64,000 bases of DNA. It comes from a virus. The notes below the pieces were generated by a model, which was not told the origin of the DNA, did no database searches, and worked only from the letters and a program-made list of their open reading frames with translations. The stretch is taken from positions 33,707-97,706 of the IMG/VR virus record IMGVR_UViG_3300045988_134682. The stretch is one strand, 5' to 3'. The translations under genes and the position numbers were made by a program. This document shows positions 1 through 64,000 of this stretch, piece by piece. How positions within the stretch are numbered: position 1 is the first letter of the stretch; each line of letters starts with the position of its first letter.

Positions 1-106
1 AACTGATTATGAAAAGCATTTACCTATTGGAGATTGGTATAATAATGAAGAACAAATGCGAATCATTCATGAAGATGGATTTCCAAAACAATGGATGGTA
101 AATTGA
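1..106 (+). CDS. 3' end of upstream gene (partial, hypothetical)
   Basis: Open frame from the window edge to TGA at 104-106 (...QWMVN*). No start in window. Confidence 0.3.
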   Translation, partial: TDYEKHLPIGDWYNNEEQMRIIHEDGFPKQWMVN

Positions 107-131
107 TTTTATTTTAAAAATATTATATAAT
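103..131 (+). promoter_or_regulatory. sigma-70-like promoter (TTGATT -17- TATAAT), member of conserved promoter family
   Basis: ttgatt 103-108, 17-nt spacer, tataat 126-131, upstream of CDS 169. Confidence 0.5.
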
Positions 132-168
132 ATATTTATAAGATAAAGAAAGAGAGAATGATAAATAA

Positions 169-1287
169 ATGCAAATTGTAAACACAGGAAGTATTTATAG
201 AATTTATGATAACAGTGTTCAGACTTCAGATAAATTACCTGCCCAGTGTTATCAGGTAGATTTTAATCCACAAGCAGGATTCTATTTAACTAAGTATGAT
301 GACATTAAAATCTCTGAAAAGATTTACGGAGTTCATCTTCAGAAAGTCCAAAAGGTATTGGGTTCTTTCAAACTTGTTAATAGAAATCTTGGTGTAATTT
401 TATCTGGCGATAAGGGCATTGGAAAATCTCTTTTTGCTAAATTACTCGCGGCAAGAGGTATAGAAGAGGGCTATCCGTTAATTATTGTGAATTGTTACTA
501 TCCAGGAATTGCGGATTTTCTTACTTCAATCCAGCAGGAGGTTGTAGTTCTTTTCGATGAGTTTGATAAAACATTTTCTGGTAAAAGAGATGAATCAAAT
601 TCTATCGACGATCCGCAGACAGAAATGCTTACACTTTTTGATGGATTAAATCAAGGAAAGAAACTTTTTGTAATCACTTGCAATGAGTTAAGAGGGTTGA
701 ACGATTATCTTGTTAATAGACCTGGTCGTTTTCATTATCACATTCGCTTTGAGTATCCAACAGATATGGAAGTAAAATCCTATCTTGAGGATCAAGTTCC
801 AGAGTGTATGTATGGTGAAATTAATAAAGTAATTGCATTTAGTCACAAGGTTAATCTTAATTATGACTGTTTGCGGGCAATTGCTTTTGAGCTTACTCTT
901 GGCTCTACCTTCGAAGATGCAATTAAAGACTTAAATATCATTCGTATTGAAAAAGAAACTTATAACGCAATTCTTTATTTTAAAGATGGCGGACATGTCA
1001 AAAGAACTGTTTATCTTGATTTATTTGAAGAAGAGACTATTACCATGGATTGTTATGATGAGAATGGTTTTAATTTCTGTGCTTCATTTGAATCTGGCGA
1101 TATAACCTATGATTATGATAGGGGCGGCATGATTATTGATGGTAAAAAGGTTAGTCTTAACTGGTTGCCTAAATACTATGATGATAATGATGAAGAGATT
1201 GCGGCTCTCAAAAAACGTCAGGAAAGAGAGGTAGATTATATTTCTCTCCGTAGAGCTGGAACAAAAAATCTTCATTATGCTCTTTAA
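169..1287 (+). CDS. AAA+ ATPase (classic clade)
   Basis: Walker A GDKGIGKS and Walker B VVLFDEFD. NRPGRFH sensor-2/Arg motif typical of AAA family. Roughly 100-aa N-terminal and 150-aa C-terminal extra domains. Confidence 0.7.
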   Translation: MQIVNTGSIYRIYDNSVQTSDKLPAQCYQVDFNPQAGFYLTKYDDIKISEKIYGVHLQKVQKVLGSFKLVNRNLGVILSGDKGIGKSLFAKLLAARGIEEGYPLIIVNCYYPGIADFLTSIQQEVVVLFDEFDKTFSGKRDESNSIDDPQTEMLTLFDGLNQGKKLFVITCNELRGLNDYLVNRPGRFHYHIRFEYPTDMEVKSYLEDQVPECMYGEINKVIAFSHKVNLNYDCLRAIAFELTLGSTFEDAIKDLNIIRIEKETYNAILYFKDGGHVKRTVYLDLFEEETITMDCYDENGFNFCASFESGDITYDYDRGGMIIDGKKVSLNWLPKYYDDNDEEIAALKKRQEREVDYISLRRAGTKNLHYAL

Positions 1288-1488
1288 ATAAAAATTTGCT
1301 TTTAAAAAAAATATATGTTATAATTTATATATAAATTAAAAAAGACACTTTCTCAGCAATTAAAGAAAATGGATAATAAAATTGTGTTGTGAATGATTTT
1401 TAGAGGGTTCAAATCCCTCAAATGAAAAATAAAGTGTCTTGATGAACTATTCAAGATAAACTCCTCACCGGAGTGTGAGGAGTATTAA

Positions 1489-1570
1489 GCTGGTATGGTG
1501 GAACGGTATACACGGCGGACTTAAAATCCGCTGGCTCCGAGCCTTGCGGGTTCGAATCCCGCTACCAGCA
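1489..1570 (+). tRNA. tRNA-Leu(TAA): tRNA-Leu (anticodon TAA), type II with long variable arm
   Basis: Acceptor gctggta/taccagc, anticodon stem gcgga/tccgc with loop cttaaaa, variable hairpin ggctccgagcc, T-arm cgggttcgaatcccg. Confidence 0.85.
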
Positions 1571-1655
1571 CTAACTAAAAATCAATAGGAGGGATAATAT
1601 ATGTTCTATCATATTGGTACAGTCTTCTAAGTCCTTGGAAAGGAGGATTTAGATA

Positions 1656-1976
1656 ATGAGTAGAAGTTATAAAAAAACGCCTTGGGCTGGAGACAAAAAA
1701 GGCAAAATAAAAAAACGGATTGCAAATCAGACAGTTCGTTCTTGGCTGAAACAGCATCCAGATGTAAAACTTTCAAAAAGCGATTTTAAAAAAATTTATG
1801 AAACTTGGGATATTTGTGATTATGGATATAAAATGACTTGGGAAGAATATTGGGAAAGTGAAATTAGACATTATTATTGGTTTAAAATGAATTTTCCTGA
1901 AGCAAAGAAATCTAAGTATTGTAAGTATCCAGACAAAAAAAAACTTATAGACAGTGGTACAAATGGTATAAAATGA
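1656..1976 (+). CDS. hypothetical protein (basic, Trp/Tyr-rich)
   Basis: ORF with strong RBS ggaaaggagg 9 nt upstream. Lies between tRNA genes. Confidence 0.5.
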   Translation: MSRSYKKTPWAGDKKGKIKKRIANQTVRSWLKQHPDVKLSKSDFKKIYETWDICDYGYKMTWEEYWESEIRHYYWFKMNFPEAKKSKYCKYPDKKKLIDSGTNGIK

Positions 1977-2010
1977 AATGATTTGATTTTTATAAAATTT
2001 TTTGATATAA

Positions 2011-2021
2011 TAAATATAGAA
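2011..2021 (+). promoter_or_regulatory. extended -10 promoter (TGaTATAAT) likely driving tRNA-Gly
   Basis: ttgatataat followed by the conserved atatagaaagttaa motif seen downstream of other promoters in this window. Confidence 0.4.
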
Positions 2022-2090
2022 AGTTAAAGAACTTTCCTCTTTTTAAATTTCTCTTAAAAATAGCAAATGTTTTAAACATTTGCTAAATAT

Positions 2091-2162
2091 GCGGGTGTGG
2101 TGTAGTTGGCAACATACGTGCCTTCCAAGCATGTGTCACGGGTTCAAATCCCGTTACCCGCT
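2091..2162 (+). tRNA. tRNA-Gly(TCC): tRNA-Gly (anticodon TCC)
   Basis: Acceptor gcgggtg/tacccgc, anticodon stem cgtgc/gcatg with loop cttccaa, T-arm acgggttcaaatcccgt. Confidence 0.85.
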
Positions 2163-2473
2163 CTAAAGAGCCATAAACTGCAAAATAATTTATATCTTTA
2201 AATGGATATTATTAATAAAATTACATACATATTAAAATATGATGATGCAATGCTTCTCAGTAAACTAAATAGGCTGGGCTCTTGATATATAAAGCAGTAT
2301 TAGTAAAAAGAAGCATCTATTTAATTTTTAATGGTTTTATAATTTACATTAAGGCATAAACAGCAATCGTTGATTAAATTCAAGCAAATATTTTATTATA
2401 TGAGAATAAAACATATTTTTGAAAAAGGATGATTATTATGCCTTGAAAAAAGGGCATTTTTGCCCCTCTTTTT

Positions 2474-2546
2474 GTGCCAGTAGCTTAGTTGGCAAAGCAC
2501 CGGACTTTTAATCCGGTTACCGCGGGTTCAAGTCCCGCCTGGCACA
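2474..2546 (+). tRNA. tRNA-Lys(TTT): tRNA-Lys (anticodon TTT)
   Basis: Acceptor gtgccag/ctggcac, anticodon stem ccgga/tccgg with loop cttttaa, T-arm gcgggttcaagtcccgc. Confidence 0.85.
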
Positions 2547-2560
2547 CTTTTTAAAGGAGA

Positions 2561-3034
2561 ATGAATATGAAAATTATGACATCTTATTTTTATCAGATTC
2601 GATTTTTTAAACCTTATATGATTCCTCTTAGTACAGCTAAATGGGATCCTAAATGGTTTCATAAAAGCCAAGGTCAAGATTATCAATTTAAAGATAAAAA
2701 TGGAGTGTGGAATGGTTTAAGAGCAGAGCCATTTGCGCCAGGTCCTTTATGTGAAGGATTATGCTCTGGTCCAAAAGGATGTGCAAGTGCCGCAAATGAT
2801 TGTATGTTTTTAAAAACCTATAAAATGCAATTAGAGCATTTAGATTTTCAAGATATTCTTTCAAGGATTGAGTCTATTGGATATGCTGTTAAAGAGCAAG
2901 AAAAATTCCAAGAGGAACCAGTTGTAATCTTAATTGTGCATGAAGCTTTTGGAAATCATTGTTCAGAACGTGAGCCAATTCAAGAGTGGTTTGCGGAGAA
3001 TGGGTATCCGATAGAAGAGTTTCAGGCGGGATAG
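2561..3034 (+). CDS. hypothetical protein
   Basis: ORF with RBS aaaggag. Its stop codon overlaps the 5' end of tRNA-Cys by 10 nt. Confidence 0.5.
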   Translation: MNMKIMTSYFYQIRFFKPYMIPLSTAKWDPKWFHKSQGQDYQFKDKNGVWNGLRAEPFAPGPLCEGLCSGPKGCASAANDCMFLKTYKMQLEHLDFQDILSRIESIGYAVKEQEKFQEEPVVILIVHEAFGNHCSEREPIQEWFAENGYPIEEFQAG

Positions 3035-3098
3035 CCAAGTTGGTTAAGGCGGCGGTCTGCAAAACCGCTATTCAGGGGTTCGAGTCCCCTTCCCGCCT
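3025..3098 (+). tRNA. tRNA-Cys(GCA): tRNA-Cys (anticodon GCA)
   Basis: Acceptor ggcggga/tcccgcc, anticodon stem gcggt/accgc with loop ctgcaaa, T-arm aggggttcgagtcccct. Confidence 0.85.
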
Positions 3099-3112
3099 CT
3101 TAAAAATCTTAA

Positions 3113-3141
3113 TTGATTTTTAAATAAAAATATAATATAAT
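3113..3141 (+). promoter_or_regulatory. sigma-70-like promoter of conserved family
   Basis: ttgatt 3113-3118, 17-nt spacer, tataat 3136-3141. A long (about 200 nt) leader follows before CDS 3358. Confidence 0.5.
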
Positions 3142-3357
3142 ATATATGTAAGATAAAGAAAGGTGCTTACAGCTAAAAAAAATATTTTTATACTGTGGTA
3201 GGTATAAACGAAAGTAAAGGGAATGTTGGTTCATATCCAGCCAGAAGTAATTCTGTAGTTTAAGTGGGAAAAATTAAAACGCCCTAACCGAAAAGTATCT
3301 TGTTAAAAATCAATTACGACCTTGTAATAAGGTTAAGAGAAAAAGGAGATTTTATCT

Positions 3358-4881
3358 ATGAATAGTTTTATGAATGGAATGAAAGCAGCTACAAACTTCA
3401 CAACAACTGAAAATGGTGCTATTACACATAAGACAACTAATTCCGATTTGTTGGATATGTTCGCACTTGGTGGAGCATATCGTAACAGAAGCGATGATGA
3501 TGTAAAAACACTTGTAAGAAATGCTTTCAGAGAGAACCCTGTTTACGCTCTGAAATGTTTATTCTACCTGCGTGACGTGCGTGGTGGACAGGGTGAGCGT
3601 AGATTTTTCCGTGTAGCAATCAAAGATCTGGTTGCTGTCGATAGAGAAGCGGTACGTAGAAACCTGATTCATGTACCTGAGTTTGGTCGTTGGGATGATC
3701 TGTATGTATTCGTAGGAACACCTCTTGAAGGAGATGCTCTGAAGATTATGAAAGACCAGCTCGCACTTGATGTTCAGTGCAAAACTCCATCTCTGCTTGC
3801 AAAATGGCTGAAATCTGAGAATACTTCTTCTCATGAGTCTCGCAGACTTGGAAAAGTAACTCGTAAATATTTTGGAATGACTGCAAAGCAGTATCGTAAG
3901 ACTCTTTCTATCCTTCGTGCTCGTATTAACGTTCTTGAGCGTTTGATGTCTGAGAATCGTTGGGATGAAATTGAGTTCGATAAGATTCCATCTAAAGCAG
4001 GTATGAAGTATAAGAACGCTTTCGCAAGACACGACATTGAGCGTGCAAAAACTGGAGCACAGACTTATGCGGACTTTGCTAAGGATGAGACTAAGACTGT
4101 TAATGCGGCAGTCCTGAATCCAGTAGATATCGCAAGTCAGATTTTCGGTTATGGTGGATACTACGGTGCTCCAACTCAGACTAAGCGTTTGATGTGGGAT
4201 AAATATTGGGCAAACCTTAAAGACTATTACAATGGTCATGAGGAGAACGGAATTGCAATCGTCGATGTATCTGGCTCTATGAGTGGTACTCCAATGAATG
4301 CGGCAGTATCTATGGGTGCTTATATCGCAGAGCGTGGTAAAGGTCCTTTCCAGAACCATTTCATCACATTCTCCAGCAATCCTCAGCTTGTTAGATTTGA
4401 TGGAGTGGATATTTACGATAAATTCCAGAGAGCACGTTCTGCTGACTGGGGTGGAAGCACAAACATTGAGGCAACTTTTGACCTTATGTTAAATGTCGCT
4501 CTTAAAAATAAAGTTCCTGCTTCTGAGATGCCAAAAACTCTTTATATCTTCTCTGATATGGAGTTTAATGGTTGTATGTCTTTTGGACGTCCTTCCAGAA
4601 ATCGTTGGAGTTATGGAAACCGTATTACCGGTGGTATTGATGAAATCAATACTATGCTTGAGAACATTGCTCAGAAGTGGATGGCTTATGGCTATGAGCT
4701 TCCAAGAGTAATCTTCTGGAATCTTGATGCAAGACAGAATAACATTCCAGCCCTTGGCGGAAGATTCTCATATGTATCTGGATTCTCAATGACGATGGTA
4801 GAAGAAATTCTCTCTGGAGAAGATGGCTACTCTCTCATGATGAAGAAGCTCGATTCTGAAAGATACTCTTGTATTCAGTAA
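3358..4881 (+). CDS. vWA-domain protein (DUF2828-like N-terminal region plus C-terminal von Willebrand A MIDAS)
   Basis: MIDAS motif IVDVSGSMSG plus downstream T/D residues. About 280-aa N-terminal domain. RBS aaaaaggag. Confidence 0.6.
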   Translation: MNSFMNGMKAATNFTTTENGAITHKTTNSDLLDMFALGGAYRNRSDDDVKTLVRNAFRENPVYALKCLFYLRDVRGGQGERRFFRVAIKDLVAVDREAVRRNLIHVPEFGRWDDLYVFVGTPLEGDALKIMKDQLALDVQCKTPSLLAKWLKSENTSSHESRRLGKVTRKYFGMTAKQYRKTLSILRARINVLERLMSENRWDEIEFDKIPSKAGMKYKNAFARHDIERAKTGAQTYADFAKDETKTVNAAVLNPVDIASQIFGYGGYYGAPTQTKRLMWDKYWANLKDYYNGHEENGIAIVDVSGSMSGTPMNAAVSMGAYIAERGKGPFQNHFITFSSNPQLVRFDGVDIYDKFQRARSADWGGSTNIEATFDLMLNVALKNKVPASEMPKTLYIFSDMEFNGCMSFGRPSRNRWSYGNRITGGIDEINTMLENIAQKWMAYGYELPRVIFWNLDARQNNIPALGGRFSYVSGFSMTMVEEILSGEDGYSLMMKKLDSERYSCIQ

Positions 4882-4888
4882 AAATATG

Positions 4889-4918
4889 CGAGCTGGAATT
4901 TTCCAGCTCGTTTTTTTT
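4889..4918 (+). terminator. rho-independent terminator
   Basis: Stem cgagctggaa/ttccagctcg followed by T8. Confidence 0.7.
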
Positions 4919-4983
4919 GGATAAGATAGACTCAACCTTTTATTTAAAAAAGAATATAATATATAAGAAAAGGAAGAGTCTAT

Positions 4984-5700
4984 ATGAGATTTATAGATAT
5001 AACAGGTCAAAAATTTAATCATCTACAAGTTTTAGAAAGGGTTCCAGGAACCTCTCCAATACAGTGGAAATGTAAATGTGATTGCGGAAAAATAGTAAAT
5101 GTAAGAGGTACCTATTTACGAAATGGACATACTAAATCATGTGGGTGTGAAAGAGTAAAAGCTGGACAACAACAAGGTAAAAAAAATTTAAACGATTTAT
5201 CTGGTCAACATTTTGGATTCTTAACAGTATTAAAAGATACAGGAAAACGACAAAATAAAAATGTAGTATGGTTATGTAAATGCGTGTGCGGTAATGAAAC
5301 AGAAGTTCTTACAACTAATCTTCGAGATGGTTCTACAAAATCTTGTGGATGCATTAAAAAATCTTTTGGTGAAGCTAAAATAGAATCAATCTTAAAAGAA
5401 AATAAAATTTCTTATATTTCTGAATTATGTATTCCAGAATTAAATAATGCAAGATATGATTTTGCAATTTTAGAAAATAATAAAATAATTCGCTTAATAG
5501 AATTTGATGGAGAACATCATTATCAAGAAATATCTTTCCATAAAGATAACAGATATAGTTTAAAAGATAGACAAGAACGAGATAAAAAGAAAAATGAATG
5601 GGCTAAAAATAATAATATTCCACTAGTTAGAATCCCATATTGGGAAAAAGAAAATATTGCTTTAGAAATGCTAATGGATTCTAAATATGAGGTAAAATAA
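4984..5700 (+). CDS. free-standing homing-endonuclease-like protein: two Cys-rich (CxCxCG...TKSCGC) DNA-binding repeats plus C-terminal DUF559/Vsr-like (PD-(D/E)xK) nuclease
   Basis: Duplicated WKCKCDCGK...SCGCER and WLCKCVCGN...SCGCIKK modules. C-terminal DFAIL...IEFDGEHHYQ...IPLVRIPYWE matches the DUF559 (E-x-DG-x-x-H ... G-x-V-R) signature. Flanked by a duplicated gene end. Confidence 0.55.
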   Translation: MRFIDITGQKFNHLQVLERVPGTSPIQWKCKCDCGKIVNVRGTYLRNGHTKSCGCERVKAGQQQGKKNLNDLSGQHFGFLTVLKDTGKRQNKNVVWLCKCVCGNETEVLTTNLRDGSTKSCGCIKKSFGEAKIESILKENKISYISELCIPELNNARYDFAILENNKIIRLIEFDGEHHYQEISFHKDNRYSLKDRQERDKKKNEWAKNNNIPLVRIPYWEKENIALEMLMDSKYEVK

Positions 5701-5828
5701 TGACAATTAAAGAAGCTATTGAAGTATTAAAAAATCTTCATATTTCATTTGAAGACTCAGATAAAAGAGAAAAAATTAAAGAAGCGTTAGAAATAGCAAT
5801 TGCAGTCCTTGATAATGAAGATTATTGA
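5700..5828 (+). CDS. small hypothetical protein (42 aa) within the endonuclease cassette
   Basis: ATG overlaps the upstream stop (taATGa). Charged helical peptide. Low support. Confidence 0.3.
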   Translation: MTIKEAIEVLKNLHISFEDSDKREKIKEALEIAIAVLDNEDY

Positions 5829-5830
5829 AC

Positions 5831-5917
5831 ATGGTAGAAACTATTCTGTCTGGTAAGGATGGATATGATCTGATGATGGAGAAGTTGAACACTGAGCGTT
5901 ATGCCGTTATCGGTTAA
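5831..5917 (+). pseudogene. orphan duplicate of the 3' end of the vWA gene (nt 4795-4881)
   Basis: Translates to MVETILSGKDGYDLMMEKLNTERYAVIG*, versus MVEEILSGEDGYSLMMKKLDSERYSCIQ* at the true gene end. 19/28 aa identical, same length, no upstream gene body. Confidence 0.6.
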
Positions 5918-5930
5918 TGCTCCTAATTTT

Positions 5931-5960
5931 CCCTTCCGAGAAATCGGGAGGGATTTTTTT
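5931..5960 (+). terminator. rho-independent terminator
   Basis: cccttccgag...cgggaggg stem followed by T7. Confidence 0.55.
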
Positions 5961-6132
5961 ATGCCTTTAAAGAACGCATAATCTACTCCGGCCGGCCACA
6001 ACCATAAAGACCGAAAATCAAAATGAAAATTGCTTTTAGTATTTTTTTCCTGGGCAAAGCCGTTATATTACATTCGTGATTTTTTTAAGTGCTTATAGCA
6101 GGGAAATTTAAAAGAAAGGAGTAGCTTTATAT

Positions 6133-6312
6133 ATGATTATTACTACATCAAATAGTGGACATACTGCATATGGATTGAAAGATTATGTAATTGACAGGAA
6201 AGCTGATTTAGAAGATCTTCCAGTTGATGTTCCTATGGGCAGTACTGCTTTCTGCATTGAAGATAGTTCCGTATATATGATTAATAGCTCCAGAGAGTGG
6301 GTGGAAATCTAA
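6133..6312 (+). CDS. small hypothetical protein (59 aa)
   Basis: RBS aaaggag. Stop is adjacent to the start of the next gene (translational coupling). Confidence 0.4.
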   Translation: MIITTSNSGHTAYGLKDYVIDRKADLEDLPVDVPMGSTAFCIEDSSVYMINSSREWVEI

Positions 6313-7251
6313 ATGGCAATAGATGTTGTAACTCTTGCTCTTGCAAAAAAATATACAAAAGAATCTTTAGAGGGCGCAGGCGCTCTTAAGGGTGAAAAAG
6401 GAGACCCATTTACCTATAATGATTTCACTCCCGAACAACTTTTAGCTCTAAAAGGTGAAAATGGTATTGACGGCAAATCAGCCTATCAGCTTGCAGTTAA
6501 TAACGGTTTTGTTGGAACTGAAGCTGAATGGATTACTTCTCTAAAAGGAGAAACAGGACCGATCGGTCCAGCAGGACCGCAAGGTCAAACTGGAGAGACT
6601 GGCGCCACCGGTCCAGTAGGACCGCAAGGTGAAGTTGGACCAAAAGGCGATAGTTATCAAATTACAGAAAGCGATTATGCGGCGATTGCAGGCATGATTT
6701 CAGTCCCATCTAAGACTTCAGAATTAACTAATGATTCAAATTTTGTTAATGATATTAAATTAAATGGAGAACCTGTGGCAAATCAGAATGGCTCTATTGA
6801 TTTGCAGCTTGGTAACTTAGATACTACTCTTGGAGAGACTATTACGTGTAATCAAACAATTGGTGGTATTGCTGCTGGTACTACTTTTTCTGAAGATACT
6901 ACTCTTGCTGATATTATTAGAGCTTTATTAAAAATTCCTGTTGTTGAAACAGACGGAGCAATTTATTATGGACTATCACGTGATATTCCAAATTCTATTA
7001 ATGGATTAACTCCTGTTACCATTGATAGAGACACTCTTCTTTCTTCTGGTTATACTTATAAGAATATCAACACTGATAATCAGCGTGTTGTATTAGCTAT
7101 TCCTAAATCTTTTGGAATTGTTTGTTATCAGATTTCAGTTAGTGGATTTAGTATTGGTTTTGACTCTGTAGAAACTGATAAATATATTATCTATTATGAT
7201 GGACTCTCTACTGGTTCATTTAGATATGTATATAGTTTTGAGGAGGTTTAA
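6313..7251 (+). CDS. collagen-like repeat tail fibre protein
   Basis: Gly-X-Y run GETGPIGPAGPQGQTGETGATGPVGPQGEVGPKGD. C-terminal beta-rich domain. Confidence 0.65.
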   Translation: MAIDVVTLALAKKYTKESLEGAGALKGEKGDPFTYNDFTPEQLLALKGENGIDGKSAYQLAVNNGFVGTEAEWITSLKGETGPIGPAGPQGQTGETGATGPVGPQGEVGPKGDSYQITESDYAAIAGMISVPSKTSELTNDSNFVNDIKLNGEPVANQNGSIDLQLGNLDTTLGETITCNQTIGGIAAGTTFSEDTTLADIIRALLKIPVVETDGAIYYGLSRDIPNSINGLTPVTIDRDTLLSSGYTYKNINTDNQRVVLAIPKSFGIVCYQISVSGFSIGFDSVETDKYIIYYDGLSTGSFRYVYSFEEV

Positions 7252-7253
7252 GT

Positions 7254-7535
7254 ATGATTATTTTACCACAAGGATTTAAAGTATCATCCTCAGAACCGAT
7301 AGATGCTAGAATTCTTTTAACCAAAGAAGAAATGAAAAATATCAATCAAAATATAATGCCAAATATATATTTTGCATTATGTAAAGATGATGGAAAATTA
7401 TATTTATACAATAAAAACAACTCTTTTAATGATATTACTGGATATTTCTCTTTATATGAATCTCAGGTTTATGCAGATTCTATTACTCAAGAGGATATAG
7501 ACCTAATTATTGGAAAAATTAAAGAGGAACTATAA
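7254..7535 (+). CDS. hypothetical protein (tail module)
   Basis: ORF tightly coupled to the upstream fibre gene. Confidence 0.45.
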   Translation: MIILPQGFKVSSSEPIDARILLTKEEMKNINQNIMPNIYFALCKDDGKLYLYNKNNSFNDITGYFSLYESQVYADSITQEDIDLIIGKIKEEL

Positions 7536-7588
7536 AGAATAATATTCTTTATAAAATAAAATTTTTATTAAAAAGGAGGACATAAAAT

Positions 7589-7879
7589 ATGCCTGATATG
7601 AAGAAATTTTTAGATCAAGAAGGATTGGCTCTTTTATGGAGAAAGATTGAAGCTGAATTAAAAACTAGAGATGGCGGAATTTCAGAACTCTCTGATTTAA
7701 TTGAAGTTGTTGAAACTGCATTTAATAGTTACAAAACTTCAAATGATACTGCAGTGCAAACTAATACGACAGATATTGCTAGCGTTTCTAGACGAGTTGA
7801 TAGTATTGAAACTGAAATAAATAATGCAGAAGCATTCGAACCAATATCAGACAGTGATATTGATGCTCTTTTTGTTTAA
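7589..7879 (+). CDS. hypothetical structural protein with shared N-terminal motif (KKFLDxEGLALLW)
   Basis: RBS aaaggagg. N-terminus is paralogous to those of CDS 12708 and CDS 13618. Confidence 0.5.
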   Translation: MPDMKKFLDQEGLALLWRKIEAELKTRDGGISELSDLIEVVETAFNSYKTSNDTAVQTNTTDIASVSRRVDSIETEINNAEAFEPISDSDIDALFV

Positions 7880-8083
7880 AAAAGATATAAATATAAAAAG
7901 GAGATAAAAATTATGCCTTTATTAAAATATTTATTATCTAATCATTTAATTAAAGTAGATAGCTCTTTAATGAAAATTGATGAAAATAGAAAATGCTAAA
8001 GTGCCTGGGCTTTATGATGAAAATGATAATTTAATTAAAGCTTGGGATGAATTGGTAGCAGAAGGGCTGGTGACTGTTGAATA

Positions 8084-9460
8084 ATGCGTACTTTAAAGAG
8101 AGTAGATAAGAATTTAGCGGGTAAATTGAAGATTCCTAATAATATAACTAATATTGATAGTTTTGCTTTTAGCGGATGTAACAATTTAATATCAATAGAT
8201 ATCCCAAATAGTGTAACTCGAATTGATTCTGGTGCTTTTCAAGGTTGCAAAAATTTAACATCAATTCATCTTTCTGATAATATAACTTCTATTAATTGGG
8301 GAACTTTTGATAGTTGTAACAATTTAATATCAATAGATATCCCAAATAGTGTAACTCGAATTGGGGAGGGCGCCTTTAATTATTGTACGAGCTTAACATC
8401 AGTAAATATTCCAGATAGTGTAATTAGTATTGATAAGTTGGCTTTTAGAAATTGTAAAAAATTAACCTCAATAAATATTCCAGATGGTGTAATTAGTATT
8501 GGAGAAAAAACTTTTGAAGACTGTGCAAATTTAACTTCAATAAATATTCCAGATGGTGTGACCAATATTGGACAAGAAGCTTTTAAAAATTGTGCAAATT
8601 TAACTTCAATAAATATTCCAGATGGTGTAACTATTATTGGAGGTTCAGCTTTTGCTGGTTGCACGAATTTAACTTCAATAAATATTCCAGATAGTACTTC
8701 TGAAATTTATGTAGGAGCATTTAAAGATTGTGTAAATTTAACTTCAATTCGTTTTCCAGATGGATCAAAGTATGTTGCTGAGAGAGTTTGTGAAGGATGT
8801 TCAAACTTAACTTCTGTTGTTATAGCTGATAGTGTTGAAACAATTTATAAGTATGCTTTTTCTAAATGTTCTAATTTAATATCTATAGATATTCCTAGTA
8901 ATATAACTAAAATTAGTTCATATGCTTTTAGTGACTGTACAAATTTAACTTCAATTACTATTCCTAATAGTGCTGTTGATATTGAAATACATGCTTTTGA
9001 AAATTTACCTTATATGCCAAAAGGAACTTATGAATATAATTCTATGAAATATAAAAATGGAATATTATGTACTGGTATTTGGGAAGATGATTTATATTAC
9101 AAAGATGGAATATTAGGTACTGGTATTTATGAAGATAAATATTACAAAGATGGAGTACGTAGTATATTATTTACTGGTATTTATAATGATAAATACTATG
9201 AAAATGGTATGCTTTTCACTGGTATTAAGGACGGCCAATACTATGAAAATGGCGTACTTGCTAAACCAGCATATTCAACAATTACAGAATCTAATGGTGT
9301 TTTAGAAGTAACAGGTGATTATAAAGAAATCGCAAATGATAATGGCACAACTTTATATCTTGAAACGCTTGATGTTACTGAATCTAATGACACTTTAACG
9401 ATTAATAGTAATTATGTAAAAGAAATCCCTAACGAAAAGGGAACAACATTATATATTTAA
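8084..9460 (+). CDS. receptor-binding/adhesin-like protein: BspA-type leucine-rich repeats plus choline-type cell-wall-binding repeats
   Basis: About 12 tandem 22-aa LRRs (NLTSINIPDGVTxIGxxAFxxC). C-terminal YYKDG..TGIYEDKYY repeats resemble CW_binding_1 repeats. Confidence 0.7.
   Translation: MRTLKRVDKNLAGKLKIPNNITNIDSFAFSGCNNLISIDIPNSVTRIDSGAFQGCKNLTSIHLSDNITSINWGTFDSCNNLISIDIPNSVTRIGEGAFNYCTSLTSVNIPDSVISIDKLAFRNCKKLTSINIPDGVISIGEKTFEDCANLTSINIPDGVTNIGQEAFKNCANLTSINIPDGVTIIGGSAFAGCTNLTSINIPDSTSEIYVGAFKDCVNLTSIRFPDGSKYVAERVCEGCSNLTSVVIADSVETIYKYAFSKCSNLISIDIPSNITKISSYAFSDCTNLTSITIPNSAVDIEIHAFENLPYMPKGTYEYNSMKYKNGILCTGIWEDDLYYKDGILGTGIYEDKYYKDGVRSILFTGIYNDKYYENGMLFTGIKDGQYYENGVLAKPAYSTITESNGVLEVTGDYKEIANDNGTTLYLETLDVTESNDTLTINSNYVKEIPNEKGTTLYI
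8144..8990 (+). repeat. tandem 66-nt (22-codon) LRR-encoding repeats
   Basis: Near-identical nucleotide repeats, for example 8196-8250 versus 8319-8373. They also create a spurious antisense ORF. Confidence 0.7.
9044..9259 (+). repeat. tandem cell-wall-binding-type repeats (about 48-54 nt units)
   Basis: At least four repeats of the GTGIxxDxYYKDG motif. Confidence 0.55.
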
Positions 9461-9480
9461 TTTTAGGAAGAAAAAATATT

Positions 9481-9873
9481 ATGGCAATTAATAAAGTTAT
9501 TGTAAATGGTGAAACCAAACTTGATTTAACAGCTGATACTGCTACCGTAGATAATGTTCAAAAAGGTTTTACTTTTCATGATGCTACTGGTGTATTAAAA
9601 ACTGGAGTAGCTAATGTTGGCGGAATAGATGGTTATTATATTGAAAAGATTTTCGATGCTGATGAAATTCATAATGATAATAGTACTGTAAGTGTTGATG
9701 TTACCACAAATGGTAAGTATTGCTTCTTTTGTATCGATGAACTTAGTAGCTATATTAATATAATTGAATGGTATGACGGTAGTAATGGTTATAATAAAAC
9801 AGTATATGTTATATCTACTCAGCCCATTGAAAATCTATCATGGTATGAAAATAGTTCTTCTTCCTCTTACTAA
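9481..9873 (+). CDS. hypothetical protein (tail module)
   Basis: ORF with Ser-rich C-terminus. Confidence 0.45.
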   Translation: MAINKVIVNGETKLDLTADTATVDNVQKGFTFHDATGVLKTGVANVGGIDGYYIEKIFDADEIHNDNSTVSVDVTTNGKYCFFCIDELSSYINIIEWYDGSNGYNKTVYVISTQPIENLSWYENSSSSSY

Positions 9874-9894
9874 TTTTAACTCTATACAACATTT

Positions 9895-11550
9895 ATGTAT
9901 AAATTATCTATAATCACAATAAATAAAAATAATTCCATCGGATTAGAAAAAACAATTCAAAGTGTCATTAACCAAACGTATTTTGATAAAATAGAATATA
10001 TTATTATAGATGGGCTATCTACTGATAGCTCATCTTTTATAATAGACAAATACAAAGATTATTTTTCTTATTGGATTTCCGAAGAAGATAATGGTATTTA
10101 CGATGCAATGAATAAGGGTACTAATGCCGCCATAGGAAAGTATTTATTATTCTTAAATAGTGGAGATGTATTATATCATAATAAAATCATTGAAGAAATT
10201 TATTCAGAATTAAATACATATGATATTGTATATGGAGGCGTTGAATATGAAGGAGAAAAACATATTATTCGAATTCCTCCAGAAAAATTAGATTATATTT
10301 ATTTTTCAAAAAGACGATCAGTATTTCATCAGGGTGCTTTTATTTCTAAAAAATTATTATTAGAATTACCATACGACACTTCATATAAATTAATGGGAGA
10401 TGTAAATTTCTTTTTTAATGCAATATGTATAAAAAAAGCAACTTATAAAAGAATATTAAAAAAAATTGCTATTTTTGATATAAATGGGATATCTTCTAGA
10501 GAAGTTTATGCAAAAGAAAAAGAAAAAACTAAGATTCTATTAAATGGATTAAAATATATTGAAGACGAAAATATTAAACAAAATTTTCTAAAAAATATAA
10601 AAGTTTATAATCGACTTATTAATCAGCTTCCAATAGATTTTGTTTTTCCATATGTGGATAATTCCGATCCAAATTGGATTCAACAATATATGAACTGTTG
10701 TACTCGTCGTCGTATGAGATTTAATACAGAAGATGTTAGATATAGAGACTATGGCACTTTAAAATATCTTTTACGAGGAATTGATAAGTGTCTACCATGG
10801 ATTAGAAATATTTATATAATTGTTGAGCAAGAAAGTCAAGTGCCAAATTGGTTAAATAGAGATAATGTAAAAATAGTATATCACAAAGATATTATTCCAG
10901 AAGATTTTTTACCTACATATAATAGTGGAACTATTGAAATGTATTTAAAAAACATTCCTGAACTATCTGAATATTTTATATATGGAAATGATGATATGTT
11001 TCCTATTTCTTTAATGGATAAATCAAATTTTTTTGACGAAGATGGACTTCCTATTCTTTCAATGCAAAAATATCAAATGGAAGATAACTGGCGTCCTAAT
11101 ACATATCAATCTATGTTACTTAATTCTAATTTTATAGCTTATAATGATTTAAATCTTATAAGAGAAGATAATACAATAATAAAATGGAATCATACGATAA
11201 CTCCAATGAGGAAATCTACTTGGGAAGGATTATTTAATAGACATAGAGAAGAAATTGAAAAATCCTGTTCAACATTTAGATCTCCTAAAAATATAACTCA
11301 AGAATTAGTCAATTCATGGCATTATTTATCGGGTCAGTATAATAAAGATTATACATTAAAAGTGAATTATATTAGTATTCAAGATATAAAAAATGAAGAT
11401 ATCTTATATGAATCTATAAAAGATTATCAAGTTATTTGTATTAATGATGGTAATATAAATAAAGAAATTTTACCATTTGAAAAAATTAAAAGTATAATCT
11501 TGAATACATTTGAAAAATTATTCCCAGAAAAAAGTAAATATGAATTATAA
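9895..11550 (+). CDS. glycosyltransferase family 2 domain fused to a Stealth-family (hexose-1-phosphoryl transferase-like) domain
   Basis: N-terminus SIITINKNN...IEYIIIDGLSTD...EDNGIYDAMNKG matches GT2. Downstream IDFVFPYVDNSDPNWIQQY (Stealth CR2), RYRDYGTLKYLLRGIDKCLPWIRNIYIIV (CR3) and YGNDDMFPI (CR4). Confidence 0.65.
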   Translation: MYKLSIITINKNNSIGLEKTIQSVINQTYFDKIEYIIIDGLSTDSSSFIIDKYKDYFSYWISEEDNGIYDAMNKGTNAAIGKYLLFLNSGDVLYHNKIIEEIYSELNTYDIVYGGVEYEGEKHIIRIPPEKLDYIYFSKRRSVFHQGAFISKKLLLELPYDTSYKLMGDVNFFFNAICIKKATYKRILKKIAIFDINGISSREVYAKEKEKTKILLNGLKYIEDENIKQNFLKNIKVYNRLINQLPIDFVFPYVDNSDPNWIQQYMNCCTRRRMRFNTEDVRYRDYGTLKYLLRGIDKCLPWIRNIYIIVEQESQVPNWLNRDNVKIVYHKDIIPEDFLPTYNSGTIEMYLKNIPELSEYFIYGNDDMFPISLMDKSNFFDEDGLPILSMQKYQMEDNWRPNTYQSMLLNSNFIAYNDLNLIREDNTIIKWNHTITPMRKSTWEGLFNRHREEIEKSCSTFRSPKNITQELVNSWHYLSGQYNKDYTLKVNYISIQDIKNEDILYESIKDYQVICINDGNINKEILPFEKIKSIILNTFEKLFPEKSKYEL

Positions 11551-11565
11551 AAAAGGAGGCAAGAT

Positions 11566-12687
11566 ATGAAAGCACTAATTACTGGAATTAATGGGCAAGA
11601 TGGTTCATATCTTGCCGAGTTACTTTTATCGAAAAATTATGAAGTTCATGGAATTATTCGTAGAACATCGACGAACAATTTAAATAGAATTCAACATATT
11701 TTATCTAAAATTACTTTACATTATGGAGATTTATCAGATAGTTTGTCTTTGATAAAAATAATTCAAAATGTAAAGCCTGATGAAATATATAATCTTGCCG
11801 CACAATCAGATGTTAAGGTGTCATTCTCAACACCAGAATATACTGCTGATATTGATGCATTAGGAACTCTAAGATTACTAGAAGCGTGCAGAATTTGTGG
11901 AATAGATAAAACAGTTAAGTTTTATCAAGCCTCTACTTCTGAATTATTCGGAAAAGTAGAGGCTTTTCCACAATCCGAAACCACGCCATTTCATCCCTAT
12001 TCTCCATACGCAATTGCAAAACAATATTCGTATTGGATTGTAAAAGAATATAGAGAAGCATATAGAATGTTTGCGGTAAATGGTATTTTATTTAATCATG
12101 AATCTGAAAGACGTGGTGAAGAATTTGTAACTCGTAAGATAACAAAATCTGTAGCTCATATTATGAATGGCACACAAGACCATTTAGAATTAGGGAATTT
12201 AGATTCTTTAAGAGATTGGGGATATGCAAATGATTATGTTGAAGCAATGTGGTTAATGCTTCAAAACGATACCCCAGATGATTTTGTTATTGCTACTGCG
12301 GATGATGGCATTTTGATTAGTTCAAGAAATGATGCTGAAAAAATCAGAAATTTAATTCCACTTCATAGACCTAATTATGAAGAAAAAAGATGGGGCGCAT
12401 ATAAAGTTTTAAAACAAGATGATAATTATCTTGTTAAAGAATTAGAACTATTGCCTTATAAAGAAATATCTTATCAATCTCATAATTATAGAAAAGAAAC
12501 ATGGACTATTGTTCAAGGGTCTGGAGAAGTAATTATTGATGGTATTACTCAACAGGTAAAGTCTGGTGATATAGTCAATATAGAAATAAAACAAAAGCAT
12601 AAACTTATTGCTGGAGAAAATGGGATTAAAATTTTTGAAGTGCAAATAGGAGATGTGCTAGAAGAGTCTGATATTATTAGATATTAA
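11566..12687 (+). CDS. GDP-mannose 4,6-dehydratase-like SDR (truncated) fused to C-terminal cupin domain
   Basis: N-terminus [31 protein letters not shown] matches Gmd and runs to DDFVIATA. The last 110 aa or so ([30 protein letters not shown]) resemble a cupin beta-barrel. Confidence 0.65.
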
Positions 12688-12707
12688 AATAGAAAGGAAT
12701 TTTTATT

Positions 12708-13463
12708 ATGGCAAAAAAATTTTTAGATAACGTTGGTTTGGCAAAATATAATGCGAAAATTAAAGAATATATTGATGCTCAAAACGACGCGGTGAAACAA
12801 CTTGTTGGAGAAACACTTGTTACTGCTCAAATTGAAACTGCTATTTCTAATGCTAAGACTGAGCTTGAGAATAAGATTGGCAATATTACTGAAGGTAAAA
12901 CTCTTGTAAGTATGATTGCTGATAATGCCGCTGCAATTGAAGCTCATAAGACTGCGGTTGATACTAAAGTAACTACTTTAATTGGCTCTGATACTGACAA
13001 GTCTGTTCGTGATATTGCTAATGAGGAGTTGGCTGCTCAGTTAATTCCTGATGACGCTAAAGAATCTCTTAATACTCTGCAAGAGATCGCTAATTGGATT
13101 CAAAATCATCCTGATGATGCTTCTGCAATGAATGCAGCTATTGCAGCTTTACAAGCAAAAACTAAACTCGGAACATATATTCCAGAGGGACAAACAGAAG
13201 CTGTTGAATATGCAACGGTTGATGCTTATGTAGAAGCTATTAAAAAAAGCTTAACAACAAATATTTCTACTGAATTATCAAGTAAGATAGATGCTAATAA
13301 GGATGCTATCGATATCATTAATGGCGATAGTAATACAGAGGGTTCTATCAATAAGGCTCTTGCAGATGCAAAAGCATATGCTGATAATAAAATTCAATCT
13401 ATGACTAATGAAGAAATTGAAGCTATTATCGCTAATGCAAAAACATCTCAACCTCAATCTTAA
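12708..13463 (+). CDS. Ala-rich coiled-coil structural (fibre-like) protein with shared N-terminal motif
   Basis: N-terminus MAKKFLDNVGLAKY is paralogous to CDS 7589 and CDS 13618. Heptad-rich Ala/Glu/Lys sequence. Confidence 0.5.
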   Translation: MAKKFLDNVGLAKYNAKIKEYIDAQNDAVKQLVGETLVTAQIETAISNAKTELENKIGNITEGKTLVSMIADNAAAIEAHKTAVDTKVTTLIGSDTDKSVRDIANEELAAQLIPDDAKESLNTLQEIANWIQNHPDDASAMNAAIAALQAKTKLGTYIPEGQTEAVEYATVDAYVEAIKKSLTTNISTELSSKIDANKDAIDIINGDSNTEGSINKALADAKAYADNKIQSMTNEEIEAIIANAKTSQPQS

Positions 13464-13467
13464 CTCC

Positions 13468-13496
13468 TTGACAAAAAATTTTTTTTATGGTATAAT
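13468..13496 (+). promoter_or_regulatory. sigma-70-like promoter (TTGACA -17- TGgTATAAT)
   Basis: ttgaca 13468-13473, tataat 13491-13496. Confidence 0.5.
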
Positions 13497-13545
13497 ATAA
13501 TTATATAAGGGGGATAAAAAAGGAATTATTCCTTTTTATCCCCCT
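13497..13545 (+). other. strong leader hairpin (aagggggataaaaaagg/cctttttatccccctt) followed by T-run, between promoter and CDS 13618
   Basis: Roughly 16-bp stem immediately after the -10 element, followed by tattttttaag. Attenuator-like or terminator-like. Confidence 0.45.
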
Positions 13546-13617
13546 TATATTTTTTAAGAAAATAATTCTAAAATAAAAATCTTTTATCTTAAGAAGTTAG
13601 TAAAAGGAGGATAAAGT

Positions 13618-13929
13618 ATGGCAGCATCTAAAAAAATTTTAGATGAAAATGGATTATTAGCATTATGGCATCAAATTGAAAATAATTTTATTTCATCTGA
13701 GAATATTGAACAAATTGTTTATGCAATTGAGTCAATTAAAGCAGATAAAGATTCTCCTGAATTTACAGGAATTCCAATTGCTCCAACCGCAAGTCCAAAT
13801 ACAAATACCACACAAATTGCAACTACTGAATTTGTTAATACTGCTATTGCTGAATTAAGTGCATTATTTTCTTCTTACAAAGAGCAAGTAGATAATGCTT
13901 TAGCAGAGATAAAAAATAAAATAGGCTAA
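13618..13929 (+). CDS. hypothetical structural protein with shared N-terminal motif
   Basis: RBS aaaaggagg. N-terminus MAASKKILDENGLLALWHQIE. Confidence 0.5.
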   Translation: MAASKKILDENGLLALWHQIENNFISSENIEQIVYAIESIKADKDSPEFTGIPIAPTASPNTNTTQIATTEFVNTAIAELSALFSSYKEQVDNALAEIKNKIG

Positions 13930-13967
13930 ATAGATATTTTATATCTATTTAGCCTATTTTATTTTTT
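13924..13967 (+). terminator. rho-independent terminator
   Basis: ggctaaatagatat/atatctatttagcc stem followed by a T-rich run. Overlaps the stop codon. Confidence 0.65.
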
Positions 13968-13968
13968 A

Positions 13969-13997
13969 TTGATTTTTTATAAAAAATATATTATAAT
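13969..13997 (+). promoter_or_regulatory. conserved-family promoter
   Basis: ttgatt 13969-13974, 17-nt spacer, tataat 13992-13997, then atatatagaaaatgag. Confidence 0.55.
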
Positions 13998-14030
13998 ATA
14001 TATAGAAAATGAGAAAGAGGATAAATAAAA

Positions 14031-14840
14031 ATGAAAGATATTAGCTATTATTGGGCAGATAAATCTCAAAGAGCAATTATTGCACAAGAGCATACTAAGC
14101 AAATGAATGAGCAATTTGCTAGTGAGATTGCGGAAAGTGTAATGAATAGTAAAATTTATAGCAAAGATTTTAAAGCAACAACGCCCGCAAGAAATTTAGA
14201 GGAAGCAGATATTGCTCTTGATGCTGTTGGAAGTGTTGAAGCTATTGTAGCTTGCGATTCTACAGATGGAAAAGTTGCGGTTCTTAATTTCGCTTCATAT
14301 AAAAATCCTGGCGGAATGTTTATTAATGGGTCTCGTGCTCAGGAAGAATGTCTGTGCCATGAATCTTTTCTTTACAACGTATTAAGCCAAATTCCAAATT
14401 ATTATGATTGGAATGAAAAACACAAGAATCGTGCTTTATATGAGAATAGAGCAATTTATTCTCCAAATATCAGATTTGAGCATTCTGGCATTGAAAAATA
14501 CTGCGATGTAATTACTTGCGCCGCACCTAATTTTACTGCCGCTGCAAAGTATTGCAACGTAGATAGAAAAGAAAATAAAAAAGTTCTTGAATCAAGAATT
14601 CGATTCGTTTTTGAAGTAGCAAAACAGAATCAGGTTGATACTCTCATTTTAGGGGCTTTTGGATGCGGAGTGTTTGGACAGAATGCAGATGATGTTGCAG
14701 AAATTTTTATCAATCTGTTAGTTACAGATTATGCAACTGAATTTAAGAAAGTAATTTTCGCAATTCCGATTATCAATAATGATTCTATCAATTACAGTAA
14801 ATTTCAGAATATGTTTGATGAATTGTTAGAGGAGAATTAA
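14031..14840 (+). CDS. PARG-like macrodomain protein (DUF2263 / bacterial-type poly(ADP-ribose) glycohydrolase family)
   Basis: Signature NFASYKNPGGMFINGSRAQEECLC (GGG-x6-8-QEE) and glycine-rich ILGAFGCGVFGQN diphosphate-binding loop. Confidence 0.6.
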   Translation: MKDISYYWADKSQRAIIAQEHTKQMNEQFASEIAESVMNSKIYSKDFKATTPARNLEEADIALDAVGSVEAIVACDSTDGKVAVLNFASYKNPGGMFINGSRAQEECLCHESFLYNVLSQIPNYYDWNEKHKNRALYENRAIYSPNIRFEHSGIEKYCDVITCAAPNFTAAAKYCNVDRKENKKVLESRIRFVFEVAKQNQVDTLILGAFGCGVFGQNADDVAEIFINLLVTDYATEFKKVIFAIPIINNDSINYSKFQNMFDELLEEN

Positions 14841-14841
14841 T

Positions 14842-15051
14842 ATGAATTCTTTTACTATCACAATTACAAATTGCCTTGATTGTCCAGACCATGATGTTCG
14901 TCCTATTTACACTCCAGATTCTTGGGACCATGAGGAAGGATGTTATTGTAAACTTGCTAAAGATGTAAATGGATATGACAAATTAGTTGCAGGAGACGAT
15001 TGGCATTTAAGAAGATATACTGACATTCCAGATTGGTGTCCAAAATTATGA
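14842..15051 (+). CDS. small Cys-rich hypothetical protein
   Basis: CLDCPDH...CYC...WCP pattern. Start overlaps the upstream stop. Confidence 0.4.
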   Translation: MNSFTITITNCLDCPDHDVRPIYTPDSWDHEEGCYCKLAKDVNGYDKLVAGDDWHLRRYTDIPDWCPKL

Positions 15052-15356
15052 CGTATATTTCTGAATATTTTTATAGTAATTGCTTAATCGAAGCTATTAA
15101 AGCTAAGATTAAGCATCCTATAAAAGTAAAAATAAAATATATTCCAGCAAGATTAAATGAAGTATTTTGTCCGCATTTAATGTGGCATGATGGTGAATAT
15201 ACTTATGATTTTTGGGCTTGCGGGCATTTAAAGCCATATCAAATTTTATGGCATAAAGGTAAGATAAGAAAAAACGAATATGATTATTATGATAAATGTA
15301 TAAAAACTTTAAAAGAATGGAAAGAAAGAGGTAAACAAGATGCCGGTAAGAGATGA
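15033..15356 (+). CDS. hypothetical protein
   Basis: ORF overlapping both neighbours (operonic). Confidence 0.4.
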   Translation: MVSKIMTYISEYFYSNCLIEAIKAKIKHPIKVKIKYIPARLNEVFCPHLMWHDGEYTYDFWACGHLKPYQILWHKGKIRKNEYDYYDKCIKTLKEWKERGKQDAGKR

Positions 15357-16215
15357 TTTAGGTACTCGTATGAAAACCTTTTATGAAAATATTCCTAAAA
15401 CTCGACTTATGAGAAGAGTTCCAGTAGCAATTAGGCTGGACGGCAAGGCGTTTCATACTTTTACAAGAGGTTTTCAAAAGCCATTTGATTTTGTGCTAAT
15501 GGATACAATGCAACAAACAATGAAATATTTATGTGAAAATATTCAAGGATGTGTATTGGGATATACTCAGTCTGATGAGATTACATTGATTCTTGTTGAT
15601 TATAAGAAATTAAATTCTGCTGCATGGTTTGATTATGAAGTTCAGAAAATGTGCAGTATCGCAGCAAGTATGGCTACAATGGCGTTTAATAGATTTTTCA
15701 TGTATGAATATGAAGAGTTTAATAGATGGGTTAATGAAGGAAATCCAACAGATGAAGATAGACGATTAAATGATATTTATTATGATGCGATGTGTAAAGG
15801 TGCAATGTTTGATGCACGTTGTTTCAATATTCCAAAAGAAGAAGTAACTAACCTCATTTATTGGCGGCAACTTGATGCAACAAGAAATAGTATTCAAATG
15901 GTTGGACAAGCTCATTTTTCACATGATGAGCTTCAAGATAAAACTTGTAATATGATTCAAGATATGTTAATGACCAAGTATGGCATTAACTGGAATGATT
16001 TTACAACACCATGTAAACGAGGCACTGCATGTATTAGAATTGGAAAAAAAGTAACTGAAAATATCAAAAGAGAACCTCAACCTTTTGGAGAAGATAAAGT
16101 TACAACTACAATTATTGAAGAAAGACCTATCTGGGTTATTGACAAGAATATGCCTATTTTAAAAGGCGAAGACCGCAAATATGTTGATGATTTAATTTAC
16201 ATAGGAGAAGAATAA
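15340..16215 (+). CDS. Thg1-like protein (tRNA-His guanylyltransferase family, 3'-5' nucleotidyltransferase)
   Basis: VPVAIRLDGKAFHTFTRGFQKPFD...VLGYTQSDEITLIL aligns with the Thg1/TLP core motifs (RxDG+xFHxF, KPxD, YGQSDE). Confidence 0.75.
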   Translation: MPVRDDLGTRMKTFYENIPKTRLMRRVPVAIRLDGKAFHTFTRGFQKPFDFVLMDTMQQTMKYLCENIQGCVLGYTQSDEITLILVDYKKLNSAAWFDYEVQKMCSIAASMATMAFNRFFMYEYEEFNRWVNEGNPTDEDRRLNDIYYDAMCKGAMFDARCFNIPKEEVTNLIYWRQLDATRNSIQMVGQAHFSHDELQDKTCNMIQDMLMTKYGINWNDFTTPCKRGTACIRIGKKVTENIKREPQPFGEDKVTTTIIEERPIWVIDKNMPILKGEDRKYVDDLIYIGEE

Positions 16216-16368
16216 ATGATAAGAGGATATAGCATTTCTGAAGAGGATATTGATAGAGTAATGCCTTTTGTAAGAGGTGTGATTCATGAACTTGAAGTCA
16301 GTATTTCTATGTATTATTGCGGATATACAGGAGAAATTTCTTTGGGTATTTGTGAGGAGGAATGCTAA
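16216..16368 (+). CDS. small hypothetical protein (50 aa)
   Basis: Start adjacent to the upstream stop. Overlaps the next start. Confidence 0.3.
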   Translation: MIRGYSISEEDIDRVMPFVRGVIHELEVSISMYYCGYTGEISLGICEEEC

Positions 16369-16796
16369 TGGGGTGTAATTATGATATTACAAAAGTGAAT
16401 AAATTATTTAATTTGGCAGTTCAATATTATCCTAAGAAAAAATTAGTTCATGCTTTGCGGGTTGCTGAATATGCGACCGCAAAAGCCAGTGCTTTAAAAA
16501 TTGATACAGTAAAGACTTATATGATCGCCTTAGCGCACGATTTGTTAGAGGATACTGAATGTCCAAAAGAAGATTTAATGTCTATTTTAGGTATAGAGAG
16601 TTATAATTCAGTAGTTCTTTTAACTAAAGATGCACAAGAAAAATATGAAGATTATATTCATAAGATTCTTGATGCAGGAGATGACTATGCTTTTGTTGTT
16701 AAACAGGCAGATATGAAAGACCATATGACTTTAACTGATACACTTACAGAAAAATTGCTGGATAAATATATTCCTGTATTGCATTATTTCTTATAA
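16362..16796 (+). CDS. HD-domain phosphohydrolase (YfbR/DatZ-like dNTPase or Mesh1/SpoT-like hydrolase)
   Basis: H...HALRVA...ALAHDLLEDT motif (H, HD, D metal ligands). Confidence 0.55.
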   Translation: MLMGCNYDITKVNKLFNLAVQYYPKKKLVHALRVAEYATAKASALKIDTVKTYMIALAHDLLEDTECPKEDLMSILGIESYNSVVLLTKDAQEKYEDYIHKILDAGDDYAFVVKQADMKDHMTLTDTLTEKLLDKYIPVLHYFL

Positions 16797-16810
16797 GGAA
16801 GGATTTATGT

Positions 16811-17167
16811 ATGATTTTTAACTGGAAAGAGAAAATGTTTTTAATTATTCTTTTATGTATATTATTTACATCTTTAAATATGTTTTTTCGACCTAAATCT
16901 GCGGAAAAGATGCAAATTTTTCCATCTTATGATTGGGGAAGTGAAGAAGAAGAAATTTTAGCTTATATTTCTGCAAATACAAATGGAACTGATAAAGATA
17001 AACAACAAGCTGTTATTGATTGTTTAGATTATGTATGGGACGCAAATCATCATTTTAATATTTCTGAATATGCTTCTGCGAAATATAAATTTTATGTTGA
17101 ACCAACCCAGCATGATTATGAACTTGTAAGATTGGTTAAAAAGGGACAATGGGCAACCGATGATTAA
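16811..17167 (+). CDS. hypothetical membrane/secreted protein
   Basis: N-terminal hydrophobic helix MFLIILLCILFTSLNMFF. Confidence 0.4.
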   Translation: MIFNWKEKMFLIILLCILFTSLNMFFRPKSAEKMQIFPSYDWGSEEEEILAYISANTNGTDKDKQQAVIDCLDYVWDANHHFNISEYASAKYKFYVEPTQHDYELVRLVKKGQWATDD

Positions 17168-17199
17168 AGGAGAAAGTTTAAATACTTTCTCCTTTTTTT
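17167..17199 (+). terminator. rho-independent terminator
   Basis: ggagaaagt/actttctcc stem followed by T7. Confidence 0.65.
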
Positions 17200-17226
17200 G
17201 ATTTTTTATTAAAAATTTATTATAAT
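17198..17226 (+). promoter_or_regulatory. conserved-family promoter
   Basis: ttgatt 17198-17203, 17-nt spacer, tataat 17221-17226, then atatatagaaaattaaaggaaggtg. Confidence 0.55.
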
Positions 17227-17258
17227 ATATATAGAAAATTAAAGGAAGGTGAGAAAGC

Positions 17259-18080
17259 ATGGCAGATCTTAATACAATAACTAAAGCGGCTAGTGGTATT
17301 CAAGAGCATTATCTTGAATCTAAACAATACTTTGCTAAGAATAATATTGTAGGTATTTTTCTACAAGGTAGTCAGAATTATGGTCTTGAAACTGAAGATT
17401 CTGATATTGATACAAAACTTATTACCACTCCAACATTAAATGATTTAATTTATAACCGAAAACCTATGTCTACAACTCATTTTAGGGCTAATGGGGAACA
17501 TATTGATTTTAAAGATATTAGGCTTATGTTTGATACTTTCCGCAAACAGAATCTAAATTTTATTGAGATTCTGTTCACTAATTATAAAATCATCAATCCA
17601 ATGTATGAAAAAGAGTGGAATAAATTGATTGCGGAAAATGAAGTTATTGCACATTATAATCCTTATTTCGCAGTAAAAGCTATGTCTGGCATTGCTCTTG
17701 GAAAAAGATATGCTCTTACTAAAGAAACAGAAGCTCATAAAGGAACCTTTGAAAAGTTTAATTATGACCCAAAACAGCTTTATCAGCTTGTGAGAATTGA
17801 TGAATATCTCGATAAATATATTGCTGGAGCGCCATATAAAGAATGTTTGTGTCCAGCTAACCCGCAATATTTAAAAGACATTAAAACTGGTCTTTATTCA
17901 AAAGAAGAAGCTATTAAAGTTGCAGATGAACATATGACTCATATTGATAAAATTTGTGCCCCATATACAAAAGATTCTGAATTTAACTACATTGATGAAG
18001 AAGCTGAAAATCTTCTGCAAGAAGTCCAAGCGGAAATTATGAAGAAAAGTATTGCTTTTGAATTGGAGGAAAAGAAATGA
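17259..18080 (+). CDS. Pol-beta-superfamily nucleotidyltransferase-domain protein
   Basis: GSQNYGLETEDSDID (GS-x10-DxD) motif near the N-terminus. Helical C-terminal domain. Confidence 0.5.
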   Translation: MADLNTITKAASGIQEHYLESKQYFAKNNIVGIFLQGSQNYGLETEDSDIDTKLITTPTLNDLIYNRKPMSTTHFRANGEHIDFKDIRLMFDTFRKQNLNFIEILFTNYKIINPMYEKEWNKLIAENEVIAHYNPYFAVKAMSGIALGKRYALTKETEAHKGTFEKFNYDPKQLYQLVRIDEYLDKYIAGAPYKECLCPANPQYLKDIKTGLYSKEEAIKVADEHMTHIDKICAPYTKDSEFNYIDEEAENLLQEVQAEIMKKSIAFELEEKK

Positions 18081-18865
18081 TTAAACAGTTTTTTGTAACA
18101 GGAGATACACATGGCTGTATGGATCGTTTTACATGGCTTGAAATACAAAATCCAAAAGAGACTGGTATTATTATCTTAGGAGATGCAGGTGTAAATTTTT
18201 ATAAAAGTGCGGCAAGGCAACATGATATTAAGATGCAACTTGAACAATATGGATGTACATTTTATTTGGTAAGGGGGAATCATGAGGCTCGTCCAGAAGA
18301 TGTTAAAGGCATTGAAGAGGTTTGGGATGATGATGTTGCGAATTATGTTTTCATTGAACCCGGTTATCCTCATATCCATTATCTTATGGATGGCTCTAAT
18401 TATGATTTTCTTGGTCATAATACACTTGTAATAGGTGGAGCTTATTCTGTGGATAAATGGTATAGACTTGAAAATCATTATACTTGGTATCCAAACGAAC
18501 AATTAACAGAAGCAGAAATGCAGGCTATTGAAGCAATGTATGCGGGACAAAGTTTTGATTTTGTTTTTACTCATACTTGTCCATTAAGCTGGGAACCAAC
18601 TGACTTATTTTTATCTATGATTGACCAGTCTACTGTAGATGATTCTATGGAAGTTTGGCTTGATTCTTTTAAAGATAAGATTAATTGGGGCGTTTGGCTG
18701 TTTGGTCACTTTCACGCAGATAGAATGGAGCGCCCGCATGTTGAACAATATTTTAAAGCAATCGAAGATTTAGAAGAGATATGGAAAAGATGGAATGATC
18801 CAAATTATTTACTTCCAACTTATTTTAGAAAATCTCCTAATTTTAATAAAGGAAAAACTGAATAA
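18077..18865 (+). CDS. calcineurin-like metallophosphoesterase
   Basis: Motifs GDTHG, GDAG, GNHE and GHFH. Confidence 0.65.
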   Translation: MIKQFFVTGDTHGCMDRFTWLEIQNPKETGIIILGDAGVNFYKSAARQHDIKMQLEQYGCTFYLVRGNHEARPEDVKGIEEVWDDDVANYVFIEPGYPHIHYLMDGSNYDFLGHNTLVIGGAYSVDKWYRLENHYTWYPNEQLTEAEMQAIEAMYAGQSFDFVFTHTCPLSWEPTDLFLSMIDQSTVDDSMEVWLDSFKDKINWGVWLFGHFHADRMERPHVEQYFKAIEDLEEIWKRWNDPNYLLPTYFRKSPNFNKGKTE

Positions 18866-18880
18866 GTTTTTCCTTTATTG
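18851..18880 (+). terminator. rho-independent terminator
   Basis: ggaaaaact...agtttttcc stem followed by a T-run. Confidence 0.55.
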
Positions 18881-18906
18881 ATTTTTTATTAAAATTATAA
18901 TATAAT
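18878..18906 (+). promoter_or_regulatory. conserved-family promoter
   Basis: ttgatt 18878-18883, 17-nt spacer, tataat 18901-18906, then atatatagaaagttaaggaaagg. Confidence 0.55.
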
Positions 18907-18939
18907 ATATATAGAAAGTTAAGGAAAGGATAAAAAGAA

Positions 18940-19122
18940 ATGATTAAAATTCTTAAATCTGGTAACAAATATGGTTATCGGTTAAAATGTTCAAAATGTC
19001 ATTGTGTATTTATTGCATCACAAGATGAATGTCGAAATTCTATTTTTTCATATTTTAGATGTCCAGATTGTGGAAGTATTGTTGAAAAGAAACTTTATAC
19101 TAAAAAAGTAAGACTTGACTAA
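18940..19122 (+). CDS. zinc-ribbon hypothetical protein
   Basis: CSKCHC...CPDCGS pattern. Confidence 0.45.
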   Translation: MIKILKSGNKYGYRLKCSKCHCVFIASQDECRNSIFSYFRCPDCGSIVEKKLYTKKVRLD

Positions 19123-19140
19123 AGAGAGGATTGATACATT

Positions 19141-19959
19141 ATGAAATATTTTATTGACTTTGAAGCAATGCAGTTTTCCAATTATATTATTTCTGTTGGA
19201 TGTGTTCGAGAAGATGGAAAAGAATTTTATTCTCTTGTACATACCCCAGAGAATACAAATAAGAATGTTTCTAAGTTTATCACTGATTTAACAGGTATTA
19301 CTACAGAAATGGTTGAGGCAGCTCCTTCTCCAGAAGAGGTATTCAATGAGTTTTTTGATTTTTGTTTTGAAGATTGCGGCGATGACATTCCTGAATTTTA
19401 TTGTTATGGGAATTGTGATACAGATTTTATCAAAGCAACCTTCCGCAAAACAAATAGTTTTAAAGCAAAAGCAATTCTTGGTTATATGAATACAGATATG
19501 AAAGATTTTGCTCCTGCTGTTAAGGTTCATTTTGGCTTAATCAAACTGATTAACCTCGCTAAAGTTTGCGAATATTTTAGAGGAGAAGAGGTTGTTCAGA
19601 CTCATAATTCTCTTGACGATGCAAAGATGTTAAAAGAAGTTTATGAAGGCTGTAAAAATGAAAAAGCTTCTGAAGTAGATGCAAATGTCTTTATGGAGTA
19701 TAAGGAAATTACAACCGACCAGATTGAATATGAAGATACTCGTTTTGATGTTTTTTGTTGCCCTACTAAAAATTTTGAAGAAGAAAGAACTAAGAAATTT
19801 GAAAATCTTAAAGAAGCAGTTGAATACGTTAAATCATATGATAAGAGCATGAGAAATAATCCGACTGTAAATGTCCACAATATTGCCAAAAGGATTAAAA
19901 AATCCTATAATACAAAGAAACAGTACAACTTCTACTATTGGAAATTTGAGGTGAAATAA
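19141..19959 (+). CDS. DEDDh 3'-5' exonuclease (DnaQ/epsilon-like), candidate proofreading subunit or RNA exonuclease
   Basis: Exo I FIDFEA, Exo II ...YGNCDTDF region and Exo III HNSLDDAKML motifs. Confidence 0.6.
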   Translation: MKYFIDFEAMQFSNYIISVGCVREDGKEFYSLVHTPENTNKNVSKFITDLTGITTEMVEAAPSPEEVFNEFFDFCFEDCGDDIPEFYCYGNCDTDFIKATFRKTNSFKAKAILGYMNTDMKDFAPAVKVHFGLIKLINLAKVCEYFRGEEVVQTHNSLDDAKMLKEVYEGCKNEKASEVDANVFMEYKEITTDQIEYEDTRFDVFCCPTKNFEEERTKKFENLKEAVEYVKSYDKSMRNNPTVNVHNIAKRIKKSYNTKKQYNFYYWKFEVK

Positions 19960-20288
19960 TGATTAAACTTTGGATTGATGATATGCGGCCCGCGCCAGAT
20001 GAATCTTATATTTGGATTAAGAGTGTTTGGGATGCAGAAATGTGTCTTACTACTCTTGTAAGACCAGAAGGAGACATTCTTGAAGTTAATGAAATTAATT
20101 TAGATCATGATGCTGGTGAATATTATGAAAAAGGCGGAGATTATATTAAAATTCTTGATTGGCTTGAATGTTGCCAAAGACTGCGTGGCTGGCATATTTA
20201 TGCAACTTTTAAATTTCATAGTATGAATCCTGTTGGAGTTCAAAATATGAAAAGAGTTTGTAAGGAAGCTGGTTGGAGAATTGAGTAA
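19959..20288 (+). CDS. hypothetical protein
   Basis: Coupled ORF. Confidence 0.4.
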   Translation: MIKLWIDDMRPAPDESYIWIKSVWDAEMCLTTLVRPEGDILEVNEINLDHDAGEYYEKGGDYIKILDWLECCQRLRGWHIYATFKFHSMNPVGVQNMKRVCKEAGWRIE

Positions 20289-20674
20289 TGGAATATTGGA
20301 GAAGACAAAGATTAAAAGAAATTATAAAACACATTGTAGTTGTGGTACTTATTGTCGCAGCTTGTATTGGAATTATAACTGGGATAATAAAGTATTATGA
20401 CCAATTTTATTTAAAAACTGAAGTAAGAGCAGTTGAAGTTATAAATAAAGAAGATGATGTACATCATTCTTTTGTAATGAGCGGGAAAGTTCTTATTCCT
20501 ATTACAAATCATTCATATTATTTATATGGCGTAAATAATGAAAAAGTAAGCGTTTCTTCTTCTATATTTAATGCGGTTAAAGAAGGAGATAAGATACAGG
20601 TAAAATGTACCTATGTTTACTATAAAAAAGATGATTCTTTACATAAAATAGAGTATAAATATTTAGAGGAATAA
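20288..20674 (+). CDS. hypothetical membrane protein
   Basis: TM helix IVVVVLIVAACIGIITGII. Confidence 0.4.
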   Translation: MEYWRRQRLKEIIKHIVVVVLIVAACIGIITGIIKYYDQFYLKTEVRAVEVINKEDDVHHSFVMSGKVLIPITNHSYYLYGVNNEKVSVSSSIFNAVKEGDKIQVKCTYVYYKKDDSLHKIEYKYLEE

Positions 20675-20677
20675 AAT

Positions 20678-21253
20678 ATGAAAATTAAAAACTTTTTTGG
20701 GCACTTAAAAACGGTATGTAAACATAAATATTGGGTAGGAAAATACTGCTTTAAAATTGGTCTTTATAAGCAGGGAATTACACACGATTTATCCAAATTT
20801 TCTCCTGTTGAATTTTGGGAAGGTGTCAAATATTGGCAGGGGACTCGTTCTCCGATAGATGCTTGTAAAGAGGAAAATGGAATGTCCTTTGCTTGGCAGC
20901 ATCATAAAGGTCGGAATCGACACCATTACGAGTACTGGTTCGATAACATTGATAAAGGCGGCACCGCACTCCCAATGCCAGATAAGTATCTTTTGGAGCT
21001 ACTCTGTGATTATTTAGGTGCGGGACATGCTTATATGGGAAAAAATTTTACATATCAAGAAGAATATAAGTGGTGGCAGAATAAGATTAAGAATCCTATT
21101 GCTATGCATCCTGCGACTAAAATTTTTATAGATAAAGTATTATCTCGTTTAGCATGGAGAGAAGAGCATAATGTTGGATATAAGGCACTTTTAAATAAGA
21201 AAAATCTCATTAAGATTTATCACGAATGTTTGAAAGAAACAGATCTTAATTGA
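20678..21253 (+). CDS. hypothetical His/Trp-rich protein
   Basis: ORF; no recognisable motif. Confidence 0.4.
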   Translation: MKIKNFFGHLKTVCKHKYWVGKYCFKIGLYKQGITHDLSKFSPVEFWEGVKYWQGTRSPIDACKEENGMSFAWQHHKGRNRHHYEYWFDNIDKGGTALPMPDKYLLELLCDYLGAGHAYMGKNFTYQEEYKWWQNKIKNPIAMHPATKIFIDKVLSRLAWREEHNVGYKALLNKKNLIKIYHECLKETDLN

Positions 21254-21278
21254 TTTACTTTTAAAATTTTTATATAAT
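21249..21278 (+). promoter_or_regulatory. sigma-70-like promoter
   Basis: ttgatt 21249-21254, 18-nt spacer, tataat 21273-21278. Confidence 0.45.
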
Positions 21279-21310
21279 ATATTTACAATAAATAAAGGAG
21301 ATTGATAGGT

Positions 21311-22492
21311 ATGCTGAATGAAAAGAAAGAAAGAGAGCTTGCTTATGTTGTCAAAGTTGATGAGATTCGTCCTATTGAAGGAGCTGACAGAGTAGAAGTA
21401 GCTATCGTAAATGGTTGGCATATTATGGTTCGTAAAGACCAATTTAAGCCAGGCGATTTAGCTGTTTACTTTGAGATTGATTCTAAAGTTCCAGCAGAAG
21501 AGCCATTTATGTTCCTTGAGCCGAAACATTTTAAAATTAAAACTCAGAAATATTTTAAAGGCACTGTAATTTCTCAGGGTCTGCTTATGAGCTTTGAAGA
21601 CTTCGGTTGGGAAAAGGACGCTTATAAACTTGGTGACTTTTTAACTCAGAAATTAAAAGTAACTTATGCAGTTGAAGAAGATAATGCTCGTAAAGCATCT
21701 TCTGTGGATAAGTATAAAAAGATGGCTCAGAGACATGGAAAATTGTTCTCTCATCAGCCTTTTAGATGGTTAATGCGTAGAACTTGGGGTAAGAAAATTT
21801 TATTCATGTTCTTCGGTAAAACTTCTGATAAGAAAACCGGATGGCCGACATGGGTTTCTAAAACAGATGAAGAGCGTGTACAGAATATGCCTTGGATTCT
21901 TGAGAATAAAAATCCATGGGTTGCAACTGAAAAAATTGATGGTACTTCTACTACCTTTACAATGAAAAGAATTAAGACTCGTTTCTTGAAGAAAGAAAAA
22001 TTTGAGTTTTATATCTGTTCTCGTAACGTAGTATTTGATAGACCAGATAAGTCTTGCTTTTATGATACTAATGTTTACGTTGAGATGGCTGAAAAGTATA
22101 ATGTTGAAGCAACTCTCCAGGAGATTCTCAGAAATCGTCCAGACCTTGAATGGGTAACACTTCAGGGTGAAACTTATGGTCAGGGTATCCAGAAGAGAGA
22201 ATACTCTCTGAAAGAGCATAACTTTATGGGATTTAACTTCATTACTTCTGCGGAAGGTCGTTGGGATTCTAAACGGGCAAGCAAGTTGATGATGGAGTAT
22301 GGTATTCCGTGGGTGCCGATTGTTGATGAAAACTTTATCCTTCCAGATACAGTTGATGAACTTCTTGCTATTGCTACCGGTGATTCTGTGATAGATGGAA
22401 AGATGCGTGAAGGTCTTGTATTCCGTTCTCAGGATGGCGTTCAGTCCTTTAAGGCTGTTTCCAATGAATTTCTACTGAAGTTCCATTCTTAA
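21311..22492 (+). CDS. ATP-dependent RNA ligase-like nucleotidyltransferase (Rnl5/DraRnl-like: N-terminal OB domain plus ligase NTase)
   Basis: Motif I ATEKIDGTS (KxDG), motif IV EGLVFR, motif V SFKAVSNEFLLK. About 200-aa N-terminal OB-like domain. RBS aaaggag 11 nt upstream of ATG 21311. Confidence 0.6.
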   Translation: MLNEKKERELAYVVKVDEIRPIEGADRVEVAIVNGWHIMVRKDQFKPGDLAVYFEIDSKVPAEEPFMFLEPKHFKIKTQKYFKGTVISQGLLMSFEDFGWEKDAYKLGDFLTQKLKVTYAVEEDNARKASSVDKYKKMAQRHGKLFSHQPFRWLMRRTWGKKILFMFFGKTSDKKTGWPTWVSKTDEERVQNMPWILENKNPWVATEKIDGTSTTFTMKRIKTRFLKKEKFEFYICSRNVVFDRPDKSCFYDTNVYVEMAEKYNVEATLQEILRNRPDLEWVTLQGETYGQGIQKREYSLKEHNFMGFNFITSAEGRWDSKRASKLMMEYGIPWVPIVDENFILPDTVDELLAIATGDSVIDGKMREGLVFRSQDGVQSFKAVSNEFLLKFHS

Positions 22493-22524
22493 AGAATGGA
22501 ACTTCTAAGAAAGGAGTAAATGCT

Positions 22525-22704
22525 ATGAGATTTTTATATCTTATAACAGCACTTTTAGATTTAGTAGCTTGTATTCTTTTTATAGTACAAGCTGTACTCG
22601 CTACAACAAATTTTAAGATTGGAACTTCAATCTTTTGTGCTATATGTTGGGGAGTTTGTTTTATTTTGAATTTAATAATGACTATAGATGACTTTAAGAA
22701 ATAA
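22525..22704 (+). CDS. small membrane protein (59 aa, two TM helices)
   Basis: RBS aaaggag. Hydrophobic segments. Below the ORF-track length cutoff. Confidence 0.4.
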   Translation: MRFLYLITALLDLVACILFIVQAVLATTNFKIGTSIFCAICWGVCFILNLIMTIDDFKK

Positions 22705-22723
22705 ATAAAAAGGAGTAAAGGAA

Positions 22724-22915
22724 ATGGCAAAGACACGAGAAATCGCTTGTATTCATTATGTATGTAACGGAAAATGTGATTTGGGCAAAGAGGCTGACTT
22801 CTACGGTCATTGCCAGACTTGCCCAACGTATAAAAAGAAGCCAGGTGGTAAGCCAGCCAGAACGGATAACCGCAGACAAAAAATGGATAGGATTTTAAGA
22901 AAGGAGAAATATTAA
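22724..22915 (+). CDS. small Cys-rich basic protein
   Basis: RBS aaaaggag. CxxxxNGKC...HCQTC pattern. Confidence 0.45.
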   Translation: MAKTREIACIHYVCNGKCDLGKEADFYGHCQTCPTYKKKPGGKPARTDNRRQKMDRILRKEKY

Positions 22916-23169
22916 TGTTCCATTTTAAAATCTTTTATTCAGATCAAGATCCGCAGGAAGTGGAGATTCTTTTTGATAAGAATCTCCATAAATATCGTTA
23001 TGTAAATCTTACTAAACATCATATTTGTAAATGCACTTTTGCATCAGAATTAGATGCTATTAGAGATTTGCGAAAATATCCAAACATTACAGAAATTCTT
23101 TTAACAGCTTCTCCAAAGAGAAACGTTGAAGATTTTATTACCACTTTTGAAGAAAGGTTAGGAAAATAA
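22915..23169 (+). CDS. hypothetical protein
   Basis: Coupled ORF. Confidence 0.4.
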   Translation: MFHFKIFYSDQDPQEVEILFDKNLHKYRYVNLTKHHICKCTFASELDAIRDLRKYPNITEILLTASPKRNVEDFITTFEERLGK

Positions 23170-23465
23170 TGTTTCTTGAATTACATATTTCAAAAGATAA
23201 TAAAAATTCATATCGAAAACTTTGTATTTCAAAAGATAATATGTTTAATACTTGGAGATATGTTTTTATTCCAGATTTAAACGAAGACGATTTGGAATGT
23301 CATATTGAAAGACAACAGTTTCCGAATGAAACATTAGCAATTAAAGAACTTTTAAATATTCCAGGGATTGTAGGAGTAAAAGAATTAGTTGCATTATCGT
23401 CAACTTATAAAGCTTTTACACCAGTAGAAGATTTTGTAAAAGAATATTATAAAGGAGAGAATTAA
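23169..23465 (+). CDS. hypothetical protein
   Basis: Coupled ORF. Confidence 0.4.
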   Translation: MFLELHISKDNKNSYRKLCISKDNMFNTWRYVFIPDLNEDDLECHIERQQFPNETLAIKELLNIPGIVGVKELVALSSTYKAFTPVEDFVKEYYKGEN

Positions 23466-23466
23466 A

Positions 23467-23928
23467 ATGACACTTGATACAGTTATGAAAGAGATGGTTA
23501 CTGCAATGAAGGCTAAAGACAAGGCTCGAAAAGATATTATTTCTAGTCTTGTTGATGCTATTAAAAAGGCGGCTATTGATAAAAATTGCCGAAATAACAT
23601 TCCAGAAGACATGGTTGATGCAGTTATCTTAAAAGAGCAAAAAACCGTACAGGAAATGATTGATACCTGCCCTGCCGCAAGAATAGACCTTTTGGAATCT
23701 TATAAGTATAGACTTGAAGTAATTAAAGAATTTGCTCCAACTCTTATGACAGAGGATGAAATTCGATCTTTTATTAATGAAGAGTTAATTGAGCTTACTC
23801 AGGTCGTTACTGAACCTATTGGACCAAAAATGAAGGGTATGGTTATGAAAAATATTATGCCTAAACTTAAAGGCAAAGCAGATGGAAAACTTATCAATAA
23901 AGTTCTTACTGAACTTTTGAACCAGTAG
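23467..23928 (+). CDS. GatB/YqeY-domain protein
   Basis: MKEMVTAMKAKDKARKDII...LTEDEIRSFINEE...GMVMKNIMPKLKGKADGKLINKVLTELL closely mirrors the YqeY family pattern. Confidence 0.6.
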   Translation: MTLDTVMKEMVTAMKAKDKARKDIISSLVDAIKKAAIDKNCRNNIPEDMVDAVILKEQKTVQEMIDTCPAARIDLLESYKYRLEVIKEFAPTLMTEDEIRSFINEELIELTQVVTEPIGPKMKGMVMKNIMPKLKGKADGKLINKVLTELLNQ

Positions 23929-23938
23929 GAGGTTATAT

Positions 23939-24478
23939 ATGTTTAATAGTCCCGATGGAACAATGTTCAGATTTAAAAATGGTAAGTCTCTAAGTCATTC
24001 TATCCCTATTTTAAATAGGGAAGAAACTATTGATGAATATCTTGACAATATTAAAGTCAACCTTCTTGACAAGCAGAAAACTATTGAATCTTTGAGAGAA
24101 AAGATAGATAATTTTGAAAAAGAAACATACGCAACTAAAGAAATGCAGGATATGAAGAAACAGAGAGATGCGGCGCTGGCTGATATGTGGAGAGGTTTTC
24201 CGATTACTGAGAAGGAAAGTGTAGCTATCAGAGATTGGAAAAAGAAACATGATACTGAAGTTCATGGAAACCCGCATGGATATCATGGTTGCTCAGGTGG
24301 CGGATATACATATATGTTTTATCCAACAAGTATTGGTACTGTTGGATCTTGTAGATGTGATATTTGTCATCAAAGAGCAATGACTGCAGCATGTGCGCAT
24401 GGATCTTATGATCGGAATGTATACCAGGCTGAAATGAAAGAAAGAGGTGGCACTTTTGACTTTCAAACATTGGATTAA
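23939..24478 (+). CDS. hypothetical Cys/His-rich protein
   Basis: HGNPHGYHGCSGGG...CRCDICHQRAMTAACAHG pattern. Confidence 0.4.
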   Translation: MFNSPDGTMFRFKNGKSLSHSIPILNREETIDEYLDNIKVNLLDKQKTIESLREKIDNFEKETYATKEMQDMKKQRDAALADMWRGFPITEKESVAIRDWKKKHDTEVHGNPHGYHGCSGGGYTYMFYPTSIGTVGSCRCDICHQRAMTAACAHGSYDRNVYQAEMKERGGTFDFQTLD

Positions 24479-24618
24479 AGATATTACTATTTATCGTAGC
24501 TTGTGTGACAGGTGCTATTTTAAGCACTAAATTTAATGAGCCAAGTCATATCTATATAATAGGTTTTATTTTTGGCGGGATCGCACAAATTATTTTAAAT
24601 ATAATACATTATTAACGT

Positions 24619-24656
24619 AATGCCCTATCAAAAAGATAGGGCATTGATTTTTTATA
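24619..24656 (+). terminator. rho-independent terminator
   Basis: aatgccctatc/gatagggcatt stem followed by T6. Confidence 0.7.
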
Positions 24657-24672
24657 AAAAATATTATATAAT
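24644..24672 (+). promoter_or_regulatory. conserved-family promoter (overlaps terminator stem)
   Basis: ttgatt 24644-24649, 17-nt spacer, tataat 24667-24672. Confidence 0.5.
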
Positions 24673-24708
24673 ATATATATCAAATGAAAGAGAAAGGAAA
24701 AAATAAAA

Positions 24709-24870
24709 ATGATTGAATTTGGTGGTTGTGACAGATGCGAACTGGAAGACGCTTTAGAGTCTTTAGCTTATCAGGTTCTTCAATATCAAAATCCTGGATG
24801 GTATGAAATTCCAGAAGACGAAATTGTTGCTTTGTTAAAGAATGAAGGACTTTTAGTAACATCCTTTTAA
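24709..24870 (+). CDS. small acidic hypothetical protein (53 aa)
   Basis: Good RBS gaaaggaaaaaa. The ORF-track minus-strand ORF at 24680-24862 is its antisense artefact. Confidence 0.45.
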   Translation: MIEFGGCDRCELEDALESLAYQVLQYQNPGWYEIPEDEIVALLKNEGLLVTSF

Positions 24871-24914
24871 GTAAACAACAAATAATTATTATAAAAGATA
24901 TGAGGTGTAAAAAT

Positions 24915-25655
24915 ATGAGTCATGTATATTGTTGTTCTGATCTTCATGGTCAGTATGATTTATGGGAAATGGTAAAAAATATTGTATATGCAGACAATAG
25001 TTTTTGCTACATTTTAGGTGATTGTGTAGATAGGGGTCCAGCAGGATTCAAGATTTTAAAAGAAGTTCTTGAAGATTCTGAACATTTCTTCTTAATCTGC
25101 GGCAACCATGAACAGATGTTTGCAGATTCTATGCGGATAAAGCATTGCACAAGACTTCATTGTGCTAATGGTGGTCAATCTACTTTTGATGAATGGAAAG
25201 CAGATGGAAGTGATAGAAAATACATTGATATTATCGACAACTTGCCTAAGTGGTATCGTTATGATAATAAAAATGGAGAAGTTGTAATTTTATCTCATTC
25301 AGGTTTTACGCCTGGCCCACACTTAGGATTTCCAGAGTTTGAAGATGATTTTATTTGGAATCGAGATCATTTTGATGATGAATGGGATGAAAAAGGCGGA
25401 ATGGATAATGTAATTCTTATTCATGGACATACTCCTGTACCTCTTTTAAGTCATCATTCTTATGAATATATGTGTGAGATGAGTGGAAAGAAAGCTTCTC
25501 ATGGAGCATATTTCTATTGCAAAGATTCTGCTGGCAAAGCTCATAAAATTGATATTGATGGCGGATGTTTCTTTACAGGAAGTTTACCATTAATTGATTT
25601 GGATACTTTGGAACAAAATGTATTATTTGATGCAAATAGCATTTTTGAGGACTAA
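24915..25655 (+). CDS. PPP-family Ser/Thr (lambda-phosphatase/ApaH-like) metallophosphatase
   Basis: Motifs SDLHG, GDCVDRGP, GNHE and GHTP. RBS gaggtg before ATG 24915. Confidence 0.7.
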   Translation: MSHVYCCSDLHGQYDLWEMVKNIVYADNSFCYILGDCVDRGPAGFKILKEVLEDSEHFFLICGNHEQMFADSMRIKHCTRLHCANGGQSTFDEWKADGSDRKYIDIIDNLPKWYRYDNKNGEVVILSHSGFTPGPHLGFPEFEDDFIWNRDHFDDEWDEKGGMDNVILIHGHTPVPLLSHHSYEYMCEMSGKKASHGAYFYCKDSAGKAHKIDIDGGCFFTGSLPLIDLDTLEQNVLFDANSIFED

Positions 25656-25659
25656 TAAA

Positions 25660-33852: not shown

Positions 33853-33900
33853 TCTCTCTATTTTCAAATATATATATAAGGAGTTAAAAAGGAGGAATGA

Positions 33901-34149
33901 ATGATTCAAAACTTAATATTTTTTATTTTAGGAATAATTTTTATTGAATTAATAATTCCTGTAATAGAGGCTCTAACAATAGTAATTGTCACTGCTTTAG
34001 AGGTTGCCAAAGGTAAACTAAACATGACAATTTCTAAATATAATATACAAATCCAAAAGATGGCAGAAGAACTTGAGCCAGAAAATACACGCGCCATTGG
34101 GTTTGTAGTACAAAATAATGAACCAGAGGAAGAAGAGGAAGACGAATGA
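33901..34149 (+). CDS. small membrane protein with acidic tail
   Basis: RBS aaaaggagg. TM helix LIFFILGIIFIELIIPVI. Confidence 0.4.
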   Translation: MIQNLIFFILGIIFIELIIPVIEALTIVIVTALEVAKGKLNMTISKYNIQIQKMAEELEPENTRAIGFVVQNNEPEEEEEDE

Positions 34150-35393
34150 AATTTTATGACACATGTGCATTATTAGATAATTTTGAAACTATGCCAGAAG
34201 AGAAGTTCATCATATCTTCTATTACATTAGCGGAACTTGAGAAGATTAAAACATCAGCTTCTAAAGATTCTGAAGTTAAATATATTGCAAGAAAAATCCT
34301 ATCTTTTTTAAATGCGAATCCCGCAAAATATGAAGTTGTATTATATAAAACATTTTTTATTTATCCTTTTACTGAAAAAGGATTTGAAGTAAACAATGAT
34401 ATTAAAATTTTAGCAACCGCATATTCTTATTTTAGTAATTTAAAAATAAGTGAAAGAGAAAATTTTTTCTTTGTAACAAATGATTTGACTTTAAAAGTTA
34501 CTGCTACTGCCTTTTTACCAGTGCAATGTATTATGTCTATGTATCCTCCAAAAGATGATTACAGTGGATATAAAGAGATTATAATGGATGATGAAATGAT
34601 GTCTGATTTTTATTCTAATCCTACTGAAAATATTTATGGTTTAAAAGTAAATGAATATATCATTGTAAAAAATAAAGATGGAAAACCAGTTGATTCTGCC
34701 GTATGGACAGGTTCTGAATATCGCCATACTCAATTTAGAAGCTTTAATTCTAAATGGTTCGGTGAAGTTAAGCCACTTAAAGGGGATATTTATCAGACAC
34801 TTGTAGCAGATAGTTTTACAAATAATAAAATAACTCTGGTAAAAGGACCTGCAGGCTCAGGTAAAACATACCTATCTCTTGGATACTTAATGAGTCAATT
34901 AGAGCGTGGTAAGATTAATAAAATTATTATTTTCTGTAATACAGTTGCTACAAAAAATTCTGCTAAATTAGGATATTTACCAGGCACTAAAGATGAAAAA
35001 CTTTTAGATTCACAAATTGGAAATGTTCTTGCAAGTAAAATAGGAAGTCGAATTGAATTAGAAAGATTAATGGATGAAGAACAAATTGTTTTACTTCCAT
35101 TCTCTGATATTAGAGGTTATGATACTACTGGAATGAATGCTGGGATATATATTTCAGAAGCTCAAAATCTTGATATTACGCTTATGAAACTTGCTTTACA
35201 AAGAATTGGTGAAGATAGCATATGTATTATAGATGGAGATGAAAAAGCGCAAGTTGATGATATTGCATTTGCCGGAAATAATAATGGTATGAGACGAGTA
35301 TCAAAGGTCTATCGAGGCGAAGATATATATGGTGAAATTGAATTAAAAATGATTCATCGTTCTAAAATTGCTAAAATTGCAGAAAGATTATAA
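34146..35393 (+). CDS. phoH: PIN-domain plus PhoH-like ATPase (YlaK-type)
   Basis: N-terminal PIN (MKFYDTCALLD...). Walker A KGPAGSGKTYLSLGY. PhoH C-terminal motifs. Confidence 0.7.
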   Translation: MKFYDTCALLDNFETMPEEKFIISSITLAELEKIKTSASKDSEVKYIARKILSFLNANPAKYEVVLYKTFFIYPFTEKGFEVNNDIKILATAYSYFSNLKISERENFFFVTNDLTLKVTATAFLPVQCIMSMYPPKDDYSGYKEIIMDDEMMSDFYSNPTENIYGLKVNEYIIVKNKDGKPVDSAVWTGSEYRHTQFRSFNSKWFGEVKPLKGDIYQTLVADSFTNNKITLVKGPAGSGKTYLSLGYLMSQLERGKINKIIIFCNTVATKNSAKLGYLPGTKDEKLLDSQIGNVLASKIGSRIELERLMDEEQIVLLPFSDIRGYDTTGMNAGIYISEAQNLDITLMKLALQRIGEDSICIIDGDEKAQVDDIAFAGNNNGMRRVSKVYRGEDIYGEIELKMIHRSKIAKIAERL

Positions 35394-35397
35394 TATA

Positions 35398-35434
35398 AAC
35401 CAGAAGAGATTAATATCTCTTCTGGTTTTTTTAT
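35398..35434 (+). terminator. rho-independent terminator
   Basis: aaccagaagagat/atctcttctggtt stem followed by T9. Confidence 0.7.
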
Positions 35435-35498
35435 TTATAATGGAAACATGTTAAAACCTTTGAAGAAGATATTTTTGGAAGAGGAGGTTTATATAAAT

Positions 35499-37202
35499 AT
35501 GGCTTCAATTGAAAAAAATATTTGGAATTATCTAATTAAAGAAATTAATAATCCATATGGTGTTGCTGGATTAATGGGTAACATCTATGCTGAGTCTGGT
35601 ATGATTCCAAATAGAGTAGAAGTTTTATGCTTAAACAGATTAAAAGAACATGGTCAAGTATGGAATGATTCTACTTATACTGCGGCAGTTGATAATGGAA
35701 AAATTTCAAGAGAAACTTTTCTGCATCCACTCCCTAATAAGCAATATGGATATGGGCTTTGCCAATGGACTAGTCCAGGTCGTAAAGCAGGATTATATGA
35801 TTTAGCAAAAATGAAACAAGCTTCTATTGGTAATGAATTAATTCAATTGCAATGGCTTATGACTGAATTAAAAAATAATTATTCTACAGTTTTATCAACT
35901 TTAAAAAATGCAACAAGCGTAAGACAAGCTTCTGATATGGTCTTAACTCGTTTTGAATGTCCTGCTAATACAGGTGAAACTGTTAAAGCAACAAGAGCTA
36001 AATATGGTCAGAGGTATTATGATGCATATGCATCTAATAAAGGAGGAAACTCAATAGTGGCAAATTATAATAACTATATTAATTCTACTGGCACTCATTA
36101 TATTTCTAATTCAGGTTCAGATGAAAATGGTGGATATCATAGTGGAAGAGCTGGTGACCAGACTGGTAGAGAATGGTACTTACGTTCTTGGTATAATAGA
36201 CCATGGAATTGTGTATTAAGATATGAAAAAGACTCAAGAGTTGGTCAAAAGATGGCTGAATTAAGCTGTGCCGCAGCTCTTAATAATTTAGTTGGTTATG
36301 ACCAATATGAAAGAGATACTTATTGGGCTCATTTAAAAGCATCTAACTATGACCCTGCTCAAATTACTATCACATGTGAAGCAGACTGTTCTGCAGGTGT
36401 AATTGCTAATATTAGAGCAGTAGGATATTTACTTGGAATTCCAGCTTTACAAAATATTAGTGCAAGTTACACTGGTGATATGAGAGCCGGTTTTAAAGCT
36501 GCTGGATTCACTGTTTTAACAGCAGACAAATATCTTTCTGGATATGATTATTTACTTCCTGGAGATATTTTACTTAATGATGCCCATCATACAGCAACAA
36601 ATATTACAAGAGGACGTTTAGCAGTTAATTCTAACTCACTACAACAAAGCCCAGCTCCAGAAAAAACTAATACTACTTATGTTGGAAAAGGAATTGGTAC
36701 TGCAACTGCAAAAACTGAGATGAATATTAGAAGTAATTCCAATACAAATAGCTCTTCTTATGGAACTATTTCTAAAGGAACTAAAGTAGAAGTATTAGAG
36801 ATTTTATCTAATGGTTGGTATAAAATTGTATGGCCAGGTGCTTCATGTGGTTATGCTTATACTTCTAATTCTACTAAAACTTATTATTCATATGTAGCTA
36901 AAAAGAAGGCTCCTACAACTACTAAACCAAAACCATCCAGTAGTAAAAGTATAACTGCAAAAGAAGGCGCAACTGACTTTAATAAATCTCTTGCAGGTAT
37001 ATATTGTACAACAGCTGATTTAAATATCCGCCATGGAGCAGGTACATCTAAGGCTCTTATGGTTACAATTCCAAAAGGAACAAAAGTAGCTAATTATGGA
37101 TATTATTCAGTTAGCAATGGCTGTAAATGGTTGTATGTCCAATTCACATATAAGAACGTAACTTATACAGGATTTGCTTCAAGCACATATTTACGTAAAT
37201 AA
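35499..37202 (+). CDS. endolysin / lysozyme-like cell-wall hydrolase with two C-terminal SH3b domains
   Basis: N-terminal GNIYAESG...GYGLCQWT lysozyme-like motif block. Two SH3b-like modules (NIRSNSN...GWYKIVWPG and LNIRHGAGTSKALMV...WLYVQF). RBS ggaagaggagg before ATG 35499. Confidence 0.6.
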   Translation: MASIEKNIWNYLIKEINNPYGVAGLMGNIYAESGMIPNRVEVLCLNRLKEHGQVWNDSTYTAAVDNGKISRETFLHPLPNKQYGYGLCQWTSPGRKAGLYDLAKMKQASIGNELIQLQWLMTELKNNYSTVLSTLKNATSVRQASDMVLTRFECPANTGETVKATRAKYGQRYYDAYASNKGGNSIVANYNNYINSTGTHYISNSGSDENGGYHSGRAGDQTGREWYLRSWYNRPWNCVLRYEKDSRVGQKMAELSCAAALNNLVGYDQYERDTYWAHLKASNYDPAQITITCEADCSAGVIANIRAVGYLLGIPALQNISASYTGDMRAGFKAAGFTVLTADKYLSGYDYLLPGDILLNDAHHTATNITRGRLAVNSNSLQQSPAPEKTNTTYVGKGIGTATAKTEMNIRSNSNTNSSSYGTISKGTKVEVLEILSNGWYKIVWPGASCGYAYTSNSTKTYYSYVAKKKAPTTTKPKPSSSKSITAKEGATDFNKSLAGIYCTTADLNIRHGAGTSKALMVTIPKGTKVANYGYYSVSNGCKWLYVQFTYKNVTYTGFASSTYLRK

Positions 37203-37204
37203 TT

Positions 37205-37606
37205 ATGACTAAAGAAGAACGTGATATAACTATTAAAGAACATCGCTGGCAAAGAGAAAAAGAAGTTCTTAAAAGAAAGTATAAATTAAAACAAGAAAAA
37301 AGAGATTTTAAAAAACAATTCCTTCCTAAAATATCTACTTCAAAACTCCTTATTCTTTTCTTGTTTATAAATTGCACAATTATAGAACTTTTCACAGGCT
37401 TTGTAACTTTAAAGAGTCTTGATTTAACAACTCTTACCATGGCGAATCCAGACTTTACTCCATTAGTAGCATTAATAGGTGCGGTCGTGAGTGAGGTCGT
37501 AGGATATGCGGTCTATGCATTAAAGTCCGCAAAAGAGAATACCGCAGGTGGTATTACATATGAAGCAGCAATGCGTCAAATTGATGAAGATAAAGCCAAA
37601 GGATAA
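37205..37606 (+). CDS. holin-like membrane protein (putative)
   Basis: Immediately downstream of the endolysin. Two hydrophobic helices plus charged termini. Confidence 0.4.
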   Translation: MTKEERDITIKEHRWQREKEVLKRKYKLKQEKRDFKKQFLPKISTSKLLILFLFINCTIIELFTGFVTLKSLDLTTLTMANPDFTPLVALIGAVVSEVVGYAVYALKSAKENTAGGITYEAAMRQIDEDKAKG

Positions 37607-37617
37607 TTGATTTTTAA

Positions 37618-37658
37618 CCCTAAAAGAGAAGATTTTCTCTTTTAGGGTATTTTTTTTT
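37618..37658 (+). terminator. rho-independent terminator
   Basis: ccctaaaagagaa/ttctcttttaggg stem followed by T9. Confidence 0.75.
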
Positions 37659-37692
37659 GACCGTAACTAAAATTTTAAGAATTGATTTTATT

Positions 37693-37721
37693 ATTTTTTT
37701 ATGCTATAATATATGTATGAT
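37693..37721 (+). promoter_or_regulatory. sigma-70-like promoter
   Basis: ttgatt 37693-37698, 17-nt spacer, tataat 37716-37721. Confidence 0.5.
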
Positions 37722-37760
37722 AAGAAAAAATGATGATTTTAAAACTGAAAGGGGATTTAT

Positions 37761-39659
37761 ATGTCTGATAATTATGGTGTAAAAGACATAAAAACTTTGG
37801 AAGGTATCGAAGCCATCAGACTTAGACCTGGTATGTATATAGGCTCAATCGGACCAGATGGAGTTAGACATATTACTCTTGAAATTATTTCTAACGTAAT
37901 TGATGAGTATTTAAACGGATATTGTACAAAGTGTAATATTGAAGTAACAGAAGATGATATGGTAAAAGTTTCTGACGATGGACGTGGTGTTCCTTTTGGA
38001 AAAGCCGCAGATGGTTCAGAAACTCTTGAAAATATTTTTACTAAACTTCATACAGGAGCTAAATTTGATAGTTCTGGTAAAACTGGATATAATACATCTG
38101 GTGGTATGAATGGTGTTGGTGCAAAAGCGACAAATGCATTGTCTGATAAATTTATTGTCACTTCTAAAAGAGATGGTAAAATTGCAACAATGACATTTGA
38201 AAAAGGTGAAAGAAAAAATTTTAAAGTTGAAAAGTATGCGGAAAAAGATACTGGAACAACAATTACTTTTCATCCAGATATTGAGATTTTTAAAGAAGGA
38301 ATCTCGCTTGATTATGACAGTTTAAAAAGACAAATTCAGGAATTAGCATATCTTTCTCCTGGATTAACTTTTACATTAAAATATAAAGACAAAGCTGAAG
38401 ATGTAATTGTTTCTCAGAATGGTATTCTGGATTATATTCAAGATTTGAATAAAAAGAAAAATGCTATTACATCTGTTTTTTATGCCGAAGCTTCCGAAGA
38501 TAGGATTGGTGTAAAATTAGCAATGCTGTATAACGATAGTTATACTGATACCTATAAATTATATACAAACTCAATTCCAAATACAGCTGGAACTCATCTT
38601 ACTGGATTTAGAACTGCATTAACTTCTGCAATTAATAATTATGCAAGAGAGAATAAACTTCTTAAAGAGAAAGATTCTAATATTGTAGGTGATGAGTTAA
38701 AAGAAGGTCTTGTATTAGTTCTTTCTTTTGTGATGCCAGACCCAGTCTTTTCAGGTCAGACAAAAGAGAAACTTGATTCAAGTGAAGGACGTACAATGGT
38801 CCAGAAGCTGGTATCAAAAGAAATCGCAATTTGGCTTGACAGCCATCCTAATGATGCAAAAGCAATTATCAATAAAGCTTTATTAGCACGTGCCGCAAGA
38901 GAAAAAGCTAAAAAAGCTAAAGAAACAGTTCGTAAAGCAGACGTGAAAAAAAGAGCAGTAATGCCTGGTACATTAGCAGATGCAAGTTCTCGAAATAGAG
39001 CTTCTTGTGAAGTATTTATTGTAGAGGGAAAATCTGCGGCCGGTTCAACAAAAGAAGCCAGGGATAGAGCTACCCAGGCTGTGTTCCCCGTAAGAGGAAA
39101 GATTCTTAACGTATTGAAGGCAGACCTCGCGAAGGCATTAAAGAACGCAGAGATTGATGGTATGATTACTGCTTTTGGACTTGAAATTAAAGATGGAAAA
39201 GTAATCGTAAATAAAGATAAATTACGTTATGGCAAAATTGTTATTACAGCCGATGCGGACGTTGATGGTAGTCACATTAGAGCATTGTTCTTAACCTTTA
39301 TTTGGAAATTTGCTCCGCAGTTAATTGAAGATGGATATATTTTTGCGGCAGTTCCTCCACTTTATAAAGTTACACAGGGAACTAAAATTACTTATCTGAA
39401 GGATGATGCGGCTCTTGAGGAGTTCAGAAAGACAGCTAAAAAGTCTTTTGAGCTGGGTCGTATGAAGGGTCTTGGCGAGATGGACCCGTCTGAAATGGCT
39501 GAAACAGTTATGAATCCAGAAACGAGAACTCTTAAACAGATATGTATGGAAGATGCAGAAGAAGCTGCTAAAACTTTCATGGGATTGATGGGTGAGTCAG
39601 TTGTTTATAGAAAGAAATTTATCGAAGAGAATGCGTGGAGAGCAAATATTGACGTATAA
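37761..39659 (+). CDS. gyrB: type II DNA topoisomerase ATPase subunit (GyrB/ParE-like; T4 gp39-like)
   Basis: GHKL ATPase N-terminus (LRPGMYIGS; GLHH-type region). TOPRIM EVFIVEGKSAAGS. C-terminal PLYKV...GLGEM motif. Confidence 0.85.
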   Translation: MSDNYGVKDIKTLEGIEAIRLRPGMYIGSIGPDGVRHITLEIISNVIDEYLNGYCTKCNIEVTEDDMVKVSDDGRGVPFGKAADGSETLENIFTKLHTGAKFDSSGKTGYNTSGGMNGVGAKATNALSDKFIVTSKRDGKIATMTFEKGERKNFKVEKYAEKDTGTTITFHPDIEIFKEGISLDYDSLKRQIQELAYLSPGLTFTLKYKDKAEDVIVSQNGILDYIQDLNKKKNAITSVFYAEASEDRIGVKLAMLYNDSYTDTYKLYTNSIPNTAGTHLTGFRTALTSAINNYARENKLLKEKDSNIVGDELKEGLVLVLSFVMPDPVFSGQTKEKLDSSEGRTMVQKLVSKEIAIWLDSHPNDAKAIINKALLARAAREKAKKAKETVRKADVKKRAVMPGTLADASSRNRASCEVFIVEGKSAAGSTKEARDRATQAVFPVRGKILNVLKADLAKALKNAEIDGMITAFGLEIKDGKVIVNKDKLRYGKIVITADADVDGSHIRALFLTFIWKFAPQLIEDGYIFAAVPPLYKVTQGTKITYLKDDAALEEFRKTAKKSFELGRMKGLGEMDPSEMAETVMNPETRTLKQICMEDAEEAAKTFMGLMGESVVYRKKFIEENAWRANIDV

Positions 39660-39755
39660 TGATGCAATGTATCTGGCCGTTGGAGTTGAAGACGGCTGGA
39701 TACATGTAACTCCAAAAGTGTGGAAAGAATATTTAAAAGCTAAAGAGGTTATTAA

Positions 39756-40115
39756 ATGGAAACAAAAATATTTGAATTTGTACCAGAAGAGTCAGAACAC
39801 TTTGAATCCCAATTTTTAAAATGGTATGATGCGGGCAAGCCTAAAAATAATTTTAATGAGGCTTATGATTATAGTACAATAACTCAATTTCTTATATGGG
39901 AGTATGGATTATCAGATGAGTCATATGATAAACCTCGTAGATGGAATCAAATTGTAGAGGGAGTTGTTTGTATTAATGGACGCTATTTTTCTGTTTGCTA
40001 TGATAGAGGTTTAACAGAAATGCAAGAAAATGATTATGACTTTGATGATAATATTACTGAAGTTGAAAAACGCACAGTTTTAAAAGAGGTAACAGAATGG
40101 AAGAAAAAAAGATAA
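39756..40115 (+). CDS. hypothetical protein
   Basis: ORF. Confidence 0.4.
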   Translation: METKIFEFVPEESEHFESQFLKWYDAGKPKNNFNEAYDYSTITQFLIWEYGLSDESYDKPRRWNQIVEGVVCINGRYFSVCYDRGLTEMQENDYDFDDNITEVEKRTVLKEVTEWKKKR

Positions 40116-40336
40116 TTGAATTAGCTGGAGATTTTTCTCAAAAACCAGACATGGCAGCAATTACCAAAATAACTCCTATAAAAGATGGGGATAAAGTGAT
40201 TTTACATTTCGATATAAAGAAATATGATTTAGATATAGATACTGTTACTCAACAATTTAATCTATGGCAGCAATGTTTTCCACATAATGATGTAATTGGA
40301 GATTTGTGCAATACAGACATTGAAGTAAAGGAGTAA
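40097..40336 (+). CDS. hypothetical protein
   Basis: ORF overlapping the upstream stop. Confidence 0.4.
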   Translation: MEEKKIIELAGDFSQKPDMAAITKITPIKDGDKVILHFDIKKYDLDIDTVTQQFNLWQQCFPHNDVIGDLCNTDIEVKE

Positions 40337-40338
40337 AT

Positions 40339-40785
40339 ATGATATTTTATACAGACGGTTCTGCGAGTCCAAATCCAGGCCCAGGTGGTTTTGGAGTTGT
40401 TCAAGTCGACACAGAAGGTAATATTTTAAGCACATATTCCAGTAGACAGGATAATACGACTAATAATGAACAGGAAATGAAAGCTATTCTTTACGCAGCC
40501 TGTCAAGGAGTATTAGCTAAAGAAGACGTATTAATTTACTCTGATTCTGCATATGCAATTAATACTTTTTCAAACTGGATGTATAATTGGGAAAGAAATG
40601 GATGGATTAAAGGAGATGGAAAAGTACCTGAAAATTTAGAAGTTGTGCAGGCTTTTTTTGAAGTATCCAAAATGATTGAAGTCACTTTTGTAAAAGTAAA
40701 AGGACATTCTAAAAATCCATTCAATGAGCTTGCAGATAATCTAGCAACTGGCAAGGTTAAACCTGGTAACTATTTGACAATTTAA
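40339..40785 (+). CDS. rnhA: ribonuclease HI
   Basis: Motifs IFYTDGSASPNPGPGGFGVV, YSDSAY and KVKGHSKNPFNELADNLA. Confidence 0.8.
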   Translation: MIFYTDGSASPNPGPGGFGVVQVDTEGNILSTYSSRQDNTTNNEQEMKAILYAACQGVLAKEDVLIYSDSAYAINTFSNWMYNWERNGWIKGDGKVPENLEVVQAFFEVSKMIEVTFVKVKGHSKNPFNELADNLATGKVKPGNYLTI

Positions 40786-40802
40786 TTTTTTTATGGTAAT
40801 AT
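40774..40802 (+). promoter_or_regulatory. sigma-70-like promoter (TTGACA -17- TGgTAATAT)
   Basis: ttgaca 40774-40779 followed by an extended -10 element. Confidence 0.4.
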
Positions 40803-40809
40803 ATTATAT

Positions 40810-41088
40810 ATGGATAAGAATAAAGAACAGTTAAAAAAACAATTACTACAATTTGTTAAATCAGTTGAAGAACCTATGACAAAAGAAGAATATGATAAAT
40901 ATATGAAAGAATATCATAAACAAAATCCTCTTTTAAATACTGGTTCTGGTTATTTATATATTCCATCAGAAGATGTTGTTGTTAGTGCTGATTCAATTTA
41001 TAATTTTATAGAAAGAGTTATAGATGAAAGTTTGATGGATGTAAAAATGCAATATTATAAAGAATTATTTGATAAGGGAGAGTCTTAA
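40810..41088 (+). CDS. hypothetical protein
   Basis: ORF. Confidence 0.4.
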   Translation: MDKNKEQLKKQLLQFVKSVEEPMTKEEYDKYMKEYHKQNPLLNTGSGYLYIPSEDVVVSADSIYNFIERVIDESLMDVKMQYYKELFDKGES

Positions 41089-43466
41089 TGAGTGAGAATA
41101 TTATTCAAGTAAATATTAAAGATGAAATTGAACAGAGTTTACTTGATTATGGAATGAGTATCATTTCAGATCGAGCTTTACCTTCAGCAGAAGATGGATT
41201 AAAACCTGTTAATAGACGTATCTTATATGATATGTTTGATAAAGGTTTTATGAATAATAAGAAATTTGTAAAGTGTGCTCAGCCAGTCGGAGATACAATG
41301 GGTAGATTTCATCCGCATGGTGATAGTTCTATCTATGGTGCATTAGTATGGATGTCACAGGAATGGAATATGAGATATCCACTCATTTCTTGGCATGGTA
41401 ATAATGGAAGCCGAGATGGTGATGAACCGGCTGCATATAGATATACAGAATGTAAGCTTTCTAAATTTGGAGAAGAAATGCTTGCAGATATTAAAAAGAA
41501 TACAGTAGATTGGATGAATGCTTATACAGATGAAGAGCAGGAGCCAATTTATTTACCTGGCCGAATTCCAAACCTTATTGTAAATGGTACTTCTGGAATT
41601 GCATGGGCAATGGCTTGTTCATTTGCGCCGCACAATTTATCAGAAGTTATGGATGCAGCTATTTATCTTTTGGAAAATCCAGAATGTGATATTAGGGAAC
41701 TCTTAAACTATATTAAAGGTCCAGATTTTCCAACAGGTGGATTACTTATTAATAAAGATGAACTTGAGACAGCTTATCTTACAGGAAAAGGTCGTGCAAG
41801 ATTAAGAGGTGAATATACAATCGAATCTTCCAAAAACGGAGATAGTATTGTTTTTACTTCAATTCCTTATAAGGTATCTAAAGAGACATTAACAGTCGAG
41901 ATTGATAAACTCTGTGAAGAAGGAGAACTTAATGGCGTAACAGCTATTAGAGATGAATCCAACAGAGATGGTGTACGTTTTGTAATTGAACTTGGTAAAG
42001 GAATATCTGCGGCACCGATTATCGCAAAATTATTCAAATCTACACGTCTTGAAGATACATATTCATTCAATCAGGTTGCGCTGGTTGATAAGAAACCAAG
42101 ACTTCTGAACATTAAACAGCTTTTGGAAAATTATATTGAGCATCAGAAAGATGTTCTTTTAAGAAAGACTAAATTCGATATTGAAAAAGTACAAGCAAGA
42201 ATTCATATTCTTGAAGGATTGTTAATTGCACTTGAAGATATTGATAATATTATTGCTTTAATTAAGAAATCTGCCAGTGCGGCTGCCGCAAAAGAAGCTT
42301 TAATGAATAAGTATAATCTTAGTGAAGCACAGGCAAAAGCAATTCTTGATATGAAATTGAGTAAATTGGCTCGTTTGGAATCAGTTGAAATTCAGACTGA
42401 AAAAGATAATTTACTTAAAAAAGAAGCTGAATTAAATCAGATTCTTTTAAATCCAGTTCCAGAGATGAAAAAAAACTTCACAGAGATTAAAACCTTATAT
42501 GGAGATGCTCGTAGAACCACAATCACACAGGTAAATGTCACAAAAGAAGAAAAAGAGATTGAATATGTAGAACCTGAAAAATGTGTTGTTGTAATGACAG
42601 AAGACGGTTTAATTAAACGTATTCCTTCTACTAGTTTTAGAACTCAGAGAAGAAACGGAAAAGGTGTTAAAACACAAGGTGATGTTGTTAAAACTACCAT
42701 CCGCACAAATACTATTGATTCTCTTATGGTATTTACAACAAAAGGAAAAATGTATCGTATCCTTGTAAATGATATTCCAGTAGGTACAAATGTATCTAAA
42801 GGTCAGTCAATTAAGTCTTTAATTGCGATGGATACTGATGAAGAACCTAATTTAATTTATTCTATTTATAGAGATACTGATGCAAAATATTTATTATTTG
42901 TAACAAAAAACGGAATCACAAAGAAAACCTCCTTAGAGGAATATACAAATACAAAGAAAAAGACTGGAATTATTGCTATTAATCTTAAAGAGGATGATAC
43001 ATTAGTATCTGTAAATCTTGTTAAAGATGAAGATTTAGTTCTCTTAACCTCTAACGGTATGGGAATTAAGATTAATTCTGGAGAGATTTCAGCTTCTGGT
43101 AGAGCAACAGCAGGTGTTAAAGGAATCACTTTGAAGAAAGATGATTTTGTAGTTGCTGCATTACCAGTTCGTAATAAGACAGATTACATTGCAATCTTTT
43201 CATCTAAGGGTCTTGGAAAGAAGATTGAAATGGATGAATTAGTTCTTCAGAAACGTGCGGGAAAAGGTTTGATTATTTATAAGCCAACAGATGAAACAGG
43301 AACAGTTATTTCTGGTGCTTTAATTGCGGACGAGGATAATATTCTTGTTATTGGCAAATTAAGTTCAATTTGTATTTCTGCAAAAGACATTCCTCTTACA
43401 AGTAGAATTGCAACAGGTAATCAGTTAATTAAAAATGGTGAAATTACTTCTGTGACAAAAATTTAA
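41088..43466 (+). CDS. gyrA: type II DNA topoisomerase breakage-reunion subunit (GyrA/ParC-like; T4 gp52-like)
   Basis: DRALPSAEDGLKPVNRRILY and active-site AAYRYTE motifs. Beta-pinwheel-like C-terminal repeats. Confidence 0.85.
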   Translation: MSENIIQVNIKDEIEQSLLDYGMSIISDRALPSAEDGLKPVNRRILYDMFDKGFMNNKKFVKCAQPVGDTMGRFHPHGDSSIYGALVWMSQEWNMRYPLISWHGNNGSRDGDEPAAYRYTECKLSKFGEEMLADIKKNTVDWMNAYTDEEQEPIYLPGRIPNLIVNGTSGIAWAMACSFAPHNLSEVMDAAIYLLENPECDIRELLNYIKGPDFPTGGLLINKDELETAYLTGKGRARLRGEYTIESSKNGDSIVFTSIPYKVSKETLTVEIDKLCEEGELNGVTAIRDESNRDGVRFVIELGKGISAAPIIAKLFKSTRLEDTYSFNQVALVDKKPRLLNIKQLLENYIEHQKDVLLRKTKFDIEKVQARIHILEGLLIALEDIDNIIALIKKSASAAAAKEALMNKYNLSEAQAKAILDMKLSKLARLESVEIQTEKDNLLKKEAELNQILLNPVPEMKKNFTEIKTLYGDARRTTITQVNVTKEEKEIEYVEPEKCVVVMTEDGLIKRIPSTSFRTQRRNGKGVKTQGDVVKTTIRTNTIDSLMVFTTKGKMYRILVNDIPVGTNVSKGQSIKSLIAMDTDEEPNLIYSIYRDTDAKYLLFVTKNGITKKTSLEEYTNTKKKTGIIAINLKEDDTLVSVNLVKDEDLVLLTSNGMGIKINSGEISASGRATAGVKGITLKKDDFVVAALPVRNKTDYIAIFSSKGLGKKIEMDELVLQKRAGKGLIIYKPTDETGTVISGALIADEDNILVIGKLSSICISAKDIPLTSRIATGNQLIKNGEITSVTKI

Positions 43467-43495
43467 GTGGGATTTATTTCCCACTTATCTTTTCT
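43467..43495 (+). terminator. terminator-like hairpin
   Basis: gtgggatttatttcccac stem followed by a T-rich run. Confidence 0.5.
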
Positions 43496-43508
43496 AAAAG
43501 GAGAATAA

Positions 43509-45487
<1,979 letters not shown>

Positions 45488-45521
45488 TAAATTGTAATAA
45501 AGATAAGGATAGAAAAAAAAT

Positions 45522-45716
45522 ATGAATAAGAAAGAAATCAAGAATTTAGCTAAACAAATCGCAAAAGCTGAATCAACCATTCAGAATTCCACTGATCAAA
45601 AGGAAAGAAAATATGCGATGGATACAATAATTGCTTTATCAAGTAAACTCTCTTCATTAGAGGAAATAGAACGTGTCGATGAGATGGTTCAAAAAATTTT
45701 AAAAAATAATTCTTGA
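45522..45716 (+). CDS. small hypothetical protein
   Basis: ORF. Confidence 0.4.
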   Translation: MNKKEIKNLAKQIAKAESTIQNSTDQKERKYAMDTIIALSSKLSSLEEIERVDEMVQKILKNNS

Positions 45717-45741
45717 TTTAAAAATATTTTTTTGATATAAT
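45713..45741 (+). promoter_or_regulatory. sigma-70-like promoter
   Basis: ttgatt 45713-45718, 17-nt spacer, TGaTATAAT 45733-45741. Confidence 0.45.
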
Positions 45742-45814
45742 AATTACATAAGCTAAGAGAGCTTAGAAAATTACACAAACAATAAAATTATTTAATTAAA
45801 GGAGATTTGTTATT

Positions 45815-46090
45815 ATGGCAAAAATGAAAGAAAATTCACGTAAAGTATTTGAGTATTTAAAGACTATCGGAGATGCAAAGGTTACAGCAGCAGATGTAGC
45901 AGAGGCACTCGGAATTGAGAAGAAACGTGTAGATGGAATCTTTACTTCCGCTATTCAGAGAAAAGGTCTTGGAGTTCGTACTCCTGCAGAAATTGAGCTT
46001 GAGGACGGAAGTCATAAGGCAGTTAAGTTCTTGTCTCTTACACCAGCTGGCATGAGCTTCGACCCAGACGCTGAAGATGAAGCTGAGTAA
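45815..46090 (+). CDS. winged-helix DNA-binding-like protein with acidic tail
   Basis: RBS aaaggag. Paralogous to CDS 48719 (VTAADVAEALGIEKKRVDG versus KAKDIAKGMFVSSRTVSG). Confidence 0.45.
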   Translation: MAKMKENSRKVFEYLKTIGDAKVTAADVAEALGIEKKRVDGIFTSAIQRKGLGVRTPAEIELEDGSHKAVKFLSLTPAGMSFDPDAEDEAE

Positions 46091-46116
46091 TTAAATTATT
46101 TTTGTAATATAAATTA

Positions 46117-46149
46117 AAAGAGATAAGGTAATACTTATCTCTTTTTTTA
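46117..46149 (+). terminator. rho-independent terminator
   Basis: aaagagataag/cttatctcttt stem followed by T7. Confidence 0.7.
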
Positions 46150-46156
46150 ACAAAAT

Positions 46157-47149
46157 ATGATTACTGTAATTATAGCAATTTTTTGTCTTATATTGGGGGC
46201 TGGGTTAGTATATCTGTTTATGCAACCAAAAGTCAAAGTTACTCAAAAGGAAAATAAAGAAATTCTTGAAAAGAATAAAGCCGTTCAATTTGAGTTACAA
46301 GCAATGGAGCAAAGAACGGATTACTTAAAAGAACAATATGAACAAAAATTGCAAGAATATAAACAATTAAAACAAGATGTTGATAAAGAATATAAGGCTT
46401 CAGAAGAAAGTGTGAAAAAATATTATCAACAAATGCTTGATTTTTATAAACAAAAATTTCATACTGATACAGAAGAAATTCATGCTATTTTCATGGACAC
46501 AAAACATAGTTTAGAAGATAGTTATGAAGAATTAGCTAAAGATTTAGTACAAGATTATCTGGATAAAAAGCAAGAAAGCGTCCAAAAGATAAAGAAATTA
46601 AATGAAAAAATTCAATTTGAAGAATCTCAGCTAGAAGATTTGCGGCATAAGGTAGAGGCCGCAGTTGCATATGATAAACGCAATGAAGAAAATAAGAATA
46701 AAACTGATTTTTATAAATTAAATTTAACTCAAGATGATTTAGATGAAATTTATGAATTAAGGAAAATTATTTCTCATTTTAGAAATCCTGAACCTGTAAA
46801 TAAGGTTATATGGAAAACATATTATGAGAAACCTTATACTGATTTAGTTGGTAGAGTAATTGGTTCTGGTGTTCATTGCGGCATTTATAAAATCACAAAT
46901 TTACAAAATAATATGTGTTATGTCGGACAGAGTACGAATATTGCTGAACGTTGGAAACAGCATATTAAGCGTGGATTGGGCGCAGATACTCCGACCCGCA
47001 ATAAACTTTATCCTATTATGCAGGCTGTTGGAGTTGAAAATTTTTCATTTGAAATCATTGAAGAATGTACAAAATCTCAATTAAATGATAGAGAAGATTA
47101 TTGGCAAGATTTTTTTAAAGCAAAAGAATTTGGTTATAGTATAAAATAA
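46157..47149 (+). CDS. membrane-anchored coiled-coil protein with C-terminal GIY-YIG nuclease domain
   Basis: N-terminal TM helix, then about 200 aa of coiled coil. C-terminus GIYKITNLQNNMCYVGQSTNIAERWKQHIKRG...YWQDFF. Confidence 0.55.
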   Translation: MITVIIAIFCLILGAGLVYLFMQPKVKVTQKENKEILEKNKAVQFELQAMEQRTDYLKEQYEQKLQEYKQLKQDVDKEYKASEESVKKYYQQMLDFYKQKFHTDTEEIHAIFMDTKHSLEDSYEELAKDLVQDYLDKKQESVQKIKKLNEKIQFEESQLEDLRHKVEAAVAYDKRNEENKNKTDFYKLNLTQDDLDEIYELRKIISHFRNPEPVNKVIWKTYYEKPYTDLVGRVIGSGVHCGIYKITNLQNNMCYVGQSTNIAERWKQHIKRGLGADTPTRNKLYPIMQAVGVENFSFEIIEECTKSQLNDREDYWQDFFKAKEFGYSIK

Positions 47150-47164
47150 AAGGAGAAAATTGTT

Positions 47165-47458
47165 ATGTATAGAATTATTGATGGACGAGGAACAGGAAAA
47201 ACTTCTCGATTATTCTTACTTGCAAAAGAAGCCGGTATTCCTATTATTTGCCAGTGTCCGAAAGATATGAGAGAAAAAGCTTACTCTTATGGAATAACTG
47301 GCATTGATTTTATTAGTTATCAAGAAGCCCTTACCACAGGAGACATATCTGATACAGCTAAAGATGTCTTTGTTGATAATATTGAACAATTTTCTTATTA
47401 TATATTAATGAAAAATCATTTTAAGTTGAAAGGATTTACAGTATCAAATGAAGATTAA
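47165..47458 (+). CDS. hypothetical protein
   Basis: RBS aaaaggag. Confidence 0.45.
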   Translation: MYRIIDGRGTGKTSRLFLLAKEAGIPIICQCPKDMREKAYSYGITGIDFISYQEALTTGDISDTAKDVFVDNIEQFSYYILMKNHFKLKGFTVSNED

Positions 47459-47771
47459 AGTATTTACAACTGACCAAAAAGGTTATATTACTTTAACACA
47501 GAAAGAGCTTCAAGAGCTTTTAAATGAAGCTTATTGGGAAGGTTATAATGAGGGAAATAGACCTATACAAACTTATCCTAATCGTCCAAATCCTTACTAT
47601 TGGACTACTGCGGCAAATGGTAATGTAACTTTGTTAAACAATCCAGATGTTACAAATAATGATAAAATTAGTACACCAAAAGTAACAACTACTACTGGAA
47701 GTTTATCAATTAAAGCAGAAGATATGAAACCATATTCAATTAGTTATGATACAAAAACCAGAGGTAAATAA
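47448..47771 (+). CDS. hypothetical protein
   Basis: Coupled ORF. Confidence 0.4.
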   Translation: MKIKVFTTDQKGYITLTQKELQELLNEAYWEGYNEGNRPIQTYPNRPNPYYWTTAANGNVTLLNNPDVTNNDKISTPKVTTTTGSLSIKAEDMKPYSISYDTKTRGK

Positions 47772-47774
47772 AGA

Positions 47775-48671
47775 ATGAAATTTGAAAATATAAAAGTTTA
47801 TAATTTTGAAAATGCTTTAAGAGGAATGAGAAATCCAAAAAATTCTTGGAATTTAAGCGATAGCTATTTTGGACTTATCAATATAGACGATGATGAGCAT
47901 GATTATGAAGTTGCCGAAGAGTGGGTTCAGAAAAAATTCCCTAATTATCCATCTGATGTGAATAATGAAGCTCTTATGGCTCAAGAAGAATATGATAGAT
48001 GGCTTTTAGACAATGGTATTCTTGAAATTAATTTTGACCATCAATTGGCTAATGTCGCTTTTATTGGTCCGAATGATATGAAGCTTGCTAAAGCTCTTAT
48101 CAATGGCGGTTCCGAGCATAGAAAATTTTTAAGACAAATTATGGTAACAGTTGACATTACAGCCCCACTTTTTTGGTGGAAGGAATTTGATACTTATAAA
48201 GTAGGTACTACAGCTAATTCAACTTCTACAATGCATAAACTCACAAGTAAGCCAATTACATTAGATTGTTTTGAAATTGATGATTATTGTAGTGATATTC
48301 CAGTAGAAAAAGTAGACCAGTCCGCAGTAGTTAATCCAGAGTTTATTGACCATTGGCATATGGATATGTTTACTGAGGATTTAATTAATAAACTTGAAGA
48401 TTTGCGTCAGACTTATCTTAAAACTAAAGATAAACGCTACTGGAAAGAACTTGTTCGTTGGTTACCAGAGTCTTGGCTTCAGACAAGAACTGTCACAATG
48501 AATTATGAAAATATTCTAGCTATGGTTCATCAGAGATGTCATCATAAACTTACAGAATGGTCTGGAGATGGCGAAGAGTTTATCAATGAAAGTTTCATTA
48601 AATTTGCTCATTCTTTACCTTATTCTGATGATTTTATCTTTATAGATAACAATACAACAGAAAGTAAGTAA
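47775..48671 (+). CDS. ThyX-fold (flavin-dependent thymidylate synthase-like) protein lacking the canonical RHR/SxR motifs
   Basis: SEHRKFLRQIMVTVDITAPLFWWKEF aligns with the ThyX block [21 protein letters not shown]. In place of RHRIASYNELSGRY it has DTYKVGTTANSTSTMH. The later block TMNYENILAMVHQRCHHKLTEW corresponds to [22 protein letters not shown]. Confidence 0.45.
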   Translation: MKFENIKVYNFENALRGMRNPKNSWNLSDSYFGLINIDDDEHDYEVAEEWVQKKFPNYPSDVNNEALMAQEEYDRWLLDNGILEINFDHQLANVAFIGPNDMKLAKALINGGSEHRKFLRQIMVTVDITAPLFWWKEFDTYKVGTTANSTSTMHKLTSKPITLDCFEIDDYCSDIPVEKVDQSAVVNPEFIDHWHMDMFTEDLINKLEDLRQTYLKTKDKRYWKELVRWLPESWLQTRTVTMNYENILAMVHQRCHHKLTEWSGDGEEFINESFIKFAHSLPYSDDFIFIDNNTTESK

Positions 48672-48678
48672 AACAGTA

Positions 48679-48708
48679 TTGATTTTTATTTAAAAAAATG
48701 TTATAATA
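48679..48708 (+). promoter_or_regulatory. sigma-70-like promoter
   Basis: ttgatt 48679-48684, 18-nt spacer, TGtTATAAT, tataat 48703-48708. Confidence 0.45.
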
Positions 48709-48718
48709 TACTTATAAG

Positions 48719-49102
48719 ATGAAAGATGAAAGCGAGTTAAAAGAAATGAGTAAAAAAGAAAAATTTATTGAATGTATAGATTCATTATTTGCAGATTTAG
48801 ATATGGCAGATATTGACCCAGATGTAATTGCTTATTGGGAGGCTTTTAAAGGAAAAGGTACTTCTGATAAACCATTATTTACTGATAATGGAAAAATGAT
48901 TTTAAAATATATGCAGGAGCATGTTTCTGATATGCCAATGGGTAAAGCAAAAGATATTGCTAAAGGAATGTTTGTTTCTTCAAGGACTGTATCTGGTGCG
49001 ATTCAGAAACTTGTTAAAGATGGATATGTTGAGAAAATTGGGTCAGACCCAGTTGTCTATGCTTTAACAGATAATGGAAAAACAGTTAATATTAATGACT
49101 AA
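48719..49102 (+). CDS. winged-helix (MarR-like) DNA-binding protein
   Basis: AKDIAKGMFVSSRTVSGAIQKLVKDGYVEK helix-turn-helix and wing. Confidence 0.45.
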   Translation: MKDESELKEMSKKEKFIECIDSLFADLDMADIDPDVIAYWEAFKGKGTSDKPLFTDNGKMILKYMQEHVSDMPMGKAKDIAKGMFVSSRTVSGAIQKLVKDGYVEKIGSDPVVYALTDNGKTVNIND

Positions 49103-49144
49103 TTAAATAAAAAGAATAAATATAATTAAGGAGAATAGAATAAT

Positions 49145-50092
49145 ATGAAGAGTATGGTGAATAGAAGTCACATCGAGGGATTTATTTATGAGCATGACTT
49201 ACAGTTAAGAGAGTCTGGTGCAAATTCAAAACATCCAGGAACTAAATTTATCATGGGTAATCTTAGTATTGCCACTGATAATGATATGACAAATATTGTA
49301 CCTGTTCATTTTACATATGTAACAGCAACAACTGCAAAAGGAAATACAAATGCAACATTTGGTATTCTTAATCAGATTATCAATGGAGAGCTTGGTTCTG
49401 TAATGGAACATGGCAAAGAGAATGCTGCAAAAGTTCGTATTGATTCTGCAATTGGTTTAAATGAGTTTTATTCTGATAGAAATGGTGAGGAGCAGCTTGT
49501 TTCTGTAAAAAGAAATGAAGGTGGATTTGTTCATACTTGTGTTGATTTGAATGAAGACGAGAAAATGAGAAATACTTTTGAAGCTGATATTCTTATTACA
49601 AATGTAAGAACTATTGATGCAAATGAAGAGCAGAATACTCCTGAGAAAGCTATTATTAAAGGTGCGATTTTTGACTTTAGAGGCGCAGTTTTTCCTGTTG
49701 AATTTTCAGCAATTAATCCAGGAGCTATCTCTTATTTTGAAGGACTTGGTGCATCTGCAAAAGAACCTGTATTTACAAAAGTAAAAGGTCGTCAGGTGTC
49801 TGAAGTAATTACTCGTACAATTACTGAAGAGTCTGCATTTGGTGAGCCTTATGTAAGAACTGTTCAATCTAATAGAAAAGATTGGGTTATCACTTGGGCT
49901 CTTCCAGATCCATATGTATGGGATGATGCAAGCACAATTACTGCGGCAGAGCTGACTGAAGCTCTTGCTAACAGAGAAGTTTATCTTGCTGATGTGAAGA
50001 AACGTCAGGACGAGTATAAAGCTTCTAAAGGACAGGTAGCTGCTCCAACTTCTGCAACTCCTGCAAAGGGTGGCGGCGCATTTAACTTCTAA
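49145..50092 (+). CDS. hypothetical replication-module protein, possibly ssDNA-binding
   Basis: Position in the replication module. Flexible Ala/Pro/Gly tail ending in a hydrophobic ...GGGAFNF terminus. Speculative. Confidence 0.3.
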   Translation: MKSMVNRSHIEGFIYEHDLQLRESGANSKHPGTKFIMGNLSIATDNDMTNIVPVHFTYVTATTAKGNTNATFGILNQIINGELGSVMEHGKENAAKVRIDSAIGLNEFYSDRNGEEQLVSVKRNEGGFVHTCVDLNEDEKMRNTFEADILITNVRTIDANEEQNTPEKAIIKGAIFDFRGAVFPVEFSAINPGAISYFEGLGASAKEPVFTKVKGRQVSEVITRTITEESAFGEPYVRTVQSNRKDWVITWALPDPYVWDDASTITAAELTEALANREVYLADVKKRQDEYKASKGQVAAPTSATPAKGGGAFNF

Positions 50093-50265
50093 TGACAGTT
50101 TCTGAATTAATTATTTTACTACAGTCGTATCCAAAAGATGCAATTGTAGTAAATGATATGGGAATTATATCAAAAGAAGATATTTATATACAAAATGAAT
50201 TTTATAATGGTGACAGTGCAAATCCTAATTGCGAAATTTTAAAAAATGTTGTAAGAATTGATTAA
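50092..50265 (+). CDS. small hypothetical protein (57 aa)
   Basis: ATG overlaps the upstream stop. Confidence 0.3.
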   Translation: MTVSELIILLQSYPKDAIVVNDMGIISKEDIYIQNEFYNGDSANPNCEILKNVVRID

Positions 50266-50315
50266 AATAAAAATTGCGGGTGGTCGGATGCCAATGCCGC
50301 AAGAAGGAGAAAAGA

Positions 50316-51293
50316 ATGGGAATTAATTTATTAAATATTGAACCACATAAGGTTAGTAAAGATTTAAGTGGATATATTACTTATATCTATGGGGCTCCTA
50401 AAACAGGAAAAACAACTTTAGCAGTTCAGATGCCAAAAACACTTTTACTCGCTTTTGAACGTGGATATAATGCATTACCTGGTGTAATCGCTCAGGATGT
50501 TACTTCTTGGGGAGATATGAAACAGGTTATGAGAGAACTTAAAAAGCCAGAAGTTAAAGCTAATTTTGATGCCGTAGTTGTTGATACTATTGATATTGCT
50601 TCTGATTTTTGTCAGAAATATATCTGTCAGCAAAAAGGTATTGAAGCTCTTGGAGACCTTGGATATGGAAAAGGTTGGACTGCTTTTAAAGATGAATTTA
50701 ATGATGTATTTAGAGGTTTAACTCAATTAGGATACGCAGTATTTTTCATCGGCCACCACAAAGAGCAGACAATTACAAATGATGATGGAACAGAAAGAAT
50801 TGTAATTCGTCCTGCACTTAGTAATTCAACAAGACAGGTTATTGAAGGTATGGCTGATATTTATGGATATGCTCATCAGTCTAATAAAAATGAAATGTCT
50901 GTATTAACACTTCGTTGTCCAGATGATTCTATTAGCTGTGGTGGTCGTTTTAAATATATCGCAAGTGAGTTTCCAATGAGTTATGATAATCTTGTAGAAG
51001 AAATCCATAAAGCCATTGATAAAGAAGCTCTTGAGCATGGTAATCAGTATGTTACAGATGAACGTGAAAAGCCTGTTGAGAAAGAGGAATTAAATTATGA
51101 TGCATTAATGAATAAATTCCAGGAGTTAGTTGGTAATTTAATGCAAGCTTCTGAAGCTAATGGACCTAAGATTACGAAGATTATTGATAAATATCTTGGT
51201 AAAGGTCGTAAAATTGCAGATGCAACTCCAGAGCAAGTTGAGATGATTAACTTAATTGTAACTGAGATTGAAGATGAATTAATGCATAGCTAA
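50316..51293 (+). CDS. RecA-fold ATPase of the Sak4/AAA_24 family (recombination/replication mediator)
   Basis: KVSKDLSGYITYIYGAPKTGKTTLAVQ Walker A block. RBS aagaaggag before ATG 50316. Confidence 0.55.
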   Translation: MGINLLNIEPHKVSKDLSGYITYIYGAPKTGKTTLAVQMPKTLLLAFERGYNALPGVIAQDVTSWGDMKQVMRELKKPEVKANFDAVVVDTIDIASDFCQKYICQQKGIEALGDLGYGKGWTAFKDEFNDVFRGLTQLGYAVFFIGHHKEQTITNDDGTERIVIRPALSNSTRQVIEGMADIYGYAHQSNKNEMSVLTLRCPDDSISCGGRFKYIASEFPMSYDNLVEEIHKAIDKEALEHGNQYVTDEREKPVEKEELNYDALMNKFQELVGNLMQASEANGPKITKIIDKYLGKGRKIADATPEQVEMINLIVTEIEDELMHS

Positions 51294-51310
51294 GATATAT
51301 AATCTTAAAG

Positions 51311-51345
51311 TCAATCCAAGTTATATTCTTGGATTGACTTTTTTA
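51311..51345 (+). terminator. rho-independent terminator
   Basis: tcaatccaag/cttggattga stem followed by T6. Confidence 0.7.
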
Positions 51346-51362
51346 TTGAAAAATGATATAAT
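51334..51362 (+). promoter_or_regulatory. sigma-70-like promoter
   Basis: ttgact 51334-51339, 17-nt spacer, TGaTATAAT 51354-51362. Confidence 0.45.
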
Positions 51363-51396
51363 ATTATTATAGATTGGGAGAAAGGGGTAAGAATAT

Positions 51397-51924
51397 TTGG
51401 CACATAAAGTAAAATGTATATATTGTCATCAAACGTTTGATAGAGATAAATATTCTTTTGTTCAAATCTCACCAAGAAGATATGCTCATACTGAATGTGC
51501 AAGTAAAGAGCAAAGTCGATTAAAACAAGAAGAAGCCGATAAAATAGCTTTAGAAGAATATATCATTAAATTGTTGGGCGATGACTTTATAACTCCAAGA
51601 GTTAGAAAACAAATAAATACATACATTGAACAATACCAATATACTTATTCAGGAATTAGAAAAGCTTTAGTTTATTTTTATGAGATAAAAGGTAATTCTA
51701 CAGAAAAGGCAAATGGCGGCATAGGTATCGTTCCTTATGTTTATAAAGATGCTTTTAATTATTATTATTCCATTTGGGAAGCGAATCAAAAAAATCAGGA
51801 TAAAGATGTTCAAGAGTTTGTTTCAAAAGAAAAAGTTATAAAAATCGAACCCCCAAAAAGGAATTTGAGAAAACGGAAATTATTTGCATTTTTAGACGAG
51901 GAGGAAGCTGAAAGTGGCGAGTAA
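51397..51924 (+). CDS. zinc-finger hypothetical protein (TTG start)
   Basis: CIYCHQ...HTEC pattern. Basic C-terminus. Confidence 0.4.
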   Translation: MAHKVKCIYCHQTFDRDKYSFVQISPRRYAHTECASKEQSRLKQEEADKIALEEYIIKLLGDDFITPRVRKQINTYIEQYQYTYSGIRKALVYFYEIKGNSTEKANGGIGIVPYVYKDAFNYYYSIWEANQKNQDKDVQEFVSKEKVIKIEPPKRNLRKRKLFAFLDEEEAESGE

Positions 51925-53455
51925 GTATGTCGATGTGACTGCAATAATGCAGGTAATTGGATGTGTTTATAATAATCCTCAGATTTTGGAGTTTGAAGAT
52001 AAATATACTATTACAGATGAAGATTTTCCAGATGAATTTCATAGAACTGTATTTGGTGCTATTTATAAAGTTTATGAACTTGGCGCAAAAACTATCACGT
52101 TAGAAAACTTAGCGGATTTTTTAAGTTCAAGACCAAAATCTGCGGCAATATATAAGAAAAATGATGGTGATAAATGGCTATTAAAAGTAGCTGATATCGC
52201 ATCTCAGTTATCTTTTGATTTCTATTATAATAGATTGAAGAAGATGACATTATTAAGAGCATATGATAACTATGGAGTAGATGTTTCTGATATCTACGAC
52301 CCAGATAATATCTTAGATATAAAAAAGAAACAACTTCAAGAAGACTTGTTAGATAATTCTTCTTTAGAGGAAATTGCGGATAGGGTTGACCGCAAGATAA
52401 GCGATATTCGTTTAAAATATGTTGATGATACTACTGGAGAAGCTATTCAAGCTGGAAAAGGTGTTTTACAATTAATCCAAAAATTTAAAGATCATCCAGA
52501 AGTAGGAGTTCCTCTTTATGGAAGATTAGTAAATACAGTTACTCGTGGAGCAAGATTAAAGAAGTTTTATTTACGTTCTGCTGCAACTGGTATAGGAAAG
52601 ACTCGTTCAATGATTGCGGACGCTTGTAATATAGCTTGTAATAAGATATATGATGAGTCTTTTGGATGGATTAAAAATGGCACATCTGAGCCAACTTTGT
52701 TTATTACAACAGAGCAGGAACTTGAAGAAATCCAAACAATGATGTTAGCTTTTCTTTCCAATGTAAATGAAGAACATATTATTAATGGTGAATATGAGGG
52801 CGATGAAGAAGAGCGAGTTATTAAAGCTGGAGAGATTCTTGAAAGTAGTCCATTATATGTAGAAGAATTACCAGATTTTTCATTGAAAGATGTTGAAAAT
52901 GTAATTAAGAAAAATATTCGTGACCATGATGTTAAGTATATTTTTCACGATTATATTCATACCAGTTTGAAAATTTTGGAAGAAATCACAAAAAGAAGTG
53001 GTGGAGTAAAACTTCGTGAAGATAATATCTTATTTATGTTATCAAATAAATTAAAAGATATTTGTAATCAGTATGGAGTCTTTATTATGTCTGCAACGCA
53101 GTTAAATGGAGACTATCAAGACGCTAAAACTCCTGACCAGAATTTACTTCGTGGTGCAAAATCTATTGCTGATAAGATTGACTATGGTTCAATTTTATTA
53201 AGTGTTAAAGAAGAAGACATTGATGCTCTTGATTCAATTCTTTCTTCAAATATTTTTGAAAAGCCTACTATTAAAATGTCTGTTTACAAGAATAGACGTG
53301 GTAGATATAAAGGAATTATTATGTGGTGCAAAGCAGATTTAGGTACTTGTAGAATCCAGCCTATGTTCTGTACTACATATGATTATGAACTTATTAACAT
53401 GGACGATATAAAAATTATTGTAGAGAAAGGTGCTTGGGACGATGATGAAGAGTGA
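51914..53455 (+). CDS. DnaB-like replicative helicase
   Basis: N-terminal DnaB-like helical domain (VTAIMQVIGCVYNNPQIL). RecA-like domain with Walker A AATGIGKT and downstream D/E-rich Walker B. Confidence 0.55.
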   Translation: MASKYVDVTAIMQVIGCVYNNPQILEFEDKYTITDEDFPDEFHRTVFGAIYKVYELGAKTITLENLADFLSSRPKSAAIYKKNDGDKWLLKVADIASQLSFDFYYNRLKKMTLLRAYDNYGVDVSDIYDPDNILDIKKKQLQEDLLDNSSLEEIADRVDRKISDIRLKYVDDTTGEAIQAGKGVLQLIQKFKDHPEVGVPLYGRLVNTVTRGARLKKFYLRSAATGIGKTRSMIADACNIACNKIYDESFGWIKNGTSEPTLFITTEQELEEIQTMMLAFLSNVNEEHIINGEYEGDEEERVIKAGEILESSPLYVEELPDFSLKDVENVIKKNIRDHDVKYIFHDYIHTSLKILEEITKRSGGVKLREDNILFMLSNKLKDICNQYGVFIMSATQLNGDYQDAKTPDQNLLRGAKSIADKIDYGSILLSVKEEDIDALDSILSSNIFEKPTIKMSVYKNRRGRYKGIIMWCKADLGTCRIQPMFCTTYDYELINMDDIKIIVEKGAWDDDEE

Positions 53456-53732
53456 AAAAAATTATAGTGAGAAAAATTATAAGGTAAACAATTTTACAAA
53501 GAAGAAAACGAAAAAGAAAGAAAGTAGAGTAGCAAAAGTTGCTCGTCAGTATGTAGCTCCAAAAGAAATCAGAGCTGGTATGCAGTTTGAATATAAAATG
53601 CCTATTCCTATGTATGAGGATATTCTTAAAGAGTGTAAGAAAGATGGTGGCGAAGCTCAGGTATATCTTTGCAATTGGGTAAATGAGCAGTTTGGATTGC
53701 TTGGAACTTGTGTAAGAGTTATCCCAGGTTAA
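53430..53732 (+). CDS. hypothetical protein
   Basis: ORF. Confidence 0.4.
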   Translation: MLGTMMKSEKNYSEKNYKVNNFTKKKTKKKESRVAKVARQYVAPKEIRAGMQFEYKMPIPMYEDILKECKKDGGEAQVYLCNWVNEQFGLLGTCVRVIPG

Positions 53733-53736
53733 TATT

Positions 53737-53925
53737 ATGGATAAGGGAGAAATAACAATTCTTCGACTTATTGGACAGGATAAATTCGTTGCTGGCAGAA
53801 AATTAACTCTGTCAGCAGACGAATATAAGATAACCGGTCCAATGAAAGAGTTTGAAGAACAAACTGGAATAGATTTGACCGCAATAACAGATTTAACATT
53901 CTTTTGGCCAGAAAGTGAAAAGTAA
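53737..53925 (+). CDS. small hypothetical protein
   Basis: ORF. Confidence 0.35.
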   Translation: MDKGEITILRLIGQDKFVAGRKLTLSADEYKITGPMKEFEEQTGIDLTAITDLTFFWPESEK

Positions 53926-55032
53926 ATGATTAATTATGATAAGAGCGAAATTAGAGAAGTTTTAGAATTAGAAAATATATTTGAGTTATTGCAAGAGTGG
54001 GGAGGAGACCCAGAGTATACTGGCTTTGGAATCCTCTCTTCTACTATATGTCATAATGAACCAGGAGAAGGAAGTCGTAAACTATATTATTATAGTAATT
54101 CAGGCTTGTTTAGATGTTATACTGGTTGTGATAGTTATTTTGATATTTTTGAATTAACCAGAAAAGTTGCTAAGATTCAATGGTCAGAGGAATATGACCT
54201 AAATGATGCTGTGCGGTGGATTGCAAGAAGATTCGGTATCGCAGGAAGAAATGAAGATGGTTCTGAGTCTGATGATAAAATTGAGGATTGGAAACTTTTA
54301 GCGAATTATGAAAAAATAAAAGAAATAGAATTAAGAGAAAATAAGATAGAATTAAAAGAATTTAATACAGATATTTTAACACGATTTAATTATAATGTTC
54401 TTATTATGCCTTGGGTAAAAGAGGGAATAACTAATGAAGTTATGAAACTTGCTCAGATAGGTTATTATCCAGGAGCAGATCAAATTACGATTCCGCATTT
54501 TGATGTTAATGGTAGGTTTATTGGTTTAAGAGGCCGAACTTTAATTGCGGATGAAGCCGAGATATATGGAAAATATAGACCTATGCGAATTAATAAACTA
54601 TTATATAATCATCCTCTTGGAATGAATTTATATGGTTTAAATTGGAGCAAAAATAATATTAAAACAATGGGAAAAGCTATTGTTTTTGAATCTGAAAAAT
54701 CTGTATTAATGTATGCAAGTTATTTTGGTTGGGATAATAATATCTCAGTTGCTTGTTGTGGTTCAAGTTTGTCCGCAAGGCAAATTCAGTTATTGAAAGA
54801 TGCTGGGGCGAAAGAAATTATTATTGCTTTTGATAGACAGTTTCAAGAAATTGGAGATAAAGAATTTAAACATTTAACAAGAAATCTTACAAGAATTAAT
54901 GACAAATATAAGAATGATGTAAATATTAGCTTTATATTTGATAAGAATATGATTACTGGATATAAAGCAAGTCCAATAGACGAAGGATCTGAAAAATTTC
55001 TCACATTATTTAAAGAAAGGATTTTATTATGA
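53926..55032 (+). CDS. dnaG: DnaG-like DNA primase (zinc-binding plus TOPRIM)
   Basis: CHNEPGEGSRKLYYYSNSGLFRCYTGCD zinc ribbon. TOPRIM acidic residues (VFESEKS, IIAFDRQ). Confidence 0.65.
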   Translation: MINYDKSEIREVLELENIFELLQEWGGDPEYTGFGILSSTICHNEPGEGSRKLYYYSNSGLFRCYTGCDSYFDIFELTRKVAKIQWSEEYDLNDAVRWIARRFGIAGRNEDGSESDDKIEDWKLLANYEKIKEIELRENKIELKEFNTDILTRFNYNVLIMPWVKEGITNEVMKLAQIGYYPGADQITIPHFDVNGRFIGLRGRTLIADEAEIYGKYRPMRINKLLYNHPLGMNLYGLNWSKNNIKTMGKAIVFESEKSVLMYASYFGWDNNISVACCGSSLSARQIQLLKDAGAKEIIIAFDRQFQEIGDKEFKHLTRNLTRINDKYKNDVNISFIFDKNMITGYKASPIDEGSEKFLTLFKERILL

Positions 55033-55331
55033 TAGTAGATGAACCTTTTAACCCTAATAAATACCCATTAAGAGACTATGCTGGCTTTAGTATAGAAGTG
55101 CCTATTCATGGAGATAGATATGGCGCCAGATGTAAATTTTCTCGGGCGCATAGAGAAGTATTAGATATTATTGATGCAAATACGATTAGTTTTACTTTTC
55201 AAGATTATTGGGAGTTTAATGAATTTGTAGGTATGTTAAATGAAATGAAAAAATCCCTTGAAGAAAAAGCTGGATATGGAAAAGAGGTTAGTTCAGTAAA
55301 TAAAATTGATTTTGATGATAAAGGAGTGTGA
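55029..55331 (+). CDS. hypothetical protein
   Basis: Coupled ORF. Confidence 0.4.
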   Translation: MIVDEPFNPNKYPLRDYAGFSIEVPIHGDRYGARCKFSRAHREVLDIIDANTISFTFQDYWEFNEFVGMLNEMKKSLEEKAGYGKEVSSVNKIDFDDKGV

Positions 55332-55361
55332 TGTACAAATGAAAGGAGGTTGAAATCAAAT

Positions 55362-57143
55362 ATGGATTATCAACTTAAAACGCCATTGCTCCCAATTAAA
55401 AATGAATATACAGTGGTAGAGCGGGTATTTGCAATAAGAGGAGTAGATCCAAAAGATATTCCTCATTATCTTAATACAACTAAAGAAGATATTTTAGACC
55501 CTGGTTTAATTATGAATATAGATGAAGGAGTAAGAATGTTGGCAAGACATATTAGCCAACAGGATAAGATTTATATTCAAGTAGATAGTGACTGCGATGG
55601 TTTTACATCTGCGGCATTCCTTATTAATTATTTAAACCGATTATTTCCAGGATATACTCAGACAAAAATTTCATATGGATTACATTCTGGTAAACAGCAC
55701 GGACTTTATGAAGAGTTTATTCCAGATTTTATAAATGAAGATTATAAACTAATTATTGCGCCAGATTCGTCAAGTAATAATTATGAAGTACATAAAAAAC
55801 TTAAAGAACTCGGAATTGATGTATTGGTTATTGACCACCATGAGGCTGAAAAAGTTTCAGAGGATGCATGTGTAATAAATAATCAATTATGTGATTATCC
55901 AACTAAATCTTTATCTGGTGTAGGTATGGTTTATAAATTTTGCTCTTATTTTGATTCAATTATGGGAACAGATTGGGCAAATTACTATCTTGATTTAGCA
56001 GCACTTGGAATAATTGCAGATATGATGGATATTAGAGATTTTGAAACAAAAGAAATTATTAATCTTGGTTTAGCGTCTGTTGAAAACCCGTTTTTTAAAG
56101 AAATGGTAAAAGTGCAAAACTATTCCATTAGTAGAGCAGGAGGATTATGTCCATTTGCAGTTAGTTTTTATATTGCGCCGCAAATAAATGGAACTATTCG
56201 TATGGGTTCTGCAAATGAGAAACTTATGCTTTTTGAATCTATGTTAGATTTTAAGGCTTATGACCAAATTCCTTCTACCAAAAGAGGATGTAAAGGTCAG
56301 TTTGAAACTCGTGTAGAGCAGGCTTGCCGCAATTGCACAAATATTAAACGAAATCAATCTAAAGCTATTGATGCAAGTCTTCAAACGATTGAAGGAATTA
56401 TAAAAGATAAATCTCTTGAAGAAAATAAAATTATTGCGGTTAAGCTTGCTGCTGGAGCAATAAATAAAAATTTAACTGGACTCATCGCAAACCAGTTAAT
56501 GGCTAAATATAATCATCCTTTTCTTATTCTTATGGAACATCCACAAGAAGATGGTAGTATTAGCTTAGAAGGCTCTGGTAGAAGTTATGAAACCTCTAAT
56601 TTTAATGATTTGAGAACATTTATTCGAGATAGCGGTTATGCCAGTATCGCAGAAGGTCATCCTAATGCATTTGGTGCAGCCATTCCAGAAGAAAAGTTCA
56701 ATGATTTTATTCAGTATTCAAATGAAGCTTTAAAAGAATGCTCATTTACTCCATGTCAGAAAGTTGATTTTATATGGGATGCAAATGACTTTAAAGCAAA
56801 TGATATTATTGATTTAGCTGAATTAAATACTATTTGGGGACAAGAGCTTGCGGAACCGATTGTTGTAATTAAAAATATCAAAGTAACTAAAGATAATTTA
56901 TCTTATATGGGAAAAGGTGGTAGATGCCCTTCATTTAAAATTACATTACCTAATGGAACAAGCTTAATTAAGTTTAGAATTACTGATGAAGAATTTGATT
57001 CATTACTTCCTACTAATGCTACTGGCAGTAAAAATATTACAGTTATAGGAACTTGTGCAATTAATGAATGGAATGGTCGTATAACTCCTCAGATTAAAGT
57101 TAATGATTATGAAATTACAGGAGAGACTAAATATTATTTTTAA
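55362..57143 (+). CDS. recJ: RecJ-like DHH/DHHA1 single-strand exonuclease
   Basis: Motif I VDSDCDGFTSAA, DHH VIDHHEA, DHHA1 GHPNAFGAAI. RBS aaaggagg before ATG 55362. Confidence 0.7.
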   Translation: MDYQLKTPLLPIKNEYTVVERVFAIRGVDPKDIPHYLNTTKEDILDPGLIMNIDEGVRMLARHISQQDKIYIQVDSDCDGFTSAAFLINYLNRLFPGYTQTKISYGLHSGKQHGLYEEFIPDFINEDYKLIIAPDSSSNNYEVHKKLKELGIDVLVIDHHEAEKVSEDACVINNQLCDYPTKSLSGVGMVYKFCSYFDSIMGTDWANYYLDLAALGIIADMMDIRDFETKEIINLGLASVENPFFKEMVKVQNYSISRAGGLCPFAVSFYIAPQINGTIRMGSANEKLMLFESMLDFKAYDQIPSTKRGCKGQFETRVEQACRNCTNIKRNQSKAIDASLQTIEGIIKDKSLEENKIIAVKLAAGAINKNLTGLIANQLMAKYNHPFLILMEHPQEDGSISLEGSGRSYETSNFNDLRTFIRDSGYASIAEGHPNAFGAAIPEEKFNDFIQYSNEALKECSFTPCQKVDFIWDANDFKANDIIDLAELNTIWGQELAEPIVVIKNIKVTKDNLSYMGKGGRCPSFKITLPNGTSLIKFRITDEEFDSLLPTNATGSKNITVIGTCAINEWNGRITPQIKVNDYEITGETKYYF

Positions 57144-57150
57144 AATTATA

Positions 57151-57178
57151 TGGCGTATATAATGTACGCCATATTTTT
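57151..57178 (+). terminator. rho-independent terminator
   Basis: ggcgtatata/tgtacgcca stem followed by T5. Confidence 0.65.
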
Positions 57179-57284
57179 GTACCCATATGCGAGAATAGCA
57201 GGTCTTCCGACGGTGATGGGTCCTAACAACCGTAATCCAAAACAAAAAGTGGTCTTAGAAATTTTTTACCAAAAATGCCTTATA

Positions 57285-57313
57285 TTGATTTTTTACTTAA
57301 AAAATGGTATAAT
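57285..57313 (+). promoter_or_regulatory. conserved-family promoter
   Basis: ttgatt 57285-57290, 17-nt spacer, TGgTATAAT 57305-57313. Confidence 0.5.
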
Positions 57314-57345
57314 ATTTATATAATAAAAAAGGGATGGTATGTATT

Positions 57346-57642
57346 ATGACAAGAGAAGCTGAAGAATTAAAAAATAAATTAGACGTAACAGTAATTAATA
57401 GAGACCAGTTAAATAAAATTTTACTTGAAAGACTTAATTTTGCTTTTGATAGTTTATATTTTCGATATGCTATGGCTATCAAAGAGCTTAGTGAATATAA
57501 AGAAAGAGAAGCATTAAAAGAAGGTAGACATTTTTCCCGTAAAAATTGGGAAGAGAGTCAGTGTATGCATTTTTATAAAGTATTAGAGGAGATATTAGAA
57601 GCCCATGCAGAAGACCACCCACTTCGATCAAACAAGGAATGA
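57346..57642 (+). CDS. hypothetical protein
   Basis: ATG 57346 (alternative start at 57334). Confidence 0.4.
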   Translation: MTREAEELKNKLDVTVINRDQLNKILLERLNFAFDSLYFRYAMAIKELSEYKEREALKEGRHFSRKNWEESQCMHFYKVLEEILEAHAEDHPLRSNKE

Positions 57643-57691
57643 TTCAATTAGAGCTTTTAAATTAACTAAAAGTGATATATTTTCAATTTCC

Positions 57692-57868
57692 ATGAAAACA
57701 TATATGAAAAATCCATATTTATGGAATGGAAATTTTAAGATAATGGGATTTAAAAAAGAGAGAGTATATTTATATTGGCGTTATCATAGAATTCCAACGC
57801 CATTTAGACAGCAAATGATCAGATTAATGTATATGAAAGAGAGTAATGAAATAAATGGAATTAACTAA
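57692..57868 (+). CDS. small hypothetical protein
   Basis: Internal ATG of ORF-track 57605..57868, chosen to avoid overlap with the upstream CDS. Confidence 0.3.
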   Translation: MKTYMKNPYLWNGNFKIMGFKKERVYLYWRYHRIPTPFRQQMIRLMYMKESNEINGIN

Positions 57869-59036
57869 AAAACAAGAAGAAGGGCTGAAAATTGCAGTTG
57901 AAAGATTCCACAATAATGAGAAATATACCGTAATAGCTGGGTACGCAGGTACTGGTAAGTCCACACTCGTGAAGTTCATCATCGAGGCCCTTGATGTCGA
58001 ACCAAGCAAAGTCGCATATGCCGCTTTTACTGGCAAGGCTGCTGAAGTTCTTCGTAAAAAGGGAAATAAAAATGCTTGCACTTTACATAAATTACTTTAT
58101 GAGCATATCCCAAGACCAGGCGGAGGTTTTTTCAGAAAACCAAAAACCACTATTGAATATAGTATTATTGTAGTTGATGAGATTTCAATGGTTCCAGTAG
58201 ACATGATGCAACAGCTTTTTAAGCATAAAGTGTATGTTATTTGTTTAGGTGACCCATTTCAGATTCCTCCAATAGAGAAGGATAAAGATAATCATTTACT
58301 TGAGCATCCTCATATTTTTTTGGATGAAATTATGCGGCAGGCCGCAGATTCTGAAATTATTAGACTTAGCATTGATATTCGAGAGATGAAACCCTTAGAA
58401 TTATTTAGAGGGGAGAACGTTCAGGTAATTGACCAAAAAGATTATGAGGCTGGTATGGTTCTTTGGGCTGACCAGATTATTTGTGGAACCAATGCCGCAG
58501 TCGAAGAAATTAATACTTATGCAAGAAATCTGTTAGGAAGAGGCCCATTTCCAGAAGATGGAGATAAGATTCTTTGTAGACAAAATTATTGGGATGACAT
58601 TAGCGATAATCACAATGCTTTAGTTAATGGAACTATTGGTTATCTTAAAAACCCTAAAAATAAATTTGTTTATTTCCCATATTGGATTAGAGCTTCAGTC
58701 CCATCGGTACAGGCAATTCAGTGTGATATAGAAACTGAATCAGGGGATTTATATAAAGATTTATACTTAGACAAAACTATGCTCACTCATGGAACAAGAT
58801 GTCTTGATGATAGAGATATATATAAGATAGGTAAATATCGTGAAAGAGTTGGAGATTTAGTTCCAAAATGTTTTACTTATGGATATGGTATTACTGGACA
58901 CAAATCTCAAGGTTCTGAATGGGATAAAGTTTTAGTTCTTGAAGAAGCTTATCCAAGAGTAAGATTAGAGCATGCAAGATGGCTTTATACTGCGATAACC
59001 AGAGCATCTGAAAAAGTAATTGTAAGGAGAAAATAA
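57855..59036 (+). CDS. dda: SF1B Dda/RecD-like DNA helicase
   Basis: Walker A GYAGTGKST, Walker B VVDEISMV, C-terminal UvrD-like motifs (GYGITGHKSQGSEWDKV). Confidence 0.75.
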   Translation: MELTKKQEEGLKIAVERFHNNEKYTVIAGYAGTGKSTLVKFIIEALDVEPSKVAYAAFTGKAAEVLRKKGNKNACTLHKLLYEHIPRPGGGFFRKPKTTIEYSIIVVDEISMVPVDMMQQLFKHKVYVICLGDPFQIPPIEKDKDNHLLEHPHIFLDEIMRQAADSEIIRLSIDIREMKPLELFRGENVQVIDQKDYEAGMVLWADQIICGTNAAVEEINTYARNLLGRGPFPEDGDKILCRQNYWDDISDNHNALVNGTIGYLKNPKNKFVYFPYWIRASVPSVQAIQCDIETESGDLYKDLYLDKTMLTHGTRCLDDRDIYKIGKYRERVGDLVPKCFTYGYGITGHKSQGSEWDKVLVLEEAYPRVRLEHARWLYTAITRASEKVIVRRK

Positions 59037-59037
59037 T

Positions 59038-59679
59038 ATGAATGTAGTTACAATAGATTTTGATATTATTATGGAACCAAGTATTAGTTTTTATAATAAT
59101 ATGGTGGATATTGAAGACCCAATGAAAGATTATGTAGATAAATTTTCATTTCTTACAAATATCCCCGCCAATTTATATATTTATGATTATCTAACTCGCT
59201 ATATTGTACGTGCGGCAAAGCAAAATCAAGAAATTTATTTTGTGAATAGCCATGATAAAGTGATTGATATTCTTAAAACGATTCCTCATGATGAACAGAT
59301 TGACTTATATAATATTGACCATCATCATGACTTAGGATATGACATGGAGTCTGCTGATTGGATGCGCCCAATGTTTAAATATGATTTAAGTAATTGGGTT
59401 AAGTATGCAAGAGATAAGAAGTTGGTTGATACTTTTTATTGGGTTCATAATGAAAATTCTGACCCTTATCCAAACGAGGCCGCAAGATATGTTACAGAAG
59501 ATTATGTCTTAAAAGATTTTAATTTAGAAGATGACAAATACGCTCCAGATGTTTTAATTATTTGTTCTTCTTTTGAATGGATTCCGCCAGTTTATCAACC
59601 ATTATTTTATTCATGGAATACCATCTGTAGCGAAATCACAGGAAAAGAATATCCTTTTGACAGTATTGAAAAAATATGA
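59038..59679 (+). CDS. hypothetical protein
   Basis: Coupled ORF. Confidence 0.45.
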   Translation: MNVVTIDFDIIMEPSISFYNNMVDIEDPMKDYVDKFSFLTNIPANLYIYDYLTRYIVRAAKQNQEIYFVNSHDKVIDILKTIPHDEQIDLYNIDHHHDLGYDMESADWMRPMFKYDLSNWVKYARDKKLVDTFYWVHNENSDPYPNEAARYVTEDYVLKDFNLEDDKYAPDVLIICSSFEWIPPVYQPLFYSWNTICSEITGKEYPFDSIEKI

Positions 59680-59685
59680 TATAAT
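59657..59685 (+). promoter_or_regulatory. sigma-70-like promoter
   Basis: ttgaca 59657-59662, 17-nt spacer, TGaTATAAT 59677-59685. Confidence 0.45.
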
Positions 59686-59727
59686 ATTTATATAATTGAG
59701 AATAGTATAGATAGAGGAAAATAATAA

Positions 59728-61890
59728 ATGAGCAAAAAGTGGTTTAATTGTCATAACCATACAGAGTATTCAAACTTACGTCTTTTGGATTCAACCAATC
59801 ACCCAAAAGATTTAATCAATAAAGCAATCGAATTAGGACTTAGTGGTATCTGTATAACTGACCATGAAGCCCTTTGTGCGCACGTTGAAATAAATAAAAT
59901 TGCAACAGAATTAAGAGAAACAAATCCTGATTTTGTGATTGGGTTAGGAAATGAGATTTATTTAACTGATACAAGAAATCATGGTCAGAAATATTATCAC
60001 TTCATTTTGATTGCTAAAGATGCAATCGGTCATAAAGCGTTAAGAGAGTTAAGTTCTACAGCTTGGTATTATTCATATATGGATAGAGGTATGGAAAGAG
60101 TTCCAACCTTAAAAGATGAATTAACTGAGATTGTAAAACATTATAAAGGTCATTTAATTGCAACAAGTGCATGTATTGGTGGAGAATTATCTTCATGGTC
60201 TTTATTATATGCAGAAGCATTAAAGGTAAATGACCAAAAGATGGCAATGGAATTTCAGAAAAAGATTCAAGATTTTATGGATTTTGTTTTGGATTTATTT
60301 GGAGATGATTTTTATATTGAATGCGCTCCATCTAATAAAGAAGATCAAATGACTGTAAATTCTCAGTTATTTAAAATCGCAACTGCATATAATGTTAAAA
60401 TGGTTGTTGGAACTGACTCTCATTATTTAACAAAAGAAGATAGAATGGTTCATAAAGCATATCTTAATTCAAAGGGTGGAGAGCGTGAAGTTGATGACTT
60501 TTATGAATTTGCAAGACTTATGGATAGTGATGAAGTAGAAGAATTATTATCTCCATGTTTTCCAGAAGGATATGTAGATGTAATTTTTGAGAACACTTTA
60601 GATTTACAGAATAAAATTGAATATTATAGTCTTTTTCATAAACAAGATATTCCATATGTAGAAGTTAAAGATTATCCAAAAGTAAGAGGATTTAAACAGT
60701 ATCCACATTTATCTGCGATGTTAATGGATGATGATATTCAGAATCGTTATTGGGTAAATGAGTGTTTAAATCAGCTTGAAAAGCTTGAGAAAATCAATGA
60801 TAAACGTTATCTTGATGAGCTTGAAGAAGAAGCACGAGTTAAAAGTATTATTAGTGAAAAACTTGAAACAAATATGTTTCGTTATCCAAATACACTTCAG
60901 CATTATATTGATATGATTTGGGATTGTGGTTCAATGGTAGGCGCTGGTCGTGGTTCCAGTTGTGCAGCACTTAATCATTACCTTATGGGAATTACTCAGT
61001 TGGATCCTATCGAGTGGGATTTACCTTTCTTCCGTTACCTCAACGAAGAGAGAATTGAGCTTGGCGATATTGATATCGACATATGCCCGTCTAAACGTCC
61101 AGAGATTCTTCGTAAAATTAAAGAAGAGCGTGGAAAAATGTTCTATGATAATATCATGGAATGGGCGAAGAAAAATCTTGGATGTACTCTTGTAGCAACA
61201 TTTGGTACAGAAGGAACTAAATCTGCAATTCAGACAGCTTGTAGAGGTTATAGAAGTGAGGATTATCCAGAAGGAATTGATGTTGATGAAGCTCAGTATA
61301 TGAGTTCGTTAATTCCAGAAGAGAGAGGATTTTTATGGACAATTAAAGAAGTTGTTTATGGAAATCCAGAAAAAGGTCGCAAGCCTGTTAAGGCATTTGT
61401 CAATGAAGTAAATAAATATCCAGGTTTATTAGATATTATTGTAGCTATTGAAGGTCTTGTAAACCATAGAGGTTCTCATGCATCTGGTGTAATTTTATTT
61501 GGAGATGACCCATTTGAGCATAGTGCTTTTATGAAAACTCCAAAAGGTGAGATTACTACTCAGTTTGACTTACATGATGCAGAGTATATGGGATTAACAA
61601 AATATGATTTTCTTGTAACTGAGGTTCAGGATAAGTTGGTTCAAACTATTCAATTACTCCAAGAGGATAATGAAATTGAGCCAGAATTAAGTTTGCGGGA
61701 AGTCTATGACAAATATTTTCATCCTAATGTTTTACCTTTAAATGATCCGAAGATTTGGGATGCATTAGGTAAAGTATCTGTTATTAATACTTTTCAGTTC
61801 GATTCTCAGGTTGGCGCGCAGGTTGCAAAGAAATTAAAACCTCAGAATGTATTGGAAATGGCGGATGCGAATGGGTCGACAATTGGCCCT
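59728..61890 (+). CDS. dnaE: DNA polymerase III alpha (DnaE-type) exon 1: PHP domain and polymerase core through the RPGP-equivalent region
   Basis: PHP CHNHTEYSNLRLLDS...ICITDHEAL. FQFDSQVGAQVAKKLKPQ region aligns with DnaE GVFQLESRGM...LQP. The ORF-track stop at 61906-61908 lies 18 nt into the proposed intron. The exon end at 61890 is modelled, not certain. Confidence 0.7.
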
Positions 61891-62943
61891 TACACACTTT
61901 ACCTCTAATCAGAGGGGTCGCGGTTTTCCAGTTTTTGGAATATTATTGGTAATAATTACCAAACCGCAGGCTAACGGGGAAGTCTAACCGCGTAATGGCG
62001 AAGATAATCCCGTGGGAAATTAATGTATAAAATTTTGGACAATGGCAGTTAATTCATCGGCTATCTCATTTATATAATTATGAAAAGGAGGTAGTAATAT
62101 GATACATTATATTTACTGCTATACGAATAGAGAAAATAATAAACAATATATCGGACAGACTAATAATATAGAAAGAAGAAAAAAACAACACTTACAAGAT
62201 AGTATTCATTGTCATCAAGGGCATGAAACATCTTATAATTCACCTTTTCATTCCGCAATTAGAAAATATGGAATTGATAATTTTAATTTTGAAATTTTAG
62301 AAATTATCGAAACGGACAACTGGGATGAAGTAAATGAATTAGAAACTAAATATATTAAAGAAAAAAATAGTTTATCTCCAAATGGATATAATTTAAAGGC
62401 GCAAGGAGAGGCAAATAGAGGGTTAAATATTAGTAAGCTTCCCATTGAGCAAATTTTATCTATTATTAGTGACTTAAAAAATGGTGTTAAAATAAAAACT
62501 ATTGCTGAAAAAAATAATTTATCTCGTTCTTATATTTCAGATATAAATAATGGTAGATGCTGTAAAATAGAAGAAGTTAGTTATCCTATTCAACAAAATA
62601 GAATTACAGAAGATGAATATTTAGATATAATTGATATGATAAAAAATACTAATTATTCATTGCGTAAAATTGCTGAATATTTTAATAGAAATAGAGATAC
62701 AATAGAAAAAATTAATAAAGGTAATCAAGCAATAGTTCGAGCTTTATATGATGAAGATTTTCCGATTAGAAAAAATGCCAGAAAAGGATATACATTAAAA
62801 CCTGTAGAGACTATCCCGGGTTAGACCGGGAGTAGGACTTCTATTGATACGAAGTTCGAAATGGTGTGCTCGTAAGAGTAAAAGATAGTCCAGACCACAA
62901 ACGGCTCACCCAGCCGGCAAGAAATTGTAGATGGTAGGTAATG
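61891..62943 (+). mobile_element. group I intron (T4 td-like core) carrying a GIY-YIG homing endonuclease ORF
   Basis: A 190-nt structured 5' part and a 119-nt 3' part flank the ORF. Candidate P1 pairs ggccct (61885-61890) with ggggtc (61914-61919), with a U:G at the splice site. gataatcccgtgggaaattaatgta resembles the td-intron core (gacaatcccgtgctaaattgta). The intron ends ...ggtaatG. The downstream exon frame opens right after. Confidence 0.5.
62099..62824 (+). CDS. GIY-YIG homing endonuclease (intron-encoded)
   Basis: N-terminus IYCYTNRENNKQYIGQTNNIERRKKQH (GIY...YIG...R...E/N). C-terminal helix-turn-helix-like DNA-binding region. Own RBS aaaggagg. Confidence 0.75.
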   Translation: MIHYIYCYTNRENNKQYIGQTNNIERRKKQHLQDSIHCHQGHETSYNSPFHSAIRKYGIDNFNFEILEIIETDNWDEVNELETKYIKEKNSLSPNGYNLKAQGEANRGLNISKLPIEQILSIISDLKNGVKIKTIAEKNNLSRSYISDINNGRCCKIEEVSYPIQQNRITEDEYLDIIDMIKNTNYSLRKIAEYFNRNRDTIEKINKGNQAIVRALYDEDFPIRKNARKGYTLKPVETIPG

Positions 62944-64000
62944 AGACTTATGGGCGAAGATGGAGAAGAACGCCCGATGGATAAATATTATCGTTTTAAA
63001 CAAAACATTCAGTTATGGTATGATGAAATGACAAAATTTGGTCTTACCGAAGAAGAGCAGAAAACTCTTGAGCCTTACTTTAAGAGTTCTTATGGAGTTC
63101 CGCCTTCACAGGAACAGTTAATGAGAATGTTGATGGACGATAAGATTTGTCATTTCACTCTTGGAGAAGCAAATGCGGCTCGTAAGATTGTTGGTAAAAA
63201 ACAAATGAATAAAATTCCAGCCTTACATGAAAAAGTATTGGCACAAGCGGCAAGTGAAAAACTTGGTCAGTATGTATGGAAATGTGGAGTTGGTCCGCAG
63301 ATGGGTTATTCATTTAGTGTTATTCATGCACTTGCTTATAGTTTTATTGGTGTTCAAACGTTATATATTGCAACAAATTGGAATCCTATTTATTGGGATT
63401 GTGCATGTTTAATTGTAAATAGTGGTTCACTTGAAGATAATAATGAGTTAGAGATTGATGAGGATGATGAATCTGAATCTATCTCTGTAAAGAAAACAGC
63501 TTCAACTGATTATGGAAAAATTGCAAAAGCGATGGGTGAAATTATATCTGCGGGAATTAAAATGAGCCTTGTTGATATAAATAACTCAGATTATGGATTT
63601 AAACCTGATGCTAAAAATAATCAAATTCTTTATGGAATGAAAGGTTTATTGAATGTCAGTGATGCAGTAATTGATGATATTATCAAAAATAGACTTTATA
63701 TTTCACCTAAAGACTTTTTATTAAAAGTACATCCAAATAAACAAGCAATGATTTCACTTATTAAAGGTGGAGCATTTGATACAATGATTGACCGCAAGAT
63801 TTGTATGGGTTGGTATATTTGGGAGACTTGTGATAAGAAGAAACGAATTACATTACAAAATATGGGAGGTTTGATTAAATATAATCTTCTTCCAGAAAAA
63901 AATGAACAGCAAATTATGGCGAGAAGAGTTTATGAATTTAATCGTTATTTAAAATCTGTTTGTAAAATTAAGGGTGATACAACTAATTATCATATAGATG
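62944..64000 (+). CDS. dnaE: DNA polymerase III alpha exon 2 (partial; continues beyond window)
   Basis: Frame open from 62938 to the window end. YGVPPSQEQLMRMLMDDKICHFTLGEANAARKIVGKK aligns with DnaE YGIILYQEQVMQIAQ...LGGADMLRRAMGKK. GYSFSVIHALAYSFIGVQTLYIATNWNPIYW aligns with [28 protein letters not shown]. Confidence 0.65.

Follow-up and report, generated by a model that had tools for sequence, protein, structure and literature searches.

Positions 4795-5830 of the window (a 64,000-nt stretch of a human-gut phage of ~195 kb; all positions are window positions) most probably constitute a selfish cassette of ~1.04 kb that entered a conserved vWA gene 28 codons short of its stop (probability about 0.85 for the homing-cassette explanation as a whole). 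As interpreted here, the cassette would consist of a foreign, functional 28-codon gene end, a terminator, a predicted homing endonuclease gene and an ORF of 42 aa (Table 1). The native gene end lies immediately downstream of it, as an orphan.

Table 1. Features of the vWA locus (window positions)
Feature	Position	Strand	Remarks
vWA target gene, 507 aa, DUF2828 and DUF7788, 'Ro-like RNA-binding' phage protein	3358-4881	+	Resident core 3358-4794
In-frame foreign replacement, last 28 codons and stop	4795-4881	+	In frame with resident core; cassette-borne
Cassette-borne intrinsic terminator of vWA gene	4888-4918	+	10-bp stem (4888-4911), 6 GC pairs, T-run
Nuclease-gene leader, AT-rich	4919-4983	+	TATAAT 4955-4960; ribosome-binding site AAGGAAGAG 4970-4978
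9-bp direct repeat AAGATAGAC, left copy	4923-4931	+	Deletion endpoint in relatives
Free-standing homing-endonuclease-like gene, 238 aa	4984-5700	+	Cys-rich repeats and predicted Vsr-like domain
9-bp direct repeat AAGATAGAC, right copy	5564-5572	+	Deletion endpoint in relatives
42-aa ORF	5700-5828	+	Part of cassette type; stop codon adjoins orphan
Orphan MVETILSGKDGYDLMMEKLNTERYAVIG and stop, displaced native last 28 codons	5831-5917	+	Without gene body; chimeric
Post-orphan terminator	5930-5960	+	10-bp stem (5930-5953), T-run; belongs to displaced gene end

The product of the vWA gene matched Pfam DUF7788 (2e-42), DUF2828 (6e-27) and PHROG 850 'RNA-binding protein' (3e-128). Its reading frame closes with MVEEILSGEDGYSLMMKKLDSERYSCIQ and a stop codon at 4881. 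A sequence-only reading of the window had described the stretch 5831-5917 as a diverged duplicate of the last 28 codons without a gene body, and direct comparison of the two ends bore this out: they are identical at 57 of 87 nt (66%) and 20 of 28 aa, far above chance (z-score 8.1; tblastn E = 4.7e-10), and the next-best ungapped match of the 87-mer on either strand of the 64-kb window reached 46/87. Differences fall at codon positions 1, 2 and 3 in 11, 4 and 15 cases, respectively. The orphan is not preceded by a Shine-Dalgarno sequence and has its own terminator and T-run downstream. A repeat search paired 4790-4859 with 5826-5895 (71% over 70 nt), and the similarity of the two gene ends is limited on the left at ~4790/5826 and on the right by the stop codons. 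The insert between them holds a terminator and the ORFs 4984-5700 and 5700-5828, and the GC content of the cassette is 21-32%, compared with 40-45% for the host gene.

Megablast of positions 3300-6400 against deposited phage genomes gave no match, and the relatives returned by a protein search were all below 43% identity. Because deposited phages provided no close relative, the comparison was made with relatives taken from metagenomic contigs (L001-L139). Three of these (L002, L003 and L059) are cassette-free: they are collinear with the window at ~95% until the stop codon, lack 4882-5830, and end the vWA gene with SGKDGYDLMMEKLDTERYACIK and a stop codon, which is the orphan type and not the in-frame type. 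The same site is occupied in the window, L125-131 and L081, with flanks ~95% identical. The resident core is 95.7% identical at the nucleotide level to the cores of L002, L003 and L059 and only 70.8% to that of L124, whereas the in-frame 87-nt end is closest to L124 (83%, versus 74% for L002 and 71% for L059), whose vWA gene is immediately followed by a nuclease gene of 77% identity. Accordingly, sliding identity across 4792-4881 falls from ~95% to 68-75% against L002 and rises to 82-87% against L124. The in-frame copy falls among the ends of the nuclease-bearing L124 and L133, and the orphan among native ends; sister orphans are 92-95% identical to native ends (95% for the L125 orphan and the L059 end, 92% for the L001 orphan and the L002 end), and the terminator after the L001 orphan is the one that follows the intact gene in L002. 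Since the in-frame end is more like that of L124 and the orphans are like native ends, the in-frame end arrived with the cassette, and the resident end was displaced and survives as the orphan and the terminator behind it. The in-frame end is thus foreign and the orphan native, which agrees with the earlier proposals that a mobile endonuclease cassette had replaced the gene end and had brought its own copy of the 3' end. The possibility that the downstream copy is the N-terminus of a separate gene had also been raised; such a gene was never found in the relatives, in which the copy always runs into a stop codon and a terminator.

Four states of the site were encountered among the relatives: empty, clean insertion, insertion with an orphan, and nuclease deleted between the 9-bp repeats. 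L081 and L124 have the same gene end and nuclease, with the orphan absent. L081 was considered as the ancestor of the window arrangement, and is better explained as a recombinant of a window-type nuclease body with an L004-type tail and junction. Members of the nuclease family also lie directly downstream of the vWA gene in lineages with vWA proteins that share only 52-66% identity with that of the window (L004, L038, L049, L054/57, L061, L062/64-66, L068, L080, L081, L124, L133 and L139). Donor-type tracts beside the nuclease gene start at variable points (~4700 in L004, ~4795 in the window and ~4817 in L081), a pattern that suggests a process like co-conversion. The polymorphism, the donor tracts and the target differences described below are those expected of a free-standing homing endonuclease gene, as which ORF 4984-5700 would qualify.

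Orphans arose independently in three distant lineages, with differing left edges and each followed by a stop codon and a terminator: YDLMMEKLNSERYAVIR in L061, (E)KLDSERYAVIK in L062-66 and LMMDKLNEERYACIK in L080. The window orphan itself is chimeric, its first ~33 nt being L059-like (29/33 to L059, 22/33 to L078) and the remaining 54 nt L078-like (39/54 to L059, 50/54 to L078), and further recombination has therefore taken place inside the orphan. This chimerism would also fit ordinary mosaic recombination, in which the vWA end is a crossover hotspot, the orphan the left edge of a swapped module and the nuclease a passenger, and so would the fact that homology between close relatives breaks exactly at the vWA end, the window, L001, L002, L125 and L133 having differing neighbours. 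We regard this explanation as improbable on three grounds. Orphans are present only where there is a nuclease gene, at 7 of 12 nuclease-bearing loci and at none of 63 nuclease-free loci (Fisher 4e-7; 4/11 against 0/40, p = 0.0013, in a rough count per lineage). The orphans of L001 and L125 match the native ends of L002 and L059 (92-95%) as closely as the cores do, and are therefore resident DNA and not imported. Finally, it is the nuclease gene and, with it, the in-frame end that were imported.

The N-terminal half of the nuclease contains two W-x-C-x-C-x-C-G...S-C-G-C repeats (aa 28-55 and 96-123), predicted to form beta-hairpins, and the C-terminal domain (~aa 125-238), which contains IEFDGEHH, has a predicted Vsr-like fold. 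On these predictions, ORF 4984-5700 would encode a DNA endonuclease, of putative activity. The sequence-only reading had named it a Cys-finger/DUF559 nuclease. The Cys-rich repeats and the nuclease nature of the fold were upheld; the DUF559 assignment was not, since Pfam DUF559 gave no match at E <= 0.01 and the likeness to it is one of motif and fold. DUF559 presumably belongs to the same nuclease fold class as the Vsr-like domain. The sole Pfam match was to DUF2726 (PF10881), at 20.2 bits and so below the gathering cut-off of 24.7, and a precomputed PF10881 match is present in some of the homologues. A search of NCBIfam returned nothing useful, and neither phmmer with the single sequence nor a 36-sequence profile matched any PDB chain at E <= 10; the fold comparison alone was informative. 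The family comprises at least 6948 homologues. A crude scan of 47 sites of the family found orphans at the vWA gene only, so members of the family do not generally leave orphans.

The closest described enzymes by fold class belong to the 'EDxHD' or Vsr-like homing endonuclease family of I-Bth0305I (residues D196, N208, H213 and D222), which includes free-standing Hef-type phage enzymes and members with N-terminal NUMOD/helix-turn-helix modules (PMC3239194). The cassette nuclease differs in carrying two Cys-rich repeats in place of such modules and in being free-standing, whereas I-Bth0305I is intron-encoded, and it shows no sequence-level match to that enzyme. Group I introns can harbour nucleases of the Vsr-like fold class, I-Bth0305I itself lying in a recA intron (PMC3239194), and the reading frame of the window orphan is intact; both facts would suit a split or intron-like gene, in which splicing, of RNA or of protein, would join the orphan as a downstream exon to the gene body and leave the in-frame end as an alternative terminus or a decoy. 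We consider this very unlikely. Rfam over window positions 1-12000 at E <= 1 returned only tRNAs and weak noise, with no group I intron ribozyme around the nuclease ORF and no further RNA family. Moreover, the in-frame end is a full gene end that includes stop codon and terminator, no orphan exists in L081 or L124, which have this gene end and nuclease too, and the orphans of other relatives are cut short or carry damaging substitutions.

Site-specific recombinases integrate at the 3' ends of genes, as phage 21 and e14 do in icd and islands do in tRNA genes. An integration of this kind, with the replacement end lying in the attachment site, gives the same outcome of a replacement 3' end and a displaced native end. 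It has very little probability here: the 1.04-kb insert codes only for the Vsr-like nuclease and the 42-aa ORF, and family searches of it (Pfam, PHROG and NCBIfam type) found no integrase, transposase or recombinase; the two copies share no identical core and have diverged throughout; and the left edges of the orphans vary between lineages. A rival in which the gene end was locally duplicated in tandem, diverged in place and later received the nuclease would fit two direct repeats 1036 nt apart and can practically be dismissed, because with cores only ~4% different divergence in place cannot produce an in-frame copy that groups with distant L124 and L133 and an orphan that groups with native ends.

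Under the homing-cassette explanation, the putative endonuclease would cut alleles that lack the cassette, within the conserved coding sequence at the 3' end of the vWA gene, and repair from a cassette-bearing genome would copy the nuclease gene plus the recoded gene end, which would preserve the protein and protect the carrier allele from cutting. If the DNA beyond the gene is not homologous between donor and recipient, the right repair end would join inside the 3' end of the gene, and the native end would be duplicated instead of replaced. The resident last 28 codons and their terminator (5831-5960) would thereby be pushed downstream and become an unexpressed, decaying remnant. The comparisons establish the anatomy of the locus, the origins of the two ends, the presence/absence polymorphism, the decay states, the recurrence in independent lineages and the nuclease fold; the cleavage activity, the position of the target and the repair pathway are inferred.

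Several relatives show the states of decay that a homing element would be expected to pass through. The region corresponding to 4932-5563 is missing in L001, L136, L137 and L138, a 632-bp deletion in which a single 9-bp repeat was kept, and in L136 and L138 the in-frame end has reverted to native-like after the loss of the nuclease. Residues that functional genes conserve are substituted in sister orphans (L137, R to C; L139, G to R; L136-139, ATG to ATA), and some orphans of relatives are shortened to 11-17 codons.

The most consistent difference between carrier and empty alleles is GAG-CGY, the Glu and Arg codons located 7 and 6 codons ahead of the stop, and its link to the nuclease could be mere proximity. 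It was recoded in 18 of 19 nuclease-linked ends and kept in 37 of 65 nuclease-free ends, the other 28 being without GAGCGY; these counts ignore phylogeny. L068 is nuclease-linked and yet keeps GAGCGT. Every orphan examined keeps GAG-CGY except that of L137, in which GAG-TGT is a decay change. The YDLMMEKL codons were suspected first as the target, because they are changed in most nuclease-linked ends; this candidate was weakened by L139, which has an intact nuclease and a native-like YDLMM in frame. The positions recoded in nuclease-linked in-frame ends are all native in the orphans. A target wholly inside the last ~21 codons would imply a cuttable site in cis beside an intact nuclease (in the window, L125-131, L133 and L139), and such a target could not be reconciled with the coexistence of intact nuclease and native orphan, except if recognition also required sequence to the left of the orphan. 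The target region that can be nominated is small and testable, roughly window 4790-4880.

It is also possible, and we put it forward tentatively, that the orphan is not a scar but functions within the element as a portable right-hand homology arm. During mixed infection, the gene body of the carrier would pair with the left end of a cut cassette-free gene, and the orphan with its right end. This would be consistent with the shared junction between the 42-aa ORF and the orphan, with a crossover in the chimeric orphan and with the loss of homology exactly at the site. The junction is identical across at least three orphan sequences and differing downstream modules (window, L001 and L125-131), and is the same in L136-139, whose downstream module resembles that of L125; an exact-pattern scan of IMG/VR for it found the L001 contig only. 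If the orphan were such an arm, the cassette could home into phages with unrelated downstream genes, and the element would drive the exchange of downstream modules.

On the anatomy of the site and the grouping of the two ends, the closest precedent is the mobile ORFs (mORFs) with C-terminal duplication of fungal mitochondria, known from atp6 of Allomyces macrogynus, atp6, atp9, cox2 and nad3 of Glomus, atp9 of Rhizopus and cox2 of Mortierella (PMC3630166). As in the cassette, an endonuclease ORF lies near the 3' end of a conserved gene, a foreign C-terminal piece continues the reading frame of the resident gene, and ~1 kb downstream lies the native C-terminus, which is nearer to relatives than the inserted copy; the identity of the copies is also similar, 63.5% in Glomus atp6 (PMC3630166) against 66% here. 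The systems differ in host (an organelle against a large gut phage) and in nuclease (LAGLIDADG or GIY-YIG against Vsr-like with Cys-rich repeats). Furthermore, in the phage cassette the inserted end is closed by a stop codon and a terminator of its own and the nuclease gene is preceded by a separate leader, so that nothing is fused, and empty, clean-insertion, orphan and decayed states are all found among close relatives. T-even phages have free-standing homing endonucleases (Seg and Mob, of the GIY-YIG or HNH families) that spread by 'intronless homing', with co-conversion of flanking markers. The cassette resembles them in its stand-alone nuclease beside a conserved gene, its presence/absence polymorphism, its variable donor tracts and the difference between carrier and empty alleles at the presumed target, and differs in its Vsr-like nuclease, for which cleavage is putative. 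Homing endonuclease genes at phage exchange boundaries (Barth, Dunham and Seed 2023, PMC10448857) likewise sit exactly at a homology break beyond which downstream modules change, and a duplicated or displaced gene end is not described in that text. The literature searched contained no phage report of a homing element leaving the native gene end duplicated downstream.

The strategy in which an endonuclease brings its own gene end would thus extend from fungal mitochondria to a large human-gut phage and to a different nuclease family. From the empty site through clean insertion, end displacement and nuclease deletion to target reversion, the natural series in close relatives is unusually complete, so the life cycle of a phage homing element becomes directly readable. 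For annotation, short orphan gene ends beside nuclease genes should be taken as footprints and not as small genes, and the last ~30 codons of such genes may differ in history from the remainder.

Regarding the minor parts of the cassette, the terminator after the in-frame end is kept in L081 and L001 and is absent in cassette-free L002. Positions 4943-4977 of the nuclease leader repeat a promoter-like motif found at 3119-3153 (repeat family D6), and the TATAAT may act as a promoter; a consensus promoter scan listed no + strand site in the leader. A full-length parent of the 42-aa ORF was sought, and the search returned only proteins of 40-42 aa; the ORF has a weak match to PHROG 3323 and to no other family. 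It is located in the cassette in every context examined, with a dN/dS of ~0.2.

The last 28 codons and stop codon of the vWA gene (in-frame end, 4795-4881) are followed, beyond a terminator, a 238-aa ORF and a 42-aa ORF, by a second copy of the gene end lacking any gene body (orphan). The stretch from the in-frame end to the 42-aa ORF (4795-5830) is referred to here as the cassette; it has a GC content of 21-32%, versus 40-45% in the surrounding gene. The vWA protein, which matches PHROG 850 ('RNA-binding protein') and is the Ro-like protein of many large phages, terminates in MVEEILSGEDGYSLMMKKLDSERYSCIQ. Comparison of the two 87-nt copies revealed 57 identical nucleotides and 20 of 28 identical residues, with differences mainly at first and third codon positions. 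Elsewhere in the window, no match to the 87-mer exceeded 46/87 (z = 8.1 for the pair; tblastn E = 5e-10), and the similarity was limited by both stop codons and, at the other side, by approximately 4790/5826. These values bore out the sequence-only reading that a diverged duplicate of the last 28 codons lies downstream. An AT-rich promoter-like motif (TTTAAA.AAAAATATAATATA) occurs twice, upstream of the vWA gene region (3119-3153) and upstream of the nuclease gene (4943-4977), and similar strings are found 3' of nuclease genes in two relatives' loci from metagenomic contigs (L038 and L054).

Features of the vWA gene end and its downstream insert (positions in the window)
Feature	Position	Strand	Description
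vWA gene	3358-4881	+	507 aa; Pfam DUF2828 and DUF7788 (vWA-type) domains
Intrinsic terminator and T-run	4888-4911		3' of vWA gene
AT-rich leader of 238-aa ORF			TATAAT at 4955-4960; ribosome-binding site
238-aa ORF	4984-5700		downstream of vWA gene
42-aa ORF	5700-5828		ends two bases before orphan
Orphan	5831-5917		ATG...TAA; encodes MVETILSGKDGYDLMMEKLNTERYAVIG
Second terminator	5930-5953		after orphan

The 238-aa ORF gave a sole, sub-threshold Pfam match (DUF2726), nothing useful in NCBIfam and no match in PDB sequence searches. The PHROGs families that it matched are annotated as HNH or homing endonucleases, and at least 6948 homologues, nearly all without a name, were present in a large protein collection. 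An AlphaFold2 model built with 36 homologues as input was confident (pLDDT 89.9), and the protein is predicted to be a nuclease of homing type. Its N-terminal half consists of two W-x-C-x-C-x-C-G...S-C-G-C repeats, in place of the NUMOD/HTH modules of I-Bth0305I (PMC3239194). Orthologues 77-98% identical showed dN/dS values of 0.15-0.28, and the protein is therefore under purifying selection. Members of the family were also located upstream of the vWA gene (3231-3950 in L054, L057 and L067; 1968-3014 and 3202-3957 in L068; upstream of 4001 in L005, L026, L027 and L069), indicating that it is multi-copy in these phages; presumably other targets exist. Homologues in three distant loci carry in-frame TAG codons (L062 at 5721; L068 at 5775, 6183 and 6333; L080 at 5696, 6020 and 6518) where relatives have Gln or Lys, and that of L080 has TGA at 5687 where relatives have Trp, the remainder of each ORF being conserved and in frame. 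TAG may be decoded as Gln in these phages; alternatively, the genes may be young pseudogenes.

In order to determine which copy is foreign, close relatives were drawn from IMG/VR and other assemblies. One locus from a human gut metagenome (L140) was 100% identical to window 4400-6400. Three others (L002, L003 and L059) were approximately 95% identical to and collinear with the window up to the stop codon at 4881/4882, had no insert, and ended in ...SGKDGYDLMMEKLDTERYACIK plus stop, which is the orphan type (native end). Upstream of the last 28 codons, the gene core of the window was 95.7% identical to those of both L002 and L059, versus 74% and 71%, respectively, over the in-frame last 87 nt. 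The opposite was found for L124, from a distant lineage (core 70.8%, last 87 nt 83%), in which a 77%-identical nuclease lies directly 3' of a gene ending in MVEEILSGEDGYSLMMKKLNTERYSCIQ and stop, and no orphan is present. Identity between orphan and native end was 95% for L125 versus L059 and 92% for L001 versus L002; after the L001 orphan comes the terminator of L002 itself. This pattern of ends versus cores contradicts a tandem duplication diverging in place, and supported the interpretation, already made from the sequence, that the cassette brought its own copy of the 3' end of its target gene, the orphan being the resident end pushed downstream.

Several states of the site were found among close relatives. 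It is empty in L002, L003 and L059. In L004/L083 and L081 the insertion is clean: the insert separates the stop codon from the native terminator, and an orphan is lacking. The nuclease of L004/L083 is a 49%-identical family member; that of L081 shares 95.8% identity with the window's as far as 5677 and then has an L004-type tail and junction. L081 is most simply explained as a recombinant, with the crossover in the conserved IPLVRIPYWE codons. The 42-aa ORF and an orphan accompany the insertion in the window, L125-131 (several samples), L139 and L133, the last with a shorter orphan. In L001 and L136-138 the nuclease has been destroyed by deletion of window 4932-5563, between two copies of AAGATAGAC (4923-4931 and 5564-5572). 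The in-frame ends of L136 and L138 are back to native-like sequence over most of their length, a partial reversion after loss of the nuclease. The orphans of L136-139 are decaying and no longer kept up as coding sequence, with changes from R to C at an otherwise conserved Arg (L137), G to R (L139) and ATG to ATA (L136-139). Integration by a recombinase was not supported, as no recombinase is encoded in the insert and the repeats lack an identical core. Nor was an intron or split gene: an Rfam search of 1-12000 (E <= 1) gave no intron RNA, the in-frame end is whole and has a terminator of its own, orphans are missing from L081 and L124, and other orphans are truncated or damaged.

Genes of the same nuclease family also directly follow the vWA gene in lineages whose vWA proteins share only 52-66% identity with that of the window. 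Three of these distant lineages have orphans of their own, with different left edges and a terminator after each: 17 codons in L061, approximately 15 in L080 and approximately 11 in L062, L064, L065 and L066. The L061 orphan lies approximately 3 kb downstream; between the nuclease gene and this orphan (3890-5625) lie an ORF of 117 aa and a further nuclease-like ORF (464 aa; PHROGs 4538, 559 and 9084), and this cassette apparently expanded when another homing-type gene was stacked onto it. When all loci were scanned by motif, an extra gene-end copy was identified in 7 of the 12 with the nuclease gene and in none of the 63 without it (Fisher 4e-7), or 4/11 versus 0/40 by a rough count of lineages (p = 0.0013). 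These counts indicated that duplication is tied to the nuclease gene and is not general to the mosaic boundary. A pure mosaic boundary with a passenger nuclease, the most serious rival to a cassette displacing the resident end, leaves unexplained both the restriction of orphans to nuclease-gene loci and their nature as resident DNA.

Among close relatives homology is lost exactly at the vWA gene end, and the downstream modules differ. If donor and recipient have matching flanks downstream, a clean insertion would result from repair, as in L004 and L081. Where they differ, the remainder of the gene end would be the only homology right of the cut, and joining within it would leave the native end downstream of the copied cassette. 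We infer that the duplication probably arises by such mismatched-flank repair. Once formed, the orphan can in principle provide a right-hand arm of homology. This is in line with three observations: the 42-aa ORF joins the orphan at the same junction in genomes that differ in orphan sequence (three types) and in downstream genes; the window orphan is chimeric (first 33 nt 29/33 to L059, last 54 nt 50/54 to L078); and the window's intergenic region and downstream genes derive from yet other lineages.

Donor-type tracts reach the stop codon from a variable left edge (approximately 4700 in L004, 4795 in the window and 4817 in L081), as would be expected of obligatory co-conversion between a cut site and the downstream nuclease gene. 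Within the last 21 codons, the Y-D-L-M-M-E codons are repeatedly changed in nuclease-linked ends. GAG-CGY (Glu-Arg; codons 7 and 6 before the stop) is changed in 18 of 19 nuclease-linked loci, to GAA-AGA, GAT-AGA or CCT-xGx, and kept in 37 of 65 nuclease-free ends, both being raw counts that ignore phylogeny; this recoding could be linked to the nuclease gene through proximity alone. Every orphan examined keeps GAG-CGY except that of L137 (GAG-TGT, a decay change). A real difficulty is that the orphans have the native form at all of the recoded positions, although they occur together with nuclease genes that are intact and under selection. Either the enzyme requires sequence beyond the orphan's left border for recognition, which is plausible because I-Bth0305I has a footprint of approximately 60 bp (PMC3239194), or cutting of the orphan is tolerated.

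The nearest known parallel comes from fungal mitochondria, whose mobile endonuclease ORFs bring a foreign C-terminus into phase with atp6, atp9, cox2 or nad3, the native C-terminus remaining downstream, for example in Allomyces and Glomus (PMC3630166). The phage cassette shares their anatomy and phylogenetic signature but differs in host, nuclease family and expression layout. It is likewise consistent with what is generally known of free-standing homing endonucleases in phages, and with the occurrence of nuclease genes at boundaries of phage-phage exchange (PMC10448857). Full-text literature searches turned up no phage homing endonuclease described as having a displaced gene end beside it, an absence of evidence only, given incomplete coverage. 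The element class is already known, and the phage setting, with its rich comparative series, is new.

Other features were observed around the locus. Four tRNA genes (1489-1570, 2091-2162, 2474-2546 and 3025-3098) are clustered just upstream of the Ro-like gene, alongside an AAA ATPase gene (169-1287). In L124, the nuclease and a 49-aa ORF are succeeded by approximately 420 nt of GC-rich sequence without an ORF (approximately 3810-4230), with a strong terminator at its end. This stretch looks like a structured RNA gene adjoining the Ro-like protein gene, but gave no Rfam match at E <= 0.1. A conserved non-coding motif (...CTACTCCGGCCGG...CCGAAAA.C.AAAAT...TTTTAG.A.TTTTT...) is present at 5975-6060 of the window, and in L125 (approximately 5010-5100), L078 (downstream of 1465), L007 (7442-7508) and L051 (5396-5519), recurring 3' of the vWA terminator amid surroundings that are otherwise unrelated. 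The motif could represent a promoter or another regulatory element common to these loci. Two ORFs downstream, at 6313-7251, a collagen-repeat protein is encoded, with internal 45-nt and 18/27-nt repeats; its equivalents in relatives range from 312 to >1185 aa and vary in their C-terminal domains.

Follow-up and report, generated by a model that had tools for sequence, protein, structure and literature searches.

The window, by which we mean the whole 64,000-nucleotide stretch of viral DNA that was analysed, very probably carries a degraded glycan-modification module, consisting of a deletion scar and an intact bifunctional GT2-Stealth enzyme, in a large phage whose host is probably a Gram-positive bacterium of the gut. 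The two open reading frames concerned lie next to each other on the plus strand: ORF A, which encodes the GT2-Stealth protein (9895-11550, 551 aa), and ORF B, a gmd′-′manC chimera (11566-12687, 373 aa). The initial annotation had already proposed these two ORFs and four domains within them, and both the ORF list and Pfam bear this out, with matches to Glycos_transf_2, Stealth_CR2, GDP_Man_Dehyd and a cupin (CR4 being marginal and the CR1 and CR3 models unmatched).

ORF B is the scar of a recent 2,072-bp deletion that joined residues 1-244 of Gmd in frame to residues 275-403 of ManC. It starts with 733 nt from the 5′ end of a gene for GDP-mannose 4,6-dehydratase (gmd′, 11566-12298, plus strand) and continues with 389 nt from the 3′ end of one for mannose-1-phosphate guanylyltransferase, whose native stop codon is kept (′manC, 12299-12687, plus strand). 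Within the first part, the GDP_Man_Dehyd profile (PF16363) matches aa 4-245 over its positions 1-250 of 332 (E 8e-116), the gmd model TIGR01472 is covered only at positions 2-253 of 342, and the alignments with all 11 of the solved GMDs are confined to aa 3-246. The Rossmann motif GINGQDG (7-13) is kept, as are TSE (124-126) and YAIAK (148-152), the catalytic signature of GMDs being [ST]SE...Yx3K. About 97 C-terminal residues are missing, including FRPTEV and 26 positions at which at least 97% of the homologs agree. The second part matches the MannoseP_isomer C-terminal cupin (PF01050, aa 267-372, E 4e-18) and corresponds to the PMI-like C-terminal domain of a ManC-type GMP/PMI (TIGR01479 positions 312-460 of 467); the NTP_transferase domain (PF00483) carried by the manC products of intact relatives is absent. 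Its nearest GMD homologs, 88-99% identical over aa 1-246, are without exception intact and ~341 aa long, and among 8,000 homologs scored the 373-aa Gmd-cupin form occurs only as exactly the sequence of ORF B.

When the sequence is read base by base against the two parental sites of L001 and L002, the crossover falls between 12298 and 12299, at a 12-nt imperfect microhomology (12287-12298, plus strand) that reads TTATTGCTACTG in gmd and TTATCGCTATTG in manC; blastn segments from relatives overlap at these same positions. Compared with L009, the window is 99.24% identical over 9678-12298 and 97.4% identical over 12287-13883, with 2,072 bp missing between the two segments. The gmd′ part shares 99.2-99.6% nucleotide identity with the intact gmd of L009, L010 and L011 (L010 and L011 being 99.6% identical to the window), and every match stops at 12298, while ′manC is 97-99% identical to the manC 3′ end of L001, L009 and L012. 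The genes concerned, as they stand in L009, are a gmd scoring 536 bits (TIGR01472 positions 2-340), a GDP-L-fucose synthase gene scoring 485 bits and a manC of the GMP/PMI type. Illegitimate recombination across the microhomology removed the GMD C-terminus, all of Fcl and the nucleotidyltransferase domain of ManC. Since gmd, fcl and manC are disrupted or lost, the window phage is no longer able to make GDP-fucose. What had been described as an unusual Gmd-cupin fusion is thus the in-frame remnant of a deletion running from mid-gmd to mid-manC, and the supposed sugar-nucleotide cassette survives in this genome only as a scar, the GDP-L-fucose pathway being kept by near-identical relatives. For annotation, this is a case in which an apparent domain fusion in metagenomic data is exposed as a recent deletion scar only through near-identical relatives.

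It could be argued that the chimera is a selected fusion in which a truncated SDR and a sugar-binding cupin have acquired a new nucleotide-sugar activity. It is indeed in frame, it has kept the Rossmann motif, the TSE and YxxxK residues and a complete cupin, and another independent in-frame gmd′-′manC fusion (P0022, L005-L007; three samples) has its gmd breakpoint within about six codons. We nevertheless consider this very improbable. The ~99% identity with intact parents implies that the deletion is very recent, and the allele is known from one sample only; the junction lies at a microhomology, as illegitimate recombination predicts, and the near-invariant GMD positions mentioned above are gone. 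The P0022 fusion is interrupted by a TAA stop at codon 67, and the Gmd-cupin architecture has no deep conservation among the homologs scored. That both fusions should be in frame by chance has a probability of about 1/9, and the search could find in-frame products only, which introduces an ascertainment bias in the in-frame count. In-frame joining would most likely have arisen by chance, or through selection for translation continuing into the downstream gene, rather than for a new enzymatic function. We give hardly any credence to the idea that the junction arose as an artefact of assembly or amplification and that the true genome has an intact gmd-fcl-manC. The deletion allele does come from a single sequencing run (ERR414342), and the window and its contig are alone in having the junction 29-mer. 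It is unmatched in the JGI metagenome and IMG/VR collections, but these do not contain the source contig itself and their negatives are therefore uninformative. On the other hand, a 12-nt imperfect repeat is far below the assembler k-mers (k = 127 according to the contig name), and the identical protein is present in the ENA, Logan, JGI and NCBI versions, which are not necessarily independent assemblies.

In contrast to ORF B, the GT2-Stealth fusion is genuine, intact, conserved and probably active. The GT-A/GT2 domain (approximately aa 1-202, 9895-10500, plus strand) matches Glycos_transf_2 (PF00535) at aa 5-130 (E 4e-15) and is, in sequence, motifs and modelled fold, closest to the GT2 GDP-fucose fucosyltransferases of the WrtF/WcaE type. 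Its top NCBIfam family is WcaE (TIGR04009, E 1.4e-23), but the score of 83.5 bits is so far under the equivalog cut-off of 369.2 that ORF A is, on this measure, not a WcaE ortholog. WrtF is the top match among solved structures, both by sequence (E 2.5e-8, ~20% identity) and in a Foldseek comparison with the AF2 model, where the WrtF entries 9OMH-9OMN lead the GT-A matches (E ~3e-16, TM 0.70-0.74) and heparosan synthase, TarP and RmlT rank below. Four of the five residues of the WrtF active-site set D66/H142/N143/D167/F191 (F/Y) are kept, D65, H145, D169 and F194 of ORF A being equivalent to WrtF D66, H142, D167 and F191. The fifth, Asn143, is present at the equivalent site in five of five known GT2 fucosyltransferases (WrtF, WbdO, Bf4306, WcaE and GtfD, with which ORF A shares the GT-A fold) and is replaced in ORF A by Q146, a residue invariant within the GT2-Stealth family. 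Where other enzymes have DxD, GT2 fucosyltransferases show either G-A-D-D or N(A/S)GD. ORF A has NSGD (N88-S89-G90-D91, 10156-10167, plus strand), which aligns with G89-A-D-D92 of WrtF and is invariant in family alignment A2; the N(A/S)GD form is common to ORF A, WbdO, Bf4306 and WcaE. The linkage of ORF A relatives to gmd-fcl-manC fits this likeness. Unlike WrtF, the ORF A domain is fused to a phosphotransferase, and its transfer of fucose is a prediction.

The C-terminal half (aa 246-551, 10630-11550, plus strand) is, by sequence and by model, a complete domain of the Stealth family of hexose-1-phosphate transferases. Stealth_CR2 (PF11380) matches aa 282-386 over profile positions 1-106 of 108 (E 2.2e-33, 115 bits against a cut-off of 39.4) and the Pfam CR4 model aa 511-551 just below its cut-off (26.3 versus 27.4 bits), and no match was obtained with the Pfam models for CR1 and CR3. 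The half aligns end to end with M. tuberculosis CpsY (8J2N; E 1e-25), and through this alignment all four regions can be traced. CR1 is represented by IDFVFPY (aa 247-253, 10633-10653), aligned with the CpsY N-terminus, CR2 contains an NDD motif (aa 365-367, 10987-10995), CR3 the arginine R462 (11278-11280) equivalent to CpsY R419, and CR4 the sequence CIND (aa 515-518, 11437-11448) with C515, N517 and D518 conserved, all on the plus strand. This agrees with the motifs of Sperisen 2005, namely IDVVYTF or something very similar for CR1, CLND or CIND for CR4 and, as the most conserved part, a CR2 of ~100 residues. The initial annotation was right about the domain and misplaced some of its motifs: DNSDPNW, given as CR2, directly follows CR1, and the NDD assigned to CR4 belongs to CR2. 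E348, N365, D367 and R462 of ORF A correspond to CpsY E305, N322, D324 and R419, which are essential according to mutation, and all four are invariant across the 15 fusion proteins of alignment A1. In Foldseek the AF2 model matches CpsY 8J2N with E 1.7e-23, a TM of 0.89-0.90 and an rmsd of 2.5 Å, and GNPTAB entries with E 1e-16 to 5e-21. ORF A thus shares the four regions, the Glu/Asn/Asp/Arg set and the fold with Stealth enzymes such as CpsY, the meningococcal serogroup A/X capsule polymerases and GNPTAB, the GlcNAc-1-phosphotransferase of metazoans, a likeness drawn from sequence and model; it differs from them in being phage-encoded and fused to a GT-A domain.

In the AF2 model of ORF A (pLDDT 94.3), the two catalytic domains are connected by a helical linker (approximately aa 204-245, 10504-10629, plus strand) with helices at 204-221, 225-237 and 240-243 and a pLDDT of 80-95. 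The model has no hydrophobic membrane anchor, and the protein would be bifunctional, soluble and probably cytoplasmic. Members of the GT2-Stealth family are 551-570 aa long and share 69-100% identity; pairwise dN/dS values (GT2 half, 0.10-0.18; Stealth half, 0.13-0.35) indicate purifying selection. The substitution G167R might have pointed to a relaxation of selection but was rejected as too weak, the column being Gly in 113 of 120 homologs and Arg in five. The literature searched yielded no characterised GT-Stealth fusion protein. Contrary to what had been supposed, such a fusion is not unusual: metagenomic proteins commonly show either domain order, as well as fusions with GTs of other families. 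Among GenBank phages none matches the Stealth half, and ORF A belongs to no PHROGs family. IMG/VR scans with ORF A, single-sequence or close-family, gave either nothing or GT2-only matches, while a Stealth-only profile detected 94 distant viral Stealth genes there, of which not one is fused to a GT2-half homolog or linked to GDP-fucose genes.

At least five phage backbones contain the module, and in one of them TGA is read as Trp. GT2-Stealth, gmd, fcl and manC occur together in L001, L009, L012 (incomplete at the GT2-Stealth end) and L177, and L002, which also carries an integrase, has the same set plus manB. L176 has a GT2-Stealth gene of 78% identity without gmd, fcl or manC. In five backbones the GT2-Stealth gene sits within a cluster of fibre genes, and in four of the five (L002, L005, L176 and the window) a BspA-LRR gene lies just upstream. 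The LRR gene is its most consistent companion, one LRR-bearing backbone being without fucose genes. The proposed association of the cassette with fibres therefore holds, in that fibre-like genes accompany the module in several backbones. The ancestral order, which near-identical relatives have kept, is LRR gene, small ORF, GT2-Stealth, gmd, fcl, (manB), manC and the gene for a 251-aa protein; GDP-L-fucose is made by ManC, Gmd and Fcl. Apparent decay in L009 was dismissed as a matter of assembly quality: the GT2-Stealth gene is split there by a homopolymer difference (T5 to T4), the 251-aa gene by an N-gap in the scaffold.

In the window, the two ORFs are framed by a gene for a 458-aa BspA-type LRR fibre-like protein (8084-9460; Pfam LRR_5, E 1.5e-93), a 130-aa ORF ending in a Ser-rich tail, NSSSSSY (9481-9873), and, as the final gene of the tightly packed unit, that of a 251-aa helical protein (12708-13463), all on the plus strand. 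The 130-aa ORF, separated by 20-21 nt from each neighbour, had no match in Pfam or PHROG searches, and the same searches returned no significant family for the 251-aa protein, whose gene follows manC in relatives (94% identity in L001; 50% over the N-terminal 155 aa in L002). Intergenic gaps measure 15-21 nt throughout 8084-13463, and a search of this interval revealed no strong internal terminator; the GT2-Stealth and fibre-like genes are thus predicted to form one co-transcribed unit. The flanking fibre-like genes encode a protein with collagen repeats, the BspA-LRR protein and another of 103 aa that matches tail-fibre PHROGs. While these neighbours agree with the suggested tail-fibre setting, the fibre-like island (approximately 6133-13929) is outside any canonical tail module and surrounded by genes for RNA repair, nucleotide metabolism and replication. 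The C-terminal YYxxG repeats of the LRR protein gave no significant Pfam family, and a cell-wall-binding role for them was unsupported (top Pfam match MORN_2, E 0.5). A hairpin at 13916-13962, considered as a dispersed repeat, has no further copy within the window.

Several features point to a Gram-positive bacterium of the gut as the probable host. The window phage encodes an SH3_3 endolysin, its lysin is similar to lysins from phages of Acutalibacter and Faecalibacterium, its Pol III alpha is closest to those of Enterococcus and Bacillus SPbeta phages, and relatives carry ChW, XkdX and NLPC_P60 genes. Scanning 185,579 species genomes with the GT2 N-terminus as the only seed found no prophage copy and returned generic WcaE-like GT2s of at most 45% identity, mostly from Bacteroidota.

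We propose that the GT-A half would transfer L-fucose from GDP-fucose, now supplied by the host, that the Stealth half would transfer hexose- or HexNAc-1-phosphate from a UDP-sugar to form a phosphodiester, and that together they may attach, or link into a polymer, a unit composed of fucose and a sugar-phosphate. The most likely target would be a host cell-wall glycopolymer assembled in the cytoplasm, whose modification would alter the receptor of the adjacent fibres, a proposal to which we give about an even chance. In seroconverting phages, receptor-modifying genes beside receptor-binding genes are a classic arrangement. Adjacency to fibre genes fits virion glycosylation and receptor modification equally. 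Glycosylation, in the course of assembly, of the phage's own virion proteins (the LRR, the Ser-tailed 130-aa or the 251-aa protein), which differs from our proposal in the target only, seems to us somewhat unlikely. It could draw on the presence of GT2-Stealth in the fibre clusters of five backbones, directly downstream of the LRR gene in four of them, on its packing in a predicted co-transcribed unit with fibre-like genes and on the probably cytoplasmic, anchor-free model; the Stealth relative GNPTAB moreover works on glycoprotein glycans. Mycobacteriophages glycosylate capsid and tail proteins with GT2 genes located among structural genes. However, the characterised GT2 fucosyltransferases all use lipid-linked or polysaccharide acceptors, bacterial Stealth enzymes use polysaccharides, and an acceptor motif was not identified. 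A bolder version, which we think rather improbable, would have ORF A phosphoglycosylate LRR or fibre proteins with fucose and hexose-1-phosphate in the manner of GNPTAB, the GDP-fucose genes being a detachable supply matched to the host. If this is true, ORF A would, as far as known, be the first viral Stealth enzyme to be assigned a function, and its product the first glycan of a phage particle to be linked through a phosphodiester.

It might also be that the entire module is decaying cargo that the phage can do without, and that ORF A, functionless after the loss of its fucose supply, has simply escaped mutation so far. After so recent a deletion, damage to ORF A would not yet be expected. 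The three synonymous and three non-synonymous changes between ORF A and L010 make a high ratio, albeit from tiny counts, and the pathway remnant in P0022 has decayed further. Yet L176 keeps a stable GT2-Stealth gene without phage fucose genes, the Stealth half requires only host UDP-sugars, and the P0022 lineage still has a full-length GT2-Stealth ORF when read with code 4, the dN/dS values for pairs involving L005 staying low (0.11-0.28). We accordingly hold decay of the entire module to be quite unlikely and retain a functional ORF A acting on a host glycopolymer as the preferred reading.

The closest functional analogy for the putative building of a sugar/sugar-phosphate unit by ORF A is provided by the GT-A/TagF-like capsule polymerases CslB, Cps12B, Cps1B and Ccs2, which likewise combine a GT-A domain and a hexose-phosphate transferase in one polypeptide. 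CslB consists of GT-A plus a TagF-like domain, and enzymes of this type make poly(oligosaccharide phosphate). In ORF A both HMM and fold identify the second domain as Stealth, the protein is much shorter (551 aa compared with genes of more than 2,500 bp), and its context is a phage instead of a capsule locus; the resemblance is confined to function and architecture, and a polymerase activity of ORF A would be putative. Another instance of a phage-borne GT-A enzyme with a possible effect on a wall glycopolymer is TarP, a structural neighbour of the GT2 half, which is encoded by a prophage and acts on wall teichoic acid. TarP is a single-domain GlcNAc transferase, whereas ORF A has two domains and its effect on a wall polymer is putative. 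In enzymological terms, this small gut-phage family with a fucosyltransferase-like GT-A and a Stealth domain is a candidate one-polypeptide route to glycans of fucose and sugar-phosphate. The module could serve as a tractable system in which masking of the host receptor and decoration of the virion by such enzymes can be compared.

With regard to phage biology, the supply of sugar nucleotides has been gained and lost as a module around a stable core of enzyme plus fibre in at least five backbones. Chloroviruses encode GDP-mannose 4,6-dehydratase and GDP-fucose genes. The gmd′ sequence is 64-69% identical at the DNA level, and up to ~68% at the protein level, to the gmd of cyanomyophages such as P-SSM2 and S-SRM01; in contrast to the cyanophage gene, that of the window is truncated and chimeric with the pathway absent, while the window's relatives hold the complete pathway.

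The two ORFs lie exactly where the initial annotation had placed them, the GT2-Stealth fusion (ORF A) at 9895-11550 (551 aa) and the Gmd-cupin chimera (ORF B) at 11566-12687 (373 aa), and profile searches bear out all four of the domains it had proposed. Glycos_transf_2 covers aa 5-130 of ORF A (E 4e-15) and Stealth_CR2 aa 282-386 (E 2e-33), with Stealth_CR4 scoring slightly below its cut-off. In ORF B, the match to GDP_Man_Dehyd spans positions 1-250 of the 332 in the profile (E 8e-116), while aa 267-372 correspond to the C-terminal cupin of a ManC-type mannose-1-phosphate guanylyltransferase/PMI (E 4e-18). The motifs named for the Stealth half are present but their assignments need small corrections: DNSDPNW comes after CR1, which is IDFVFPY, and NDD is part of CR2, CR4 being CIND. 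The locus is a predicted glycan-modifying moron of a phage that has undergone an ordinary deletion.

ORF B is the scar left by this deletion. Of the 8,000 homologs that were scored, those closest to it (88-99% identity over aa 1-246) are without exception normal GMDs of ~341 aa, and the 373-aa architecture occurs in this exact sequence only, plus one distant analogue, P0022. The contigs carrying the nearest GMDs preserve the ancestral gene order: GT2-Stealth is followed by gmd (341 aa), fcl (311 aa) and manC (403 aa), and farther downstream come the 251-aa and 103-aa genes that the window has too. A manB-like mutase is additionally encoded in one of these relatives (L002). Compared with a pig-gut contig (L009), the window is 99.24% identical in nucleotide sequence over 9678-12298 and 97.4% over 12287-13883, and lacks 2,072 bp of that contig. 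Two further contigs are 99.6% identical to the window, and their match ends at 12298 (L010 and L011). A comparison of the individual bases shows ...GTTATTGCTACTG continuing into GAGAAC on the gmd side of the junction and ...ATTATCGCTATTG continuing into CGGATGATGG on the manC side, whereas in the window GTTATTGCTACTG is joined directly to CGGATGATGG; the crossover falls inside a 12-nt imperfect microhomology. It could be objected that the junction is a misassembly, and the deletion allele is indeed known from a single sequencing run only, ERR414342. A misassembly is unlikely, however, because an imperfect repeat of 12 nt is too short to lead assemblers astray at k = 127; ENA, Logan, JGI and NCBI all list the ORF B protein.

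The resulting protein consists of Gmd(1-244) joined to ManC(275-403). Both the Rossmann motif and the TSE/YxxxK catalytic signature survive in it. The deletion removed the GMD C-terminus, including the FRPTEV motif and 26 positions at which 97% or more of the homologs agree, the entire GDP-L-fucose synthase (NF047922, 485 bits) and the ManC nucleotidyltransferase domain, and with them the GDP-L-fucose pathway. Every solved GMD aligns to aa 3-246 of ORF B only, and membership tests exclude it as a complete enzyme for both GMD and ManC; we expect it to have no enzymatic activity.

P0022 is an independent second fusion, found on contigs from three samples (L005-L007), in which gmd at about codon 238 is joined to manC at about codon 207, also in frame. 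Together with the deletion in the window, it means that the pathway has been lost at least twice. The phage lineage carrying P0022 reads TGA as Trp, with in-frame TGA at conserved Trp positions of both its GT2-Stealth gene and the gmd'-'manC remnant; in ORFs A and B of the window's phage, Trp is encoded by TGG alone. In addition, codon 67 of the P0022 fusion ORF is TAA, a genuine nonsense codon. Selection for a gmd-manC chimera was considered and not adopted, since two in-frame outcomes have a probability of about 1/9 by chance and the fusion search was able to detect in-frame products only. The in-frame state could instead serve continued translation into the downstream gene.

ORF A, in turn, is intact and under constraint, and by its sequence and structural model is predicted to be a genuine, conserved bifunctional enzyme. 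Eleven members of its family, 551-570 aa long, have 69-100% identity, and pairwise dN/dS is 0.10-0.18 in the GT2 half and 0.13-0.35 in the Stealth half. The latter aligns over its whole length with CpsY of M. tuberculosis (E 1e-25), and E348, N365, D367 and R462, all four invariant, are the counterparts of CpsY E305, N322, D324 and R419, mutation of which abolishes or strongly lowers activity. The best solved structure for the GT2 half is WrtF, the first GT2 GDP-L-fucose fucosyltransferase to be characterised structurally; D65, H145, D169 and F194 match WrtF D66, H142, D167 and F191, D169 being the putative base of the GT-A domain, with WrtF N143 replaced by Gln. At the DxD position, NSGD is the N(A/S)GD variant common to WbdO, Bf4306 and WcaE. 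Among curated families WcaE matches best (1.4e-23), but the score is far under the equivalog cut-off, which rules out a WcaE ortholog. Membership tests likewise rule out a TagF-like polymerase; they place ORF A in the Stealth family, and most of those for GT2 fucosyltransferases also include it. The AlphaFold model (pLDDT 94.3, pTM 0.85) has two domains joined by helices. Foldseek returned CpsY at the top (TM 0.89-0.90, rmsd 2.5 Å) with GNPTAB next and then WrtF, which ranked highest among the GT-A matches (TM 0.70-0.74), above TarP and RmlT. In residues and in predicted fold, ORF A thus resembles fucosyltransferases and Stealth phosphotransferases, and a fucosyltransferase-like domain beside a GDP-L-fucose pathway in the relatives makes a coherent picture. 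GT-Stealth fusions are common among metagenomic proteins; in the literature Stealth polymerases are treated as single-domain enzymes, and we found no description there of a phage Stealth enzyme.

ORF A would transfer fucose from GDP-fucose supplied by the host and hexose- or HexNAc-1-phosphate from a UDP-sugar, the two reactions building or lengthening a fucose/sugar-phosphate unit. The closest analogy is with the GT-A/TagF-like polymerases responsible for the synthesis of poly(oligosaccharide phosphate). As the target we favour, at about even chances, a host wall glycopolymer assembled in the cytoplasm, because the acceptors used by known relatives of both domains are lipid-linked or polysaccharides, and TarP, an enzyme encoded by a prophage, provides a precedent. 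Glycosylation of the virion would match the linkage to fibre genes just as well, and we regard it as a possible but rather doubtful alternative. Directly upstream of ORF A, a 130-aa ORF (9481-9873) with no family match has a Ser-rich C-terminal tail, ENSSSSSY, and might serve as an acceptor for glycosylation.

At least five phage backbones carry GT2-Stealth: that of the window, a 195-kb phage; the temperate L002, with an integrase, XkdX and an NLPC_P60 endolysin; L005, in which TGA is read as Trp; L176 (61 kb), where it stands beside Phage_fiber_2 and a ChW endolysin without gmd/fcl/manC; and L177 (48.6 kb), where the cassette is intact among large tail genes. In four of the five a BspA-LRR gene (8084-9460 in the window) lies just upstream. 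The LRR/GT2-Stealth module of the temperate relative is preceded by an Mtd_N (major tropism determinant) gene (L002 1040-1957), which suggests a diversity-generating retroelement target nearby, and the tail-gene region of L177 encodes a 917-aa protein (4508-7261) containing an intein (Hint/Intein_splicing, faint LAGLIDADG). The Stealth half has no match among GenBank phages and ORF A no family in PHROGs. IMG/VR holds 94 distant Stealth genes; neither a homolog of the GT2 half of ORF A nor a GDP-fucose gene lies within 8 kb of any of the 80 that were examined. Clues to the host point to Bacillota: an SH3_3 endolysin, a Pol III alpha nearest to those of Enterococcus and SPbeta phages, a lysin domain resembling those of Acutalibacter and Faecalibacterium phages, and ChW and XkdX in the relatives.

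The genes between 8084 and 13463 are spaced by 15-21 nt only, and no strong terminator interrupts them; a hairpin resembling a terminator is located at 5930-5953. Directly after the 251-aa gene, 13468-13550 holds a perfect sigma-70 consensus promoter (TTGACA-17-TATAAT, upstream TG) followed by a palindrome with a 20-bp stem, and a second such palindrome (13916-13962) follows the 103-aa fibre-like gene. Three small proteins (7589-7879, 12708-13463 and 13618-13929) have in common the N-terminal motif K-[FI]-LD-x-x-GL-x-x-[LY]-[WN]-x-x-I, in the forms KKFLDQEGLALLWRKI, KKFLDNVGLAKYNAKI and KKILDENGLLALWHQI, which may be an attachment segment for interchangeable fibre-like proteins. The tail-fibre module of the initial annotation holds as far as these fibre-like neighbours go, but the island is surrounded by tRNA genes, a Ro-like protein, PARG, Thg1, RNA ligase, a PurA/PurZ-like enzyme, PhoH, endolysin, gyrase, ligase, DnaB, RecJ and Pol III alpha, and is therefore not a canonical tail module.

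Several of the surrounding genes deserve mention. Four tRNA genes (Leu-taa, Gly-tcc, Lys-ttt, Cys-gca) adjoin the Ro60/TROVE-like RNA-binding protein (phrog_850, E 3e-128), and Thg1, an HD protein, a nucleotidyltransferase, phosphoesterases and the RNA ligase follow farther downstream, an unusually large tRNA/RNA-repair set (1489-3099, 3358-4881, 15340-22492). An HNH/homing-endonuclease gene (4984-5700; phrog_374, E 1e-38) separates the Ro-like gene from the fibre-like island. The poly(ADP-ribose) glycohydrolase (14031-14840) is of the microbial type with a macro domain (E 8e-30) and occupies the same position in a related contig, L001. The adenylosuccinate-synthetase-like protein (28094-29272) matches the PHROG '2-aminooxy adenylosuccinate synthetase' (E 2e-37) and PF00709 in part only; taken as PurZ-like, it could indicate a 2-aminoadenine (Z-base) genome. 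Finally, 31251-32783 encodes a 510-aa SPFH/Band-7 and flotillin-like protein.

Follow-up and report, generated by a model that had tools for sequence, protein, structure and literature searches.

The carrier of the RNA-end enzyme set described here is an uncultivated human-gut phage of approximately 195 kb with approximately 30 tRNA genes, its host probably a Clostridia bacterium, and we infer from the sequence that the set is a multi-operon toolkit that probably repairs damaged RNA ends, most likely those of tRNAs. The window, by which we mean the whole 64,000-nucleotide stretch analyzed (IMG/VR record IMGVR_UViG_3300045988_134682, positions 33,707 to 97,706), contains every ORF named in the initial annotation, intact on the + strand at the coordinates of Table 1 and matching its named family. 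Profile searches for Thg1, RNA ligase, PARG and PNK assigned the ORFs to those families, and the PARG, Thg1-like protein (TLP), Pol-beta nucleotidyltransferase (NTase), metallophosphoesterase (MPE), DEDD exonuclease and Rnl5-type ligase were all recovered, as were the Pnk-like kinase with its phosphoesterase (MPE2), the YqeY protein and four tRNAs. In the 14-31 kb interval, approximately 12 of approximately 35 ORFs come from families that process RNA or nucleotide ends. This clustering is genuine; the genes are distributed over four to six transcription units in 17 kb, and the whole stretch is syntenic across approximately 10 near-identical IMG/VR and MAG contigs.

Table 1. Features of the window discussed in the text.
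Feature	Coordinates	Strand	Support or remarks
Four tRNA genes: Leu-UAA, Gly-UCC, Lys-UUU, Cys-GCA	1489..3099	+	ARAGORN and Rfam
Hairpin and T-run (13916-13962), then promoter-like TTGATT-N17-TATAAT (13969-13997)	13916..13997	+	Predicted start of transcription unit 1
Bacterial-type PARG (DUF2263/TIGR02452 macrodomain)	14031..14840	+	PARG_cat_microb Pfam 7.6e-30; TIGR02452 3.8e-60; T. curvata PARG 3SIG 2.6e-23
Two small ORFs, function not assigned	14842..15356	+	14842-15051 (69 aa, phrog_29585); 15033-15356 (~102-107 aa)
Bacterial-type TLP, 3'-5' nucleotidyltransferase family	15340..16215	+	Pfam Thg1 PF04446 2.9e-28
Small-alarmone-hydrolase-like HD protein, RelA/SpoT hydrolase type	16362..16796	+	HD Pfam weak, 1.4e-4; 7SMG 1.6e-4
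ORF, 118 aa, function not assigned	16811..17167	+	Last gene of unit 1
Hairpin plus promoter-like site	17166..17226		After the 118-aa ORF
Divergent RlaP-family (RNA-ligase-associated Pol-beta) NTase	17259..18080	+	Pol-beta NTase weak, 3.6e-4; GS...SDxD...D motifs
Calcineurin-type MPE	18077..18865	+	Pfam Metallophos 2.7e-8; translationally coupled to NTase
DEDD (RNase T/DnaQ-like) 3'-5' exonuclease	19141..19959	+	Pfam RNase_T 2.6e-16
cREC (cyclic-phosphate-processing receiver) domain protein	19959..20288	+	Pfam PF20274 6.4e-13
ORF, 128 aa, function not assigned	20288..20674	+	Between cREC and DUF5662
DUF5662, all-helical	20678..21253	+	2.4e-33
Promoter-like site	21250..21278		Ahead of the Rnl5 ligase gene
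Rnl5-type ATP-dependent RNA ligase, N-terminal OB and nucleotidyltransferase domains	21302..22492	+	Pfam PF21189 (PHA02142 OB domain) 7.2e-22; PF09414 (RNA_ligase) 1.7e-20
YqeY/GatB-like protein	23467..23928	+	Pfam YqeY 3.1e-23; in Rnl transcription unit
Lambda-phosphatase/NinI-like metallophosphoesterase	24900..25655	+	phrog_246 1.4e-35; 1G5B 9.6e-7
Pnk-like P-loop 5'-kinase (MKHKILFLMCGPAGSGKT...)	29870..30388	+	AAA_33 7.6e-17; phrog_505 polynucleotide kinase 7.6e-18
Metallophos_2 phosphoesterase (MPE2)	30385..30936	+	Pfam 3e-8; phrog_547 6e-45; 1XM7 4.7e-6; translationally coupled to kinase
NAD-dependent DNA ligase	43512..45467

Catalytic motifs are conserved in the PARG, TLP, alarmone-hydrolase-like, RlaP-like and Rnl5 proteins. 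The PARG retains the QEE motif and the GAFGCGVFG diphosphate loop, and bacterial PARGs take ADP-ribose off 5'-phosphate RNA ends and RNA 2'-OH groups (PMC11833690). The TLP, which the two small ORFs link to the PARG by abutting or overlapping both genes, is closer to the B. thuringiensis TLP (4KGK, 4.9e-52) than to human Thg1 (5e-8); its catalytic D34 and S78-D79-E80 are invariant in the alignment, and it carries a clade-specific insertion of approximately 30 aa and another insertion at the C-terminus. TLPs repair 5'-truncated tRNAs (PMC3701042). The ligase matches NgrRnl (5COT, 2.4e-28) across both domains; its lysine motif is KIDG, and EGLVF and FKAVSN are also present. Sealing of RNA nicks in duplexes is a published activity of Rnl5 ligases (PMC4408790, PMC7261155). 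Among PDB structures, the kinase best matches the kinase domain of Clostridium thermocellum Pnkp (CthPnkp; 4GP7, 3.4e-4) and T4 Pnk (1LY1).

Two of the original calls were sharpened. The Pol-beta assignment of the NTase, a weak match, held and can be narrowed to the RlaP family: Pfam RlaP is matched by 13 of 18 family members (best 5.9e-12; the window copy itself reaches only E 0.03), and an hhalign comparison with T4 NrdC.11 scores a probability of 83% (E 8.5e-6). RlaP adds one or two NMPs at damaged RNA 3' ends (PMC12776372). The "HD hydrolase" is indeed an HD protein, but a generic end-healing role was rejected; the invariant residues (H30, R33, H59-D60, E63-D64 and D117, with an HDLLEDT motif) and the best Foldseek matches of an AF2 model with pLDDT 91.5 (7SMG, TM 0.73; MESH1; PaSAH, TM 0.78; Rel/SpoT) point instead to a RelA/SpoT-type small alarmone hydrolase, whose fold it is predicted to have. 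Translation of this protein probably begins at the ATG at 16368. Reversal of tRNA CCA pyrophosphorylation has been reported for small alarmone hydrolases (bioRxiv 10.1101/2021.04.30.441581).

In the pathway that we propose, the Pnk-like kinase would produce 5'-phosphate ends; MPE2, the MPE, the lambda-phosphatase-like enzyme and perhaps cREC would clear 2',3'-cyclic or 3'-phosphates; and the PARG would free 5'-phosphate ends or 2'-OH groups from blocking ADP-ribose. The TLP would use templated 3'-5' addition to rebuild 5' nucleotides lost from a base-paired stem, the RlaP-like NTase would put back one or two 3' nucleotides, the alarmone-hydrolase-like enzyme would remove 3'-pyrophosphate from tRNA CCA ends or degrade alarmones, and the Rnl5 ligase would seal 3'-OH/5'-phosphate nicks within duplex regions. 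The likely use would be to keep tRNAs working during attack by host RNA-targeting defences. Rnl5 enzymes prefer duplex nicks over anticodon-loop breaks, and we know of no host nuclease that truncates tRNA 5' ends.

The strongest functional evidence for an RNA-repair module comes from the chromosomes of gut Clostridia, in which operons with the gene orders PARG-TLP-Rnl5-Tpt1/KptA (L202), Rnl-TLP-PARG-MPE beside ftsH (L211) and RlaP-PARG-MPE...TLP (L230) suggest that PARG, TLP, ligase, RlaP and phosphoesterase recur together as such a module. Of 79 species-representative TLP loci, 53 contain one or more of these families, and in 34 a member lies within 1.5 kb of the TLP gene (an MPE in 14); the PARG gene adjoins TLP in six Clostridia-type genome loci and lies within 6 kb in nine. 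The Acetatifactor TLP shares 60% identity with that of the window. In the distantly related bacterial chromosomes, identity is only 32-36% for PARG and Rnl, and no phage genes were recognised among the neighbours of the chromosomal operons that were examined. Because the phage set matches these operons, exchange of the genes between phage and bacteria by horizontal transfer is likely.

Of the other explanations, the one that survives best, though we think it unlikely, is that the enzymes mature or maintain the phage's own approximately 30 tRNAs and not tRNAs damaged by defences: in that case the NTase would finish 3' ends, the TLP would either ensure that tRNA-His has its G-1 or correct 5' termini, and trimming of 3' trailers would fall to the exonuclease. 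It is consistent with the four window tRNA genes, none of which has an encoded CCA end in the flanking sequence inspected, and which form the tail of an array of approximately 27-30 tRNAs, tRNA-His included, in close relatives (L177-L180); with phage Phass-1, in which an NTase homologue lies immediately upstream of a 30-tRNA array; and with two phages in which TLP adjoins tRNA nucleotidyltransferase genes. Yet the relatives' tRNA-His gene already encodes G-1 opposite C73, characterised RlaP adds one or two nucleotides to damaged RNA and not CCA (PMC12776372), maturation has no need of a ligase, 5'-kinase or PARG, and the same set makes up the bacterial operons described above, with no phage genes recognised in the flanks examined.

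We consider it more doubtful still that the ligase, kinase, phosphoesterases, PARG and exonuclease act on DNA ends or RNA-DNA junctions in phage replication and DNA repair, and not on free RNA. The region adjoins genes for gyrase, RNase H, the NAD-dependent DNA ligase and Pol III alpha; Rnl5 ligases also seal RNA:DNA hybrid nicks, and Deinococcus lacking DraRnl is radiation-sensitised (PMC5397189); DNA damage induces the Deinococcus ligase-PARG-HD/PNK operon (PMC11833690); and the exonuclease matches DnaQ/PolC proofreaders. Against this, TLP and RlaP are RNA-specific in every published assay, the bacterial operon contains Tpt1/KptA, an RNA 2'-phosphotransferase, and the phage has that separate DNA ligase.

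Within the phage family, the core cassette is Rnl5-kinase-phosphoesterase: of 76 divergent Rnl loci, 62 have the kinase and 64 have MPE2, in most cases immediately 3' of Rnl, and the three are contiguous in approximately 62. In the window phage the cassette is interrupted by approximately 7.3 kb. Genes for the MPE (21/76), the lambda-phosphatase-like enzyme (16/76) and cREC (6/76) also occur near Rnl, and PARG was found in none of the 76. General synteny confounds these counts, since Gyrase B (33/76), RNase H (27/76) and PIN-PhoH (24/76) are also near Rnl, which leaves Rnl-Kin-MPE2 as the one clear cassette in the family. In the 10 divergent loci with a TLP, it is always less than 4.7 kb from Rnl, in shuffled gene order (for example, Rnl-TLP-Kin-MPE2 in L064 and TLP-NTase-MPE-Rnl in L057). 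The promoter-like motif occurs 19 times, always on the + strand, against 0.42 expected; because this promoter class is common to most of the window, island-specific co-regulation is not indicated. That these are independent accessory genes of no common pathway, held together only by a conserved early-region layout, is the least probable reading: replication genes lie near Rnl as often as accessory enzymes do, DUF5662 adjoins gyrase and lysin genes in other genomes, PARG with the exonuclease is limited to near-identical relatives and one promoter type serves the whole window, but PARG, TLP, Rnl5, RlaP and MPE form tight operons in distant bacterial chromosomes and TLP remains near Rnl through rearrangement.

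The designation of the region as a tRNA/RNA end-repair island is backed by conserved neighbourhoods (the phage cassette, the Clostridia operons and the four phages described below), and what does not carry over is the membership of the exonuclease. This protein has a C-terminal extension of approximately 100 aa, matches phrog_192 ("DNA polymerase exonuclease subunit") and NCBIfam PolC/DnaQ-type models, occurs in 0/76 divergent Rnl loci and found no support as a pathway member in the gene neighbourhoods examined; it may be a DNA proofreader. DUF5662, with its invariant H...HD...HH...HH.E...D pattern, may be a distant HD-superfamily phosphohydrolase; its tie to RNA repair is weak, the loci examined giving no support for its membership. 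Both may be bystanders. DUF5662, cREC (family defined in PMC7824862) and the lambda-phosphatase-like enzyme had been overlooked earlier.

A Thg1-like enzyme in a phage toolkit had been considered undescribed. In fact, 164 GenBank phage records carry a TLP gene, annotated in most of the matches listed as tRNA-His guanylyltransferase; a 2010 paper (PMC2904730) already described phage Thg1 and the Thg1-PNK-Macro-RNA ligase association, and Thg1, RlaP and cRec were discussed as phage RNA-repair parts in 2021 (PMC7824862). In four unrelated phages the TLP gene has an RNA-end enzyme gene as its neighbour: Pound has PNK there, Vibrio 1.170.O a COG0617 NTase, Aeromonas 2L372D a tRNA NTase and Weasels2 a 2H phosphoesterase. 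No RNA-repair gene is annotated next to TLP in Fnu1, PMBT8, TsarBomba or Xoo-sp13. Lak-A1 has no homologue of other window ORFs within 20 kb of its PARG, and in phage G approximately 225 kb separates PARG from Thg1. With the association published and the same set present in gut Clostridia, the window is a rich new example and not a new type of system.

Like T4 Pnkp and Rnl1, which counter the PrrC anticodon nuclease, the window set comprises a phage-encoded 5'-kinase, 3'-phosphoesterase and ATP-dependent RNA ligase whose presumed use is restoring host-cut tRNAs. It differs in its Rnl5-type ligase (N-terminal OB domain, duplex-nick sealing), in having kinase and phosphatase as separate genes, the latter a metallophosphoesterase and not a HAD enzyme, in its additional TLP, RlaP, PARG, alarmone hydrolase and cREC, and in having no known target nuclease. 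The combination is that of bacterial TLP neighbourhoods with PNK, Macro domain and RNA ligase (Anantharaman, Iyer & Aravind 2010, PMC2904730), found in gut Clostridia in the L202 and L211 arrangements and as TLP near a Pnkp-like fusion; the window genes are instead phage-borne and spread over several transcription units, add the alarmone hydrolase, cREC and lambda-phosphatase-like enzyme, and lack Tpt1/KptA. Deinococcus radiodurans DRB0100-DRB0099-DRB0098 and the nearby DraRnl (DRB0094) likewise comprise a bacterial-type PARG, proposed to clear ADP-ribose-blocked 5'-phosphate ends (PMC11833690), a ligase, a polynucleotide kinase/phosphatase and an Rnl5-family ligase, but that set has no TLP or RlaP, is linked to the DNA-damage response and has its kinase fused to an HD phosphatase. 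A jumbo-phage survey (Iyer et al. 2021, PMC7824862) lists as counter-defence parts RNA ligases, PNK, phosphoesterases, RlaP, a CCA-adding enzyme, Thg1, cRec, Macro domains and an HD alarmone phosphodiesterase, mostly by presence or absence per genome and with Thg1 termed sporadic, whereas in the window, part of a sub-jumbo gut phage, most of them lie together within 17 kb and the ligase is of the Rnl5 type. Finally, the likeness to CthPnkp extends beyond the kinase, as the protein at 24900-25655 falls in the lambda-phosphatase clade shared with the phosphatase domain of bacterial Pnkp (PMC2190708); the activities that CthPnkp combines as kinase, metallophosphoesterase and ligase-like domains are separate proteins in the window, and the ligase belongs to another family.

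The window belongs to a human gut metagenome contig of 194,726 bp, has a G+C content of approximately 32%, and is coded almost wholly on the + strand. Its close relatives are IMG/VR contigs of approximately 195 kb; a megablast search with the DNA of the island (the putative RNA-repair gene region at approximately 14-31 kb) against 50,697 phage records returned no match, and the phage lineage is known from metagenomes only. All of the ORFs named in the initial annotation were found intact, including the Pol-beta nucleotidyltransferase (NTase), the metallophosphoesterase (MPE), the DEDD exonuclease, the pair of kinase and second phosphoesterase (MPE2), and the YqeY gene, as were four tRNA genes. 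Three further genes had been absent from that list, encoding a cREC domain protein (49.6 bits against PF20274, above the Pfam gathering score of 27), a DUF5662 protein, and a lambda-phosphatase-like enzyme. An Rfam scan of the window identified nothing beyond the four tRNAs, and Tpt1/KptA was searched for within the window and not found.

Features of the window, predicted transcription units, and bacterial operons compared (bacterial coordinates are positions in the respective locus; the last column counts divergent relatives, of 76, with the gene near the RNA ligase gene)
Feature	Position	Strand	Content or support	Near ligase (of 76)
Four tRNA genes	1489-3099
DUF2828 + DUF7788 protein	3358-4881
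Surface/glycan cluster	8084-12687
PARG	14031-14840			0
Thg1-like protein (TLP)	15340-16215			10
SAH-like HD protein	16362-16796			3
RlaP-like NTase	17259-18080			17 (within 10 kb, often directly upstream)
MPE	18077-18865			21
DEDD exonuclease	19141-19959			0
cREC domain protein	19959-20288	+	6.4e-13	6
DUF5662	20678-21253	+		6
Rnl5-type RNA ligase (Rnl)	21302-22492
YqeY	23467-23928
Lambda-phosphatase-like enzyme	24900-25655	+	phrog_246 1.4e-35; 1G5B 9.6e-7	16
ORF upstream of PurA-like gene	27781-28092
PurA-like protein	28094-29272
Zinc-ribbon-like ORF	29647-29988
Pnk-like kinase	29870-30388
MPE2	30385-30936
PIN-PhoH fusion	34146-35393
Promoter-like sites, examples	13969, 17198, 18878, 21250, 24644, 27731, 29490, 29582	+	motif scan
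Predicted unit	13969-17167		PARG, two small ORFs, TLP, small ORF, SAH-like HD, unknown ORF
Predicted unit	17198-18865		RlaP-like NTase, MPE
Predicted unit	18878-21253		small ORF, exonuclease, cREC, unknown ORF, DUF5662
Predicted unit	21250 to ~24640		Rnl5 to YqeY
Predicted unit	from 24644		lambda-phosphatase-like gene
Predicted unit	from 29490/29582		zinc-ribbon ORF, kinase, MPE2
Acetatifactor (L202)	5117-8533		PARG–TLP–Rnl5 (OB + ligase)–Tpt1/KptA, ABC transporter genes flanking; Pfam scan
Coprococcus (L211)	4827-8634		RNA ligase–TLP–PARG–MPE, adjoining ftsH; Pfam scan
Blautia glucerasea (L230)	1187-6810		RlaP–PARG–MPE–unknown…TLP; Pfam scan

The promoter-like sequence TTGAT-N18-TATAAT, with an A/T-rich spacer, is present in 19 copies in the window, all on the + strand, where 0.42 would be expected by chance, and frequently lies directly 3' of a hairpin with a T-run. 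The motif probably marks early or middle transcription units. The island is not singled out by promoter type, because the same type drives most of the window.

The Thg1 homolog, named Thg1-like in the initial annotation, clears the Pfam Thg1 cutoff of 29.2 with 98.8 bits. The metal-binding carboxylates, D34 (the RxDG Asp) and the Asp and Glu of S78-D79-E80 (SDE), lie in residues invariant in 19 aligned sequences. The protein matches the Bacillus thuringiensis TLP (4KGK) at 4.9e-52, compared with 5.1e-8 for human Thg1, and in place of the eukaryote-specific HINNLYN it reads WRQLDATRNS (BtTLP, WRQQDASKNS); by these features it is a bacterial-type TLP. The PARG-like macrodomain likewise proved to belong to the bacterial-type PARGs (DUF2263/TIGR02452), with a full-length match to TIGR02452 well above the curated cutoff (203.6 bits, 3.8e-60; cutoff 50) and further matches to the Pfam family (7.6e-30) and to the Thermomonospora curvata PARG (2.6e-23). 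Both the catalytic QEE motif and the loop that binds the diphosphate are kept, in that NPGGMFINGSRAQEE and GAFGCGVFG (GxxGCGVFG) align to the T. curvata enzyme.

The RNA ligase, described at first as carrying an N-terminal OB domain, matches PF21189 (the OB domain, residues 13-96) and PF09414 (the C-terminal nucleotidyltransferase domain, residues 205-386). The Naegleria enzyme NgrRnl (5COT) aligns with both domains (2.4e-28), and the alignment retains KIDG (motif I, KxDG), LQGE, REGLVF (motif IV, EGLV), and FKAVSN (motif V); from the two aligned domains and motifs I, IV, and V, we therefore predict an Rnl5-type ligase of the kind that seals nicks (PMC4408790, PMC7261155). Against the NCBIfam equivalog model for DRB0094 (TIGR02306) it scores 95 bits, under the cutoff of 151, and it is classified from sequence as a family relative and not an equivalog. 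The kinase matches AAA_33 (7.6e-17) and phrog_505 (7.6e-18), with weak PDB matches to 4GP7 (3.4e-4) and 1LY1 (8e-3), and its context, adjoining ligase and phosphoesterase, fits a polynucleotide 5'-kinase of the T4 Pnk/CthPnkp kinase clade. Upstream of the kinase gene, and overlapping its start, is a small zinc-ribbon-like ORF that has two CxxC pairs; two identical copies of the promoter-like motif precede it, and Pfam gives no match to it.

The NTase of the window itself falls below the Pfam RlaP cutoff (PF10127; E 0.03, 14.5 bits, cutoff 23). Its link to RlaP comes instead from Pfam scans of family members, 13 of 18 aligned sequences matching the model (best 5.9e-12), and from a match of the family profile to T4 NrdC.11 (probability 83%), a known RlaP member (PMC12776372); a profile search against the PDB gave no match. 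The closest named phage for this protein is Phass-1 (L094, OQ749652.1), a member of the stop-codon-recoded "code 15" clade; in this phage the NTase homolog lies directly 5' of an array of 30 tRNAs, a suppressor tRNA among them. The window region studied reads cleanly with the standard code.

The protein called an HD hydrolase in the initial annotation does have an HD domain, but the assignment as a generic phosphohydrolase did not hold. Its predicted structure (pLDDT 91.5) has RelA/SpoT-type (RSH) hydrolases as all of its best 22 Foldseek matches (TM 0.56-0.78, probability 1.0), including 7SMG, MESH1, and the Pseudomonas aeruginosa small alarmone hydrolase (SAH), and among PDB sequences it is closest to a (p)ppApp hydrolase. 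The HDxxEDT motif set is present, with H30, R33, H59-D60, E63-D64, and D117 invariant. Of the sequence models, among which Pfam HD_4 and TIGR00691 would mark membership, the protein matches only Pfam HD (22.5 bits, cutoff 22) and TIGR00691 (E 3.6e-4, far under cutoff), and one homolog carries PF13328. The structural model thus identifies a putative enzyme of the small alarmone hydrolase type, with the RelA/SpoT HD domain fold. A DatZ-like dATPase, considered since a PurZ-like gene is present, was ruled out by the same sequence and fold. The product of the PurZ-like gene resembles PurA and matches phrog_1211, "2-aminooxy adenylosuccinate synthetase" (PurZ-type; 2.1e-37), and Pfam Adenylsucc_synt (1.3e-18), its PDB sequence matches being weak PurA ones; the phage DNA might carry 2-aminoadenine in place of adenine.

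To examine the neighborhood of the ligase we used a ligase-seeded set of 80 loci, 76 of them divergent (53-66% identical). Of the divergent loci, 62 carry the kinase and 64 carry MPE2, nearly always directly 3' of the ligase gene, and the core is therefore a cassette of Rnl5, kinase, and phosphoesterase; in the window lineage ligase and kinase are parted by approximately 7.3 kb of other genes. The TLP gene, where present, is always within 4.7 kb of the ligase gene, and gene order varies among divergent loci, as in Rnl-TLP-Kin-MPE2 (L064) and TLP-NTase-MPE-Rnl (L057). Other genes are also found near the ligase (Gyrase B in 33, RNase H in 27, and PIN-PhoH in 24 of the 76), and general synteny of the early region therefore accounts for part of the pattern. 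Because replication genes co-occur equally often in these loci, we do not take co-occurrence with the ligase as proof of function. The PIN-domain and PhoH-like ATPase fusion of the window is a possible RNA-processing enzyme.

The 20 kb on either side of PARG in phage Lak-A1 contain no homolog of any other window ORF, and approximately 225 kb separates PARG from Thg1 in phage G. The support for PARG derives from bacterial genomes. A scan guided by a profile, with each bacterial species represented by one genome, gave 80 TLP loci, 79 of them non-identical, mainly from gut Clostridia (e.g. Lachnospiraceae and Oscillospiraceae) and with cultured isolates among them; a few look like phage contigs binned into MAGs (e.g. 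L244, L215). Using home-built HMMs, we found at least one island family in 53 of the 79 loci, and within 1.5 kb of the TLP gene in 34. Three tight Clostridia operons are given in the table, and a Pnkp-like kinase–phosphatase fusion is near the TLP gene in two further bacterial loci. Identity between operon and phage copies is 32-36% for PARG and Rnl and 60% for TLP; with operons kept at such PARG and Rnl identities, the linkage is therefore old and maintained. These arrangements support a shared function, as predicted from gene order, for PARG, TLP, ligase, RlaP, and MPE, and the match is in keeping with an exchange of genes between gut Clostridia and the lineage of this phage. Among eight unrelated TLP-carrying phages sampled, four have the TLP gene within approximately 2 kb of an annotated RNA-end enzyme (PNK, COG0617 NTase, tRNA nucleotidyltransferase, and 2H phosphoesterase), and the other four have none annotated near it.

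In a repair pathway, the kinase and the phosphoesterases would make ligatable ends from 5'-OH and 2',3'-cyclic or 3'-phosphate ends, as T4 Pnkp and CthPnkp do (PMC2190708). PARG would strip ADP-ribose to yield the 5'-phosphate required by both TLP and Rnl5; bacterial-type PARGs take ADP-ribose off 5'-phosphate RNA ends and the RNA 2'-OH, and a repair role on ADP-ribose-blocked ends has been proposed for them (PMC11833690). The TLP would restore 5'-truncated acceptor stems with the 3' strand as template, a reaction described for TLPs (PMC3701042), and the RlaP-like NTase may put back one or two nucleotides at damaged 3' ends, as RlaP does (PMC12776372). The HD protein might undo pyrophosphorylation of the tRNA CCA, as some small alarmone hydrolases do after the action of toxic alarmone synthetases (bioRxiv 10.1101/2021.04.30.441581), or alternatively might simply degrade alarmones (PMC7824862). 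Rnl5 would then close nicks in duplex regions. We know of no host nuclease that cuts back tRNA 5' ends.

One specific reading, which we offer as speculative, is that the unit of PARG, two small ORFs, TLP, a small ORF, and the SAH-like HD protein is a dedicated counter-defense module that reverses nucleotide-type blocks placed on tRNA termini by host toxins: ADP-ribose, lost 5' acceptor-stem nucleotides, and 3'-CCA pyrophosphorylation. ART toxins similar to Tpt1/KptA or RhsP2 would put the ADP-ribose on the 5'-phosphate or 2'-OH, and toxic alarmone synthetases similar to CapRel/FaRel2 would put the pyrophosphate on the CCA. Should this prove correct, bacterial-type TLPs would gain their first assigned physiological role, and enzymes encoded by a phage would for the first time be shown to reverse these modifications of tRNA.

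We consider it rather doubtful that the enzymes maintain the phage's own tRNAs. The four tRNA genes do not encode the 3' CCA, and close relatives have approximately 30 tRNA genes, including tRNA-His (23-27 of these genes in L177-L180, 21-kb loci reaching upstream of the window start), but that tRNA-His gene encodes G-1 opposite C73, which also weakens the case for the TLP as a tRNA-His G-1 adder, and ligase, kinase, and PARG are not needed for tRNA maturation. Repair of DNA or RNA–DNA junctions during replication seems unlikely to be the role of these genes, even with Rnl5 enzymes accepting hybrid duplexes, a Deinococcus ligase–PARG–PNK operon triggered by DNA damage, and the window's exonuclease resembling proofreaders. 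That they are unrelated accessory genes, merely collocated, is very improbable.

The initial annotation regarded a Thg1-like enzyme in such a phage toolkit as not a described system. TLP genes are in fact present in 164 GenBank phage records, most of the matches listed being annotated as tRNA-His guanylyltransferase. Thg1 in phage and the Thg1–PNK–Macro–RNA ligase neighborhood were described in 2010, with an organism list that includes Coprococcus eutactus and Eubacterium rectale (PMC2904730), and a 2021 paper discussed Thg1, RlaP, cRec, Macro domains, and an HD alarmone phosphodiesterase as parts of phage counter-defense and RNA repair (PMC7824862); the claim therefore does not stand. The novelty is modest: a version of unusual completeness, with an Rnl5-type ligase at its center, in an uncultivated gut phage, the clear match to Clostridia PARG–TLP–Rnl5–Tpt1/KptA operons, and a putative SAH-like enzyme that shares a predicted transcription unit with PARG and TLP.

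The physiological functions of Rnl5 ligases have been called "uncharted" (PMC5397189), and for bacterial TLPs tRNA quality control has only been suggested (PMC3701042). The gut phage and the Clostridia PARG–TLP–Rnl5–Tpt1/KptA operons together offer a compact, testable enzyme set that ties together ADP-ribose removal, 5'-end rebuilding, and nick sealing, and they suggest an active conflict of gut phages with Clostridia over the modification and repair of RNA ends. We believe that the value here is as a good experimental entry point, with no new principle, and that the operons of L202, L211, and L230 are good systems for the natural role of bacterial TLPs.

Outside the island, a 507-aa protein with DUF2828 and DUF7788 is encoded directly 3' of the tRNA genes, and in 11 of the 76 divergent relatives it lies no more than 10 kb from the RNA ligase. 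Its two domains presumably recall the TROVE/vWA module of Ro60-type RNA-binding proteins. The surface/glycan cluster comprises a BspA-type leucine-rich-repeat protein, a Stealth/GT2 glycosyltransferase, and a GDP-mannose 4,6-dehydratase–cupin fusion.

What the first reader, a model, noticed from the sequence alone, without database searches (positions are those of the whole stretch)
14031..14840. PARG-like macrodomain (DUF2263) as candidate anti-defence ADP-ribose hydrolase
The GGG-x-QEE signature and the glycine-rich diphosphate loop place this protein with bacterial PARG-type macrodomains. A phage-encoded enzyme of this kind could reverse ADP-ribosylation of DNA, RNA or protein by host toxins (DarT-like or ART effectors). 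It is the first gene of the accessory island, right after a promoter.
Basis: partly seen in the sequence, partly recalled or inferred. Interest (0 to 1): 0.6.

Follow-up and report, generated by a model that had tools for sequence, protein, structure and literature searches.

The report
Phage PARG-type ADP-ribose hydrolase gene
A large human-gut phage carries an intact bacterial-type poly(ADP-ribose) glycohydrolase gene at the head of a block of RNA-repair genes, so it probably strips ADP-ribose off damaged RNA, though nobody has tested any phage copy of this known enzyme family.

Summary
The ORF at 14031-14840 (+, 269 aa) is real and is a bacterial-type PARG. It matches TIGR02452 at 3.8e-60 over its full length and PF10021 at 7.6e-30. 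An AlphaFold model (pLDDT 90) superposes on the T. curvata and D. radiodurans PARGs at TM 0.77-0.84.

The Gln-Glu-Glu catalytic triplet (Q104-E105-E106) and the diphosphate loop (G208-G216) are intact. The "GGG" is actually G94-G95-M96, which is the norm in this clade.

It is not DarG-like. No ADP-ribosyltransferase was found in the window.

The window comes from a ~195 kb human-gut phage contig. The gene follows a strong terminator hairpin and a promoter-like site. It is translationally coupled to a conserved block of Thg1-like, HD, nucleotidyltransferase, metallophosphoesterase, RNase T-like, cREC and RNA ligase genes.

In other phage lineages the PARG sits directly beside an RNA ligase, a kinase-HD gene or a Thg1-like gene. 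This mirrors the D. radiodurans ligase-PARG-kinase/HD operon.

Best reading: an RNA-directed de-ADP-ribosylase within a phage RNA-repair toolkit. This reading is inferred, not shown. Viral homologues are already annotated in databases. Verdict: a new member of a known kind, of moderate interest.

The parts
13916..13962 (.). Perfect 20-bp-stem palindromic hairpin followed by a T-run on both strands. It acts as a terminator-like boundary overlapping the stop of the upstream ORF 13618-13929.
   Evidence: 8 terminator-like sites in the region against 0.6 expected from shuffles. Sequence read.
13969..13997 (+). Sigma-70-like promoter candidate, TTGATT-17 nt-TATAAT (10 of 12 matches), 34 nt upstream of the start codon.
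   Evidence: The match is weak as statistics, because promoter-like sites are not enriched in this AT-rich region (15 against 12.3).
14015..14021 (+). Ribosome-binding site AAGAGGA, 9 nt before the ATG.
   Evidence: Read directly from the sequence.
14031..14840 (+). Coding sequence of the bacterial-type PARG macrodomain protein (269 aa).
14310..14348 (+). Codons for the catalytic loop G94-G95-M96-x7-Q104-E105-E106. This is the PARG signature, and E105/E106 correspond to the T. curvata Glu-Glu dyad.
   Evidence: Alignment to 3sig and to the E115A mutant 3sij. The residues are invariant in the 43-sequence alignment.
14652..14678 (+). Codons for the diphosphate-binding loop G208-A-F-G-C-G-V-F-G216.
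14842..15051 (+). 69-aa Cys-rich protein (CxxC...WCPKL, phrog_29585). Its start lies 1 nt after the PARG stop, and its GAGGAG ribosome-binding site lies inside the PARG 3' end.
   Evidence: A similar small protein sits next to PARG in two other phage lineages.
15033..15356 (+). ~101-107-aa protein of unknown function that overlaps both neighbours. The metagenome gene call begins 15 nt downstream of the TTG ORF start listed here and gives 102 aa. It is conserved in related phages.
15340..16215 (+). Thg1-like 3'-5' nucleotidyltransferase, a predicted tRNA 5'-end repair enzyme.
   Evidence: PF04446 at 2.9e-28 and phrog_4717 at 2.4e-83.
16362..16796 (+). HD-domain phosphohydrolase.
   Evidence: PF01966 at 1.4e-4 and phrog_990 at 6.4e-17.
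17259..18080 (+). Pol-beta-type nucleotidyltransferase.
   Evidence: phrog_388 at 3.9e-18. The PF18765 match is weak.
18077..18865 (+). Calcineurin-like metallophosphoesterase.
   Evidence: PF00149 at 2.7e-8 and phrog_1649 at 1.4e-22. It lies within 10 kb of PARG in 8 of 17 viral lineages.
19141..19959 (+). RNase T-like 3'-5' exonuclease.
   Evidence: PF00929 at 2.6e-16.
19959..20288 (+). cREC domain protein, a predicted cyclic-phosphate processing enzyme.
   Evidence: PF20274 at 6.4e-13. The role is a prediction made in PMC7824862 and PMC9503650.
21302..22492 (+). RNA ligase with a PHA02142 OB-fold plus an RNA_ligase domain.
   Evidence: PF21189 at 7.2e-22 and PF09414 at 1.7e-20.

Best explanation
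The gene encodes a catalytically intact bacterial-type poly(ADP-ribose) glycohydrolase, a macrodomain with an N-terminal helical extension. It belongs to a ~195 kb phage of human-gut Firmicutes; the host assignment is inferred.

The gene is transcribed from its own start site after a terminator. It is translationally coupled to a conserved, co-directional block of RNA end-healing and sealing genes.

The most likely job is to hydrolyse ADP-ribose attached to RNA. Candidate linkages are the ribose 2'-OH, which is the same C1''-O-2' linkage as in poly(ADP-ribose), and terminal 5'-phosphates. Removing these adducts would undo damage by host ADP-ribosyltransferase toxins or defence enzymes. It would also hand clean ends to the Thg1-like enzyme, the phosphoesterases and the RNA ligase.

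Shown here: family membership, conserved active-site residues, fold, transcription-unit layout and recurrent gene neighbourhood. Inferred: the substrate (RNA) and the biological role (counter-defence or repair).
For: Family and active site:
- TIGR02452 at 3.8e-60 and PF10021 at 7.6e-30.
- phmmer gives 2.6e-23 to T. curvata PARG, and the clade profile gives 1.3e-38 to D. radiodurans PARG.
- The AlphaFold model has pLDDT 90 and pTM 0.90. It matches 3sih at TM 0.83 and 5zde at 0.77-0.84, while all other macrodomains score about 0.5 or lower.
- G94, G95, Q104, E105, E106 and G208-G216 are invariant across the 43-sequence alignment.

Context in this phage and its close relatives:
- The order PARG, 69 aa, ~100 aa, Thg1-like, HD, NTase, metallophosphoesterase, RNase T, cREC, RNA ligase is kept in phages whose PARG is 83% and 64% identical. 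The DNA upstream of PARG differs between them.

Context in more distant carriers (PARG about 50% identical):
- L017 has PARG, RNA ligase, then kinase+HD directly adjacent.
- L098 has HD, PARG, Thg1-like, metallophosphoesterase, RNA ligase contiguous, with PARG and the Thg1-like match overlapping by 2 nt.
- L094 has RtcB-like, Thg1-like, PARG.
- L029, L034 and L079 have NTase, metallophosphoesterase, PARG and RNase T in that order, preceded by HD in L029 and L034. L029 and L034 also have the RNA ligase after RNase T.
- An RNA ligase of this architecture lies within 10 kb in 7 of 17 viral lineages.

Literature:
- Bacterial PARGs SCO0909 and DRB0099 reverse RhsP2 2'-OH RNA ADP-ribosylation and 5'-phosphate-end ADP-ribosylation, and they protect E. 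coli from the toxin.
- DRB0099 sits in a ligase-PARG-HD/kinase operon (PMC11833690). This is the same trio as in L017.
Against: No experiment, and no host toxin, was identified. In most viral lineages, including the largest with 39 loci, the immediate neighbours are small unknown genes rather than RNA-repair genes.

Among 80 bacterial genome loci only three show RNA-repair neighbours, and no partner is conserved overall.

In large phages, RNA-repair, nucleotide-metabolism and other auxiliary genes share one genome region, so co-location may reflect shared timing rather than shared pathway. Lineages related by descent are also not independent observations.

In the window the ligase is 7.3 kb away and the kinase about 16 kb away. 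Phage G and Lak phage copies show no such neighbours.
Confidence: 0.45

Rival explanations
1. It is a classical protein de-ADP-ribosylase. On this reading it trims poly- or mono-ADP-ribose from proteins modified by a host PARP-like enzyme or ART toxin, freeing phage or host proteins from that modification.
For: This is the founding activity of the family: T. curvata, H. aurantiacus and D. radiodurans PARGs hydrolyse PAR (PMC8120803, PMC6445106). The closest cellular homologues are in Clostridia (Lachnospiraceae, Blautia, Acetatifactor). Some Clostridia are reported to encode PARP, PARG and MacroD sets (PMC8120803).
Against: No PARP or ART was found in the window. PARGs are poor at removing the protein-proximal unit; this point rests on my own knowledge of the family. 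The recurrent neighbours are RNA enzymes, not protein-modification enzymes.
Confidence: 0.2
2. It processes small ADP-ribose metabolites. Candidates are by-products of NAD+-dependent RNA repair (ADP-ribose 1''-phosphate after cREC action) or products of host NADases, with the released ADP-ribose fed into NAD+ salvage.
For: A cREC gene lies in the same block at 19959-20288. cREC and Macro domains are predicted to act in series on ADPr>P (PMC7824862, PMC9503650). In three viral lineages and two bacterial loci a nicotinamidase-type isochorismatase lies 0.8-3 kb from PARG. The phage also has an NAD+-dependent DNA ligase.
Against: No KptA/Tpt1 or sirtuin that would generate ADPr>P was detected in the window. 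The known Appr-1''-p phosphatases belong to other macrodomain classes; this point rests on my own knowledge. The conserved Glu-Glu dyad is a glycohydrolase feature, not a phosphatase feature.
Confidence: 0.15
3. It is the partner of a phage-encoded ADP-ribosyltransferase located outside the window. On this reading it limits or reverses the phage's own modification of host targets.
For: Large phages often carry ARTs together with Macro or NADAR domains (PMC9503650). About 130 kb of this phage lies outside the window and could not be read.
Against: No ART domain was found in the 64 kb window or within 10 kb of PARG in related loci by the searches made. No conserved unknown partner gene emerged across 17 viral lineages.
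Confidence: 0.1
4. It is an orphan DarG-like antitoxin that removes DarT-type ADP-ribose from thymidine or guanosine in phage DNA.
For: Phages do carry orphan antitoxin-like hydrolases against DarTG1 (PMC11825919).
Against: Those known phage enzymes are NADAR-like, and DarG is a TARG1/ALC1-class macrodomain. This protein matches neither. It has no PADLOC hit, and no DarG structure appears among the 50 best Foldseek matches. In assays with synthetic thymidine-ADPr, robust activity came from DarG and TARG1, not PARG (PMC12879935). NADARs, not PARGs, reverse guanosine adducts (PMC11833690).
Confidence: 0.05

Closest known systems
Thermomonospora curvata PARG (PDB 3SIG/3SIH; DUF2263/TIGR02452 prototype)
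   Same: It shares the macrodomain fold with an N-terminal helical extension (TM 0.83). It shares the QEE catalytic triplet and the GxGxGVFG diphosphate loop in register, and is of similar length.
   Different: Identity is only 28-30%. The third Gly of the GGG motif is Met here. By ungapped extrapolation, the position of the ribose-cap Arg268 is Asn254 and that of its Asp261 partner is Ile247, so the Arg-Asp cap that makes TcPARG an obligate exo-enzyme is probably absent. This is an inference and PMC6445106. The clade also has a Cys/His-rich catalytic-loop flank, QEECLCH.
Deinococcus radiodurans PARG DRB0099 and its DRB0100-DRB0099-DRB0098 operon
   Same: It gives the best profile match (1.3e-38) with TM 0.77-0.84, and it has a non-Arg residue at the cap position. 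The operon combines a ligase, PARG and an HD/polynucleotide-kinase gene (PMC11833690). The same trio is directly adjacent in phage locus L017, and the components are present in this window. DRB0099 reverses RNA 2'-OH and 5'-phosphate ADP-ribosylation (PMC11833690).
   Different: It is cellular and DNA-damage induced. In the window the ligase and kinase are 7 and 16 kb away rather than adjacent. The phage block adds Thg1-like, NTase, metallophosphoesterase, RNase T and cREC genes.
Viral 'microbial-type PARG' proteins already in databases (Bacillus phage G gp114, Lak megaphages, giant viruses such as Bodo saltans virus and Harvfovirus)
   Same: They have the same family and fold. tblastn identity is 38-43% for the phages, and Foldseek TM against BFVD entries is 0.70-0.78. 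All are uncharacterised.
   Different: They come from different hosts and contexts. Phage G gp114 and the Lak-A1 copy show none of the window's RNA-repair genes within 10 kb by tblastn. No PHROG family covers the window protein.
DarG macrodomain antitoxin / TARG1 class
   Same: It belongs to the macrodomain superfamily and hydrolyses ADP-ribose adducts on nucleic acid.
   Different: It is a different macrodomain class with different catalytic residues. There was no sequence or top structural match here, and no adjacent DarT.

Membership tests
Bacterial-type PARG (TIGR02452 / PF10021 / DUF2263) | Scores above the curated family thresholds over most of the protein's length | tested here: met
   TIGR02452 scores 203.6 bits against a cutoff of 50, covering residues 14-259 of 269. 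PF10021 scores 104.7 bits against a cutoff of 23.5.
Bacterial-type PARG (TIGR02452 / PF10021 / DUF2263) | Catalytic Gln-Glu-Glu of the PARG signature, aligned with the Glu-Glu dyad of T. curvata PARG (E115 is the residue mutated in 3SIJ) and with E112 of DrPARG | tested here: met
   Q104-E105-E106 align with the QEE of 3sig. The 3sij E115A chain shows the substitution at the second Glu. The residues are invariant in 43 homologues. The structure-based match confirms the fold in which they sit.
Bacterial-type PARG (TIGR02452 / PF10021 / DUF2263) | GGG of the GGG-X6-8-QEE signature | tested here: inconclusive
   The sequence is G94-G95-M96 followed by 7 residues and then QEE. The first two Gly are invariant. 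The third is Met in 73 of 81 viral copies and in the clade consensus. The effect on activity is unknown.
Bacterial-type PARG (TIGR02452 / PF10021 / DUF2263) | Glycine-rich diphosphate-binding loop | tested here: met
   L207-G-A-F-G-C-G-V-F-G216 aligns with LGAWGCGVFG in both solved PARGs.
Bacterial-type PARG (TIGR02452 / PF10021 / DUF2263) | Macrodomain fold with an N-terminal helical extension, closest to the solved bacterial PARGs | tested here: met
   The AF2 model has pLDDT 90 with helices at 11-28 and 30-39. Foldseek gives 3sih at E 2.4e-19 and TM 0.83, and 5zde at TM 0.77/0.83. The next class of macrodomains scores TM about 0.5 or lower. This rests on a predicted, not solved, structure.
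Bacterial-type PARG (TIGR02452 / PF10021 / DUF2263) | C-terminal ribose cap (Arg268-Asp261 in TcPARG) that restricts the enzyme to exo-cleavage | tested here: inconclusive
   HMM alignments stop just before this segment. Ungapped extension using the DrPARG sequence given in PMC6445106 puts N254 at the Arg268/Thr267 position and I247 at the Asp position.
Bacterial-type PARG (TIGR02452 / PF10021 / DUF2263) | Hydrolysis of the ribose-ribose O-glycosidic bond (PAR or 2'-OH RNA-ADPr) | not testable with these tools
   This needs an enzyme assay.
DarG-type (TARG1/ALC1-class) macrodomain antitoxin | Sequence or structural membership of the DarG macrodomain class | tested here: not met
   There is no PADLOC-DB match at E <= 0.01. 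The 13 best structural matches are all bacterial PARGs, and no DarG structure is among the 50 best.
DarG-type (TARG1/ALC1-class) macrodomain antitoxin | Adjacent DarT-type ADP-ribosyltransferase gene | tested here: not met
   The neighbours are a 69-aa Cys-rich protein, a ~100-aa unknown protein and a Thg1-like protein. No ART domain was found in the window.
Ligase-PARG-kinase/HD nucleic-acid repair module (D. radiodurans DRB0100-0098 type) | PARG gene directly linked to an RNA/DNA ligase and a polynucleotide kinase/HD phosphatase gene | tested here: inconclusive
   The feature is met in relatives: L017 has PARG, RNA ligase, then AAA_33 kinase+HD, and L098 has HD, PARG, Thg1-like, MPE and RNA ligase. 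In the window the components are present but spread out: HD at +2.3 kb, RNA ligase at +7.3 kb, and AAA_33 kinase with Metallophos_2 at about +16 kb.
Phage anti-defence protein (functional class) | Demonstrated neutralisation of a host defence system or toxin | not testable with these tools
   No host, defence system or phenotype is available. Only precedent from cellular PARGs exists (PMC11833690).

The most novel reading that the evidence does not exclude
The enzyme may destroy a host immune signal rather than a macromolecular adduct. The Thoeris messenger 1''-2' glycocyclic ADP-ribose is closed by a ribose C1''-O-2' ribose glycosidic bond, the same type of bond that PARGs cut in poly(ADP-ribose). 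A phage PARG could therefore linearise the messenger to ADP-ribose and act as an enzymatic anti-Thoeris factor; the known phage counters are sponges.

This rests on chemistry alone. Nothing in the gene neighbourhood points to it. No paper in the searched library mentions gcADPR and PARG together.
Probability: 0.06. Interest if true: 0.8.

Novelty: new member of a known kind. Interest (0 to 1): 0.4.

Why it matters
The papers I found describe no assay of a phage-encoded bacterial-type PARG. The family is nevertheless common in large gut phages: 213 relatives were found in one viral collection.

If the RNA-repair reading holds, phage RNA-repair toolkits include a step that removes ADP-ribose. 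That would imply that RNA ADP-ribosylation by host toxins or defences is a routine hazard for gut phages.

The recurrent pairing with Thg1-like enzymes and RNA ligases gives a concrete, cheap set of assays. If the reading fails, the gene is simply one more auxiliary macrodomain in a large phage.

Tried and rejected
- PHROGs gave no family for the protein, and PADLOC gave none.
- Megablast of 10 kb around the gene against 50,697 phage records found only a 109-bp GDP-mannose dehydratase match, so there is no close cultured relative.
- I looked for an ART, KptA/Tpt1, sirtuin or PARP partner in the window, using precomputed Pfam calls and direct hmmscan of unannotated ORFs. None was found. The remaining ~130 kb of the phage could not be reached.
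- De novo clustering of neighbours in 80 bacterial genome loci found no conserved partner. The largest non-PARG cluster covered 7 loci. My crude ORF calling recovered a PARG ORF in only 59 of the 80 loci.
- Conservation of QEE and of the LGAxGC loop among the IMG/VR and GTDB loci is partly forced, because those motifs were the search patterns. I therefore rely on the HMMER-collected set for conservation.
- I wanted to check in the model whether C107, C109, H110 and C163 cluster as a metal site, and where N254 sits. Model coordinates are not exposed.
- Two literature searches failed on term syntax.
- DarT reversal was rejected as the leading idea, for the reasons given under the rival explanations.
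Full report
**The object**

The ORF at 14031-14840 on the + strand starts with ATG and encodes 269 aa. A ribosome-binding site, AAGAGGA, lies 9 nt upstream.

A perfect 20-bp-stem hairpin with T-runs at 13916-13962 overlaps the stop of the preceding ORF. Terminator-like sites number 8 in the region against 0.6 expected. A TTGATT-17-TATAAT site follows at 13969-13997. Promoter-like sites as a class are not enriched in this 32% GC DNA (15 against 12.3), so the terminator is the stronger evidence for a transcription-unit boundary.

The PARG stop is followed 1 nt later by the start of a 69-aa gene, whose GAGGAG ribosome-binding site lies inside the PARG 3' end. The next two genes overlap each other. 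PARG therefore appears translationally coupled to the genes downstream, through the Thg1-like gene.

**Family assignment**

- Pfam PF10021 (microbial-type PARG catalytic domain) matches at 7.6e-30.
- NCBIfam TIGR02452 matches at 3.8e-60 over nearly the full length.
- Against solved structures by sequence, the only hits are the T. curvata PARG (2.6e-23) and the D. radiodurans PARG (1e-21). A clade profile raises the latter to 1.3e-38.
- An AlphaFold2 model built on 43 homologues has mean pLDDT 90 and pTM 0.90.
- Foldseek against the PDB puts 13 bacterial PARG entries first, at TM 0.74-0.84. Other macrodomains follow at TM about 0.5 or lower.

In the alignments, Q104-E105-E106 coincide with the QEE of T. 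curvata PARG. The E115A mutant chain 3sij shows its substitution at the second Glu. L207-GAFGCGVFG-216 coincides with the diphosphate loop.

The "GGG" is G94-G95-M96. Met is the consensus of this clade and occurs in 73 of 81 viral copies.

The dyad is present, so that test does not refute the assignment.

The C-terminal ribose-cap position could not be aligned by HMM. An ungapped extension, using DrPARG sequence recovered from PMC6445106, puts Asn254 where T. curvata has Arg268 and D. radiodurans has Thr267. It puts Ile247 at the partner Asp position. This suggests there is no Arg-Asp cap, but it is an inference.

**Source of the window**

The exact protein is encoded on a 194,726-bp contig from a human gut metagenome (ENA ERZ919639). 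All genes run on one strand.

The window holds four tRNA genes. It also holds SPbeta-type YorF/YorH genes, DnaB, gyrase A and B, an NAD+-dependent DNA ligase, a split DNA polymerase III alpha, PhoH-PIN and a lysozyme. It is a large phage, most likely of Firmicutes.

No cultured phage is close at the DNA level.

**Relatives**

The protein database holds more than 5,500 homologues. The nearest are 98%, 83% and 64% identical, on contigs of up to 170-195 kb. A broad cloud at about 50-58% follows; the one taxon label among the listed hits is Lachnospiraceae.

IMG/VR holds 213 relatives on viral contigs, many of 100-220 kb. I grouped the best 80 into 17 lineages at 85% PARG identity.

GTDB genomes hold at least 570 relatives, led by Acetatifactor, Blautia and other Lachnospiraceae, followed by Coriobacteriia.

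Among deposited phage genomes, the Lak megaphages (38-43% identity) and Bacillus phage G gp114 (38%) carry unannotated copies. BFVD lists 'microbial-type PARG' proteins in giant viruses and a few phages.

So viral copies are known to databases. The papers I found describe no assay of any of them.

**Gene neighbourhood**

In the 83% and 64% relatives the downstream order is kept: PARG, 69 aa, ~100 aa, Thg1-like, HD, nucleotidyltransferase, metallophosphoesterase, RNase T-like, cREC and RNA ligase. The upstream DNA differs completely between them.

In 94-96% relatives the DUF2828 gene lies only 2.8-5.9 kb upstream of PARG, against 10.7 kb in the window. The island-like, variable DNA is therefore upstream, and PARG opens the conserved block.

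Further afield, where PARG is about 50% identical:
- L017 has PARG, then an RNA ligase (PHA02142 OB-fold plus RNA_ligase), then an AAA_33 kinase-HD protein, all directly adjacent.
- L098 has HD, PARG, Thg1-like, metallophosphoesterase and RNA ligase contiguous.
- L094 has RtcB-like, Thg1-like and PARG.
- L029, L034 and L079 have the nucleotidyltransferase, metallophosphoesterase, PARG and RNase T-like genes in that order, preceded by HD in L029 and L034. L029 and L034 also have the RNA ligase after RNase T.

Within 10 kb of PARG, the metallophosphoesterase occurs in 8 of 17 lineages and the kinase-HD gene in 5. An RNA ligase of this architecture occurs in 7, counting the window's own.

Against this, the largest lineage (39 loci) mostly shows small unknown neighbours. 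Bacterial loci show no conserved partner. Phage G and Lak-A1 show none of these genes nearby.

The association is recurrent but not universal, and phage lineages are not independent samples.

**What the literature adds**

PMC11833690 (2025) shows that two bacterial-type PARGs, SCO0909 and DRB0099, are the only hydrolases tested that remove RhsP2-installed ADP-ribose from RNA 2'-OH. This linkage is chemically identical to the PAR backbone. The same enzymes also clear ADP-ribose from 5'-phosphate ends, and they protect E. coli from the toxin.

That paper also notes that DRB0099 lies between a ligase and an HD/polynucleotide-kinase gene. The phage loci found here reproduce that trio.

PMC7824862 and PMC9503650 predict, on comparative grounds, that phage Macro and cREC domains work either in NAD+-linked RNA repair or on soluble ADP-ribose derivatives.

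PMC12879935 finds robust thymidine-ADPr hydrolysis by DarG and TARG1, with only low activity from ARH3 and MACROD2. PARG was not named among the active human hydrolases in the passages read.

**Mechanism proposed**

Host ADP-ribosyltransferase toxins or defence enzymes modify RNA at 2'-OH groups or terminal phosphates. The phage PARG, expressed from its own promoter together with end-repair enzymes, hydrolyses the C1'' linkage using E105/E106 and releases ADP-ribose. The Thg1-like enzyme, phosphoesterases, nucleotidyltransferase and RNA ligase then restore tRNA or other RNA.

The enzyme class, the intact active site, the transcription layout and the neighbourhoods are shown. The substrate and the conflict role are inferred. 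I put this reading at 0.45.

**Rivals**

| Rival | Confidence | Main point |
|---|---|---|
| Protein de-PARylation | 0.2 | The family's classic activity, but no ART was seen and the neighbours are RNA enzymes |
| Small ADP-ribose metabolites or NAD+ salvage | 0.15 | Supported by cREC, by a nicotinamidase-like neighbour in some lineages and by the phage NAD+-dependent ligase; no KptA or sirtuin was found |
| Partner of a phage ART outside the window | 0.1 | Untestable here |
| DarT reversal | 0.05 | Wrong macrodomain class |

**Comparison and novelty**

The protein is a member of the bacterial-type PARG family on every feature that could be tested. The exceptions are the literal third glycine and the unresolved cap.

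It works like, and in some relatives is arranged like, the D. radiodurans repair operon. It is not a DarG.

The result is a new member of a known kind. Interest is moderate (0.4).

The enzyme class and its RNA activity are published, and viral copies are catalogued. A phage copy embedded in an RNA-repair block with a Thg1-like enzyme is, however, an untested and readily testable lead.

Noticed in passing
window 5700-13930: A hypervariable cargo region lies between the DUF2828 gene (3358-4881) and PARG. In the window it holds a collagen-like protein (6313-7251), a BspA-type leucine-rich-repeat protein (8084-9460, LRR_5 at 1.5e-93), a Stealth-type glycosyltransferase (9895-11550), a GDP-mannose dehydratase fused to a cupin/mannose-6-P-isomerase domain (11566-12687) and two short proteins. 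One of these, 13618-13929, carries tail-fibre motifs. In phages with 94-96% identical PARG, DUF2828 is only 2.8-5.9 kb upstream, and in the 83% and 64% relatives the region holds different genes.
   Followed up: partly
window 13468-13550: A perfect consensus promoter, TTGACA-17-TATAAT with a TG extension (12 of 12), lies at 13468-13496. It is followed immediately by a 20-bp-stem hairpin at 13503-13550. Both lie ahead of the 103-aa ORF 13618-13929, which matches only the conserved motif of phage tail-fibre families.
   Followed up: no
window 14842-15051; L033/L036/L041 at -258 from PARG; L021 at -973: A small Cys-rich protein with a CxxC...WCP(L/K) pattern lies directly beside PARG in three separate viral lineages: downstream in the window's lineage, and upstream in lineage 0 (17 of 39 loci) and lineage 4 (1 of 5). 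It could be a partner, or just a common small phage gene.
   Followed up: partly
window 14349-14360 and 14517-14519 (residues C107, C109, H110, C163): This PARG clade has near-invariant Cys and His residues flanking the catalytic triplet (QEE-C-L-C-H) and in the TCAAPN strand. T. curvata has G, A and R at the three loop positions and S at the strand position. A metal or redox site is conceivable, but I could not check geometry.
   Followed up: no
L048 10995-11519, L043 (+1700 from PARG), L093 (-942), L156 (-3134): An isochorismatase-family protein (PF00857 at 2.6e-29; the nicotinamidase reading is my own inference) lies 0.8-3 kb from PARG in three viral lineages and two bacterial loci. This hints at a link to nicotinamide/NAD+ recycling.
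   Followed up: partly
window 1489-4881: Four tRNA genes (Leu-TAA, Gly-TCC, Lys-TTT, Cys-GCA) lie next to a 507-aa DUF2828+DUF7788 protein. That protein co-occurs within 10 kb of PARG in 7 of 17 viral lineages. From memory, DUF2828 is related to the TROVE/Ro60 RNA-binding module, which would fit the RNA-repair theme. I did not test this.
   Followed up: no
window 59728-64000; L003 11439-13327: Homing endonucleases interrupt essential genes. A GIY-YIG gene (62099-62824) sits between two DNA polymerase III alpha fragments in the window. In the 64% relative, a LAGLIDADG gene sits just before a Thg1-like gene whose N-terminal 48 residues match in a separate piece.
   Followed up: no
L171 (Bacillus phage G 56268-76924): The PARG homologue gp114 has no product annotation in the GenBank record. 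It lies about 5.5 kb downstream of a nine-tRNA cluster and 3.4 kb upstream of gp122, a second macrodomain annotated as 'Appr-1-p processing domain'.
   Followed up: no
window 28094-32783: Auxiliary genes lie downstream of the repair block: adenylosuccinate synthetase (28094-29272), an AAA_33 kinase overlapping a Metallophos_2 phosphoesterase (about 29942-30936, a possible split polynucleotide kinase-phosphatase) and a Band_7/flotillin-like protein (31251-32783).
   Followed up: no
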